Notes under the pieces: model-generated
Database searches by the model: none
What the model was told of the DNA's origin: nothing
What the model saw: the letters and a program-made list of their open reading frames with translations, nothing else
Shown here: positions 1 through 64,000 of the stretch, piece after piece
Layout of the letters: every line of letters starts with the position of its first letter
Numbering within the stretch: position 1 is the first letter of the stretch
DNA from: Stegostoma tigrinum
Taxonomy: Eukaryota
DNA length: 64,000 bases
Direction: 5' to 3'
Assembly (NCBI RefSeq): GCF_030684315.1
Contig: NC_081383.1
Span: 19,451,942 to 19,515,941, forward strand
Translations under genes and position numbers: made by a program

Positions 1-379
1 GGCATGTTATCTAATGATTAAACACCCACAAGCAGGAAATGATGATAAACAGGCCAAAGCAATAAACTAGAGCAATCAGTCCTAACACAACTGCTTTTAA
101 ATGTTAGTTATATATAGAATTTAGAAAGAGAATGACTTGTTAATGTTTCGGACTGCTTTTCATTCAAACTTGTGCTTCAGTTTAAACTCTCCCACAAAGC
201 AAATATTGCAGACGCTGAAGTGAACAAATTGCAGGAGCTATTCAGTGGAGCAAGTAACATCTGTGGAGAAAAAAGCTAATATTTGAGGGATGCAATCTTT
301 AAAGGAAAAAAAACTTTAAATATAACAGACATTAGAGGTTTTAATCAAGTAGAATTAGGCCAACCAAGATGGGTGATGG

Positions 380-1100
380 CAGGTGGGATTAAGTTTTCTT
401 CTCTCATTCACTTGCCTTGCCTCTTGGATGATGGGGCTGAATATAGGGCAGACTCATTAGCAATTATCATTGTCAAATGTAAGATGGGTAAGTTGCCAAA
501 AGCAGGTAAAGGGTCTAGAAACAGGTATTTGACAGAGGGCAAAAATCTGGCAGATTGAATTTAATGTGAATTTGTCTACTTTGGAAGGAAAAACGGAAAT
601 GTACCCACTATTTAAAACAGTGCAGGCAGAGATTGCCAAACTGTGTCTGTGTGACCTGTGATGCAAATCAAAACAAAAATCAGTTTGCAGCTCTGGCAAG
701 TGATTAGGGAGACAAATAGAATGGCAATTATTACAAGGGGAATGGAATACATAAGCAGGAACATTTTATTGCTGCAGGGCTTTGGTGAAACCATATCTCA
801 AATACATGTACACTTTTTTTCAAAAAAGTGTACAAGGTTCAATTGGCTCATTTCTGATATGAAGGGCTCATCTTACAAAGAAACGACTGAGCTGGGTGGG
901 CTAGTTCCTTCCAAGAACTTAGTAGAATGAGGGGATCTTATTGAAATATACAAGGCCATGAGTGAATTTGATACAGTGGATAGTTTTGGATAGGAAAATG
1001 GAATGGAGACCACAATCAGATCACGTATGATTTAATGGGAAAGGCAAAAGGAAAGGCCAAATGGCCTACTTCTGTTCCCAAATCCACATTCCCATGCTCC
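380..1100 (+). mobile_element. Degenerate CR1-type LINE 3' fragment
   Basis: Decayed RT C-terminal motifs (W.KIWQ..FNV, ..KANRM, Y.ERL..LGL) and a CR1-like tail (ggccaaatggcctacttctgttcc). Boundaries approximate. Confidence 0.65.
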
Positions 1101-2203
1101 TTCACTTACTAAAGCTTGTTACAGCTGATATTTTCCACACCTGAAACATTAACTCTGTATCGCTCTCTAGAGATGCTCTCAACATACTAACTATAGTCAG
1201 CATTTTTAGCTTTGTAAATACAGATGTCAGACCTCTTAGACCTCTCTCTAGTCAACATTTTTGAATGAATTGGATGGTTATCAATCTCCAAACTGAATTT
1301 GAAATCATTTCAACACATCACAAAAATCATGCTCATATGAACAAATGTCTCCATTCCTATACAGGATCATTGGCCATTTAAACCCTCATTCATGCTAGTC
1401 ACCTCCAGACCACTCAACATGAACTCAGCATACTCAAAAGACTTATTTATTGCACAACAAACCCAGTTCGACCATCACCTCTATCCACAAGACTCACATT
1501 AACATCCAGATTTTAACAATTTTATGTTACTCTCCTTATCGGCAAATACATTTACAGTCTAATCACCATTACTCCCACATCTGCAGGCCACCTTGTGTTT
1601 GTCTTTCCAGCCCAATGAGCAGCTGCCCTTTAACTCCATTTATTGATGATCTTGTTTTCTGGCTATGAGACTTCACACTCAAATCTCTCCCTCTCCCCCC
1701 AACCCACTCTTTTTCTGCTACAGACCCCACACTAAAATAGAAGCTTTCTTTTTTTAAAAAAGAAACATTCATAACATTTTTTTGGTTCATGTGGTTTCCC
1801 TGTCCCCAGGGTAGGGGTTATTGTTACAGTAAAAACTTATAAAATGCAATCATAATAGGTTGGCATTTACTTTACACTCTCTGCTGTCCCCTCCATCGAC
1901 AGCTAACATTGACATATAATAGAGCTAAACAATTTGCGGTGCATAACCACTGTTTTCTGATTGTAGTGCTTGCAGCGAATTTAAGAAATGGAACAGGCAA
2001 CTGGGTTTAAGTAGAAGTGATAACTGCTAATTTAGATACTCGAAGGAAAGGTGGGCAGAGTCAACTCTTGCACGTTGCACTCAATGTCACCAGCGGGTTA
2101 CAAAATTATGAGGTAGGTATTGGTTCCAATGTAACACCCCAGGACTGTTTTCATCCTCCCTGCTGAGCAAGTGAAATCCCTTTCAACCCATCCGACCCCA
2201 ATT

Positions 2204-2320
2204 CTGAGGAAGGGTCACCGGGCCCGAAACCTTAACTGTTTCTCCCCAACCCACCCCACCCCACCCCACAAATGTTGCCAGACCTGCTGAGCTTTTCCAG
2301 CAAGTTCTATTTTTGTTTCT
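2204..2320 (+). mobile_element. Short Penelope-derived element (family B) with hammerhead-like core
   Basis: CTGAGGA-AGGGTCACCGGGCCC-GAAAC at 2204-2230, then gccagacctgctgagcttttccagcaa, matching the copies at 13763, 48428 and 62112. Confidence 0.7.
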
Positions 2321-2344
2321 CGAGCAGCTTAGATTGCTCCTTAC

Positions 2345-2438
2345 CGTCGTTGCGCTTTGGGCCCTTCATGGTGAGCTCGGCTGCCTTCTCGGCCGGTTGT
2401 TTGGAGAGACACAGCAGCTCCTTCTCATTGTATCTCAT
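2345..2438 (-). CDS. PLEKHJ1: PH domain-containing family J member 1, first coding exon (downstream exons not found; likely left of window)
   Basis: Minus-strand translation MRYNEKELLCLSKQPAEKAAELTMKGPKRND matches the vertebrate PLEKHJ1 N-terminus (MRYNEKEL..LS.QPAE.AAEL.M.GPK). GTAAG donor at 2344-2340. Head-to-head with SF3A2 as in mammals. Confidence 0.95.
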
Positions 2439-2479
2439 GGTAGCTGGCAGAAAGGCCCCTTCCCCCTCGATATCACCCC

Positions 2480-3130
2480 TTCCCTCACCGAGGGGAGGGG
2501 GGGGGGGTGGATGTTAATGAGCAGTTCCTTGCCTTCAGACACAGCCACCACCCTGGACAAAGCTGCCCCACCTGGTGAGCGTTATCTCTGGAAGCGAAGG
2601 CCGAGCGGGAGGTGCGTGCCGTTGGTACAAAATCGCGATAAAGTCTGCGGCATATCTAAAAGTCAATAAACACGGGCACGCCCAATCTAGCGACAAATCA
2701 TGACTTCGAGCTGCGGCGGAGGCTGGCACTACGCGGCACACCGAGCGGCAGACGGAACAAAAACCGCACCTCACCCCAACGCTCGACCTCCCTCAGAATC
2801 CACCGCGTCTTCTTGTCAATAAAGTTATTGAAAAGCCCCACTTCCGGTGGTCCACGACCTTCTTCCGGTTTTTGGCGCATCGCGCCAGTGTTCTTTGTTA
2901 ATAAAGTTACTGATAACAGTAAGTTCCGGTGCGCCGCGACTTTCTTCCGGTCGGTTTTGGTGGCTGTTGGAGGCGTGTTCAGGTAGTCGCGGGGCTGATG
3001 GTTCGAGGCCGCTAGTTTATTGGTCCCTGGTAGCCGGAGCTTGGTGGGTCAGGCACAATATACCTTCGTCATGATGAATGTTCTTTCCCTCACTTCCCCC
3101 CCCCCCGGACCGGTTGTTAACCCGGCCATT
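2480..3130. promoter_or_regulatory. CpG-rich bidirectional promoter of PLEKHJ1/SF3A2
   Basis: High CpG density against a CpG-depleted background. Four TTCCGG ETS/GABP cores (2841, 2862, 2924, 2944), an E2F-type TTTGGCGC (2871-2878) and CCAAT at ~2682. No obvious TATA box. Confidence 0.85.
2945..2982 (+). other. SF3A2: Probable non-coding exon 1 of SF3A2 (start approximate)
   Basis: CAG|GTAGTC donor at 2983 just downstream of the ETS cluster. The first coding exon has an acceptor (8000-8001), so an upstream UTR exon is required. Confidence 0.5.
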
Positions 3131-3421
3131 TTCTGAGCTGGCCAAGGAACCTGAGGCCTGTGTTTCCAGGCTGTTTAATGCAACGTTTTCCTTTGTGTCT
3201 GCTTGTTTGTTCAATGGTAAAGCTGGAGCGATTGGGGTCAACTTTGTTCGGAGTGAGCTGAATAAGCAAAGTGCTTGGTCTGACTGAAACCAGGTTGAGA
3301 GTTTGTTTCCCCTTGACTTTTGGGTGGTGGTGTGAGGAGAAAGGTGGTTCGGCATAGAGGACCGAGTACCTAACACTGAGATGAGGAGAAGTTTTTACAA
3401 CAACGCACTTAATGGGTTAGA

Positions 3422-3555
3422 GATAGTGGGAACTGCAGATGCTGGAGAATCCGAGAATCTTTTTCTGATGAAGGGTCTAGGCCCGAAACATCAGCTTTTG
3501 TGCTCCTAAGATGCTGCTTGGCCTGCTGTGTTCATCCAGCTTCACACTTTGTTAT
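3422..3555 (+). mobile_element. 134-bp Penelope-derived mini-element (family A) with hammerhead core and 16-bp TSD
   Basis: Perfect direct repeat CACTTAATGGGTTAGA at 3406-3421 and 3556-3571. Core CTGATGA-AGGGTCTAGGCCC-GAAACATC at 3465-3492. Both ends match the ends of the 46032-48208 element. Confidence 0.9.
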
Positions 3556-3649
3556 CACTTAATGGGTTAGATTTTGAATCTTTAGAATTCTGTCTTGGAG
3601 TACTGCCTACAGTTTTGTTTTCCTATCCTGAGCAGGGGATAAATATTTT

Positions 3650-3760
3650 TTGATCAACTTGTTCAGAAATATTATGATGTACCTCTAGAGCATCAGAGGG
3701 ACTTTAACCCAGGCCTTCTGGTTCAGATGTAGGGTGTTTACCAGTATGTCACTCGACCCT
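3650..3760 (-). mobile_element. tRNA-derived SINE fragment
   Basis: Similar to 57705-57810 and 42120-42200, with a B-box-like GGGTTAAAGTCCC on the minus strand. Confidence 0.5.
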
Positions 3761-3769
3761 TCTGAAAAG

Positions 3770-4190
3770 GGGATGTACTTGCCATAGAAGGAGCACAATG
3801 GCAGTTCATCAAATTAATCCCTCCGACAGCATGTTTGTTATACCAGGGATTGAGGAGATTGGGTATATATTTCTTAGAGCTTTGAAGATTTGGAGTTGAA
3901 CTCATTGAAACTTACAGGACATGATAGGGTGAATATAGATAAGCTGTTTTCTCTGGATGTTAAACGAAAAATGAGGGGCCATAATCTCAGGATAAAGGAT
4001 GAGGTATTTGGACTAAACTAACAGGTGCTGTGTTATTAGGTATATTCAAGGTTAAGATTGATGGATTGTTGGTGTCTCACAAATTCCTGATATAGGATTT
4101 ATGAAGTTAAGGCAGAAAGTCAATGACATTTGTATTATGTGGTGGCCCAAGCTTAATGAACTGGGTGGTCTATTCCTTTTCCATACATTT
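3770..4190 (+). mobile_element. Degenerate CR1-type LINE 3' fragment
   Basis: Decayed LAIEG.Q..F..LIP and DLIETY motifs; CR1-like tail. Confidence 0.6.
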
Positions 4191-4968
4191 AGTTTAAGAG
4201 TAGTGGAAAATGTTTGTACTGCATATGTACATGAATGATGTAAGGAGGAATGTTTTTGTTAATATATATGCTTCCAAACACTTGTGTGGTGAGGGAATCT
4301 TCTTTATTTCTGACGACAGATTTTTGCTTCAGCTTTAACTACATTTCACAAGATTGATCACTGGTTGCATCTGTTCTATTCTGTAGTTTTTCCCAATGGC
4401 TTGAGTTGAAACATTCAGCACATCATCACAAATATTTATCTTTTTGTTCCTATGCCATGTGTGTTCCCAGAATGTTAATCTTCTACCAGTTTTTTAAAAT
4501 ATATATTGCCTGACCACAATTTCAGCTGTTAGTACCGTTACATTCTACCCAAGTATGCAGATAATGCCAACATTTGTGTCCTTGCTGTTTCCTTGATTTG
4601 ATGCTGCCCCTGTTTGGATGAGTGTGAATGGGTTAGAAACTTCTCTGGAATGATCTTAGCTGATGTTCTGACCCTTTGCGAAAAACTGAGTCTATCTCTC
4701 TTCAATTGCTCACCAAGGATCCACCATAAACAAGCTTGGTTTGCTGTTTGGAACAACTGACTTTGGCCTCGTTCCTAGTATCACTTGGGATCAGCTCATC
4801 TCCAAGTCTGAATATAGTAAATTTAACCTGCCCTCCAGTAGCTGAGCATGTAAGTGCTCAATATTTAAGTGAATTTTGAGACAACTCTGCATCTTTGAAG
4901 ATGTTATGCTTTTTGGATGAAGTATTAAACCAGGATGTGTTCAACAACAGCAACTTAGCATTTACATT

Positions 4969-5960
4969 GGGAACAGGAACAGACCATGTAACTAGTCAAG
5001 CCTGCATCACCATTCGTTTACTTCAACACCACTTCCCTGCACTATATTAGTACTGTTTGATATCATTAATTTCTGACTTGAATATCTCAAATTTTTTTTT
5101 AGTTTCCGAAGCCCCTGGGTAGAGAATTCCAATATTCATTACCCTCTGAGTGACAAGATTCATGCACGTCTTGATTTGAACTTAGCTTACCCTTCCTTAG
5201 TTTATGTCCCCTGGAATTATACTTACCAGCCAGATGAAACAGCTTCCCTGCCTTCTCGCATCCTGTAAGCATTATGTAAGTTTTAGTGAGTTCATCCCTC
5301 ATTTTGTCTTGAAACTTTAGAGAATGCAGATCCATCATCTTCAATCCATCATAGAAAAATTACACTACCCCAGGGATTAATCTAGTGAACCTCCATTCCC
5401 CTCCTGTTCTGGCATGCATATCCCTTTGTTAGATATGGGAATCAAACTGCACACTGTACTCCAGGTGAGGTCATGCAAAGGCTTTATTCAACTGCAGCAA
5501 GATATTTTTATTCCTGTTTTCAAGTCCCCTTATGATGGAGAGCCAGCATACCATATGCCTTCCTAGTTATTTGTTGAACCTGAATGCTAACTTGTAGGAT
5601 CTTTGGACATCCTCAGTTTCCAACCTCTCACCATTTAGGAAAAAGTCTGCTTTTCTGTTTTTGTTTCTCAATTAAAGCAAATAACTGCACATTGACTCAC
5701 ATTATTTTCCACCTGCATATTCTAGCCAATTCACTAAGTTTGTCTAAATTCTTCTTGAAGCCTTTCTTAGTCTGTTTCACAATGTACCCACCCAAATTGG
5801 TGTCATCAGCAAATTTTGAAATATGACAGTTGGTGCCTAAGCTGAAATTATTGGACTGAAAATAGCTTATGAACACAAGTCAATATAGTTTTGTGCATTA
5901 TTTAACAGCCTGCTTTCCTGAGCATGGTCTGTTAATTCCTACTCTCTGCTTTCTGTCTAT
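4969..5960 (-). mobile_element. CR1-type LINE 3' fragment
   Basis: Minus-strand ISKFADDTNLGG (antisense to the 5584 ORF), LEYSVQF and SRGHKL motifs. Confidence 0.75.
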
Positions 5961-5974
5961 TAAAAGCCCTGTCA

Positions 5975-6440
5975 ACCCTCTACAGTCCTCCTTGCTAACA
6001 TCTAGGGACTAATGCCAAAATTTTGGCACTACATTCTCAAACATTCACTCCCTCCACCCCCAACACACAGTTGCAGCAGTGTGTACTATCTACAAGATGC
6101 ATTGCAGAAATTCACCAAAGATCCTCTGACAGCACCTTCCAAACCCATGATAACTTCCATCTCGAAAGAGAAGGGCAGTAGATACACAAGAACACCACCA
6201 AGTTCAAGTTCCCCTCCAAGCCATTCACCATCCTGACTTGGATATACATTGATGTTCCTTCACAGTCACTGGGTCAAAATCCTGGAATTCCCTCCCCGAT
6301 GGCATTGTGGGTCAACCCACAATGATAGGCTACATCAGTTCAAGAAGGCAGCTCACCACCACCTTCTCAAGGGCAGCTAGGAATGGACAATAAATGCTGG
6401 CCAGCCTGCAGTGCCCACATCCCATAAAATGAATAAAAAA
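5975..6440 (+). mobile_element. Non-LTR retrotransposon 3' fragment (related copies at ~8740-9120, ~11180-11310, and ~40080-40170 on -)
   Basis: Recurrent tail ccaccaccttctcaagggcagctaggaatggacaataaatgctggcc...aataaaaaa, preceded by decayed HSLHH..VAAV...YKMHC coding sequence. Confidence 0.6.
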
Positions 6441-8034
6441 ACCCTCAAGTCCTGGTAACATCCTGGTGAATTTTTGGTTTATGTGTTCATAGGAAGCTAT
6501 GAAAATAATTGCTATTTTGTTCCAATGTAGTGTTCCTCCTCCAGAGTCCTTACAATTGGAATTACGCCAGCATTCTATTTCGTCAGCTTCACTCCAACTA
6601 CAACTTATATTAATGAGATTGGTGACCATCTCAGCATTTTACAAGGGGGAGAAATGAACAATGGAAGACTAGTAGTGCATTTGAACAGTTCAGTTTTCAT
6701 GAGGCTATAGGAAGCAGGTAGAGAAGTATGAAAAATTTCAAGGATGTGTACTAAGCAATTAGAATATATGTGTTGGGAGACAGAAGTAAAACCAATTTAA
6801 AGAAATGGATACCAATGGCTGGAGTGTAGTGTTACAGATTTCATAGATTAAAGAGAAGCTATACATGGATTGAATGAGTGGGGTAGGGCCTTTGAAATTG
6901 GCACAAGAAATCAATTCAGTTTAGTCAGGATGGACGTGATAATGGGCAGTGATGATTAGCTGAAGCTGATAGAGAGCTTGTGAGAATTAAATTTTTGGAG
7001 ATGCTTAACACATCAATGGACTATTTTAGTGTGAAGTAACAGTGTTATTTGGCAACCTGCAAGAAGGCAATGTATTGAAAGGGGAAGAATGGGTTCTAAT
7101 GGTGAGCTTAGAATTGATCAGACTAACTTGATCTTCACTGCAGGATTTACAGCTGGTGCCTGAATTTTGCAGGTGTGAGCAAACCTTCAGTTTGCACTTG
7201 TGGACTAATTTTACAATATATTCGTCATGGGTGCTAGGTTTTAACCCAAACCAGCCTCTTTATACTTTATTGTCCAAGCTCTGATGTTGCTTTTGGTTTC
7301 TAATTGTTGAGACTAATGTGGAGCTTATAACTATGGTTTCAGGACCTGTATTGAACTCTCAGCCCTGATTAATCAAATTGGTAAAGTATAAAAGTGAAGG
7401 AAAAGTAACAAGTCTGCACAAATGCTTCTTTGCTACCAGGAACTGGTTGAATCTTGCCAAACTGATTTAACACATAGCCGTAATAGTCAATCAGTTGGCA
7501 TCAACAAATATACTGGCTGGATTTAAAAACAGATCACAAGTGTGAAAAGGTAAAGTCTATGCATTACAACAGAGAATGGTATTTGCAAGTATGAAATATT
7601 TACTATGAATATTTTTCCAGCTCATAAAGCTGACGTTTCATTGTTAAAATCTATACCATATTTAAGATAGTGAAGTCTATAAGTTAATAACGTCAAGAAA
7701 TCTTTAGAATGTACTTGACCTTTTTGTAAAAACATGTGTATAAAAGAATTACACAGGTGATTCTGCAATCTGTCACTCCAACTGCAGAGCGATGCTCACA
7801 GCTAGTGGACCTCAGGACGTCAGAGGCCCTTGTCTGTCTTTTCCTGAGATGTACAATTGTCTGTGACATCGGATCATTCATGCAGTACTTCAAAAACATT
7901 CCTCATAAAGTTGCCATTTTGTGAAACAAACGATAAGTTTCTGTACAGAAAGTGAAACTGACTATTAATATATCTGCATTTTTGTTTTTAAACTCTTTCA
8001 GATTTTGTAAAAAGATACTCTTCATCAAATAACT

Positions 8035-8160
8035 ATGGATTTTCAACATCGACCAGGAGGGAAAACTGGCAGTGGAGGGGTTGCTTCCTCCTCTGAAAGC
8101 AATCGAGATCGAAGAGAACGGTTGAGACAGTTAGCTTTGGAAACCATTGACATAAATAAG
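8035..8160 (+). CDS. SF3A2: Splicing factor 3A subunit 2, coding exon 1 (exon begins 8002)
   Basis: MDFQHRPGGKTGSGGVASSSESNRDRRERLRQLALETIDINK, the highly conserved SF3A2 N-terminus; GT donor at 8161. Confidence 0.98.
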
Positions 8161-8250
8161 GTTAGTTTCTGAGTGCAATCAGTACCAGTAAATTCCTGCA
8201 AATCTCTCGGCATATTGAAATTTTATTACTATTCTCTTTCTAATTTTTAG

Positions 8251-8322
8251 GATCCCTATTTTATGAAAAATCACCTGGGTTCTTATGAATGTAAACTTTG
8301 TCTAACACTTCACAACAATGAG
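8251..8322 (+). CDS. SF3A2: SF3A2 coding exon 2 (U1C-type zinc finger, first half)
   Basis: DPYFMKNHLGSYECKLCLTLHNNE; AG/GT flanks; phase 0-0. Confidence 0.98.
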
Positions 8323-9920
8323 GTAAGTTTAGTTTTTTGTTGACACAAAAGTGGAAAATGTCTGCTGGGAGAGGGAGTTCATCTGGGCTTCAGATGGCAG
8401 TATAAGGCAATAAAGATCTTTATTTCTGTTGCCAGCTGTCAGCTACGTCCAAAGGCATTGTGAAAAATACTGCAACAGGTTCTGACAGTCTTGTCTTGGC
8501 CTCCCTTCTTTGTTACCTAGGACACGACACTCACTTTATGCACATTAGAAGAATAAAAGTCTGAGTGAGCCATTGTCGTTTTTGCTGTCAGATCTGAACT
8601 CTTCCAACCTAATGTTCAGATAGACAGGAATGTTATGAAATTGTTCTTGTGCTGTTGTTGGACTGGCATTGTTATCTTATTTGCTTAGAAATGCTACTGT
8701 AATTATTAAAGTTGAACAAAACAGGACAAAGCAGCTCATTATGACCCTGTCCACCACCTTCAACATTTGCTCGCATCCTCCATTGGTACACCATGATGGC
8801 ATCTACAGCAAAATGCATTCCAGCAATTCACCAAGAATGCTTTGGTAGCATCTTCAGAAATATAACCCTTATCATCTTGAAAAACAAGCAAAGTAGGTGC
8901 ATGTGAACATCATCACCTGCAGCTCTCCCTCTATGTCATGCTCGTTCTTCCTGCATCTCTAAAAATTATGAACTTGCTCAATAACAGTGTTTTGGCTGGA
9001 CCTATAAGCACATAGACTGCAGTGGTATTAGAGGCCGGCTCATCTATGTCACTTATTCAACTTCTTCAGTTGGGGATGAGCAATAAATACTACCCTTGCC
9101 AATGGCACCCACATCTCATGAGTAAGAAAATTAGGTAAACACTTAAACAAAAAACCTTTTACAGTAAATTTTAGTCGATAATTGAAACTCAAGCCAAGGT
9201 TGCATTTCGGATTTACGGTGCTATCTTTGAGCTGATGTGATTTATTTTTCAGTCAACAGTTTGAGGTGTAACATCAGGTGTAACATCTTTATTTTTTGCG
9301 TAATCTTATTTAAGCTAGCTGAGTTTGTATGTAATTAATTTTTCCATAATATTTTGCAACACATCTTCTAAAGTCACTTAATTCATTTTTATATGGTTGG
9401 ACTAAATTTCTATTACATCAAGACAAAAGTAATGCTGATAATGGGATGATTTCCCACAGAACATATGTGGATATTTAAATAGGTTTACATCAAATTCTTT
9501 AAGCTGGACACTTCTGTTTTCCACTAGTTTGGATGAGTCTAAATACTGCTTTAAGAACAAGATTATTGATGAACTTGCTTTTTGGAAATTGCATTGAAAA
9601 TAACTCAAATGCATTTGACATTCTCATCCTTAATATAGGGGTTTTATTGACCTGCCTGTTAGGACTTAAATTAGATCGAGTATTCAAAAGCAAATACAAA
9701 GCTTTAACCTACTGATCTTCCTCCCGGTACCACCAGCAATTTTTTCTTTTAAATCAGGTTTTCTCTCAAATAAAGTGTTGTATTCTTGGAACTATCTTTT
9801 ACATTTCTGATGTTGAGGTTTGTTCAGTTAATTTACCCAAGTTGCCTATCCTTTAATTGCATATAAAATTAGACTCTTTTAAAGTACTGTTTTAACTTGA
9901 TTTGAATTTTTCTTCTATAG

Positions 9921-9967
9921 GGAAGCTATTTGGCACACACACAAGGGAAAAAACATCAGACTAATCT
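9921..9967 (+). CDS. SF3A2: SF3A2 coding exon 3
   Basis: GSYLAHTQGKKHQTNL; tag acceptor and gtaagt donor; phase 0-2. Confidence 0.98.
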
Positions 9968-10002
9968 GTAAGTGTAAAATTATGTTTAATGTAAAAATAT
10001 GT

Positions 10003-10288
10003 GAGTTTTGAGAAGATTTGTAGCTCAGGTAGCTCTGGATGGGAGTTTGATCGCTAAGCTGGAAGGTTAGTTTTCAGATGTTTCGTCACCATTCTAGGTA
10101 ACATCATCAGTGAGCCTCTGACAAAGCGCTGGTGTTATGTCCCGCTTTCTATTTATAACCTTAACATATAAATAGAAAGCGGGACATAACACCAACGCTT
10201 CGTCGGAGGCTCACTGATGATGTTACCTAGAATGGTGACGAAACGTCTGAAAACTAACCTTCCAGCTCAGCGAGCAAACTCACATCCA
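10003..10288. mobile_element. Palindromic hammerhead-bearing mini-element (family C) with 12-bp TSD
   Basis: 123-bp inverted arms 10035-10157 and 10167-10289 with a 9-nt spacer. TSD GTAAAAATATGT at 9991-10002 and 10289-10300. Confidence 0.9.
10212..10249 (+). ncRNA. Minimal type I hammerhead ribozyme motif (intact core)
   Basis: CA-CTGATGA-T-GTTACC-TAGAAT-GGTGAC-GAAAC-GTC-TG: conserved core, 6-bp helix II, ACGT palindromic helix III and a GUC triplet (predicted cut after 10247). Confidence 0.8.
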
Positions 10289-11779
10289 GTAAAAATATGT
10301 TTTTGCAATTATTCTGTGTTCAGTTCCTTTATTTTAACAAATACTTGTCTCATTAGAAAAACATAAACTGTAAAATATGCAGGTCAATGCCATTAGTTGA
10401 GATTTTCTGTTTATATTGCAGCTGTTATCTGTCAAAACTTTTACTGCATTTGAATACTGCCTTCCATTTGAATAGAGTCTTCCATTCATTGATGCAAGGT
10501 TTTAAATATAAAATTTGGGGTTAAAAAAAGTCTTTGTTTCATTCTGTTAGCTCTTTCTCAGAAGGCCCTTTGAAGAAATATAGTGAGAGGTAGATGAGAG
10601 GAGTCAGTGCTGTTGTCAGATATATGAAAGATTTCAGAATTTGTGAAGAAAGTACCTGTTACCTCTATCCACAAGAAAGTTTCTTCTTGGTACTCAGCAG
10701 CCAAATGGATGTGCTAAAAAATATTCACACTCGTGGTAAACCTCTGAGAGTGCTAAAGCCTTCCAAATAAAACAGTGCTTTGAATGGAGCTTTGATGTCA
10801 GTGATGTTCATCCTACCAACTGGACGGTGCAACCATGTGCATTCTTGTTGCTTTACAGATTGTTGGGAGATTGGATTAAATGGCTTAGGGTGACTTGGTT
10901 CCCAGTGGAATAGTGCCTGGCTTTTACTCAACACATTCTCTCTCAAAGCAGCAATATTAAGAGTTTCTAATTTGAGGCATTATAGAGGAGTTTGAGGAGT
11001 TTCTATCCCACTGTGCTGCTGAGTCAGCCATCTATCACATTGTCTTATGGAAGGCCAGGGTTCTCAAGATGATTGTATCTTTGAACCTAGTTGTTTGTCT
11101 GTGGATTCCTTAGTGGCATGCTCAGCAACAAATAATGTAGCTTTACAACCCATTATGTAGAAGGATATATTTAAACCTTCCATAACAGCATTGTTAGTGC
11201 ACCTATATCAGACAGGTAGCAATTCAAGAAGTCAATTCACTCCCACCTTCTTGGGGATGGGCAGCAAATGCTAGTTTACCAGCAATGCCCAGATTCCATG
11301 AATTTTTTTTTTAAAAACTTGCTGTTCGTATATCCATCAGTTTCGGATGCAGATTTATTTTGCAATGGACTAACTCAGCCTAAGGAATAATCAACATTTT
11401 TTTAAAGCATGCTCAGTACCTTCAAATTCATATATTGTAAAACTAAATATTTAATTTATGGACACAGACAAACTGCTACTTTAAAATGTCAAACCATCAG
11501 TAATCACTTGCTATAGCTCTTTTTGAAATAATCATGCAGAATTGCATATTTAATTCCTAGTGAGTTCAAGCACTTGGATGCGATGCATAAATGGCCTATA
11601 CGTTTAATATATATAGACCTGTCAATCACCATGCAGTTGAGCACCAATTACACGATTTTGGTAAATGTGCTGGAATTGGTCACAATTGATCAAAAAAATG
11701 AACCAGCTATTATTATTAGGGGGTAGTCATCAAATCATGGGATTTCCAACAAATGGTCCATGTTGTGTTTTGAATACAG

Positions 11780-11889
11780 GGCACGACGAGCTGCAAAAGA
11801 GGCAAAGGAATCACCAGCACAGCCTGCCCCAGAGAAGGTTAAAGTGGAAGTGAAAAAGTTTGTGAAAATTGGCCGGCCAGGTTATAAAG
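11780..11889 (+). CDS. SF3A2: SF3A2 coding exon 4
   Basis: (L)ARRAAKEAKESPAQPAPEKVKVEVKKFVKIGRPGYK; phase 2-1. Confidence 0.98.
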
Positions 11890-12429
11890 GTATTTTTTTG
11901 AGCCTTGAGTGTCACAGTGGGTGAGTGTAGCAAAGTACTTGTAACTTTTGCAGAAATATATGGGTTTTATTGCCAGTTAATTATAAACTTTTGTATTTCG
12001 CTAAACATTCCATGGTTTAGGAATATGAAATGTGGAAAACAGTTTTTGAAGTTTTTAGTAATTATGCAGGGTGAACTGTTAAAGAATAATGAAACGCTGA
12101 ATTATCACCAAACTAAATAACTTGAGAGTTGCCCATTAGCTCCCTAACTCCTTTTAAATTGTGCCTCCTGCTGGTCAAGCAAGTCTACTGAAATGTACTT
12201 ATTAAGAAATTGCCATTTTTAATACTCACAAATGTGTTGTATGCAGTCTCCATATTCAATCAATGAAATTAGTTTGTGTGGAAGTAAGGAATAGCAACTG
12301 AAAGAAATCATGGATGGAAATGTCTGAAAGTTCTTGAAGAGTTGCCTCACTGCAGGACAAAATATAAATTGGACATAATGGAAATGTGTATGAAGGGAAC
12401 CCAATTGAAATGGGTGATTTTACTCTGCA

Positions 12430-14931
12430 TGTTCACAGGACAAATCAAGTGCACAGAAGTCATGTAGAAGACAAATTTGTAGAGTGCACCAGGGATTGTT
12501 TCTTAGAGGAGTACATTGCAGATTCTACTCTGGAACAGACTATTTTATATCCTTAATGTGTAAAGAGGTAGGAGTAATCTCCTGGCTAAGCGTGCTCTAG
12601 GGAGTGATGAAACAATATGTTAGTATTTCAAATTTGGTTTGGGGAGAAACAACTTGGGTATCAAACCAGCATCTTCAACATAAATAAGGGAAATTACAAA
12701 GGAACCAAGAAAGAATCAGCTAAAGTGGGCTGGGAGAATAGACTAAGGAAGGGTCTGAAGATGAGTAGTGGCAAAATGTGTAAGGGGATATTTTGCCATG
12801 CTCAGAAAAAATATAATTCTCATCAAAAAGAAGGACTCAATGAGAAGAATGAACACCCATAGTTAGGGATAATATTCAATCAAAAACTAAGGCATAACAG
12901 GTTGCATAAACTGATGGGAGGCCAGAGCATTGGGATTTTTTTAGGAATCAGCAGCAGATAACTAAAAAGCTACTAACAAGGGAAACATTGATAATGAAAG
13001 TAAATTCACAAGAAAATATATTTTTAAAAAGCAGCAAGAGCTTCTATACATGTATAAAAGAGAGTAGCAAAAATGAATGTGGGACCTTTGGAGAATGCAA
13101 CTGAGGAATTGATTATAGAAAACAGGGAAATGTGGATAATTTAAACAAACATTTTGCACCATATTACATTAACATTTTCATGTTGAAGGACACTATAAAT
13201 ATGTCAAAGAAAAAGAAGGTGCTAATAGGAGGGAACAGTCTTCTAACAGTCTCTATGATGAGGGACAAAGTATTTGTTAGCCTAATAGATTGAAAGCAGA
13301 CAAGTTGTCAGCACCCAGTGACCTGCATCCAAGGATTTTAAAAGAAGTTGCTGCGGTGGTAGTGGAGGCATTGGTCAAAATATTCAAGAGCTCTCTGGAA
13401 TCTAGGAGAGTTCTAGCAGATTGGAAATCTACTAATGTGTTGCACCTGTTCAAGAAGGAAGGGAGACAGAAACCAGTTGGGCTAACATCTATCATTGCTA
13501 GAGTTCATTATTAGGGAAGAAATTGGACATTTAGAAAAGCCTGATGCAGTCACACAGAGACATCGTGGTTTTCTGAAGGGGAAATCATGTTTGACAAATT
13601 TGCTCAAGTTTTTTGATCATGTAACAATAGATTTGATAAATGGATCAAGCAAAAATCATGTATTTTAGTTTCCAGAAGGCATTTCATAAAGTGCCACATA
13701 AAAGATTATTGCACAAGATTGGAGGTCACGGTATTTTAGATAATGCACAAGCATGGATTGAACAAAAACAAGTTGGTGGAAAAGCTGAGCAGGTCTGGCA
13801 GCATCTGTGAAGGTAAAAAACAGAGGGTAATCTGTCGGATCTGGAGACCCTTCCTCAGAACCATCATCCATGTTGATACATTGATTCTTAATGGATTGAA
13901 GGTTGGTTAACACATGGAAGACAGAGAGTCAGGATTAATTGAATTTTTTCATATTGGAAAGGTATAACTGGAAGAGTGCCACAAGGATAAATCTTAGGGC
14001 CTCACTTTATTTACTATCTTTGTTGATAACTTGGAGGAAGGGCAGAATGTAATATATCCAAATTTGATAATGATCCAAAACTAGGTGGGAGGGCAGGGTG
14101 CAATGAGGGCATAAGGAATCTGCAGGAGAATATAGATTGGTTGAGTGAATGGGCAAAAACTTGACAGATGGATTTAATGTGGGGAAAATGTGAGTTTATG
14201 TGCTTTGGTAAGCTGAATCAAAAGAGACTACATAAAAGTGCAGCACAGGGATTTAGGTGTTCTTGTGCATGAAACTCAAAAGGTTAGCATGCCGTTGCAG
14301 CAGGTAAATAAGATGACAAACAGAATGATGGCTTTTATTGCTAGAGGGTTGGAATTTAAAAATAGATAAATCTTGTTACAACTGCATTGAGTGTTCATGA
14401 GGTTGCATCTGGAGAATGGGGTGCAGTTTGGTCCCTGTTTTTAAGAATCGATGTATTGACGTAGATAATGGTGCAAAGAAACACACTAGACTGACTGTTG
14501 GGATGAAGAGGCTTACTTTTCAAAAATGACTAAACAGATTAGGTGTTTATTCATTAGAGTTTATAGGAATTAGGTGACGGTCTTAATAGGTTAGATGTTA
14601 CGATGATGTCATCATTAGTGGGGGAATCTCAATCTAGGCTACATAGTTACTGAATAAGGGGCCTTTCATCTATAACTGAAATGGAAAAAATTTATTTTCG
14701 CTAGCTGGTGAATGTGTGGAATTTTCTGTCAGTGTATGTATAGAGGTTAGGTCACTGAAAGTATTTGAAAAGGAAGCAGATAGATTATTGAAATATTGAG
14801 GAGTTTAGAACTAGGATGAGCTAGCATGGTAGAGGAGTCAAGGCTTGTGGCAGATCAGCCATGATCTTGTAGAATTATGGCACAGGTTTCAGGAGCTGAA
14901 TTAACTGTTCCTGCTCCTATTTCTTATGTTC
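12430..14931 (+). mobile_element. 5'-truncated, decayed CR1 LINE (ORF2: endonuclease end, RT, 3' tail), interrupted by a mini-element
   Basis: LHPRILKEVA, ADWK..NV..LFKK.GR, HGFLKGKSCLTNL, FQKAF.KVPH and ISKFD.D.KLGG; tail tcctgctcctatttcttatgttc. Confidence 0.9.
13763..13890 (-). mobile_element. Family B mini-element nested in CR1, 10-bp TSD
   Basis: TSD ATGGATTGAA at 13753-13762 and 13891-13900. Minus strand reads TTCTGAGGAAGGGTCTCCAGATCCGACA (decayed hammerhead). Confidence 0.75.
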
Positions 14932-15145
14932 AATCTGGAAATTTCTGGTACAACTGAGAAGTTTTGATATTGGGGAGATCTCGTGGTAAAAAAGACACAA
15001 TCGTTAAGATTCACGGTGAAAATTGCCATGTAAGTTACCTCACTGTTTATCCCAGTAAGAGAAGAAAATTGCTGTGGTCTGTTTTAGAGGACTTTATTTT
15101 AAATAAACTGACAAAGATGCATCGAAGTTTTAACTTTTTTTGTAG

Positions 15146-15195
15146 TGACCAAACAGAGGGATGCAGAAGTGGGACAACAAAGTCTTCTGTTTCAG
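15146..15195 (+). CDS. SF3A2: SF3A2 coding exon 5
   Basis: (V)TKQRDAEVGQQSLLFQ; phase 1-0. Confidence 0.97.
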
Positions 15196-16209
15196 GTAAT
15201 GTACACTACTGCTCTATGTACATCGATTATAATGGTTGGATTTGAACCCATGATGTTGGTCTGGGACACTGGATTACCAGTCCTTTGATTTTGCCACTAT
15301 GTTGCCACTCCCTTGGCAAACCTTTTCATTTTGGTGTTTTAACACTAGACATTGTCGTGCGTTCAGCATTCGAGCCACATCTTTGGTTGAACCAGCTTGT
15401 AACCTTTATCTTTCCAATTTTACGTTAGATGTAATTAAACTTGTGGGTCAAACAGTGAACTAGAATACCTGCTGTGCTTCACAGTAATTCCCTTAATTTT
15501 CATTTGTAGAAAAATGTATGCTTTTAGATTGCTTTTTGCTGTAAAGCACTGAAGAAATCTATTCAGCATAGACCAGGCAGTTGAACCATGCTCAAAACAG
15601 TCCATATATTTGCAGTTATAATAACCTTTAGCAATTTCATCAGTGTCAAAAGCAGTTTCACCTGTAATGAATCTTGAAACATGGTGAGCAAGGTATCTGG
15701 TAGCACAAAGACCTCTGACTTATCATATAAATTGTCATGCATTTTGCTTTTGTCACCAAAAATGACTTTCCAGACTTCTTTGAAGCTATCTCAGCAAAAA
15801 AAGATTTATTCCCTTAACTACCTCAGACTTTCAGCTCCATGGGATACTTAATAGTGAATGTAACCAAAGATACATTGATCAAACCAGCATTCTGAATGGT
15901 CTGATTCAAGTACCCATTAAAATACAGTGGTAGCAGTTGCTCCACATATATCTGTGATGTGTTCTGTCTGTAGTCCATAAAGGTAGTCAAAAGGAAACAA
16001 TTTTAACCTGTGACTGCAATGACTAGTAAGGAAGAATCCAAACGTGTTTTCCCCATACAATTGCTGGGGTATTGATGTTAATCTTAAGCACATACCAGGT
16101 TAAGTAGCTAACTTTATATCCTCCACCAACGTATATAGTAGCTTACGCTAGCTGATTGTATCTTTGTCTAATGGTTTATTTGTTAAAAATAACCATTTTT
16201 ATCTCTTAG

Positions 16210-16350
16210 ATTGATTATCCTGAAATTGCAGAAGGTGTAATCCCACGCCACCGGTTTATGTCTGCATATGAGCAGCGAATTGAACCACCTGACAGGCGTT
16301 GGCAGTACCTGTTGTTTGCAGCAGAGCCATATGAAACCATTTCTTTTAAG
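16210..16350 (+). CDS. SF3A2: SF3A2 coding exon 6
   Basis: IDYPEIAEGVIPRHRFMSAYEQRIEPPDRRWQYLLFAAEPYETISFK; phase 0-0. Confidence 0.98.
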
Positions 16351-16689
16351 GTATTGTACACACATAGATTGTTGTGCTACCTGGAGAGTCGGATAAATTT
16401 GTTTGCTATGACAGACAAAATCTGATGCTGTTTCCACACACGTGCTATTCCTGATCATTCAAACCGGGCTTCTTACAATGGGAATCTGAATTATTTAATG
16501 ACCTTGTTGATTTAAAGTACACATTGGAGATTTGAGACTTAAAAGCTGCATTATTATGTAATTTGAGTTAGGTGATTTTGAATTAGCAAGAGTAGGTTAT
16601 AGAGTTACCAACATGCATGCTGTTCTATGTCAAGAATGTATAATAAGGATGATGTAAAATTAAGTGCTAGTACTAGTTTAGTTACATAT

Positions 16690-16910
16690 AGGTAAAGTAT
16701 CACAATCCCAGAGGACCATAGGGCTGCACTCTCATTAGAGAGAAGTGACTGGGGGTGGTTTAATCTGAGGTCACCACCCCTCAGGCGAGGATGAGATTGA
16801 GAAGGTGAGACCTTCCAAATCAGCTGGTTTTGGAAATGAACCCATGCTGTTGTTGTCACTCTGCATTGCAGCAACTGCAGGTGTCCTGCCACTGTACTAG
16901 CTGATCCTTA
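16690..16910 (-). mobile_element. Probable SINE
   Basis: GC-richer block in an AT-rich intron. Minus-strand head has A/B-box-like GCTAGTACAGTGG and GGGTTCATTTCC. A related decayed copy lies at ~33040-33160. Confidence 0.45.
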
Positions 16911-17344
16911 GCTTACGTATATAAACTATGCCGTTGAATTTTGCAGGGTAACAGGAATCACTTCAATCCGCTTTTATTTATGATGTTTTGTGGGATAGAA
17001 GTGTTGGTGATCATGGATGGTTAGTGAGAGGAAACAAAACAAACAGGGAATTTTTTAATATTATTGATGGAAACCTTTTACAAAATGGAAAGACGAAGAT
17101 AAGGAAAAAAAACAATTTTTTTATGGATTTCTGAGCAAATGGACCAGATTTTATAATAGTGCTTGGACAAATTTCTCGCATTTTAATTTATTGTTGAAAA
17201 GATGTTTAAAGTGAATGTTATGCATGTCTTGTACTCTGCATATTTAGTTTGGATTATTAAGGGAAGTAGATGGAATATTGAAACATCTATCGGAGATTGA
17301 ATGTACTCAACAAACTATCATATCACATCTTTAACTGCATATAG

Positions 17345-17413
17345 GTGCCAAGTAGAGAAATTGATAAAGTTGAGGGGAAGTTTTGGACCCACTGGAATAG
17401 AGAAACGAAACAG
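17345..17413 (+). CDS. SF3A2: SF3A2 coding exon 7
   Basis: VPSREIDKVEGKFWTHWNRETKQ; phase 0-0. Confidence 0.98.
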
Positions 17414-18006
17414 GTAATCTAAAGTTTATTTCACATTTTTGCTTTACATCAAACAGAAAGTAGACAACGTGTACATTCTTTCATTATAACTAGCTTCTGT
17501 CTGCAATGCAATTCTGCTTTTGTTTTAAGATTTCCAGATAGTGGAATCCTTTAAAATCCCTGCAAGAGAATACATAGCAACACAGTGGAGCTCTCTTATC
17601 CTCATAAAATAAGTACAGATGGAGAAAGTTTTGGTACATTTAATTCAAAACTGCATTTGCTGCCATTGCAATTTCACACTCACTGCTCACTCAGTGCTTA
17701 GGACTGCAATGAGACCATGGTAGCCGCATACATCAAAAAAAGTGTTTTTCGACAACTGTTGGATCACTGCCCTGTCCCAGTCCTTGAACACTTGTTGATT
17801 CATTCACTACCCTCCACCCTAAGTGAAGCAACAAACAAGTGAGAATGCAGCAGTGGGTGAGGCAGAGAGCAGGGTTTTGAGCAAGCGGCAGCAACAACAG
17901 GTGCCTATCGCTGGCATCAATGGCACCAACCTCCTGTTCAAGTGAGATGGGGGCACACAAAGATGATGCCAGGGCACTGATTTACTGGCAGGCGATGGTG
18001 TCATTG

Positions 18007-18590
18007 AGCCATAGAGCTGTACAGCATGGAGACAGACCCTTCAGTCCAACCCATCCATGCGGACCAGATATTCTAAAATAATCTAGTCCCATTTCCCAGC
18101 ATTTTCCACTTATCCCTGTAAATCCATACTATTCGTATACCCATTCAGATGCCTTTCAACTGTTGTAATTGTACCTGCCTGGACTACTTTCTGTGACAAC
18201 TTCTTCTGTATATCCACCCCCCAAACGTGAAAAAGGGACCTAAGGGGCAACTTCTAAATGTTTCTCCTCTCATTTAATACCTATACCATCTAGTTTTGGG
18301 ATCCCCTACCCTGGGGATACGACCTTAGCTCTTCACCCTAAATATGTCTCTCATAATTAGATAAATCTCTTATAAGGTCATCCCTCTGCCTCTGAGGCTC
18401 CGGGGGAAAATAGCCCCAAACTGTTCTGCCTCTCCGTATAACTCAAACCTTCCAGCCCTGACAACATGCTTGTAAATCTTTTCTGATCCTTTCAAGATGC
18501 ACAACATCCTTCCTACAGCAGGGAGAACAGAATTGCATTTAGTATTCCAAAAGTGCCCTAACCAATATCCTGTAGTGTGCAACATGACTT
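18007..18590 (-). mobile_element. CR1-type LINE 3' fragment
   Basis: Similar to the reverse complement of 38560-39435 and to 61400-62490. Confidence 0.8.
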
Positions 18591-20969
18591 CCGACATTGG
18601 TTGGATTATCCTCCCAGAATATCCATTTGTATCTCTTGTACTTGCATCATCGAGCACTTTAACATCATCACACCTCCAGTTGTGATACCCCATGTGAAGA
18701 AATAGCTTTTCGGGCTTGATCATATTGAATGGTACAGTAAGCATGAATGGCCTATTCTTGATCCTATTTTCTATGTTTCTTTACCACTGGGCTCCTACAA
18801 TACATAACAATCTGAAAGTAACACTGCCTATTTCATTTAGTGTCTTGTATACTTAAAGAAGATGTTTTCACACTCTGCTTTATTCATTAATTATAGTCAT
18901 TTCCTCTAATTTAGGATCAGCCTGTGCTTTCTTGTGAACCATCTGTAGGGCTTGAGTCCTAGTCACTTTTATTCTGTGGCCAAAACTCTGCAGAATACTT
19001 CAAGTGCAGATTGTTCAAAACATTGCATATTTTTAGTGTAACTTATGTGAATTTGATCTAAAATGTTTAACAGTAGAATTGAACGTCCTGTTTACTTTGT
19101 TTACTGCCAGCTCACATTGTTGAATATGTTGAGCATTGCTTATTGTAGTGGATCTCGTTCAGCTTCTTATTTACTTTGATCTAATCCACCTTTTGGGGGC
19201 CTGATTTTCAGATACTATTGGAATTTTATCTTGAATGTTTGATTGTAGTTCTGGAATATGTCCATCTGTATTGATATTCAGAGCTCCAGGTACAGATTTG
19301 ATGACAAAGAATCATAGAATAGTTAGAGCACGGAAGGAGCCCATTCAGCCTGTGAAATCCAGGCCACCTGTCTGCAAAAACAATTTAGCTACTTCCGTAC
19401 ACCAGCCTTTCCCTTTACCTCTGCAACTTATTTCTTTCATGTCTTTCTCCGATTCTGTTGTGAAATTGAATTTGCCTCCACTGCATTGTGAGGAAGTAGC
19501 TATTTGCTGTCAATTGCTTTGTTAGTGGCCCTGTTTCTCAACTTTTGTCAATAGGAGGCATTGCTCCTTTTCTCTTGCTCTCTGTCTGTCTCTCTCTCTC
19601 GCCCTCTTTCCCCAACCCCGTCAAGATGCCTTGTGATTTTGAATCTCTGTCAAATTTGCTTCGACCTATTTTAAGGAGAACATCCTCACCTTTTCTAATC
19701 TATCCATGTTAGTTATCCCTAAAATAATTCTTGTAAATTGCCCTCCCTGAAGCCTTCAGATCCATCTTAAAGTACATTGCCCAGAACTCAATATGATACT
19801 TAAGTTGACAATAAAACTGTTTATGAAGGTTTGCCAATGGCTATTTTTTGCGTACCCTATAGATCCATCTATAAGGTCCAGCATCCTTGATACCTTTTTA
19901 GCAATTTTCTTGACCTTTACGGCCAACTTCAATGCTTTTGGACCTCAGTTCTCTCTGCCACTATATCCCCTTTCGAATTGTGCCCTTCATTTTACATTGC
20001 CTCTCTTCATTTTGATAGGAAGAATGAGTCGTTACTGTTCCTGGGAGGACCACTGTACAGACTCCTCCATACCAAAAAAACAGCCATACTCTGTGTCCCG
20101 ACATACACCCAACTGCTGCTCTGAGCTGCCATATGTTTTTTATATAGGAAGGTAGGCTAAAGTGGGACCAGAAAATTGCTGTTTACTGTATTTTTTTTTA
20201 AATGAAGGTTTGTGGACAGAGAGATAGCCAGACAAAAGTCCTAAGAGCATAAAAGGGTCCAAAAGCCTTCCAACTTGATGTCAATTCAGCCAAGACTTAA
20301 GTGGCAAATGGCTGAGAAATAATGGCCACAAATGAGGGTGAGGAAAAATATCGAAGTATACACATGAATAGTGGAAGCAGATTCAGCAATAACTTTTAAA
20401 ACAAAACTATGTTTAAAGGGGAAAAGTATGCAGGGCTATGGAGAAAAACATGGAAGGTTGGATCTAATTGGATAGCTCGTCAAACTGCAGTTCAGACACG
20501 ATGACCAAAATTGTCACCTGCTGTGCTAAATGGTTTTGTGATTCCTGCCGGGTCAGTAGCAAAGCATTGTAAATTTAAAGGAAAACATAGTGTGCATATT
20601 GAGGATAGTTTTTTTTGATCTTCATTATGGCTCACACGTGGTTGTTCTTAAGACATAACCATGAGAAATGCAGCAATCTTGATTCTATCACATCCGGGTT
20701 AACCATGTGTTGTATGTCTGTTTGGAGACGAAATGCATAGGGGTTCTGTTGTAATAATAAAAGTGATACATGTTGCCATCTTGAGGTATGTTACAGTTTT
20801 AATAGCATGCTTGTCACATGCATTCATTTCTGTGGAAAATATGGTTAAAAATAACACACATACATATTCGTAACCAAATGTTCACAGATTTATTTGATCA
20901 CTTGCAAAATCTAGCTTCAGGGCCTTCATACAAAGATAATGTGCCACAATTAGTTTGACCATCTTAAGT

Positions 20970-21071
20970 AAAAATAATGTGTGTTGGAGAAACTCAGTAG
21001 GCCTGGGAGCATCTGCAGAGCGAGAAGCAAAAATAATGCTTTGAGTCCAATTTAACTTTTCTTCAGAACTG
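20970..21071 (-). mobile_element. Decayed family B-related mini-element
   Basis: Minus strand reads CAGTTCTGAAGAAAAAG...GGACTCAAAGCATT...GATGCT...CTGAGTTTCTCCAAC. Confidence 0.55.
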
Positions 21072-21101
21072 TTTGACCTCCTATTTCTCCCCCCCCCCCA
21101 G

Positions 21102-22049
21102 TTTTTTCTTCAGTTCCATTTCAAGATGGAAAAACCGTTGCAACCACCGACCTTACCAATTGGACCACCTGGGATAAAGAACAGACCACCACCACCACCA
21201 CTTATGAATGGTGTGCCAGCAAGAGCTCCCATGCCACCAGATGCCCTTCCGCCTCCAAGACCAGCAGGCATGCCCATGCCACCGATGCCACCAGCTGGCC
21301 CAGTGCCACCTGGTCCACCACAGCTTCCTCCGGCTCCGCAGGGACCACCACCAACTCCGCAGGGACCACCACCAACACCACAAGGTCCTCCGCCGACTCC
21401 TCAAGGTCTCCCTCCAGCCCCGCAGGGTCCTCCACCAGCTCCACAGGGTCCACCTCCAACCCCGCAAGGTCCGCCGCCGCCAACCCCGCAGGGCCTCCCG
21501 CCGCCGCCAACCCCGCAGGGCCTCCCGCCGCCGCCAACCCCGCAGGGCCTCCCGCCGCCGCCAACCCCGCAGGGCCTCCCTCCGCCGCCAACCCCGCAGG
21601 GCCTCCCTCCGCCGCCAACCCCGCAGGGCCTCCCACCGCCGCCAACCCCGCAGGGCCTCCCTCCGCCGCCAACCCCGCAGGGCCTCCCGCCGCCGCCAAC
21701 CCCGCAGGGCCTCCCTCCGCCGCCAACCCCGCAGGGCCTCCCGCCGCCGCCAACCCCGCAGGGCCTCCCGCCGCCGCCAACCCCGCAGGGCCTCCCGCCG
21801 CCGCCAACCCCGCAGGGCCTCCCGCCGCCGCCAACCCCGCAGGGCCTCCCGCCGCCGCCAACCCCGCAGGGCCTCCCGCCGCCGCCAACCCCGCAGGGCC
21901 TCCCGCCGCCGCCAACCCCGCAGGGGCCTCCCCCTGCTTCAGTTCCACCTATGATTAGGCCTCCACTTCCCAGTGATTCTGCACCAGTATCTGCACCTCC
22001 TACACCTCTGCCACCACCAGGTGTTCCTCCTCCTCCTCCTACTAATTGA
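21102..22049 (+). CDS. SF3A2: SF3A2 last coding exon, proline-rich repeat tail
   Basis: cag acceptor after a poly-C tract; FFLQFHFKMEKP... in frame with the 21126 ORF; ends PPPPPTN-TGA. Total CDS 1563 nt = 520 aa. Confidence 0.97.
   Translation, partial: FFLQFHFKMEKPLQPPTLPIGPPGIKNRPPPPPLMNGVPARAPMPPDALPPPRPAGMPMPPMPPAGPVPPGPPQLPPAPQGPPPTPQGPPPTPQGPPPTPQGLPPAPQGPPPAPQGPPPTPQGPPPPTPQGLPPPPTPQGLPPPPTPQGLPPPPTPQGLPPPPTPQGLPPPPTPQGLPPPPTPQGLPPPPTPQGLPPPPTPQGLPPPPTPQGLPPPPTPQGLPPPPTPQGLPPPPTPQGLPPPPTPQGLPPPPTPQGLPPPPTPQGLPPPPTPQGPPPASVPPMIRPPLPSDSAPVSAPPTPLPPPGVPPPPPTN
21324..21929 (+). repeat. Coding minisatellite: 7 x 21-bp diverged units (21324-21470) then 17 x 27-bp near-identical units (21471-21929)
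   Basis: 27-bp unit ccgccgccgccaaccccgcagggcctc = PPPPTPQGL; heptads are (P/L)PP(A/T)PQG. Confidence 0.97.
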
Positions 22050-22174
22050 CCTTTGTTTTAGAGAATTTTGTGTTTTCGACATAAGGCAATTTTTGTAGAA
22101 AATAAGTTTCCTTGTAATTTTGGTGTAGCTGTATTTCTTTCAGTTGTATGGTACTTTCCTGTACATCATTTTCC

Positions 22175-22180
22175 ATTAAA
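22175..22180 (+). terminator. Candidate SF3A2 polyadenylation signal (ATTAAA)
   Basis: First canonical-variant hexamer, ~125 nt after the stop codon, followed by T-rich sequence. Confidence 0.5.
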
Positions 22181-22845
22181 AACATTTTCCAACGTTTTTA
22201 AATGTGAGCCTGTTCTTTTTTTACATTCACATTTCATTCAGCGAGTACAATTTAATTTTTACTGCTCAACTAAAACTTTAATATATTAATTTTTGAAAAA
22301 AATGTCCAAGTTAAAAGGCTAAAACAATTAATCATTGACAACTTGATATCTGCAAATATTGTCACTGTTGAAGAAAGGAAACATACTGAACGTCAGGACT
22401 TGGGTATTCTCAGTTCTTGAGAACTTCAAGAAATTTAAATTCCAGTTACCTTTACCTTCCTGTCTGTATTAGACACCTTCTCTCCTTTTCAAGCTTATTA
22501 CCATGTTTGATGTCTCATTTTTTGTTTCCTACATGCAAACACTAACAGCACAGTGGAGAAACAAATTATTCAAAAATTGTTATGAGAAAAGCACTGTAAG
22601 GAGAAAAGGTTTTCATGAGTTTCTACCATTTAAAACTGTTAATGTTATTGCTTTCGTACAGAAGTATGAAATAATTTGTGAAGCGCTGCAAGCCCTGTTC
22701 CTTGGAAGATTTAAAGTGCAATTTGAGGTGAGGTTTCACCCAAAAGCCAGTAGAACAGAAGTTGCAAAACAAGTGGCAACATAGTTGCAGCTAGAAGCTA
22801 AAGGCAATGAAACAGATAAAATTGGATTGGCTAAAAGAACAACTT

Positions 22846-23490
22846 AGGGTCGAGAGAGTCAAGTTCTCAGGAGTGATGGTCACCAGTAATCTGCCCTGGT
22901 CCACCCGTGTCGATGCTATGATCAAGAAAGCACAACACTGCTACTTCCTCAGAAGGCTAAAGAAATTTGGCATATTCATCAAGATTGTTACCAATTTCTT
23001 AGATGCACCATAGAAAGCGTTCTATCCAGGTGCATTACAGCTCAGTATGGCAGTTGCTCTGCCCAGGACCATAAGGAACTACAGAGCGTTATGAACACAG
23101 CCTATTCTACCATGTGAGCCAACCTTCCATCCATTGACTCCGTTTGTACTTGCTGCCTCGGAAAGGCCACCAACATAATCAAAGACTCCTCCCACCCTGG
23201 TTTCAATCTCTTCCAACCTCTCCCTAATGGCCAGAAGGTACAAAAGGTTAAACACCCGTACCAACAGATTCGAAAGCAGCCTTATCCCTGCTATTATCAA
23301 ACTTCTGAATGGACCTTTTAACTTAAATGTTAATCTTGCTCTTTGTGTGCCTTCCCTGCAGCTGTAATGTTGTATCTTTCATTCCATTGTATTGATCGAA
23401 TGCACTCTGAATGGTATGATCTGCCTGTACTGCATGCAAAACAAAGTTTTTCACTGTACCTAGGTACACATGACAATAATAAACTGAAGC
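22846..23490 (+). mobile_element. Rex1/Babar-like LINE 3' fragment
   Basis: VKF.GV..TSNL.WST.VDAMIKKAQ..YFLRRLKKFG followed by RCTIESVL..CITA.YG.CSAQD.K.LQ.V; tail ending acaataataaac. Confidence 0.8.
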
Positions 23491-23876
23491 AAATCAAGAA
23501 ATAGGAAATAATTACAGGAAAAAGAAAAAAAGTTTAAATTCATGTATCTTGAACTGAGAAGGAAGACTAAGGGCCAATCTGGTGAGCAAACCACACCTGA
23601 CTCAGACGTGAGGGCTAAAGATTTCAAGTTTGCCAGTTTTATCCTTGAGTTTGATAAGCTGTAGGTGAACACCTTATTTATCTTGCCTGAAAGGTTATAG
23701 CTGTATACTGTTGGACACTGCTGTTGCAGAGATGGCTGATGGGGATAGCTCACAAAATTTTTTCTGAGAAGATTGCCACTGTTTATGAAGCTGCAAAAGG
23801 AGCTTTTTTTAATTGCAAACCAGTTAGTAATGGGGAATTAGTTAAGACTGGAGTAGTACTGGGAAATAGTACAGCC

Positions 23877-25050
23877 AAAGTCCATAGGTGTAGGAGCAGA
23901 CATAGGCTCTTCAGCCTGCCAGGCGTACTCTGCGATTCATTGAGATCATGGTTGATCAGACAATCTTCAATTCAACTTTTTTGCTTTTCCCTAAACCCTT
24001 GATTTCCTAACTGATTAAAAATCTGTTTATCTCAGCTTTGAATATACTTAATGACCTTGTTTCTACAGCCTGGTGCAGTAAAGAATCTCTCATTCATATT
24101 CCCGAGAGAAGAAATTCAAAATATGCAATCCCTTATGCTGTCTGGCCCTTGGACTCTTCTACAAGGGGCAACAACCTTTCTGCATCTAAACTGAGGAGTC
24201 CCTTAAGAATCTTGTCTGTTTCAATAGGGTTACCAGTCAGTCTTCTGAATTCCAATAAGTACAGCCCAACCCACTCTGTCTCCTATTAGACAGTCTCTTC
24301 ATAGTTGGTGTTAGCGAAATGAATTTTATATGGACTGCCTGCAATGTTGGTATGTCTTTCTTCAGAGGTAAGGCCAACAATGTTCATAGTATTCCAGCTG
24401 TGATCTGACAAATGGTTTTGATAAGTTTTGTTTCATTTACCACTCCATTTGACATAAAGGCCTATGTTCCATTTAACTTCCCTACCGCTGAACTTCTTGT
24501 GCCTCATGGATGAGGACATCCAAACCCCAATGTTCTGGAGCTTTCTGCAGTCCTTCTCCAATTATAAAGTATTCATTTCCTGTATTCTTCCTGCCAAGGT
24601 ACATTACCTCATATGATATTCCACCTTCCAAGTTTTTGGCCATCTGCGTAACCGGTTTAAATCGCTCTGCAGACTCACCAGTTACCTTGTCACCTATTTT
24701 TCTGTCTTCTGCAAAACACTGTCAATAGTACATTTACTTGCCTCATATAAGTAATTGATATATATTGTAAATAACTCTGGCCTCAGCACTGATCCCTGTG
24801 GCTGTCCGTAAGTTACAGCTTGCTATCCTGAAGATGCCCCCTTGTTCCGACTCTTATCTTCTATTAGTTAACCAAACGTCTATACATGCTAAGGTTCTAT
24901 CTCCAATAGCCTGGGCTGTTTAGCTTATATGGTGCCTTATAGAATGTACTGTAAAGATCCAAGCATGTAACATCAACTGCTTCTCTTATTCTGCTTGTTG
25001 CCTCCTCAAAGAATTATTTTAAATTTGTCAATTGTGATTTTCCCTTAATT
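23877..25050 (-). mobile_element. CR1-type LINE 3' fragment
   Basis: CR1 3' end in reverse orientation at 23880; decayed SGQPQGSVLRPELFTIYIN.L and FAED.KIG motifs on the minus strand. Confidence 0.8.
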
Positions 25051-25299
25051 TCTATTCTTTTCTGCCTTCGAGTTTTTTTTGCTGAAAATCTTGAATTCAG
25101 ATATTGGCAGATATTGTTAGGTATTACTGTGTGATTCTGGTAACCTTAGTTTTGATCTTTAGCATTATCTTGAAATGAATGTTACTGGGTCCTATGTTCC
25201 CCTTGTATTAAGTAATGATGTTATTACCTATATTGTTTTCAAATCCAATTATAATTTCCTTGTTCACCCCACCTTTTCAATGTAACAGAATTCCTGTGC

Positions 25300-25532
25300 A
25301 GCTAATGTTGTAGCATAAAAAGGATTGTTGATCCACAGTTTTCTGGCACGTTTTCCATTGTATGATATCCGTGAAAGAAAATACAAGGTCTGCTTTTGTT
25401 CTAAAAATATCTACTAAACACTCCTTCACCAGCTTTAATGTAACACAATGAACAAGGCTTATCTCTACAAAGCCAAAGACAAAGCTGACACTTGCACTAC
25501 ATTCTTCAGTCTTCAACAAAGCCAGATCAATC
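25300..25532 (+). promoter_or_regulatory. AMH proximal promoter with candidate SOX, NR5A1 (SF-1) and GATA sites
   Basis: ATTGTT 25324-25329, CAAGGTC 25384-25390, ACAATG 25445-25450, CAAGGCT 25453-25459 and TTATCT 25459-25464. These factor classes drive mammalian AMH; short motifs can occur by chance. Confidence 0.55.
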
Positions 25533-26154
25533 ATGGAAGCTGGTTCAATTTTTGTGGTTTTTCACTTATCCATTTTACTAATTCACGCTTTTCCTGTAGA
25601 ACAGAACATCAGGAAAGAACATGAAAATGTGGAGGAATCAGCCGTCGACCAACCAAAACAAATTCCTGATCTCCATTCAGCAGAAACACAAAAAAATTGC
25701 TCTGTGGACAGCGAATCTGTGTGTAATACAAAATTACTTTTTGCACAAGGAACGGCAGCAAAACTATTACAGTCATCATATGAAGGTGATAAGGTTGCCA
25801 TGAACATATCCTCCCCTAACGAGGCACAAAGAGAATCTCCATTTGCTAACAGAAGTCAAGATTTGTACACAATTTCTAATCAGAAAAATCCACACACTTT
25901 TAAAGATCTGGTATGTAGGCTACAAAGAGATGAAGAAAGCTTTAATTATCTTGAAGTGTTTGGTGCCATTACTGGATATGAACGTAGGTTTATTGAAGAT
26001 GTGGTTTTGTACAGTGACAATCATATGGCTAAGTTTGGAATTTGTTCCGGTTCACAAAAAAGGCATACAGCATTTCTCTTTCTTCGAAGCCTGGCACTTC
26101 ACATAAAAGCTGATGCAGAAATGGTGAGATTAATGGCGCTACACCTTTTTGAAG
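25533..26154 (+). CDS. AMH: Anti-Mullerian hormone exon 1
   Basis: Signal peptide MEAGSIFVVFHLSILLIHA. Later ITGYERRFIE..FGIC..RLMALHLFE| aligns with AMH_N (L..YE..FLE, FG.C, RLVVLHLEE|V). Donor G|GTAGG; phase 1. Confidence 0.93.
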
Positions 26155-27554
26155 GTAGGAAGTTAATAATTTGTATTCAAAAGGACTAGCTGAAGATATA
26201 TGACCTAATGCTGATGAGATTGGTCTTTTTACACGCTACTAACATTAGTTACTGTTCTCTTAAAAAAAAAACTGTTGGTTATAAAGATGACAAAAAAATT
26301 GTAGGACTGCAGTTTATCATTCAAGGACAGTATAATTAATTTTGCCAGTGCTAAATCTAAAAGAAACATGGGCAGTAAACTGAAAGGCTCATGTATAAAG
26401 CATTACGAACAGGCTGCAATGATGTTGGAAACACCTCTAGTGTGAATCCCAGTGTGCTTATTGTGCAATTTAGTTTAAAAATTTTCTGTTGACACTTACT
26501 CTTCGGTTAAGTTTGTTTTTCAGAGAAAACCCCTAGAAGTTCTGTAATTAGAATCCATTTCTTTAAGAAAAACTGCTGGCTATTAGTTCTTATACATGGT
26601 ATCATTTATACCTCATTTCATTAAAATGAATCAATGAAAGGTGTAATTTCAATACCCCTAACAGATTATAAATTTTCTTCTCAGAAAACGGCATTTGTAT
26701 CAATAGGGCCTGTCCCAGTGCATATATATGCATAAATGATTGCATAATAAGCAAGCAGTTAAATCTATTTGGAAAATTTACAAATCTCACTCCTGATGTC
26801 CCTTGTCCTCCATGTAAAAGCACTCTTCCATCAAAAGGGCATGGGTAACTTCGGAGGAAAAAGATCTGGGACCGGAAGAGTTCCAAACAGGTAAATTTAA
26901 CAAGGAATCTTTGGAGCCACGATTGCTCATGTACAGGCTCCATAGGATAATTAACCCTCTGCTTCACCAGGCTCCCCAAATCCTGAAATCTGAAGTGTTC
27001 ATAACCATTCCTTGCCTAGTGACTTATTGCAACTTAAATATGAATATCCTGTCCCGAGGACCAGCTGTGACCTGAACAATTTTTAGGTGAGCAATTGACT
27101 ACATTGGGCCAAAGAGTTTATGTCTGGAAGTTAAAATAGTCTTGTCTTTACATTTCCAAGTTTGGAGTGATTAGGTATTGCTTTCCTTCTTCATGATTAC
27201 CTTTAACTTTTTTTAAAATCATCTGCTTTTTAAAGCCATTCATCTTTTAAATAGATCTGGGCAAGAATAAAAACATATAAAACGTCTGATGTTTATTTTT
27301 AAGTTTTGTTGAGAGTCACTAATAAAAATTTGTACAGTGTTTCTTAGCTGCATTGCAACATATAGAAGTAAATATTTTACAGACGTTTCACCACAAGAGA
27401 CAAGTGAATGATAAAAATGAACTTCTAGTTTAAGTGCCTGGCTACAGGAGGATATTTAACACTGGAGTAGGAGTAGATAAGGGCAAAATAGGAAAATTTG
27501 GGTCTAGAAAGTACATGATTGACACCAAATACTATCTTGGGTAGAGAGTATCTT

Positions 27555-27690
27555 AGGAAGAAGAATCATATTGGACTCAATGCTAACTCTGCCCATCTCC
27601 ATGCACAATGTTGCACTCATTGCTGAGTTTCTCCAGCACTTTCTGTTGTCATTTCAGATCTACAACCACATATTCCACTTTTATTTCAAT
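27555..27690 (+). mobile_element. Decayed family B-related mini-element
   Basis: gaagaagaatcatattggactcaatgctaactctg...ctgagtttctccagcactttctg resembles 61186-61320. Confidence 0.5.
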
Positions 27691-28577
27691 GAGCAAAGAG
27701 AGCTGGGCTCACCTGAGAGGTTCTGACCTTGTTTCATGAATACTTGCAGGCATAATTGGCTATTTGCCATGTTCAGCCTATCACAGTGAAGGTCAGTTTC
27801 TGTAGCAAGCAATTGTCCAAGCAACCACAAGAGGAACCCACTTTGTTCACTTCGATTTGTCTATTCACATTAAGTTTGCAATTCTACTGTGTACATACTT
27901 AATGCTTTTTTCCCGCTGTTTTACCTTTTCAGTTTTTTATTAACTTCACATTCTTTCTATGTTTCTGTGCTGCTAGCTACTCCCTTGATTGAAGGGATTT
28001 TTTTTATGGACGTCTGCATAGCCAGGTGGCAAATTGCACAGAATAAATAAATCTGGTAGACTTGAGAACGTCCAATTTTCTGCTGGTCATGTCCTAACCT
28101 GTACCAAGTCTCCTCCATGTTGCTTGTCTGTAGCACTGTCTTGAGTGAGTTGAAGATATGCTATGAAGACATCTTGAAATGTGAAGCTCAAAGCCTCTGT
28201 AAAAATTTTTTTTGAAAAAGCATTCTTGAGAGACACTTTTACTGAATGTGTAACTAAGGACTGCATGTAAATACGGTTCAAATGACTGTTCACTTGAAGG
28301 TTGAGGTGTGGTCTGTGATTATTTACATTAGTTATATGGGAAATGGTATCACATACCTGGATGGCCTACTCCCCTACTAGCCAGGCCACTTTCTGACATA
28401 TTATGGAAACATAGAAGCAGGTAATTCTACAATTTAATATTACTTCTATAATATCTTTGTATACCTCTCATTCATTTGTACCAGATTTTTAAATAATAGC
28501 TTACTTTTTAATTGTATCTTTTTATTCCTCTCCAGATCTTTATCCTATCTATCTTCCCCTCTGTTTCATTCTATACC

Positions 28578-28707
28578 TGATCATGAAGGGTCTAGGCTCG
28601 AAACATCAGCTTTTGTGCTCCTGAGATGCTGCTTGGCCTGCTGTGTTCATCCAGCTTCACACTTTGTTATCTGGGATTCTCCAGCATCTGCAGTTCCCAT
28701 TATCACT
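28578..28707 (+). mobile_element. Family A Penelope 3' end (complete terminus, decayed hammerhead)
   Basis: atgaagggtctaggctcgaaacatcagc...ttatctgggattctccagcatctgcagttcccattatcac. Shows the native orientation of the tail that is inverted at 3422 and 46032. Confidence 0.85.
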
Positions 28708-30044
28708 GAGTCTGTTCTGCTGTTCAGTGAGATCATGACTGATCTGATAATCCGCAACATCACTTCCCTGCATTTTTTCCCTGTAATGTTTGATTCCCTT
28801 GCTATTTAAAAAAAAATCTATCTCAGGCTTGAACGGGCTTAATAACATAGCCTCGACAGCCCTCTGTGGTAAAGAATTTCACAAATTGGCCACCCTCTGC
28901 ATCTGACTGAAGGGACTTTGTCCTGGGAAGGGAGAGCCTGCTGAAAGCCATTTTCCTGCTCTTGTAGCTGACTCCCAACTTCTCTGTGACCCCCCCAAGA
29001 AACCCTTCTCACTTTTTTTACCTCAGGCCTGGGCCACTCCTCAATCCTGGGCCTCCGAAGCATGTCTTTCCAGCAGCAAAGCAACCAGCCTCTAATTGCT
29101 TAGTTGGTCTTGGTAGGCAGGTATTCCCATCCCTTTGGGTCCTGATTCTGTGGAAGACCTGCCTGTGTGACCTCCTTACTTTGTAGTTGACTTGTGACTT
29201 GGTAACCTTCTTCAGTTTAGTAATGTGGTTCTTTTGCTGACTTTGCAACTGGAGAAAACAGTGGTTCTACATTCATTGGTCTTAGAATAAACGTGAAAGT
29301 TTTCTACAAAACCCAAATGTGAAATGGCTACAATCTAAAGCTCTCCCAACATTGTTTCTTTTGTTGGGCATCAAGAGGCTGAAATCTGTTCAACAATCTC
29401 CAAATCTGAATGTCACTAAATAACTGAAGTGGGAGAACAAAGAAAAAAGCCGCTAAATATGTGCTTTGAATGCATAACAAATCAATGTAGATACACATTT
29501 TATCTTACATATAATTAAAAAAGGGATTGTACCCGTGGTGATGTTTATGGACCATCCTTTGAAAAGCAGTAACCAAAGCAAACAGTTACAAGCACCAACT
29601 AATTCAAGCCTTTATGATGTTTAAATGATGTCTTCTTGGATTGTATTTGTATGTGTTGAATCGTTTATGAATATTTATGCTTGATTATTTTTGGTCAGTA
29701 AATGGCCCTCTACAACCCAATAAACAAATATTTTGTGATGGATTTCCCTCTAGGGATGCTATACAGAAATTTGTATCTAGCCTGGGGAGGAGTCACTTAT
29801 CTGTGATTTTCTATGGGCTGATCAATCAATTGAATCAATCATTGAAACAAGCTTGATTCTGTGTGCTATTAAGTCTGTTGACTCAGGTATATATGAGCAT
29901 GGCCTGGGATGGAACAGAGTCTTAATCTACTTTTCTTGCAGCTTAGTGAAATTTATCTGTTGTTAAATCCTCAATCCAATCTGCCCTGTCCTGTATTGTA
30001 GTCAATGTTGTTATGATCCAATGATAATACAGGATAAGTCACAT

Positions 30045-30335
30045 CTAGAGGGTGTAGGTTTAAGGTGAGAGGGGAAAGATTTAAAAGGGACCTAAGGGAC
30101 AACTTTTCACACAAGTGTCATGTATGTATGGAATAAGCTGCCAGAGGAAGTGGTGGAGCATAGTACAATTGCAACATTTAAGAGGCATCTGGATGCGTAT
30201 TAGAAATAGGAAGGATTTCAGAGGAAATAGGCCAAATGCTGGCAAATGAGCCTATATTAATTCAGGTTATCTGGTTGGCATGGATGAGTTAGACAGAAGG
30301 GTGTGTTTACATGCTGTACATCTCTGACTCTATCT
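30045..30335 (+). mobile_element. CR1-type LINE extreme 3' fragment
   Basis: Colinear with 39150-39435. Confidence 0.8.
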
Positions 30336-30656
30336 CATAGTGAAACCTGGTTTTGTAAATAAAATGTTTTTTTTTCAGTTTGTTTACTGTGGTGGTCAGT
30401 TGATGCATATGTGACAATGTAGAATGATTGTAACATAGATAGTGACAAAAGAAAAATTTGGCCCTTTTCTCAGCAATATCCTTGAAACACATTCAGCTCA
30501 GTAGAGTACAAATCCTATCTAAACTTTAATTTTTCACTTAGCCAACAAGGTTATTTCTGTGACTTTTTGTCTTGCTGTCACTCCCTGAGATAGACTGACA
30601 CTGGCTACTGACTGTTCTTTACCTACTTAAACTTTAAGAAAAGTCTTTGTCTATTT

Positions 30657-30862
30657 TGTCAGATGGCACATAACACCAGGTTATAGTCCAATAGGTTTAT
30701 TTAAAATCACAAGCTTTTGAAGCACTGCTGAAGCCTGACTTCACCTGATGAAGGAGCAGACCTCCAAAAACGTGTGATTTTAAATAAACCTGGGACTATA
30801 ACCTGATGTCATGTGACTTCTGACTTTGTCCATCCCAGTCCAAAAGTGGCATCTCTGCATCA
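30657..30862. mobile_element. Fold-back hammerhead-like mini-element (family D), 9-bp TSD
   Basis: Inverted arms (cacataacaccaggttatagtcc...tttatttaaaatcac vs gtgattttaaataaa...ggactataacctgatgtcatgtg). Core CACCTGATGAAGGAGCAGACCTCCAAAA at ~30742. TSD TGTCTATTT at 30648-30656 and 30863-30871. Confidence 0.75.
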
Positions 30863-30940
30863 TGTCTATTTAAACTGCTAAAACATTTTAAAAATGCCTC
30901 TCCAGCTCTTGAGTGGATGTTCACATATAAACTGCTGGAA

Positions 30941-31265
30941 CCCAGCTAGTAACTGATGTCCATTTCAAGCCCAACGACTCCCACAACTACCCAGAATACA
31001 CCTCCTCCCACCCACCCTCCTGCAAAAATTCCATCCCCTATTCCCAATTCCTCCATCTCCGCCGCATCTGCTCCCAGGATGAGGCATTCCACTCCCGCAC
31101 ATCTCAGATGTCCAAGTTCCCCCTCTCTCCCTATTTATTCCAGTTCCCTCCCCCCCATCCCCCTCTCTGATGAAGGGTCTAGGCCCGTAACATCAGCTTT
31201 TGTGCTCCTGAGATGCTGCTTGGTCTGCTGTGTTCATCCAGCTACACACTTTGTTATGTCAGATC
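30941..31265 (+). mobile_element. Internally deleted family A Penelope copy, 13-bp TSD
   Basis: 30941-~31119 matches ~46850-47029 and ~31120-31257 matches ~48072-48206. TSD TAAACTGCTGGAA at 30928-30940 and 31266-31278. Confidence 0.9.
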
Positions 31266-31901
31266 TAAACTGCTGGAATGACTGTTTTTACCAACTGAAA
31301 TCTAATTGTGGTCCCTGGCCTGTCTTTTTGTTTGTTATAAATTTTAACTCGGTAAACATTTCATTTAGCTTTTCATTTCATTTAATCTTTTAGCTTGGGT
31401 CACATGCTTTCTTGGAAAAACTGTCCAAACTCACTGTTCAAGAGTGAATTTCTGACATGTAAAAATAAAACAACCACCTTCACAGAACTGAAAAACAAAA
31501 ATATCTTTCCTTCTATTGTGTATTATAACAATAAACAAGGAACCATTCAAAGTGTGAAGATTTTCCTGAGCTAATGCAGAATTGCCTTCTATAGTGTTCA
31601 GATTCCCTGATGTAATTACTTAGAAAGGAAAAACCACAGACATCAAATACCCAATAAATATTGTCTTTTGTTTTTGAAAATTAAATCACTTTAACAATGC
31701 TGCAATTATTATTTGTTGTCCAATCTTTTTTGTCTCATGACTGTATCGTGATTTTCAATACAAAGAATGACCAAGTGTAATTTTTATTGTTCTAGATCAC
31801 ACCTTATACTCGTGGTTCCCTCTGAGTCATTGTCAAATCTCTGCTTTATATTTAGTTCATAAGTGTGCAAAATACAATTACCCATTTCCTTTTCTAAACA
31901 G

Positions 31902-32083
31902 TGAACTGGAAAGAGTACAACCTACAACTACAATTTAAGGCAACATATGAAAGGGATTTACATCGGCTGGTAGAAGACTCAGAGATGTTTTTGTTAGTGT
32001 TTTACCTTGGACAAAGCCAAGACTATTTCTTTGGAAGTGAAGGAGGATTCAGATTTAATGAAATTCAATTGGAGGAACATCAG
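31902..32083 (+). CDS. AMH: AMH exon 2
   Basis: (V)NWKEYNLQLQFK...MFLLVFYLG...QLEEHQ, matching VTWE...L.F...LLVLY.G; phase 1-0. Confidence 0.93.
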
Positions 32084-34705
32084 GTGATCTTTTTTATTTA
32101 TTCAAATGATGAAATACAAATAAAAAAGGCCTGAAATCTTGTTTGGGTCAAAAATGGAGAAGATTCATTTTGTGCCAAAATGTATTTATTTCAGCATATT
32201 ATGATTTACCACATCTTCATATTGACCTAATTAGATTATTTGAAAATGCCTTAATAGGGCCTGTTATGAGCTTTCTATAAACAAAAGTAAAATGGCCACA
32301 TTCCGCAAATCACTACTGACCCTATTTAAATCTGAATCCTTTTAGTCTCTCACTGTTATTTGAGTATTTAGATCAATTACTCCCACTCTATCTTCTCCCT
32401 ATCCACTGTAACATTAGAAAGCAGCTGCCTTGGATTTATTTTTAGCTCATATCTAGGCCACTAGGCAGCCTTTGTTCGGTAGTGTTTTCCCTCATGAATT
32501 TATTTTTAAAACTAATTCCGTTCATTTGCACTTGATCCAAATTTGATTACCCTTTTGTTTTTGGGGTAATGAATTTTCAATTCATAAGGGCTTTATTATA
32601 CTAAGCTGTGAAGCTGAAACTTTGAACAGAAATAAACCATTGTGTCTGAAACCTGCGTTAATTTTCAGTTGAGAAAGAGAGACAGAGAAAAAAAAAGAGA
32701 GCAAGTATGGACCCACATTTTTTTCCAGTTATTTTGTGTCACTTTTTTCTATTTTATTTCGAGTTGATCATTTTAGAGCTTCATCGTAGTTCAATCATAA
32801 ATATCAGAACAAGATTACAGTTTGATGCAGAAAATAATATGAACTGTTTGTTATCTGTCAATTGAATAGATACATGGGTATCATTGAAAGTATATTTTGA
32901 ACTTAAATTATGTCTCTTTTGTTTCACTTTGTATTTAATATCTGTGAATGATGTAGCCAAATAGCCCAGTGTGATTCACTCCTGTACTTGCCAGTAATTG
33001 ACAGGCATTAATACAGGTCATTAAGATGTTTATGGAGGCTTGCCACCTTAGACTCATGCTAGAAATGGAGTGAAGTTCCTCATGCTATAATATCGATTAT
33101 CTCTATTTAATGGAGTGAGATGCCTATGGCCCTTTGGTAACTATGGTTATTACTTATTGACACGCTGTTATCCTCCTGAAAGAGAGGCAAACCATGTGAT
33201 AGCTAATGTCAGCTGAATGTAACAGCGGTAGACATTTACAGCAAAATATTTAAAACGAATATTGTGAAATGGAAATATATGTCTTGGATTGCTGTATTTG
33301 GAATTACGCAGCATATTTTTCTTCTTTCTGCAATGCATTTTCTACATTTTACAGTTATACTATATAAGTGAATTGGTCTTTGAGGAACTCATTGTTAGGA
33401 CTCCATAGTGGAAAGATGGAAGTTCTAAAAATTCTTTGTCGGAAGCTGGTGAAAGACAGACTTATTTTTGTTTTTAAGAAGTCTAAGAAATCTAACCAAC
33501 CCAGACAAATCTGATTTAACTGAAGTTAGTGGACCTCACCACTTACCAGTTTGATAAGTAATGGAGACAACTTGTCTCTTGTTTCTTGAGGCTTGAAGCT
33601 AGTGTAATCGTGGTGTAAATGGTGGAATTTCTGGGTTATTGCTTTTTGGTACTTGAATTCTGTCATTGAGATCAATTATATGTTCCACTGGAATCTAGTG
33701 TATTTTTGAGAATGGGTATAAATTTAGCATAGGTGGTACATGCCCTAAACTCTGGTGCTCTACATTATCTTTCCAAACAAAATAATCTTCGAATTTTTTC
33801 TTTATTGCATATTTGGGAAAACATAGGTACACAGATATATCAGTTAATAAATTATCCTTTTCTGTCAGGAGAACTAAACTTGTTCAAAATTAAAACCTTG
33901 CATCCTCCCTCTTTCTCTTGTGTGAGCCAAAGGTGAATGGCCAAATATGATTGTGCAAATATGATTGAGAAAAGAAAGCATTAATTTGAGCAGAAAATTT
34001 CAGGTACAATAAAAATATAATTTGAGAAAATGAATTTCCACCTTAAATTATAATGTGCTGAAATTTACGCTGTATATAATTTTCCATTTATACAACAATT
34101 CTAATTTTTCCATGTAAGCTGTCTTTTCAGCCATGTCACTTGTTAGACCTAGTGATTGGCTGATTTTGTACTTCTTATCCTTTTACTTGACACTTTTAGA
34201 AGGTTGTAATGGCAGAAATAACAGAATACATCCTTGAATCATACATTTGATGTTGTAAAACCACCGACAGCTTCCATGAGTACACCACAGCATTCAATTG
34301 TGTTCACAGTTGTGGCACAACTTTATTTCCTGTTAGAGTTTTATAAGTTCTCAGATTTGTTATCTTAGTGATTGTGACTTGAACATTGTGAATGCGAGTC
34401 ATGTTGCGTATCTTTCATATTAAATACATAGACCATATTTAATACGAAATATATTTTATCTTCAAATCACTTATAGCTCACAATCTCCACTATCACTGGA
34501 GAAACCCTGAGCAAGGATCAACATGAATAAGATAGGTTCATTTATTTATTGTGTCTACTATCTTTAACTCCTTTGATACTTTTGGTTCTGGCATAGCTTC
34601 TTATATCTGCACAAAGTAAATACTATTATTTGAAGTAGTGAAGGACAGGGAGGATATTTGGTGGAATTTAACTGTCAAGTCATAACATTGAATTTTTCTG
34701 TTTAG

Positions 34706-34826
34706 ACTGTTTGCTTTAATGAAGAGACAAAGTATGTTATCCTCAGTATTCAAGGAATCCCTGGAAAGTGCACAGATGGGCATCTGTGCATTGATGTGTC
34801 TTTAAAAATCAAGCATCTTTCTAATG
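34706..34826 (+). CDS. AMH: AMH exon 3
   Basis: TVCFNEETKYVILSIQGIPGKCTDGHLCIDVSLKIKHLSN matches AMH (S/T)(L/V)C.S.DT.Y..L; tttag acceptor and gtgagt donor; phase 0-1. Confidence 0.93.
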
Positions 34827-35924
34827 GTGAGTCATTTGCTACTACCTCTTAATTGTTTTTTCTTCCTACAGAAATCATAAAACTTGCAAAACATATTCAG
34901 TTGTAAAACCATGTCTGACATCATTAAGGAACATTTCCAGCTCCACCTGAGACTCCTTATTGATTATATCCACTTTCCTCGCCTATGGCTGCCCTAGATC
35001 GGCTGTTGCATTGATGTCGTTTTTATGTAGTTTCTAACTGTATATTCATTTGCATCTTCAAAATGTCACCTGCCTCTATCGCTATCTCAGCTCCACCCTT
35101 CTGCTGCAGAAGTTAACATTTGTGGTTTTATCACTCTGAGGTGTAAGTGTTCCAGAGCTCTGCTGGCTGACTTCCCATTCTCTGTCATTTGTAAACTTCA
35201 GCTCAACCAATACTCTACTCCCATTCAAACCCAAATCATCCCTTAGCTCTATCTTTGGTCTGATGACCTCTATGGCTTTCGGATGGCTCAATTAAAATTT
35301 AAGCCCTAGCACTTAAATTCTATCATGGCTTCATCCTCATTATCTCTGTGATCTCCTCCATCCCTTTGTTCAATCCAGGACTTTCACATGCACTTTGAAA
35401 TTTATGCATTTGGATTAATAGGGATCTCAAGTGTTATCAGCAGCTGTGGTGTGCATGGAGCTAGACTGAAACATTTGTACTTGGTATTTATAGATTTTGT
35501 TCTGGATATTAATAGAGTTTGTTCTTGGTATTGATAGAAAATGAGCTGATGTATAATGTTGTTTTTGGTGTGTTTTGAAATAAATCCATCTGGCAGGCAA
35601 ATTTCTTTGAAAAGAAATGAAGCACTTATCAGTGTTTGTGCTCAGTGATCAGAGAGCCTTGTGCTTCCATAATTTGAAATGATATTTTTAGACAAAACAA
35701 TAGATATGCAGCAAGTTTATTTACCAGATGTATGCTCCAGGGCACCTAATCAAGCAAGGGTGAATTGACACTTTGGCAAACATCACACTTAATTTCCCAC
35801 TTTAATAGGTGGGATTTATAGTGGGTGGCCAACCTATTCGCAGGTGCCTTCATCCTACCTGTTGAAGTTGGACTGATATCCCCAGTGTTTCTCTGCACAT
35901 GGTAAAATCTGGGTGCAGGAGCCA

Positions 35925-37125
35925 TATAAATGTACAAAACAGAAGCAGAAGTAGACCTTGAGCCATTCAATAAAATCATGATAGATCTGTTTGTGTTTTG
36001 AATTCCACGTTCCCATCTATCACCTAAACCCTTGATTCTCCATCCCCTGCCTCTATTCACTCAAGTCTTAAAATTTACTTGATGACCCAGCCTCCACCAA
36101 CTTCTGAGGCAGAGAGTTACAAAGTCACATATCCTCTTGAGAGAGAAAAAAATCCCCTCACCTCTGTCCTGAAAGGGCAAACCCTAACTTTAATGTAACA
36201 TCTGATACTTGTAGACTGATTAACAAGAGAAAATATCCTTCCCTCATCTACCTTGTCAAGATTAGCATCCCTTAGCCTTCTTGATTATGTATTGAACCTA
36301 CATACTTTCATGTTGTGACTCTTACAAAAGAGCATCCTCTACATATTCGAATTCAGAAATCACTCCATGCTGTTTGTTTCCATTCACCCTGACAAAGTGA
36401 ACAACCTCACATTTTTCCACATTATTTACCATCTGTAAGAATTTTGCCCACACATTCAACCTATCTGTAATCCATCTGCACATCTTTACATCTTCTTCAC
36501 AACATGCTTTCGTACTTATGTTGGTATTGTCTGTGAATTTAGCTACCAAGCCTTCATTCCTCTCAACTAAATCATTGATATAAATTGTAAGAAGTTGAGG
36601 GCCCAGCACAACCCCCTCATCATATCCTGCCAATCAGGCAAACATTCATTTACGCATTCTCTCTGTTTTCTACCAGCCAGCCACTCTTCTATTTAAGCTA
36701 ATATGTTACCCGCTGCACATGTGCCATTATTTTCCATAATAACATTTTGTTGGACACCTTTTCAAATGCCTTCTGGAAAGTTGCCTGTTGAAGGTCTACA
36801 GGCTACCTTGATCCTAAGCACATGTTATTCCATCAAATACATTGGTTAAACATGATTCCATCTTATCATGCATGTTTTACCTTGCATGTTTCTAAGTGTG
36901 CAACTACAATCTCTTTAATGATCGATTGTAACACCTTCCCCATGATAGATATCAAGCTAACTGGCCTATATTTTCCTGTCTTCTGCCTTCTTCCTTCTTG
37001 AACAGAGGGGTTATATTTGTTACTTGCCAATCTGATGCAACTTTTCCTGAATCTAGGGAATTTAGGAAAATTAACACCAATGCATCAAACTCATGAGCAG
37101 TTTCTTTTAAGATCTTTTAACGCAA
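35925..37125 (-). mobile_element. CR1-type LINE fragment (RT)
   Basis: Minus-strand ORF VLGPQLLTIYINDL..VAKFTDNT..NVEKCEVVHF; also FQKAFEKV and YRP.SL.S.MGKVL. Confidence 0.85.
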
Positions 37126-38559
37126 ACATGCATGATTTCTGCTTGTTTACTTTGTTCCACGTTATGGCTACTGCTAGGTGCCTGTAGACCATACCTTCTC
37201 GTGACTTATTTTTCCCCTATTCCTCAGCTAATTCTATATCCTGATCTTCTGAAACAAGGTCCTCTCTAACTATTGTTTAATGAACTGATCTACAATTCCC
37301 TGCTCTCCTTTTCTCACTTGTTTTAAGTAGATGAGTGGGAAATACAATTTTTCAGTCAAAAAATACAGCTCTTGAAATGAGGGAACTTTGCAATGTACTT
37401 TCAACTGTGAGATGTAAACCATTTTCTTGGGGGCTTTTACTCCATATTTCCATTATTTTCTTCAGGACTGTTAAATTACTTGAATTAATTATGGTGAGTT
37501 CTTGTCCCTGATATAACATAAGTTTCCTACATCTTTTCTTCTTGACTGTAAATACGAAGTAATGTGAAGTAATTATTAACAAATGTGCCATTTCCTTGTT
37601 TTGATTTATAATTATTTTCATTCTTCAGAGACACAGATTAATTAGACCATGCTCTCTATTTGAATATAATTGTAAATATTTGTATTGGTTATGAAAGCTG
37701 TTGCAAGTTTCTTTTCATATTCATTTCTGTAGCTCTTACTAATGATTTTATCATCCTTTACTCTTTCTCATTCACCAGGATCTGTGCTAGTTTTTCCATT
37801 CCATTAAACTTTTCCCTTAATTTTATGCTTTTACCTCTTTAGTCTTCCATGCCTATTTCTTTTGGCAAGTTAAACTGGTCCCATATCACATTAAATTCTT
37901 TTGTGAATACCTGTCACTGATATATTGGTTTACCCATTGACAAATGGTCCCAGGTTACTGTATGCAGCCTGTTTTAGCTCTTTGAAATCTGACTGTCCAA
38001 AATCTAAAAGTACCTCTTTTGTGCTTCTCCCTTTTAAACAGAATAGTGAATTTCATCACACATTGATTGCCATAAGGATAATTATTCATACACCATAGTG
38101 TTTGCTAAGTAATTCTAGTTCATTCATCATCATATTTTCCTTCACTTAGTTTCCTTAGGCTGTCTTTTAAGGCTGGGAAATGTCTGCTCCTGTTAATTTT
38201 TTCCCTAGTGTCTCTTTCTCCAGGGCATTCTTCTGCGATTCTTCCAGTTGACTACTGTAATTTCAGTGGAAGGTTGGCTAAAAACCTAAAGTTTCTTTGT
38301 TTTGGGGTTTCTAGCAAAATTACATGATGATTCAGAAGAAAGTCTGAAGACATTTCCAATACATATCTTTGCTACTGTGAAAATGAACCAAGATCACAGT
38401 AGTCCAAGTGAAGCCTTACCTTGGCTTTAAAACCAATTGAGGAAACTTACACTTTAAGAAGCCAATTAGCAGTTAACTTCAAATCAGAGATGCTACAAGA
38501 TTTGTGCTTGACAAAAGCCCATGAGTGGATGGGTGGCATATATTATGCATTTTTATCTA

Positions 38560-39435
38560 CATAAAATGGATATGAATAATGGAGGTATGGTTAGTAAGTT
38601 TGCAGATGACACCAAAATTGGTTTTGTAGCGGACAGTGAAGAAGTTGATCAGATGGGCCAATGGGCTGAGGTGTGGCAGATGTAGTTCAGTTTGGATAAA
38701 TGTGAAGAGTTGCAGGACTTATATTCTTAATAGAAGGGTGCTAGGGAGTGTTGCTGAACAGAGAGACCTTGGGGTACACGTTCATAGTCCCTTGAAGGTG
38801 GAGTCACTGGTAGATAGGCTGGTAAAGAAAGTGTTTGTTATGCTTGCCTTTATTGGTCAGTGCATTGAGTATAGAATTTGGGAGGTCGTGTTGTGACTGT
38901 ACGAGATATTGGTTAGGCCACTTTTGGAATACTGCCTTCAATTCTGGTCTCTCTGCTACAGGGAAAGGTGTAATCAAACTTGAAAGGTTTCAGAAAAGAT
39001 CAACAAGGATGTTGCCAGGTTTGGAGGGTTTGATCTAAAGCTGAATAGGCTGGGGCTATTATCTCTAGAGTGTAGGGGTGACCTTATAGATTATGAGGGG
39101 CATGGATAGGGTGAATAGCGAAGGTCCTTTTCCCAGAGTAGGGAGGTCCATAGGACATAGGTTTAAGATGAGAGGGGAAAGATTTAAAAAGGATTGAAAG
39201 GGGCAACGTTTTCACGCAGAGGTTGGCACCTGAATGCAATGAGCTGCCAGAGGAAGTGGAGGAGGTGGGTACAATTACGACATTTAAAAGGCCAACGGAT
39301 TGATACATGAATAGGAAGGGTTCGGGGGTATGGGTTAAATGCTGGCAAATGGGACTAGATTAATTTAGGATATATGGTTGGTATGAACAAGATGGACTGA
39401 AGGGTCCGTTTCCATGCTGCATAGCTCTATGACTC
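38560..39435 (+). mobile_element. CR1-type LINE 3' fragment
   Basis: VSKFADDTKIG, EQRDLGVHVH, LERFQKR.TRMLPGL. Confidence 0.88.
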
Positions 39436-39889
39436 ATATATATGAAAAAGCTGACAAAAAACTGAAAAATTAATCTACTCATTGTAAATTGAAGAAGAGC
39501 TGGAACTTTAACTCCTTTAGCCCTATTTGGCTATTTGCAACACCCAAGATCATTTATTCAGTGAAAAGTGCTTCATTATTTGCACCAGACAGATTCTTTA
39601 GGAGGGGTCATGCTATCAATCATATTTGGTGCTGGCTTTTTTCTGTGGGTCAGAAAGTATCTGGTGAGTAGCGGAGAGCCACATAGTGAGGGGAAAGCCC
39701 GTGTACTCTGCTAATCTCAGCCAGTGAGGTGGTAGGTGCACTAAAACTATATTTAGTACAACATAAGATAATTTATATTTAATAAAACAAGTCACATAAA
39801 TTGGATTGCTCTCCATTTGCGACCAACTGACCACTTATTGAGGAGGAATATTATTAAGCTGTAAATATAATAATTAAGCTCTGATTTCT

Positions 39890-41000
39890 ATGACAACAAC
39901 TTATATTTATATAGCACCTTTAATGTAATGAAGCATTCAAAAGCCCTTCACGTGAGTGTTATAAAGCACCAAACTATATAAGGTAATATGAGGACAGAAG
40001 ACCAAAAGCATGGTCAGAGATGTAAGTTTTTAGTAAATATCTTAAAAGGAGAAAGCAGAGCTTTTTTTAAAAAAAAAGATATGTTTTTCAGGGGGTGTGG
40101 GCATCAATGGCAAGGCCAGTGTTTGTTGCCCATTGCTAACTGCCCTTAAACTAATTGGCTTTCAGAGGGCAGTTAAGAGACAACCACATTACTGTGGGTC
40201 TGGAATCATGTATAGGCCAGACCAGGTAAGGATGGCAGATTTCCTTCCCTATAGAGCATTAGTCAACCAGATGGGTTTTTATGGCAATTAATGATACTTG
40301 TCATAGTCACTGGGACTAGCTTTCCATTCTGGCTTTTATTAATTAAATTTAAATCCCACCATTCCCCATGAGAAATGAAGATGTTTAGGGAGGGAGCTCC
40401 ATGTTTTGAACCTTGTTACCTGAAGGCACAGCAGCCGGTGGGGGAGAGATTAAAATCAGGGATGCTCAAAAAGCCAAAATTGGATGAGTGTAGCCTTTTT
40501 GGGGGTTTTGGAGCGTAAGGAAATTACAGAGGCTGGGAGGGATTAAGCTGTCAAGAAATCTGTGAACTAGGATAAGAATTTTAAAATCAAATGTTGCTGA
40601 ACCAGAAGCAAAACAATCCACTGAGCTCGGGGTGATGGCCAAATGAAATTTGAAGGGAATAAGGGCAAGGGCAGTAGAATCTCAGATCATTTCACATTTA
40701 TAAGGGTAGAATATACGAAACCAGCCTGGAGTGCTTGGGATTGTCATGTCTAGAGTTAACAAAGGCATGGATGAGGGTTTCAGGAGTAGATGAGTTGAGG
40801 CAGGGGCTGACATGTAACTATCAGTTGGACTGCCTGTTTTTGATGCACTGATATGTGGATGGGAATTTATCCCAGGGTGAAATATAACAGCAAGGACGTG
40901 AGCAGGCCTGGTTCTGTCTTTGACTGTTCAAGGATGAAATCAGTACATAGGGACCACAGATCATAGGGACTGTAGACAACAGCTACCATAACAATGTTCT
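39890..41000 (-). mobile_element. Decayed L2-like LINE 3' region with a nested fragment
   Basis: Plus strand begins acaacttatatttatatagcacctttaatgtaa (an L2/Deu-type tail reversed); decayed IHAFV.SR.D.. motif on the minus strand near 40740-40780. Confidence 0.55.
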
Positions 41001-41775
41001 GTATGTGATAAACATGACATAATTACAAGTGACTGAAGCTGATTTTTTAAAAAATAATTTCAATCATTGGCATCTATGTATCCCCAGTTTGTCTTCTCTC
41101 TCATCATGAGGGGTCAAAATCCCACTGATGTTATCTTTTGCTTCACCCTAGTAAATCCGCAATTCTTACGTGAACTTGAACTGCAAACAACATTGAAAAA
41201 CGTAAAAGCTGAGTTTGATCCTGTTTTTGCCTGATGTTCATAAATGTTTTATTGATTGAGCAGTGATGGGAAATGGATTGGGTCAGATGGCTTACTTGAT
41301 TTTTCTAAGCTGAACAATGTGTGACAAATTGGAGTATTCCAACTGCCGCAACAACGAGCTTGAACCTTAAGTCAAATGCAAGGACTCTGCCCCTAGATAA
41401 TTGATGCCCCTGATCTTCATTGGGAGAGCTCTAATCAGCCCATGAGTGATCACGATTAGACAGATTGACTGCTCGGTGATAACAGCACTGGCCTCTGGGA
41501 AGAGCTCCCAGAAGTCGGGAATGTATCTGACACCAACTTCTATGAATTTCCTCTTGGTCCCACTACAAAAAGCTTGCCCTTCCCCAACCCCAGTGTCAAA
41601 GCTTTTCATCATCTGTCTCTGAAACTGCTTTTCGCAATGACTGTTGCCCATGTTGTTAGCTACGGGTTCAGTTTAGGCTGCTTCAAACAACACCTTGCTG
41701 ATGAAGAAGTGTGCTCCTTCATAAGTATTCATGTGATATTCATATGGATTTGTTTTCATTTAATGATGTAAACAG

Positions 41776-41947
41776 GTGTACGAATGAAGAAAGAGGAGAT
41801 CCAGCGGTTGCTGTTTGGCTTTGATGAAAAACGTTTCACCAGGATGACTCCAGCCTTGTTCTTTCGCTTCAAAGAGTTGAAGAACAAACTAATGCAGCCA
41901 TCATGCAGCAACGTACAGGACTCACTGCCTTCACCTCCCATATACAA
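41776..41947 (+). CDS. AMH: AMH exon 4
   Basis: (G)VRMKKEEIQRLLFGFDEKRFTRMTPALFF..., containing the diagnostic AMH motif LQ.LLFG.D...FTRMTPAL; phase 1-2. Confidence 0.96.
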
Positions 41948-42479
41948 GTAAGCACTGCTGAAAAACGCAGGACAGTGAGGCAGTATATCAATGGTTATGT
42001 TAGAGATATTTATTGAAAAGTAATCATTTTGAGGCATATATACCCTTCCAATGATTATTGTTGTTAAAACGTCTAGTGGGAAGATAAAGCTGAGATTGGC
42101 ATAACCATAGTGTTAGATATTTTTAATCAACCTGTTCAGATGTGTTATCACACATCTCTGGAGCAGATGGGACTTGAACCTGACCCTTTTGGCTTAGGTG
42201 AGAACATCTGTGCTATTCCTGGGAGTAATATTAACTGTTGATGGTCGTTGGAGAAAATAGATACTTAAAACATATGACAATTCTTAAATAGAATTACATA
42301 TGCTATATAAATATGTTTTTTTAAAAAATCATGAACTTTATCAAGTTCTGGAGTGTAAGTATAATTTTGTTTTCCTTGAAAAGAGAGAAAAAAGCACCAA
42401 ATAGCAGTGAGACGTACGTGAACTGAACTGTTAGTGCGATAAACATATCAATAAGGGAAATCACACTATCAAAATACCA

Positions 42480-42805
42480 GGGTAGCACAGTAGCTCAGTG
42501 GTCAGTACTGCTGCGTCATAGTGCCAGGGACCTGGGTTTGATTCTACCTCTGTTTGGAGTTTGCACATTCTCCTTGTGTCTGCGTGGGCTTCCGTTGGAT
42601 GCTCCAGTTTCCTCCCACAGCCCGAAGATGTACAGGTTAGGCTGATTGACCGTTTAAATTGCCCACAGCGTCCAGGAGATATGTAGGGTAGGTGGGTTAC
42701 CATGGGGAAATGCAGGGTTAAGTGATTAGGTGGGATGCTTTTCAGAGGGTTAGTGGGCCTCAATGAGCCAAAAGGCTTGCCTCCACATTGTGGGGATTCT
42801 GTATT
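42480..42805 (+). mobile_element. V-SINE (HE1-like, tRNA-derived)
   Basis: A-box tagctcagtgg, B-box gggtttgattc, and V-domain ggagtttgcacattctcc..tgtgtctgcgtggg..tgctccagtttcctcccaca. Confidence 0.88.
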
Positions 42806-43364
42806 GTTGTGGTAAATCACCGGTGCGCAAATATGGGATTGTAATGCCTGATCTGTAAAAAGTGCTAAAATTGGATGCATAAAACTCTTTTCCATCTAAG
42901 TAATTGGCTTTGAGAAAGCTCACAAAGAGTTGATACTTTCCACTATCAAAATATAATTGTTGAAACATTTATGTACCCAAACCTATTTAATATCAGACAA
43001 GATCAAACTTCCTCAGAGCAACGTTGTGAATTAAAACTCTATTGCAGACTTTCAGCCAGAGGTAGTTGCCCGAGTATGATTAATCCAATGCTTGTTAGGA
43101 GTATAAAAATCTCATGGCACTATTTGGAAAAGAGCAGATAGAACTCCTGGTGGCTTAAGCTGCCAATCATCTCCTGATGAAGACCTGCAAAACATAGACT
43201 AGCTATTCATCCAATGTCTGTTTATAAATATTTGTATCGCTGCATATTAAACAGTGCATCAAAATTATTTTTTGAAATGTTAAGGTTTAACATTAAGATT
43301 AGTGCATGTATTTCGTTAGCCATGTCTATATGTGGCCTTTCATTACCTTAGAGATACTTGATCA

Positions 43365-43910
43365 GATTTGGTATAGAATACAAGAGCAGCAATAAGGCTG
43401 TGGTCAGATCACACTTGGAAAATTGTGAGTAGTTTTGGGCCCCCTATCTAAAGAAAGGTGTGCTGGCCTTTTAGGGTGTCCAGAGGAGGTTTACAAGAAT
43501 GACCCAGGAGATGAATGGCTAGTTATATGAGAAGCAGTTGAGGACTCTGGGTCTGTGTTTGAAGGCATTTAGAACGATGAGGGGTGATGTGATTGTAACT
43601 TACAGAATACAGAGAAGACATGAAAAAGATGTTCCCATCAGTAGGAGAAACTTGGACCTGAGGGCACAGTCTTGGGGTGAAGAGATGACCCATTAGTACT
43701 GAGATGAGAGAATTTCTTCAGCCAGAGGATAGTGAATTTGTGGAACACGTTGCTGCAGAAGGCTGGTGGTGCCAAGTCATTGAGTATATTTAAGATAGAT
43801 AGGTTCTTGATCAGTCAGGGACCAAGGGTTATGAGGAGAAGGCAGGAGGATTGAATACTGGAACAGACTCAATAGCCGGCCTAATTCTACTCCTACATCT
43901 TATGATGTTA
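43365..43910 (+). mobile_element. CR1-type LINE 3' fragment
   Basis: VRSHLE.C..FWAPYLKK.VLA..GVQRRFTRM.PG and a CR1 tail. Confidence 0.85.
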
Positions 43911-44907
43911 TTAGATCTATTAATCTAAAAAAAATTGCTGAAGAGTGATAGAAAAATGCAGTTTAGTCCACATTTGTCAATTGATGTAAATTCAATACAA
44001 TTTTGTAACTACCAGCAAATCATTCATTTATACAGGCAATTTTCAACAAATATTCCTTTTGTAAAAGTATGTCTGAAATTCATCAAACTGAAGAATATTA
44101 GTGCGTTTTTTCATTTTCTCCACTTCTAGAGGCCCCTATAAGCAATCAGTTTGGTTATAGATTACATGTGTTACCTGAGCTAAGAGCAGATAATGCAAGA
44201 ACTATTCAACAATTTAAGTAACATCAGTGGGATGGGCAAGGGTTAATTCTTAAGATCAATTACCCTTCAGTAGAATGGGTTACCTCACTCACTCACTGTC
44301 CATTAACCCTTTTCCATTTTAACATTGTGTAATGGTGGCACATTATATCAAAGGTGTACATAGTTACACATTTGTGAAATTAACAAGTGTAACCCCTGCT
44401 CCAGCTCTTAGACCAGCAATAAGAACAGGTTATTTAATTTCACAGAATATATGTGAGCCTAATATTTACCTGCAGTAAACAGCTGATCCATTTATGCAGT
44501 TCGGAAAATTAGCTCCTTCTGAAAAATATGCAGCAATTAGACCTGATAAAGTAGGATCTGTGAATTGATGTACCTGGTTACTTTAAAGAAAAAGCCTTTG
44601 CAGCAAAGTCAAAGTGGTGGCTATAATAACTCTAATAGGATACAGCAATGTTGTGGTAAAAGTACATAAAAAGTTTAATTTTAACGGAGTGATACAGTCA
44701 GAGACAGACTGGAGAATATGAGACTCGTAGAGAAAAAAACACGAGGCAATAAAGTTAAATGGGGATAGAGTGAATTTCAGAGTGTGAGACAACCAGAAGC
44801 AGTTTTTTAAAGCTACCTTTGTTTATGAGTAATATGAAAGAGATTCATTAGTATGCTTATTAATGTGATTATGAAATACAGCCTAATCCAGTCATTCCTA
44901 CTTTCAG

Positions 44908-45865
44908 AGAAGCTGCTAAAGCAGTTAAAAGGAGAGGAAGTGATTATTTGGAAACATTGGATTCTTCAGTTAACATGCCATCCTCAACTCATGGGTCACC
45001 ACGTGAATTTCTACGACATCTCAGTAGATTTTTGAACATGGTCTTAGGTTACTCCACTGACCACAATTCCAGACCTGTGCTTCATCTTGACAAGCAAACC
45101 ATTGAGAGTCTTCCCCACCAATCAATGAATATATCAAATGCCTATGTCTTAGAGCTGTTGGTGCAGTCAGATGAGCCCTTGATATTTTTATTGCCAGAGA
45201 ATGCAGCAAACTTTTTGACACAAATAAGAGAAAATGAAAATGCTGGGCAAACTGAGGAAAAGATGCAGCAACTTCTCATCACTAAACTTCAGAACACAAT
45301 CAGAAGTGTTTTAGAAATTCCCATTTTCCAGAATGAGAAGGTTTTGAAACAGCTCATTCACCTACTGAATGAATGTAATTATCCCTTACCCCTGCCCCAG
45401 TTCCCTCAGGTCAGTATCTCACCACAAGATAGCCTAAAGAAACAAAACAACACACAAAAAACATACTATACATTTTTGTTGCTGAAGACATTACAAACAG
45501 TGAAGACATTTTGGGAAAAGAGACAAAAGCTCTTTCGGCAAAACAGGAGTGCAACCAACCGGTCAATGTGCAAACTGGAGGAGCTCAGTATTGACTTTGA
45601 TCGTTTATCTTACGATTGGATTTTGGTTCCAAAATTGTACAATATACACAATTGTGTTGGATCTTGTAGAATTCCATTAATGGGAAACGTATCTAATCAT
45701 GTTGTCTTACTTATTAAAATGCAGGAGCAGGGCCTTCCCACAAAACGAGAGCCATGTTGTGTCCCAGTTGAATATTCTGAGCTACTCCTGGCCGTTGTCA
45801 GTGAACAAAGCAGCATGATTACTGTGTATAAGAACATGGTGGCAGAAGAATGTAAGTGTAGATGA
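44908..45865 (+). CDS. AMH: AMH exon 5 (prodomain end, furin site, TGF-beta mature domain)
   Basis: cag acceptor at 44905-44907, in phase with exon 4. Contains IESLPHQSMNIS..LE.LV.SDEPL, LLLKTLQ.V..FW, the RQNR|S cleavage site and a 7-Cys knot (C, CVGSC, PCCVP, ECKCR). Total CDS 2055 nt = 684 aa. Confidence 0.97.
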
Positions 45866-46130
45866 CCCAGGCATTTTGGCACATTTTATGATATTGACTG
45901 AAAATACTGACTTGCTTGTGAACAGCTCTCATGGCACGTTCTCTCAGTCAAGTTGAGTATTTTCTTACAGTTCTCCATATTTTAATTCGGGAACCCAGAA
46001 GATATTTTCAGTCAATTGAGTTAGGACCACAGTGATAATGGGAACTGCAGATGCTGGAGAATCCAAGATAATAAAATGTGAGGCTGGATGAACACAGCAG
46101 GCCAAGCAGCATCTCAGGAGCACAAAAGCT

Positions 46131-46158
46131 GACGTTTCGGGCCTGGACCCTTCATCAG
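46131..46158 (-). ncRNA. Minimal hammerhead ribozyme motif (antisense arm)
   Basis: Minus strand CTGATGA-AGGGTCCAGGCCC-GAAACGTC. Confidence 0.75.
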
Positions 46159-46686
46159 AGAGGGGGATGGGGTGAGGGTTCTGGAATAAATAGGGAGAGA
46201 GGAGGAGGCGGACCGAAGATGGAGAGAAAAGAAGATAGGTGGAGAGGAGAGTATAGGTGGGGAGGTAGGGAGGGGATAGGTCAGTCCAGGGAAGACGGAC
46301 AGGTCAAGGAGGTGGGATGAGGTTAGTAGGTAGGAGATGGACGTGCGGCTTGGAGTGGGAGGAAGGGATGGGTGAGAGGAAGAACAGGTTAGGGAGGCAG
46401 AGACAGGTTGGACTGGTTTTGGGATGCAGTGGGTGGAGGGGAAGAGCTGGGCTGGTTGTGTGGTGCAGTGGGGGGAGGGGACGAATTGGGCTGGTTTTGG
46501 GATGCGGTGGGGGAAGCGGAGATTTTGAAGCTGGTGAAGTCCACATTGATACCATTGGGCGGCAGGATTCCAAAGCAGAATATGAGTTGCTGTTCCTGCA
46601 ACCTTCGGGTGGCATCATTGTGGCACTGCAGGAGGCCCATGATGGACATGTCATCTAAAGAATGTGAGGGGGAGTGGAAATGGTTT

Positions 46687-47775
46687 CCTCTGTTACGTTG
46701 ATGACTGTATCGGCGCCGCCTCTTGCTCCCCAGAGGAGCTCGAACAGTTCATCCACTTCACCAACACCTTCCACCCCGACCTTCAGTTCACCTGGGCCAT
46801 CTCCAGCACATCCCTCACCTTCCTGGACCTCTCAGTCTCCATCTCAGGCAACCAGCTTGTAAGGGATGTCCATTTCAAGCCCACCGACTCCCACAGCTAC
46901 CTAGAATACACCTCCTCCCACCCACCCTCCTGCAAAAATTCCATCCCCTATTCCCAATTCCTCCACCTCCGCCGCACCTGCTCCCACGATGAGGCATTCC
47001 ACTCCCGCACATCCCAGATGTCCAAGTTCTTCAAGGACCGCAACTTGCCCCCCACAGTGGTCGAGAATGCCCTTGACCACGTCTCCCGCATTTCCCGCAA
47101 CACATCCCTCACACCCCGCCCCCACCACAACCGCCCAAAGAGGATCCCCCTCGTTCTCACACACCACCCCACCAACCTCCGGATACAACGCATCATCCTC
47201 CAACACTTCCGCCATCTACAATCCGACCCCACCACCAAGACATTTTTCCATCCCCACCCTTGTCTGCTTTCCGGACAGACCACTCTCTCCGTGACTCCCT
47301 TGTTCGCTCCACACTGCCCTCCAACCCCACCACACCCGGCACCTTCCCCTGCAACCGCAGGAAATGCTACACTTGCCCCCACACCTCCTCCCTCATCCCT
47401 ATCCCAGGCCCCAAGATGACTTTCCATATTAAGCAGAGGTTCACCTGCACATCTGCCAATGTGGTATACTGCATCCATTGTACCCGGTGTGGCTTCCTCT
47501 ACATTGGGGAAACCAAGCGGAGGCTTGGGGACCGCTTTGCAGAACACCTCCGCTCGGTTCGCAATAAACAACTGCACCTCCCAGTCGCAAACCATTTCTA
47601 CTCCCCCTCACATTCTTTAGATGACATGTCCAACATGGGCCTCCTGCAGTGCCACAATGATGCCACCCGAAGGTTGCAGGAACAGCAACTCATATTCCGC
47701 TTGGGAACCCTGCAGCCCAATGGTATCAATGTGGACTTCCACGAGCTTCAAAATCTCCCCTTCCCCCACCGCATC
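46687..47775 (+). pseudogene. Penelope RT-C-terminus/GIY-YIG ORF remnant, frameshifted near 47240 and 47740
   Basis: Homology passes from the 46664 ORF frame to the 47260 ORF frame; the N-terminal half of RT is missing. Confidence 0.88.
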
Positions 47776-48116
47776 CCAAAACCAGCCCAGTTCGTCCCCT
47801 CCCCCCACTGCACCACACAACCAGCCCAGCTCTTCCCCTCCACCCACTGCATCCCAAAACCAGTCCAACCTGTCTCTGCCTCCCTAACCTGTTCTTCCTC
47901 TCACCCATCCCTTCCTCCCACTCCAAGCCGCACCTCCATCTCCTACCTACTAACCTCATCCCACCTCCTTGACCTGTCCGTCTTCTCTGGACTAACCTAT
48001 CCCCTCCCTACCTCCCCACCTATACTCTCCTCTCCACCTATCTTCTTTTCTCTCCATCTTCGGTCCGCCTCCCCCTCTCTCCCTATTTATTCCAGAACCC
48101 TCACCCATCCCTCTCT

Positions 48117-48144
48117 CTGATGAAGGGTCTAGGCCCGAAACGTC
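48117..48144 (+). ncRNA. Minimal hammerhead ribozyme motif (sense arm)
   Basis: CTGATGA-AGGGTCTAGGCCC-GAAACGTC, predicted cut after 48144; helix I is short (CT/AG). Confidence 0.75.
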
Positions 48145-48427
48145 AGCTTTTGTGCTCCTGAGATGCTGCTGGGCCTGCTGTGTTCATCCAGCCTCACATT
48201 TTATTATCTTGAGTTAGGATCACAATTTGCTAATCAGTTTCCAGAATAGATCAGAAACGAAAGATATAAACATTTCACACCCTGCAGCCCAATTAATGCA
48301 AATTGCTGACACTAGTTTTAAAATTTTGACTTCTGTAATACTTAAAACTTTCCTTGGAAATTAATTGTTTTAGGTGAAAAATAAAACAGTGGGGATGAAA
48401 TAAGATATTCATTATCAAGTTAACAGA

Positions 48428-48531
48428 GTGCTCAGTTCCGAAGCAGGGTCACCAGGTCGAAATGTTAATTTTGATCTTTTCTTCGTAGATGCTGCCAGAT
48501 CTGCTGAGCTTTTCCAGCAACTTCTCTTTTT
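48428..48531 (+). mobile_element. Decayed family B mini-element, 9-bp TSD
   Basis: GTTAACAGA at 48419-48427 and 48532-48540; cagttccgaagcagggtcaccaggtcgaaatgttaa. Confidence 0.75.
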
Positions 48532-51500
48532 GTTAACAGAATAATTTGGACCCCTTAAAGTTGAATACAAGCCAATGGGATTCAATCTTTTCATCCTATT
48601 TTCAGAAACATATCAAAATAAATTGAACGTAGCAGCTGGAAACTCTCAATTCTCTGGTACATTATTAAAGACCTGAGTGTATGCATATTTAACTATCCTT
48701 AGGTCGTACACAATAGCCCTTTCAAGAATACCACCCTCTAGCATAATGGACTGGATTTTGATTGCTGAGTTGGATAGCTCGAATTGGGAAATTTTCTAAT
48801 TTGCAAAACCGACCTAATTAATGGAGCACCCGATACATACAATTTTCACCCAGGTGGGAGGAGTTTTGGGGATTGTGAGGATGGTCCACCCATGAGATTG
48901 AGTTGTGCCCACCCACCACTGGAAGCAGATGTTAGGCAACCATGGGGGAGTTGAACACTGAAGCAGACTATTTAGAATGACCACCTCAATTCTTCAGGGT
49001 ATTGTTCTGGTTATTTTAGAAGTTGTTTGCCCTTTCAGCCCTGAGCTTATTCACTCTTTGACTCCCCTAACTCGCCCATCATGGCCCCCCACACTGCACA
49101 TGCCAACTTGTGCCCTACACCCAACTCCCATTACCTCATTCAATCCATGTCATCTTCAGGATCAATTAACCAGTGCCGATTAATGAGCAGACTTCAGGAA
49201 ATGAAGTTGAGAATCTTTTTAACAATCCAATACTGTTTGTATTAATCACTTATAAAAATAACAAGCTTCTTTCCAGTGGCCTTCTATTGACTTTTAATAG
49301 ACTCTTAAACTGTCATCAAAACTATGAATTGTAGCTTTTGAAACTCCAACAAGCATTCATCGGGACAGTTGAAGCAGTTGGGTAGGGTTTTGTTTTGAAC
49401 TCTTGCTGACAGCTGGAACCTATTTTTACTGTTTAATGAGCAAGTAATTTCAAAACCAGAGTATCTTGCTATTTGTGTTAATCTTATTCATGTTTAAAGA
49501 GTGTTTACATACACTCTCTAAATTCATGCCACTCTGTGGCATAAAACTCTTGGACCAGCCAAAATTGGATTTGTGTCTATGCAGCACTAAATTTGGGAAT
49601 CCTACCTGGGCAAATCATGCCCCATCCTCTTCCTCCTACTGGAAAACATTGGATCCGTTAGAAATCAAAGTGGTTGGGTGGGGTACAGGTTGGGGTGAGG
49701 GGAGGGGAGACAGAGAGTTTTCACATGCCCTGTATTTTTGAGTCTATTGAAATCCTGTAACCCCATATGTTGAGTGCTTTTTTGGAACTCTTCAATAGCA
49801 TGACGAGAACTTTGCTTGTCACTGTGGTGTATTGTACATCAAAATGAAGAAAGGAAATTTCTATACACTTGTACTGAGATTAGCGGATTCTTTCTGTACA
49901 GATGAAGCTACAGTGGACATGGCCTTGCATGTATTCCATGAAGAAATAACATGATATCAGCCCCCATTTATTGGTAAATGTATAACTAAACATAAATGTA
50001 AACAAGTTATTTACCTGTATATTGTGTGACCTTTATGAAATATATTGATTGATATGCATGTTCTGTGGTATTCTTAAAGGATTTTCTTTAAATTAAGCAT
50101 TCAATTTTAATGGCTTTATTTTTCAATAACATGTTTTATTTTAATGTTCTCGTATATATGAATATGCCTTTGATTTTCATGGTTTGCTGTTAATTTTGGA
50201 GAAAGTTTGCATGAGATGGAATTATGGCAGTAAATCCTGCGATGCATTTAAGGGAAGACATCAAGCAGAAGCTCGGTGCTTTCCATTAAGACTGAAAAGT
50301 TCATCTGCTCTTTCATGCTTCCTAATAATTGTTTCATCACTCGAGATGATAATAGTTTAAAGCGAGGACAGGTTTCTTTTCGAGGATTCTATGAGAAAAA
50401 AAGAATCACTGCTATTTTTCTAATTAATCTGGAAAGTCACCAGTTCTTTGTTATTGTGTCTTTGTTCTATATTTTACATTATTTTGCAAAGGGTAACAAT
50501 AAAACTTTTCTTTCATGTGTCATTGGTCTGTTGAGTCATTTGAAGTTGAATAAACAAAATTACTCCTGCCGAATATGATAAATAATTAATAAGCAAACTC
50601 TTATCTTAACGTTGACGTAAACATTCTGCTATTGCTTGTAACTACTCCTGCCAGGAAATCAGCCTTGCATCATCCTTACGTGTCCATTGTAACTCATCTT
50701 CAAAGTATCATACTTGTGATTGAACCAGGCCTTGGCTGACCCTTTTTTGTCTTCCTTTCATTCTATAACCTAGAAGGGATCTCTGTAGCTTTTCCTCATT
50801 GATCAAACAGCTGAAATACTGACATGTTCTTTTCTGGATTCACTTTTTAAGGGTCATATTTGCTCTAGCAATTTCTGGTACTTTTTTTTGGACTTTGCAC
50901 ATAAAGCATATTACATTCTCCTTATTGTTACATTAAAACCTATGACTTTTAGTATGTGAAATCATTGCCTTAACTTTTCATCAGTCCATTATGCTGTGCC
51001 ATAACACATTTGAAAATAAGTTGCATATTTTCAGTAAGATTCAGCAGTTACTTTGAAGTCAAGATTGTAATTTCAAGCCAGTTAATAATAGGAGTTTATA
51101 TTAGGAATCTAGAGCATGACTCAGGTTGTCATGATGCAATACCCCTGGTGATGAGACTTTTCCCACTGTGAAAATATATGGTTGTGATGGTAAGTTGCAA
51201 CCAGAATGATACATTTCACATGAATACATGGACAGAAACCTTAACAAGAAGTATGTCAAGAACATAAGTATATATTCGCTTCAGTAATTCTCATCCCTTT
51301 CCATTGTTAAAGTTCTGCTCTGACAATTGGCTCAAATTGGAATTGGCCTAAATGGAATTAATTCTCACCTGCTTAGATTTGACTACTTTAGAATCCACGC
51401 CATTCAGATCAATTCACATTCTGGGAATGATGAGGTTACTGCAACATAGCACCATCAAAAAGAAAGCAGAAATCATTATAGGCACATGGAATTACTCAAT

Positions 51501-52250
51501 TAACAGAAATACCAATACCTTAAAGTGCTCATGTATTTTAGGGCAGTCAGTGATTTATATTCTTTCCAGCATCACACAGTATGGAATAAGAATCTAGGCT
51601 GTCAACAGGTTCAAAACATGACAATTATTATGAACATCTACAAGAAATAAAACATGGAGACAACAGACAATGGGAAAAGCAGAGACTGGCAGAAATACAT
51701 GGCAATAACCGAAAGAGAGCAGAAGAATAGACATGCAAGTAAAATGGGCAGAACATGTTTCGGTTGCCTACATTTAGAATTTTGTAAGGCTTATAGGGTG
51801 CTTATAGGTAAACCTTCTTTTGTGTATATGTTAACATACTTTGAAAGCATCATATCATTTGGGAGCAATTTATTACTAGTTTTCCCTAGGTGCCAATTTG
51901 ACAAAGCAATCATTGATAGCAGTGCATTTTGCAGAAATATTTAAACCAAATAAGGAGGTAGTTTCCAATTTTCAGTTCACTTGTTTAATTGTGAGATTCA
52001 TGGCACGCTGACCAACATGGTGCTGAATAACTTTTCTCACACAATCTTCTCATGAATTATGCAAACAGGCTCTTGAGCCCTTTGTCAGGGAATCAAAGGG
52101 CTGGAGAGGCAGGAGCATTCACCATTGATGGGAGCTTCTGGCATTCCAGCTACTTTTATCACATTTAAAGCCCAATTGTACACCAGTTGAGATGCTGCAA
52201 GCCTGGAACTATTACTCACACTGCGGCACTTAACCGTTAACACTGAGGAC

Positions 52251-52483
52251 ATGGCCCAGAGCAATGGAAAAATTGCTCCCTGTACCATGGACAGGGTTCT
52301 GGAGGTGTTGATGGATAAACAGACGGAGAACAAAGCTGTCTTTCATCCAATCGACTGCCACAGGAGGCCACACCACCAAATCAAGCCAAACCTAAACTGC
52401 AGCCAATATCAGTACAGTGTCTGGTTGAAGTGGGTTAACTGCAGTGCAGAAAGAAATCAATGATCTTCCGTGTTCCACAATGG
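52251..52483 (+). pseudogene. Relic of a Harbinger-type Myb/SANT-like accessory gene exon
   Basis: MAQSNGKIAP..DRVLEVLMD....KAVFHP...RRP, then frameshifted QCRKK.NDL and a GTAA donor. This resembles Myb_DNA-bind_5/NAIF1-like proteins. Confidence 0.55.
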
Positions 52484-54010
52484 TAAAGGCCATCATCATC
52501 TCTCTGAAACTATGCAATAACTAGGCCACTAGTTTTTCCTCTGTACATGCCTCCTGCCAAAGTCCAGAGATTTCAGCTCTCTCTATTGCATGCATCATAT
52601 TCATCCAAAGGTTCTCACCCACTACATCCTCTCTAACTAGTAACCCTTGCTGCCTTCTGTATTTCCAACTCTCTCACTTGGGGACACGTCACGAATTACT
52701 ACCTTCATGCAGTTCTATTCACTTCAATCAGACTCCTGTCTCATTTCAGGATAAACTAACCCACCCGGAGACTGATATTTCCACAGCTCCCTGACTGACC
52801 TCTCTGTAATGCCAAGACTGCTTGCACTTGGCCTGAAGGTCTGACCATGCTCACGCCGCAGGCTGGAAGAACCCAGATGCCCAGAATTTGGTAAGACAAA
52901 CTGCCTAACTATCCTAGGCCAACAGTCTTGGCTGATATCTGTTGACCACCCGCCCCTTGACTGACTCTGATGACATCTTCAGACTATATATAATCTCTTT
53001 TGCTCCACAAAGAACTACTCTGCTTTGACTTTCAAACATGGTCATTTGCTTGAAGCTTGTGCAGTGTGTTTGCTGTATAAACTGTTTGCTCATGTAGGTG
53101 TGAAGTTAACATAACAGTGCAGCACAGTGATATGTGCACACCCTTGACCGTGTGAATTCCCCAATGATACAAACTGCCTGCCTCTCCTTCTGCACTGAAG
53201 AGAAACGCTTGTCACAGAGTCTGGCAGCCCGTAACCGCACACAGAGTGTTTTGTGCTCTAAGAAATCAATGTGGCCTACACGTAGGCTGACAGCCAGTAA
53301 GTCAATGCTGAAGACATTGAGTGTATGCCAAAAAAGCAATGTGAAACAGTGGCTAGCAACTACAAGTGAGTGGGCACTGAGAAGGCAAGTTAAATGCCAT
53401 AAAATACATTCTGTGTAGCTGTGTGTCTAGACAAATCCTGCATAGACCTGCATAAATGATGACATGGCAGCAAAGGTCAGCGCATAGTAACAAGTTCAGA
53501 AGTGGAGGTCAGTGCATCAGCAAACCAGTTGGTGTATGGGAATACCAAGCAAGTCATAGGTGTCCCTGAGCCCCAAAGCAAAATGTTAAAGGATTGAAGT
53601 GGTATGTGTGTGTGTTAGACTGAGAGCAGGTGATGATTTGCCAAAGGCAACTTGTGTTAACAAAATGTTAAGGAGGATGGTGGCCATGGAGCATGCAGGA
53701 TTCCAAAAAATGAGCCATATTGAACTTGAAAGATGTTGAGATTTTCCAGCACTTTCTGTTGTTCATCGTTCAGATTTGCAGCATTATGCATTTATTTGAG
53801 CATACAGGAAAATTGTTATGAAGAAGAAGTTGGGTGATTTCAGAGGAAAACTTACATTGAGCTGCAACTTCAGATCTGAGTAGCTGCTTTATGTGTCAAG
53901 AATTTTCACTATCTAGTTTCTCTGGGAATAGGTCACGACATAAAAATAAGGTGTGTTGGGGCCATAATTAGATACAAATGCAGGAAATAAGGTGTTCACT
54001 TCCACTCAAA

Positions 54011-54320
54011 GGGTGGTACCGTGGCTCAATGGTTAGCACTGCAGCCTCACAGCCCTAGGGTGTCAATCCCACCCTTGGGTGACTGTCTGCTTGGAGTTTG
54101 CACATTCTCCCTGTGTCTGTGTGCATTGCCCTTAGATGCCCCCGTTTGCTCTCACAGTCCAAAAATGTGCAAGCTAGGTAGATTGACTGTGCTGAATTGC
54201 TTATAGTATTTATGGTTGTGAAGGCTAGGTGGATTAGCCATTGGAAATGCAGAGTATTGAGGGGTGGGTCTGGGTCAGTGTGGACTCAATAGGCTTTTAT
54301 GTAGGGTTTTATAATTATGA
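54011..54320 (+). mobile_element. V-SINE (HE1-like)
   Basis: gtggctcaatggttagcactgc head and a V-domain as at 42480. Confidence 0.88.
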
Positions 54321-54949
54321 AATTGTTATTTAAGACTTGAAGGGAAAATCGTAAAGCCTTCTCTCAATGTCAATTCTCTGAATTTTTCATTCTCCCTGTG
54401 CCATTGCTCACATCACACCAGGGAAATGGTGGATGTATAGATGATAAAGAGAGATTAAACTATATAATCCGTAAAGAGGGAGAATAAAAACACATAAACA
54501 ATGGATTGAGCTTCACCAGATCCTACTATAACAATAATATAAAAAGAAACCCTGATATTTATTGTACCTGTTCAACTCTGTGTTATGAACACATTAGAAA
54601 TGTAGAAATGTACGATATGTATTTACTGACACCAAAATAAAAATTGAAAGCCAGGGTTGGGATTCTGAATCAAAACCTTTGGTTGGATGTACAATGCTGG
54701 AGTTACAAGGCTACTCTGTGAGAGTATTCTGTAGGAGGCCTATTAGTTGGGAAAAGGAATTAAGACAGTTTTAGCCAGAATGTTTAGTATCTTCTAATCC
54801 ACTGACAGAGTAAAAGATATTGAAACATGTAGTGCAATACACTTGGATATGTAATTCAACAAACAGTAATCCCAAAGTGAACAAATCATGTGCTCTCCAA
54901 TTTCTTATTCCAGTTTAGAGATTACGGAGTATTACACTGCTGCCTCATT

Positions 54950-55465
54950 ACACATAGAAACATGAAAAATAGGTGGAGTAGGCTATTCAGCCCTTCGAGC
55001 CTGCACTACCATTTAATATGATCATGGTGATCATGCAATTTCAGTATCCCATTCCGGCTTTCTCTGCAACCCCCATAATCCCTTTAGCCCCAAAGTCTAG
55101 CTCCCTCTTGAATACATCTAATGAACTGGGCCCAACAGCTTTCTGTAGCAGAGAATTCCACAGGTTCACAACTCTCCAAGTTAAGAAATTCTTTCTCATC
55201 TCAGTCCTGAATGACTTACCTCTTACTCTTAGATTGTGTCTCCTGGTTTTAGACTTCCCCAAATTCGGAAACATTCTTCCTTCATTTAGCCTGTCTGGTT
55301 CCATCAGCATTTTACATGCTTTCATCAGATGCCCACCAATCTCCTCATTCTTCTAAATTCCAGCAAGTACTAACTCAGTCCATCCAGTCTTTCCTCATAT
55401 GTCAGTCTTGCCATCCCCAGAATCAGTCTGATGAACGTTCTTTGGACTCCCTCAATAGCAAGAAT
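54950..55465 (-). mobile_element. CR1-type LINE 3' fragment
   Basis: Minus-strand ORF RMFP.LGKSKTR.HNLRVRGKSFRTEMRKNF.T.RVVNLWNSL. Confidence 0.9.
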
Positions 55466-55719
55466 TGTGCCTGTTTCATATAATTGAGTGCCTGTAAGGC
55501 AGTGTCTTTATTAAAAAGCTTAACTTCACACACAAATAAATAATCCTTTTTGACACAAGGAGATTTTTATTTGGTGCAATAATAACTACTTTTATTTAGA
55601 AATATTGCACTTCTCTGATATAAATTAACATTTCTGTTTAGTCTTTTCACACAAAGTGGAAATATTTTCTAGTGATTGCAGCTCAACACAAATACATCTA
55701 AGTTGGAACTTGAACCTAA

Positions 55720-56430
55720 TTAGTCATGTTTTCTGCTTTCTTTGAATTTATTTTTACCAAAATGCTTTCCCATGCCACCCTTCTTGTAAATGTTTTCACC
55801 TCCATAATGCTTACTTCGTTTGAACACTCTGTACTTACTATATTCTTTATGCACTTTATAATCATGTTTTTTGTTGTCATCTTGCTTAATGAAATATTTG
55901 TGCTTCTCAAAGTCTTTATAATAGCCTTGGTTTTTGTTGTATGTTGCTTGTTTAGCATTTTTCTCATGTCTTCTTGGAAAATTGAGTTGATTAAATTTAC
56001 TCCCCTTATCGCATCCCTCTTCTTTGCCCTTGGAAGTCTTCTTACCATCTCCCTCTTTGAAGTGTTGTTCTTCATAACCCTGGTGGGCCCTGTGTTTTTC
56101 CTCCTTATGTTCCTTTTTGGAGTACTTATCATCTTTCTTTTCAAATTCGGTCTTGTGATCTTTCCTGTCCTTACTGGGCCTTCGTTCTGAGTCTTTATCT
56201 TTTGGCTTATAACCACTTTTAATGCTTTTGATCTCCTTAATGTATGCAGAGATCTGCTTTTTATCAGCTGCCTCAACCTTGCAGCCTCCTGGCTTTCCTT
56301 TCTGGATGGTACACATCTTTTTCAAATCTGTTCTGACAGGAGTTTGAGGGGGAAGCTTCTTCTCAAGTTCGTTGGTGGATTTCTCAGTCTCTGAGATCAA
56401 TATCTGATCCTCTAGCATAGTCCTTTCTGC
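55720..56430 (-). CDS. JSRP1: Lys/Glu/His-rich terminal exon, probably junctional sarcoplasmic reticulum protein 1 (JP-45)
   Basis: Strong acceptor (T)10-CTCACCAG at 56431, 236 open codons ending KESRKHD-TAA, and minus-strand AATAAA at 55596-55591, 55571-55566 and 55512-55507. The gene name rests on synteny (convergent to AMH) and the charged C-terminus; the conserved TM segment is not seen in the window. Confidence 0.65.
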   Translation of the reverse strand, partial: AERTMLEDQILISETEKSTNELEKKLPPQTPVRTDLKKMCTIQKGKPGGCKVEAADKKQISAYIKEIKSIKSGYKPKDKDSERRPSKDRKDHKTEFEKKDDKYSKKEHKEEKHRAHQGYEEQHFKEGDGKKTSKGKEEGCDKGSKFNQLNFPRRHEKNAKQATYNKNQGYYKDFEKHKYFIKQDDNKKHDYKVHKEYSKYRVFKRSKHYGGENIYKKGGMGKHFGKNKFKESRKHD

Positions 56431-56469
56431 CTGGTGAGAAAAAAAAAATGCTCTGAAGAAATTGTGTTT

Positions 56470-56695
56470 ATCATCCAGTGGCCTGACCAATATTTATTCA
56501 TCAATTAACGTCAGTAAAACAGATGAACTGCTCTTTGCATGTTACTGTGTCTTAGAGCTTACTGAGCACAAATTGGCTGCTGGCTTTCTTACATTACAAC
56601 AGTGACTATAGATCAAAAGTATTCGATTGGCTGTAAAGCAATTTGGGAGTACTGAGGTTGTGAAAGGTATATTAAAATGCAAGACTTCTTTTTTA
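56470..56695 (+). mobile_element. Deu-domain SINE (SacSINE1/AmnSINE1-like) fragment
   Basis: ccaatatttat...cacaaattggctgc...cattacaacagtgacta..caaaagta..attggctgtaaagc..tgaaagg..aaatgcaag. A weaker copy lies at ~43070-43260. Confidence 0.75.
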
Positions 56696-57040
56696 AAAAG
56701 TCAGTGGGCTGAAGGGGGAAGGTACTAACCAGAGGAAAATACTTGGAAAACCAGTAATAAATCCACCATTTCATTGTAGCCCAGATCCTCTCTTATATTG
56801 TTATCAATCAGTTTAAGCCAGATAGGAAAATAAGCATAGGTGGAGGCCATTCAGCTCCTTGAGTCAATTCTGGCATTCAATTAAATCATGGCTGATCTGT
56901 AATCTAAGTCCAAATACCTGTACCCAGACAGCCCCCATATATCTTAATACCCTTGGTTAATTGAAATGTGTTAATCTTAGATTTAGAATGAACAATTAAT
57001 CCAGCAACAATGCTATTCGGATGTGTGATCCAAATTTTCA

Positions 57041-57345
57041 TCAGCACTGCTGCCTCAAAACACCAGGGACCTGGGTTTGATTCCATTCTCAAATGACTGT
57101 CTGTTTGGAGTTCGCACATTCTCCCAGTGTCTGCGCGGGTATGCTCTGGTTTTCTCCCATAGTTCAAATATGTGCAGATTAAGTGGATTGGCCATTCTGA
57201 ATTTGCCCACAGTGTCCAGGGATATGTAGGTTAGGTGGATGAGCTGTGGGAAGTGCATGGATGGGATGGGTCTGGGTGAGTTACTCTTCAGAGGTTTGAT
57301 GTGGGCTGTATGGTCTGCTTCCATACCAAAGGGATTCTATGATTC
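57041..57345 (+). mobile_element. V-SINE (HE1-like) nested in a CR1 fragment
   Basis: Colinear with 42480-42805; ends gggattctatgattc. Confidence 0.85.
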
Positions 57346-57704
57346 AAATTGGCTGCTGAAAGATCTGGCTCTAATTTTTATAACATGTCTTAGAGTCTTT
57401 TGAAATCTGTGTGTCATTCTGGTTATCGCAGTCCCTTATAGGCTAATATATCCTTCTTTATGTGCAGTGTCCAGAATTGAACACATTATTCCAGGTGCAA
57501 CTTAACTAACTATTTGCATAACTATAGTATGATGTTTATTTACTTGTATTCAAATCCTCTGGATAAAGAGGCATTAGGATCATTATGTGTTCTATAACAG
57601 CATGTTTTGCTGAATGTAATTTAATTTAATATGAAATTCTACATTATTTACTAGTTAGGTCTACAAAGAGGGAAGATTCCCCAGGCTTGACTTAGTTTTT
57701 CCTA

Positions 57705-57810
57705 ATCAGTCTGTTTGGCAATGTTATTATACACATCTGGAGCAGGTGGGACTTGAACCCAGCCTTCCCAGTCTAGGGTTACAGACACTACCACAGCACC
57801 ACAAGAGGGT
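57705..57810 (-). mobile_element. tRNA-derived SINE
   Basis: Minus strand TGGTGCTGTGGTAG (A box) ... GGGTTCAAGTCCCACC (B box). Confidence 0.65.
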
Positions 57811-60800
57811 CCCAAAAAAAAATCGTCAGATGCGAGTAAGTAGGTGGTAAAAGTCTTAACCATTTGAGTGTGGTAAAACCACTAGGACCCCCTTCCATCC
57901 GTGTCTAGTAGAGGGGTAACCTTTTCTCCTTTCATATCATACATTAATTTCCTTTATATTTTTTCAGAACTGACAACTCTAGTAGCCATTGGAATTGCTG
58001 TAAAATTTCATGTTTAGACTTTTTGGAAACAATATATCCACATGAATGACTGACCCATAGCTTAAAGAAATAGGAAACATAAGAATCAATTTAGCACATG
58101 AATCGGTTATAATGAATGGAATGTACCAAGGTCAGTATTGGAGCACCCATCATTTGCGATCTATACGAACTACCTAGAATCAGAAATACGCTAAATGTTG
58201 GTTAAAATCACAAATGGTACTAAGTTGAGGCTGAAAGGGTTCAGGGAATGTAGAAACCAATTAAAGAATTACAGAAGGACCACAAGGATTAAAAATCAAT
58301 ACAGATACAATCAAGGCAATAAATACACTGAAATCAAAAATGATCACAAAGTAGAACTTAGGAAGTTTGCTTGTATTGACATGCTGATCTCAAGACAATA
58401 TGTCTGTGTATTCATGCACTTTCCTTCACAAAGATGACTGTGATCATGGAAGTCCAACGTACATAAGTGTTAATAAAAATTGCCTGTTGTAATATTATTA
58501 CTATATTAAAGATGATTACTGAAATATAGAGATTTGCAAGTTTTACACCAGGACATATAAATTTAAAAATCAAAGAATTTGATTTTGTTTATGTAACTAT
58601 TACAACTTGTGACCAAAATTTCAAAAGTTTAAAAATATATTAAGCAATCTGTTATCCTCTATGTAAAAAACATTACTTTCTGTAGTCATATTTTGTCACC
58701 TTCCCATGTCAGAATTTGCCGTTATTAATCATCATCATCACCTTTCGAGTGTTCAACACCTGCTGTAATTTCTCCCTCTGCCACTGATGTCACTAGAGTG
58801 CTTCTGTTTTGTGTTTCTCAACTTGTACCAGAAGGAAATTTGTTGCAGTGGCCAATTCTCTTTCTCAAATTGTGGTAAACTTTGCTACTCAACTAATCAA
58901 TGCTATAAAATCAGATTTTTACACAGAACCAAGGAGACAGTACATCACCGATGCTGAAGATCTGGAATAAAAATGCAAAATATTGACAATAGTCAGTGGG
59001 TCACATCTGACACATTTCTCTCTCTGCAGAAAATGACTGATCTGACCATTTCTAATGTTTTCTGACAGGCATTATTGGTGGTATTTTCCCCTCAGAGGTA
59101 TCAAGAGAAATGGGAAGATGAAGAAATAATTGGGTGAATTTGACATGGAGATGAACTTGCTCCCTTCTCACCAATTCTGCCATTAAATTCTACTGAGAAT
59201 GGCCATGGATGACTTTTTTGACTCACCAACTTACCCCAATCTGGGAAAATCAGAGGCAAGGATGATGGTCAAAGATGGATGGCCTCTGAGAACCACCTCC
59301 CTGCCCTTGAATCCAGCTCTATTGCCCCACTCAGCAACATGAAAAGAAAATGCCCTAACTTCTCATCACTGGATTCCCTCCAGAGTAGGCGTTGTCGCTT
59401 GGTCCTTAAGACAAAGGAACTAATTGGCTGACAGCTTCTGGCAACTTGACACCAGTGTCAAAGTGCCTGATAGGGTGAGAAGCTTGCTATGTGCCGCCTC
59501 TAAGCTCGTAATGAGCTGATTGGTGTGTAGCACAGACAATTATTTCACCAGTGGGTATGATGTGTCAATCACCACGTTACACACTCACCCCAACAGAGAT
59601 GAAAAACGTCTGCACTTTAGTAATCATCTTAAATATAGTTGATGATATTAAAATTTTTGCTAACATTTACGTACGTAGGACTTCCATGAAAAGGAGTTCT
59701 ATTTGTGTGCCATTTTCCAATTACCCCAACCTCTAGCCACTTTCATCTACAAATTATTCATTCTGATCCTGTTAACTTCCACAGCAGAGAGGGTTTCCAT
59801 TATAGAATGTAGAGATTGAGTGTGCCAACATATGTAATGGATCTTATTTCAATGCCAGAAATGTTTGAAGTTGTGATGATACGCTCATACTTTGTAGAGC
59901 AGCTCACCCTTACCTCCTTAGACAGCAAGTGGATGACCAGCCTTCTGTTCTACCACCAAGACTGACTTGAATCACAGCAGAGGGCCACCATGAGGCACAT
60001 TTACCGACAAGCGTGACAATTAAGAAGCCCTCTATCGGCTGAGGCAGTTTTTGCTGCTGAATTTAGATGGGAGGATTTTTATTGTGGATTTCTCCTGTAC
60101 ATCACGTACAGTTGTAACACAGCTTTACCACGAAACAGTATCATAAATCCCAGCACCACTCTCTGACTGCATCATTCTTGCCAGGCAGCTAAAGTCTAAA
60201 TGAGCCTATTGTTGTTCATTCTTGGTCTAATCCTCTACCTGGTAAATTTAATTTCTACCCAGCTTTGATCTAATATAAATTTTATTCCGATTCCACTTTT
60301 GTTTAATTTTTGCCATCTGCTGTCCCTACCTATAGTTTGTTCACCTAATAGTCTTACCCTTTGTCTTTCCCAGTATGTTTTTCCACCTCACTGAGAGTCT
60401 ACACTTCTTATTCAGTTTTCTTCTTCCCTATTTATAATTTCTCACCGATGTCAACTGCTCAACATAACACAGTAGCTTTCTCTCCCTAAACCCAAATCCA
60501 GTTTAAGAAATAAGTCACAGATGTTATTGCGAGAAATCATCAGTAGCAACAAAGTTGATTGTTCTGACTAATTTACGTGAAGGTAAGGGGATATTTTACT
60601 TATGGTTTTACAATCAAAGTTATGGAATGTGTCGATGAATTCAGAAAATTATTCAAAATGTTAATCAACAGATTTTCTGATGGTAGCAGGAGTCAAAGCT
60701 TATTATTCATTAACAGACTCAAAAAGTTCCAATATTCTGTAGGCAATTTACAATCTTTTGATTACATACAAATAGGTTGGTATTATCCATAGCTACAAAT

Positions 60801-61074
60801 TTAATGTTAAAATTCAAAGAAGTTGACAGAGAAATTATAAATTGACATTTATTCAAGAGAAGCCATACAGCCAATTTTCTATTAAAAATGCAGCCAAATA
60901 CAATCAATAAATAATATTGGATTGTCTGATTAGTATAGCTGTTAATGGGTTCACAGCAATTAAAACATTCACTTCTACTCTTACTGGAAAATGTAGCATG
61001 TTATATAATATTTCAAGACTCTTTTAAAATATATATTATACACTTCTGTGTACATTTTAAAGAAATCTTCTTAC

Positions 61075-61145
61075 CAATTTCAAATCTTCATTATCAAGAA
61101 GTTCACTGTCAGAATACACCAACATATCGTCTACTTCAAAAATAC
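61075..61145 (-). CDS. Candidate internal exon of the same minus-strand gene (JSRP1)
   Basis: ttttcacag acceptor and GTAAGA donor; acidic peptide xIFEVDDMLVYSDSELLDNEDLKL; its phase 0 end joins the 56430 exon in frame. Confidence 0.55.
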
Positions 61146-61185
61146 CTGTGAAAATAGTCTGTGTGAGACAACCATGTAAACAGTA

Positions 61186-61320
61186 TAAAAATGCAAAATA
61201 CTGCACATATTGGAATCTGAAACAGAACAAGGACATCTGAAGAAGGGTCATATTGGATATGAAATTTTAACTCTGTTTCTCTCTCCACCGATAAGTTGAG
61301 TTTCTCTGCTTTTGTTTTAC
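61186..61320 (+). mobile_element. Family B-related mini-element (inverted tail + decayed hammerhead), 10-bp TSD
   Basis: GTAAACAGTA at 61176-61185 and 61321-61330; ctgaagaagggtcatattggatatgaaattttaactctg. Confidence 0.75.
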
Positions 61321-61399
61321 GTAAACAGTACCTTAGGTTGCGATCTAAGTGTAGTGTTCATCCACGGGAAAGCCATTTTCATCATTTTATCTATTAGTC

Positions 61400-62490
61400 T
61401 TAGCCATAGAGATATACAGCATGGAAACAGACCCTTCAATCCAACTCCATGCTGACCAATAATCCTAAATAAATCTAGTTCCATTTACCAGCATTTCCAC
61501 CCACATTCCTCTAAACCCTTCCTATTCATGTACCCATCCAGGTGCCTTTTAAATGTTGTAATTGTACCAGTCTCCACCAATTCCTCTGGCAGCTTATTTC
61601 ATTCACGCACTACCCCCTAGATTTGGACTCCCACCCTAGGGAAAAGACCTTGTCTGGTTACTCTACTCATGCCTCCAATGATTTTATAAGCCTTTGAAAG
61701 GTCAGCCCTCAGCTTCTGACACTCCAGAGAAAATAGTCCCAGCCTGTTCAGCTTTTCCCTATTGCTGAAACCCTCTAACCCTGGCAATATGCTTGTAAAT
61801 CTTTTCTGAACCCTTTCAAGTTTCACAACATCCTCCCCACAGCAGGGAGACTAGAATTGAACACAGTATTCCAATAGTGGCTTTACCAATGTCCTGTACA
61901 GCTGTGACATGACTTTCAAACTCCTATACTCAATGTACTGCCAAATAAAGGCATGCATACCAGATGTTTTGAAAACTGGAAGAACTGCGGTTGCTGTAAA
62001 TTGGGAACAAAAACAAGAGTTTCTGGAAAAGCTCAGCAAGTCTGGCAGTATCTGTGAAGAAAAAAAAATCACAGTTAATGTTTTGGGTCCAGTGACCTTT
62101 CCTCAGAATTGTTCTGAGGAAAGGTCACCAGACCCGAAACGTTAACTGTGATTTTTTTCTTCAAAGATACTGCCAGACCTGTTGAGCTTTTCCTGTAACT
62201 TCTGTTTTTGTTCCCTATTTACTGCATCCGCAGTTCTTTCAGTTTTCCAGTAACTTCTGTTTTTATACCAATTGTCTTCTTAACTATCCTGTCGATCTGT
62301 GACTCTACTTTCAAGGAACTATGAACCTGCACTGCCAGATCTCTCGATTCAGCAACACCAGGACCTTATCAGGTATATAAATCCTGTCCTGATTTGCCTT
62401 TCCAAAATGCAGCACTGCATGTTTATTTAAATTAATCTCCATCTGCGACTCCTCGGCCCATTGGCCCACCTGAATATGATCTTGTTATAC
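61400..62490 (-). mobile_element. CR1-type LINE 3' fragment interrupted by a palindromic element
   Basis: LERVQKRFT.ILPGL and LYRTLVKPLLEYCVQF; homology resumes after 62270. Confidence 0.9.
61963..62264. mobile_element. Palindromic family B hammerhead element, 6-bp TSD
   Basis: Arms ~61971-62108 and 62112-62247 with a 3-nt spacer. Core GTT-CTGAGGA-AAGGTCACCAGACCC-GAAACGTT-AAC at 62111-62146. TSD ATACCA at 61957-61962 and 62265-62270. Confidence 0.88.
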
Positions 62491-63119
62491 TGTTACTTTC
62501 TCTATGAAAAGTTTAACCCATCATGTGTATTTTTATGATGTCATTAGATCACAGATCTAGCTAAATTCATTCGAGGAAAAGCTAGACATGCTTCTTGTCC
62601 AAATGGACATCACTACTTACAAAGCTGTAGGGGCAGGACTTTACAATTCATATTCAATGTGTGGTCACAGGTTGCATGGTTCACAGGAAATCCCCACCAG
62701 CAGAACCAAACCCACCAGATCATGTGCTAATCACGCACCTAAGTGCTCCCTTGGTGAGCTTTCCAGCATGTCATGTCCTTGGGCAGCAAAGACCCTATGT
62801 AGCTAGTCAGAGACCAGATGCTGTGGTCAGCATCTTTTGTGGGCTCTTTTTTAGGGATAGGTTAGCTTCTGGGGAGGGTAGTGGGTTCAGGGGAGAAGGA
62901 GGGTAAGACAAGCAGTGTATTTCATTACCACCTCTACCCTAATCCTCCCCAAGCTGGGGTGTATACAGGGCCCCACCAACGTGGCAGGCAGGTCACTCAT
63001 TTTATGACTCAGGAAGCCTGAAAATGTTCTTTGGTGCCAGGAATAGAGTTAATCGCATGGTAGCATTAAGATGCCCTTAGAGGTCCTTAATTAGTAGCAG
63101 GTCGAGAGATCGTCCACGT

Positions 63120-63390
63120 GCGTTCCATCCATTCAGCACTTTGAACCTGTTCTGCCATTTAGTATGATCATGCAGAACATCTAACTCAATACCCTGTACC
63201 CACTTTCTCCTCATACTCTTTGATCCTTTCAGCCCCAAAAAGTGCATGTAACTCTTTCTTGAAAAAATTCAATGCTTTTGGACCAAACACTTCCTGTGGC
63301 AGAAAATTCCACAGGTTCACCACTCTCTGGGTGAAGAAATTTCTCCTCATCTCAACCGTAAATGGCTCTATCTTGTATCTTTAGACTCTG
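63120..63390 (-). mobile_element. CR1-type LINE extreme 3' fragment
   Basis: Colinear with 54990-55240. Confidence 0.8.
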
Positions 63391-64000
63391 CCGGGTTAAT
63401 TTCTGAGGTGGTGAAAAGGGGAAGGGTATCTCATCAGTGCCAACACACCCTATTATCTGCCTTTACAACCTTGCTTGCGACTTCTCAGGATGGAAAATTC
63501 TGTTGTAGTACATCAATGAATTCTGGGCCAGGCTGGTCTTCTGCAATTGTTTTGAATGTATAGGTAGGCTGGAAAGTAATTTCCCACCTCTTTTTTTTCA
63601 TCAAATTGGCTTGGATTTATTTTTCTGTCTTGGATTTTTTTAGTTGGTTCGTATTAGATTTGGCTGTGTGGCGAATGTTTTATTATGATACACAAGGTAA
63701 TGTGGAACAGGCAGGTGGATCAGAGGGGCTTTTCCAGTCCATAATTTCCACACTGTTCTCATATGCTTTGATAAAGAAGGTCTTTCAATCTGATGAGGAC
63801 CGTTCAGAATAGCAACTTACACTCTCCTATTATATGCATCCTTTGTTTATCAAACAGATCAGTGGACTGGCCTAAACAATCAATCCTACAACATGTTCCT
63901 GCTGTTGGTCATTCTCTGTGTAAAGAAGCATTTTGTAGAAACTATTTATAATCTGCCTTGCACAACTCTAAACCTGTTATATATTCCCCTGCTACTAAGA

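Follow-up and report, generated by a model that had tools for sequence, protein, structure and literature searches.

The window (the whole 64-kb stretch of zebra shark, Stegostoma tigrinum, DNA that was analysed) contains the AMH gene, whose coordinates are given in Table 1 together with those of the features behind it. The spliced model is identical in 595 of 595 residues to the Stegostoma tigrinum AMH P0018 and, with an AMH_N prodomain (Pfam, E=2.6e-30), a C-terminal TGF_beta domain (Pfam, E=1.1e-19) and an intact open reading frame (ORF), it is AMH, a member of the TGF-beta family. The whale shark protein is 97.8% identical to that of zebra shark, and the RefSeq AMH protein of Stegostoma has a normal C-terminus. 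A metagenome scan for AMH relatives returned 172 candidate stretches, none of which was confirmed. Among the seven sequencing runs listed, none of them on record as RNA, the words of 44912-46030 were complete in four runs of one study and present at fractions of 0.15, 0.09 and 0.06 in three probable-RNA runs of two other organisms, which is uninformative on expression.

Table 1. Coordinates of AMH, of the Penelope-like element (PLE) behind it and of the associated signals, in positions of the window.
Feature	Position	Strand	Remarks
AMH gene	25533-45865	+	five coding exons, 684 aa, intact; tblastn and exon model
AMH coding exons	25533-26154, 31902-32083, 34706-34826, 41776-41947, 44908-45865	+	exon model
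AMH stop codon	45863-45865		TGA
Host proximal 3' UTR	45866-46031	+	166 nt; without poly(A) hexamer or UGUA
Left target-site duplication (TSD)	46016-46031	.	16 bp; 15/16 identical to 48209-48224
PLE	46032-48208		5'-truncated, frameshifted; between TSD copies, 166 nt past AMH stop
PLE tail	46032-46063	-	32 nt; on inverted copy only
Left arm	46064-46686	-	inverted 5'-truncated copy (endonuclease coding end and pLTR); left strand of predicted duplex
Arm-borne AATAAA 1	46070-46075	+	9% U downstream (rank 3 lowest of 126); no upstream UGUA
Antisense hammerhead copy	46158	-	left arm
Arm-borne AATAAA 2	46185-46190	+	purine-rich downstream, 7% U (rank 1 lowest of 126); no upstream UGUA
Forward 5'-truncated PLE ORF	46685-47740	+	YVDD, thumb, linker finger, GIY-YIG
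YVDD	46694-46705		reverse transcriptase (RT) active site
Linker finger CX4CxxC	47350-47376		CNRRKCYTC
GIY-YIG with CxxC	47461-47508		VVY..YIG
Third AATAAA	47563-47568	+	loop just before right arm, element's coding strand; downstream U average (rank 66/126)
Right arm	47589-48208	+	endonuclease coding end and pLTR, without tail
Candidate 3' splice site	47948-48095	+	TACTAAC 47948-47954, long pyrimidine tract, first AG 48094-48095
Minimal type-I hammerhead core	48117-48144	+	helix II 4-5 bp, palindromic ACGU for helix III, helix I 2 bp
Right TSD	48209-48224	.	pairs with left TSD
Probable distal AMH 3' UTR	48225-50570	+	candidate ends at host poly(A) signals; end point inferred
Further poly(A) signals	48380, 48617, 50498, 50549 (AATAAA); 48664 (ATTAAA)		past insertion; 50498 GU-rich downstream
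Older degenerate hammerhead-like repeat	about 48435-48534	+	broken core; 76% over 46 nt to young pLTR

A preliminary description had placed a Penelope insertion just behind AMH, and our analysis agrees; we set its limits at 46032-48208, between 16-bp TSD copies. The product is arranged head-to-head, with an inverted, 5'-truncated copy that carries the tail and a forward copy beginning at the active site of the RT, both inside the 16-bp duplication, and corresponds to a single insertion event. The first 3 bp of the left TSD could also be part of the element end. Over 623 bp the inverted arms (46064-46686 and 47589-48211) are 97.1% identical, with 16 substitutions and two indels, and only five of these substitutions preserve a G-U pair, which gives no sign of selection for arm pairing. 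In the bin that holds the tail the summed read depth is about four orders above single copy, a value that does not stand for a copy number.

The element has a PLE-type RT with the (Y/F)xDD motif, plus a GIY-YIG endonuclease (EN) at the C-terminus with an internal CxxC, as well as the pLTR arrangement, the 30-40-nt tail and the TSD of an EN+ PLE. Among 353 candidates, 69 were homologues at E<=1e-20, many of them with PF00078 (best matches: Stegostoma, 91%, and Rhincodon, 80%). For the endonuclease, tblastn matched P0082, a carrier of PF01541, and the direct Pfam match of GIY-YIG is weak (E=0.0019, 18.9 bits, under the 22.6 cut-off). The N-terminal half of the RT is absent and the reading frame changes near 47227-47248 and 47740, so that the single intact ORF of an autonomous copy is lacking; the AMH-adjacent PLE is a relic family copy, not an active element. 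A CX2-5CxxC finger between RT and EN defines Neptune/Nematis (available text of PMC8557442), and by this motif the element is of Neptune/Nematis type, a motif-based assignment rather than a phylogenetic placement. The head-to-head inverted copy with tail and TSD is described as typical of PLEs (available texts of PMC8557442, PMC3846280 and PMC11167929). The insertion shares with the EN+ PLEs of these sources the order of RT and GIY-YIG, the finger, the inverted copy, the 30-40-nt tail at one end only, the TSD and the pLTR hammerhead; it differs from them only in its location behind AMH, this copy having frameshifts and a truncation that falls at the RT active site. The insertion is an ordinary one, in the standard form of PLE insertions. 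Three other copies of the family are present in the window (four in all with the AMH copy), two of them with TSDs of 12-15 bp, and the copy at 28583-28704 has the same end as the 32-nt tail. A PLE copy considered as sharing the inversion junction (P0024) was rejected, its N-terminus being ordinary RT sequence. The literature on the zebra shark genome made no mention of Penelope among the matches listed.

Four of the seven runs were compared over 48185-52000. In the DNA run X4, a contig (48188-48506) with zero differences has 21 element letters (fewer than 31) ahead of the TSD, and is not independent proof of fixation, since this run is possibly the source of the assembly itself. X1 and X2 belong to one study of a close relative and are probably RNA runs. 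In these two runs we noticed four contigs (48886-49007, 48919-49180, 49288-49473 and 49771-49955); together they span 666 distinct host bases within 48886-49955, show 43 differences over the 755 bases aligned, and reach host sequence 828-1897 nt beyond the AMH stop (empty-site numbering). They are unstranded, of depth 2.3-3.6, of guessed RNA status and, in the listed pieces, unjoined to AMH exon 5. X1 and X2 contigs cover 13% and 25% of 48540-50500, against a random-DNA expectation of about 1.6-1.7% calculated with a 3.71-Gb stand-in genome (PMC10620051) for an interval picked after the data were seen. X3 has no piece in unique sequence among those listed, only one bin at depth 0.65. Runs X1-X3 leave 48185-48440, 48569-48824, 49977-50616 and 50873-52000 without cover, which was not taken as evidence; at the observed rate about two pieces are expected in 50900-52000, so that zero weighs little there.

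Because the relative's contigs extend past the site and the host sequence ahead of the insertion lacks a poly(A) hexamer, the PLE probably lies within a long AMH 3' UTR, as had been proposed before and is now graded probable. The ancestral 3' UTR probably extended well beyond the site, for about 2.4-2.5 kb, to the signals at 50498 or 50549. The AU-rich sequence noted earlier at 49900-50560 was also recovered (69% A+T, top 1% of window tiles). As the 3' UTR of a convergent minus-strand ORF (55720-56493, no Pfam match and no atlas match) this tract is unlikely, the candidate signals of that ORF lying at 55512-55596, about 5 kb away.

Poly(A) signals behind AMH were scanned with a set of 18 hexamer variants. 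The 166 host bases 45866-46031 contain neither AATAAA nor ATTAAA, as the preliminary description had stated, nor any other of the 18 variants; this is not unusual, as AATAAA/ATTAAA are missing in 81% of 6384 168-nt window tiles, and all 18 variants in 1617 of 6384 166-nt tiles. The AATAAA reported at 46070-46075, 46185-46190 and 48380 are all present, and to that inventory we add the signal at 47563 and the splice acceptor at 48095, both overlooked in it. It is improbable that the mRNA ends before 46031 by a non-canonical signal, with the insertion outside the mature mRNA: the relative's contigs, shallow, unstranded and unlinked to exon 5 as they are, would then be read-through, another RNA or DNA, but their coverage is about tenfold over the random-DNA expectation and the 166 nt contain none of the 18 variants and no UGUA. 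Unlikely, though less so, is that the mRNA is mostly cleaved after 46070, 46185 or 47563, with a short UTR that would lack the duplex, the hammerhead and the AU-rich sequence farther along; for 47563, the cut would fall just where the right arm starts. These are canonical hexamers within the element and the first met past the AMH stop. The polymerase has about 2 kb to transcribe before the partner arm exists, and until then the arm hexamers are single-stranded, so that early use of them is conceivable. TE-derived sites make up about 8% of human poly(A) sites, and dog SINEs truncate UTRs (available texts of PMC2553571 and PMC11699766); as in these cases, the TE carries AATAAA into a 3' UTR upstream of host sites. 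The shark arm hexamers differ in deriving from the antisense strand of the element and in having no U/GU-rich downstream element, and their use is putative. The signal at 47563, with average downstream U, lies on the coding strand, which an active family would have to transcribe through. Non-conserved TE sites are used less than conserved ones (available text of PMC2553571). The cis-element rules for poly(A) derive from mammals; the same text says that they diverge in fish, and the downstream rule may apply there only in part. Given that the arm hexamers rank first and third lowest of 126 for downstream U (7-9%) and have no upstream UGUA, read-through with the long hairpin is the likelier of the two outcomes suggested earlier, and early termination within the element is disfavoured. 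Most zebra shark AMH transcripts would probably read through the element, its hexamers being without U/GU-rich downstream elements.

A read-through mRNA would bear an intramolecular duplex of about 620 bp: in the minimum free energy fold, 611 of the 623 right-arm bases pair with the left arm. The arms of the approximately 620-bp stem described previously are confirmed in the DNA, and its presence in the mRNA is inferred. The duplex would probably be edited by ADAR, as in inverted SINE pairs, and would mask the hammerhead and the splice acceptor, so that neither should act. That acceptor stands second among 3959 AGs in the length of its AG-free zone (168 nt) and third in pyrimidine fraction (0.84), with a TACTAAC match; introns of PLE pLTRs that end beside the hammerhead are known (PMC4209133), and six candidate donors equal the real AMH donors in a crude match count. 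Were this acceptor to take a latent donor in AMH or in the left arm, the product from position 45851, which lies in the last codons, would be an AMH of 680 aa without the terminal CKCR, and that from 45409 would be 554 aa long and devoid of the mature domain; with left-arm donors (46279, 46321 and 46387) the 3' UTR would contain an intron 414-522 nt beyond the stop, an NMD substrate. We regard such splicing as very unlikely, since branch point, tract and AG all belong to the right arm, which pairs with the left one in a duplex of -579.7 kcal/mol (-52.7 and -35.3 for the single strands), the donor scoring is crude and the Stegostoma RefSeq protein has its normal C-terminus.

The hammerhead has the catalytic boxes, helix II and palindromic minimal helix III of minimal PLE hammerheads, with the core intact on both arms, unlike the three other copies in the window, which have lost the GAAACGUC box. 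The second sense copy of a dimeric active fold is absent nearby, the sole nearby intact copy being antisense, and the other plus-strand matches (10214 and 62114) lie outside the AMH 3' region; no Rfam model matched 44000-52000 at an E-value of 1 or below, and the metagenome scan gave no match to the motif. It resembles metazoan PLE minimal hammerheads (PMC4209133) in the conserved core, the bulge before helix II, the G-C closing pair, the palindromic 15.2-16.2 without helix III loop and the opposite-strand pair, and its helix I matches the D. virilis variant; it differs in that this helix is only 2 bp and in lying behind a host gene, where it faces a complete antisense partner. A search for PLE hammerheads in sharks found nothing beyond review level. 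As a lone motif with a helix I of 2 bp that the duplex would bury, the hammerhead is probably inert: the core stands as first described, but activity is not supported, since the monomer prefers an inactive fold (-11.4 versus -3.6 kcal/mol, about 8 kcal/mol) and every base of the motif is paired when the read-through transcript is folded in silico. That it cuts the AMH mRNA at 48144, through PLE protein or trans pairing with PLE transcripts and with loss of the poly(A) tail, is extremely improbable. The anole PLE hammerhead required its protein, with no RNA-seq reads ending at the cleavage site in the available text (PMC11167929), but published minimal hammerheads are inactive as monomers, a single one from S. 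mansoni showing no cleavage (PMC4209133). We consider it highly improbable that the insertion is a lineage-specific post-transcriptional switch of AMH, in which duplex folding would compete with the acceptor and the poly(A) signals and a sizeable, regulated share of transcripts would give AMH without the terminal cysteines or without the mature domain, or be bound for NMD; one palindromic Penelope insertion would in that case adjust a hormone of the zebra shark gonad.

Taken as a whole, a PLE passenger in a long AMH 3' UTR, read through and with the duplex in the mRNA, appears moderately probable, and the insertion looks like an old, tolerated passenger rather than a co-opted switch. A rewiring of the AMH 3' end and an effect on hormone dosage are hypothetical; the net outcome is likely to lie between no effect and a modest decrease in mRNA or translation. 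With Alu length as the basis of comparison, the shark duplex is about twice as long. Like the IRAlus of mammalian 3' UTRs, it is a long intramolecular duplex with expected editing and possibly lowered expression, and it differs in that its arms are not Alu or SINE, come from one insertion event and are 97% paired, in an mRNA that would carry it (available texts of PMC5080714 and PMC3458544). Since mammalian cells show reduced expression when a 3' UTR contains an inverted SINE pair (same sources), a neutral effect is not assured. In the papers available to our literature search, nothing relevant appeared on TE insertion or polyadenylation in an amh UTR. In the available text of 10.1101/2025.03.13.642935, Amh was neither found on the X chromosomes of elasmobranchs nor detected in the gonadal primordia of bamboo shark at the stage of sex determination, and genotyping of the insertion by sex therefore has little basis.

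The AMH-adjacent copy is one of many of the Penelope family, in standard form and by chance behind a well-known gene. Its value is modest: it offers a ready test of whether head-to-head PLE insertions place IRAlu-like duplexes in shark mRNAs, and of whether the ribozyme and splice site of such an element are silenced by its inverted arm. Were the insertion to act as a switch, we would have before us one of the few cases in which a PLE shapes the isoforms of a reproductive hormone in a cartilaginous fish; according to the published expression data (available text of 10.1101/2025.03.13.642935), its role would then be in maintaining the gonad and not in determining sex.

The open frame closing at TGA 45863-45865 is that of AMH (Pfam AMH_N, E=2.6e-30; TGF_beta, E=1.1e-19), with shark AMH proteins as its closest homologues. 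Our five-exon, uninterrupted model of 684 aa matches each of the 595 residues in the RefSeq record for Stegostoma tigrinum, and shares 97.8% identity with the whale shark protein and 92.7-93.4% with those of two bamboo sharks, so that the window almost certainly comes from the zebra shark. The RefSeq record begins at residue 90 of our model, probably by annotation truncation: the upstream in-frame ATG is intact (window 25533-25800) and is used in the whale shark and bamboo shark records. SF3A2 lies directly upstream, and SF3A2-AMH read-through occurs in mammals. SF3A2 proteins also fall into the AMH protein cluster, as does a bamboo shark model of 975 aa (record P0014), perhaps a fused one. 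The convergent K/E-rich frame, which had no match in Pfam or the protein atlas, may be JSRP1, a guess from synteny.

Features of the AMH region and copies of the element family (window positions)
Feature	Position	Strand	Remark
Miniature family copy	3406-3570		Inverted tail joined to forward hammerhead end; perfect 15-bp TSD
SF3A2	8035-24020		
SF3A2 candidate poly(A) signals	22175, 23478, 24014		1.5-3.4 kb ahead of AMH start
Family copy, AMH intron 1	28583-28704		AMH sense orientation
Family copy, AMH intron 1	30929-31278		AMH sense orientation; 12-bp TSD; RT fragment joined directly to pLTR end
Donor-like site	45409		Another good match
Donor-like GTAAGT in last AMH codons	45849-45857		14 nt before stop codon end
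Insertion	46032-48208		
K/E-rich open frame, 257 codons	55720-56493	-	Convergent with AMH; candidate signals 55512-55596

Behind the AMH stop codon lies a Penelope-like element (PLE), flanked by two 16-bp repeats agreeing at 15 positions; every coordinate given in the preliminary description was confirmed. The forward part opens with the RT motif YVDD, followed by the thumb, a linker finger of the form CX4CxxC, a GIY-YIG domain and the terminal repeat (pLTR), with frame changes near 47227-47248 and 47740. Its direct Pfam GIY-YIG match was below cut-off; 69 of 353 candidates were homologous at E<=1e-20, RT-bearing and GIY-YIG-bearing proteins included, with Stegostoma (91%) and Rhincodon (80%) models at the top. 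The left part is the last 623 bp of the element, inverted, plus a 32-nt extension. It thereby resembles the usual PLE arrangement, outlined in passages of PMC8557442 and PMC3846280, in which a 5'-truncated copy is inverted, one end bears a tail of 30-40 nt and a target-site duplication (TSD) is present; the tail has been attributed to a pair of internal sites at which RT starts (part of PMC11167929). The linker finger points to membership in Neptune or Nematis, judging from the relevant section of PMC8557442. With three further family copies in the window, 91-94% alike over the hammerhead end and one of them built the same way in miniature, the structure is nothing unusual for this genome. RT-thumb sequence of this PLE also occurs in two ray RefSeq models named for host genes (P0028, P0034; chitinase domain protein 1, divergent kinase domain 1C), as a result of exonization or of faulty annotation.

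Over 622 aligned bases the two arms show 16 substitutions (2.6%), against 43 differences in 755 bases (5.7%) between host DNA and a close relative (organism A), a ratio of 0.45. Assuming that both arms started out identical, the age of the insertion would be about half that of the split from organism A; transversions make up seven of the 16 changes, so that some may stem from reverse transcription and this age is an upper bound. Arm divergence, TSD mismatch and frameshifts suggest that the insertion is old and probably fixed. Only 5 of the 16 changes preserve a G-U pair, which gives no hint that duplex pairing has been selected for.

It had been proposed that AMH mRNA either ends early at a signal donated by the element or carries a hairpin with a hammerhead ribozyme, and that either could alter AMH dosage; this is supported in part. 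The gene, the anatomy and family of the element and the sequence around each signal are established, a long UTR, read-through, duplex formation, editing and masking of ribozyme and acceptor are inferred, and the hammerhead is most likely inert. The reported absence of AATAAA/ATTAAA between stop codon and insertion was confirmed over 166 host bases and is expected by chance, as both are missing from 81% of similar-size window tiles; the same bases contain none of 18 hexamer variants and no UGUA, which makes termination ahead of the insertion less likely. Termination mainly within the element is itself unlikely. Its arm hexamers at 46070 and 46185 are family sequence, present on both arms (the second also in an intron copy), and are poor in downstream U (9% and 7%, third-lowest and lowest among all 126 AATAAA of both strands), with upstream UGUA absent. 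Downstream U- and GU-rich elements are core parts of human poly(A) sites, and TE-associated non-conserved sites are less used, according to passages of PMC2553571, although these also warn that site structure diverges in fish. A further AATAAA, at 47563, which the preliminary description lacks, has an average downstream context but lies in the strand that would have to be transcribed for the element's own use. We infer that transcription reads through the insertion.

Host signals beyond those in the preliminary description were found at 48617, 48664, 50498 (followed by a GU-rich tract) and 50549. The extent of the mRNA was approached through relatives only, comparing contigs of four among 7 runs over 48185-52000. 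Two probable RNA runs from one relative and one study, their RNA status being a guess, contain AMH exon-5 words (shares of 0.15 and 0.09) and yielded, on unique host sequence, at least four contigs (48886-49007, 48919-49180, 49288-49473 and 49771-49955; depth 2.3-3.6, unstranded). Numbered as in the empty site, these fall between 828 and 1897 nt behind the stop codon, farther than the signals at 48380, 48617 and 48664, and cover 13% and 25% of 48540-50500, an interval chosen afterwards, where random DNA contigs would cover 1.6-1.7% of it for a 3.71-Gb genome (size as given in part of PMC10620051). None of the relative's pieces listed joins AMH exon 5, and a third probable RNA run had no unique piece among those listed over 48185-52000. 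Most simply, the ancestral UTR would have been long (~2.4-2.5 kb), ending after 50498 or 50549, and would now contain the insertion, which would extend it to ~4.7 kb. Very many contigs from each of the four runs, relatives' included, match an older family of hammerhead-like repeats, which has copies at 48435-48534 (core broken, probably in the AMH UTR) and about 2200-2317, 13761-13861 and 62006-62212.

In the predicted fold of 45866-48420, 611 of 623 right-arm bases pair with the left arm, the whole hammerhead included, so that the AMH mRNA would form a duplex masking the ribozyme. The hammerhead motif fits the minimal PLE hammerhead, yet helix I has just 2 bp, the isolated sequence favours an inactive hairpin (-11.4 versus -3.6 kcal/mol), and an Rfam search did not detect it. 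Single minimal hammerheads showed no in vitro cleavage (part of PMC4209133), and passages of PMC11167929 describe an anole PLE hammerhead that required the element's protein, with no RNA-seq reads ending at its site. The hammerhead core is also matched at 10214-10246, inside the SF3A2 span, where the helix II region differs and is longer. By analogy, the long 3'-UTR duplex would be expected to attract ADAR and may be edited; across metazoans editing is mainly at young repeats in PMC9989829, the main text of which lacks the word shark. Inverted Alus reduce mRNA or translation in mammalian cells (PMC5080714; PMC3458544), so that AMH output may be modestly affected.

Beyond the preliminary description, the right arm contains a strong-looking candidate 3' splice site in AMH orientation, consisting of a match to TACTAAC (47948), a pyrimidine tract and, at 48095, the first AG, which ranks second for AG-free zone and third for pyrimidine content among 3959 AGs; the intron 1 copy 30929-31278 retains a shortened version, at 31143. 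By a crude count, six donor-like sites from exon 5 to the left arm equal real AMH donors in consensus match. Simulated splicing to 48095 gave a protein of 680 aa that lacks the final CKCR, one of 554 aa that lacks the mature domain, or introns in the 3' UTR, 414-522 nt behind the stop codon, which should trigger NMD. Every part of the acceptor falls within the predicted duplex (-579.7 kcal/mol), and thus the inverted arm probably masks it. Its position 22 nt ahead of the hammerhead resembles the Drosophila Penelope intron, which terminates at helix I (part of PMC4209133); among the papers listed, nothing specific on PLE exonization was found.

We consider it very improbable that the insertion acts as a lineage-specific post-transcriptional switch on AMH, with duplex folding competing with the acceptor and poly(A) signals. 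No paper on this insertion was found in the literature accessible to us; shark genome supplements may contain repeat or UTR annotation. According to parts of 10.1101/2025.03.13.642935, the X of sharks and rays was not found to carry Amh; in the bamboo shark its expression went undetected in the gonadal primordia and was biased towards males in juvenile gonads. A sex-linked polymorphism is improbable, and any effect of the insertion on AMH would bear on gonad maintenance.
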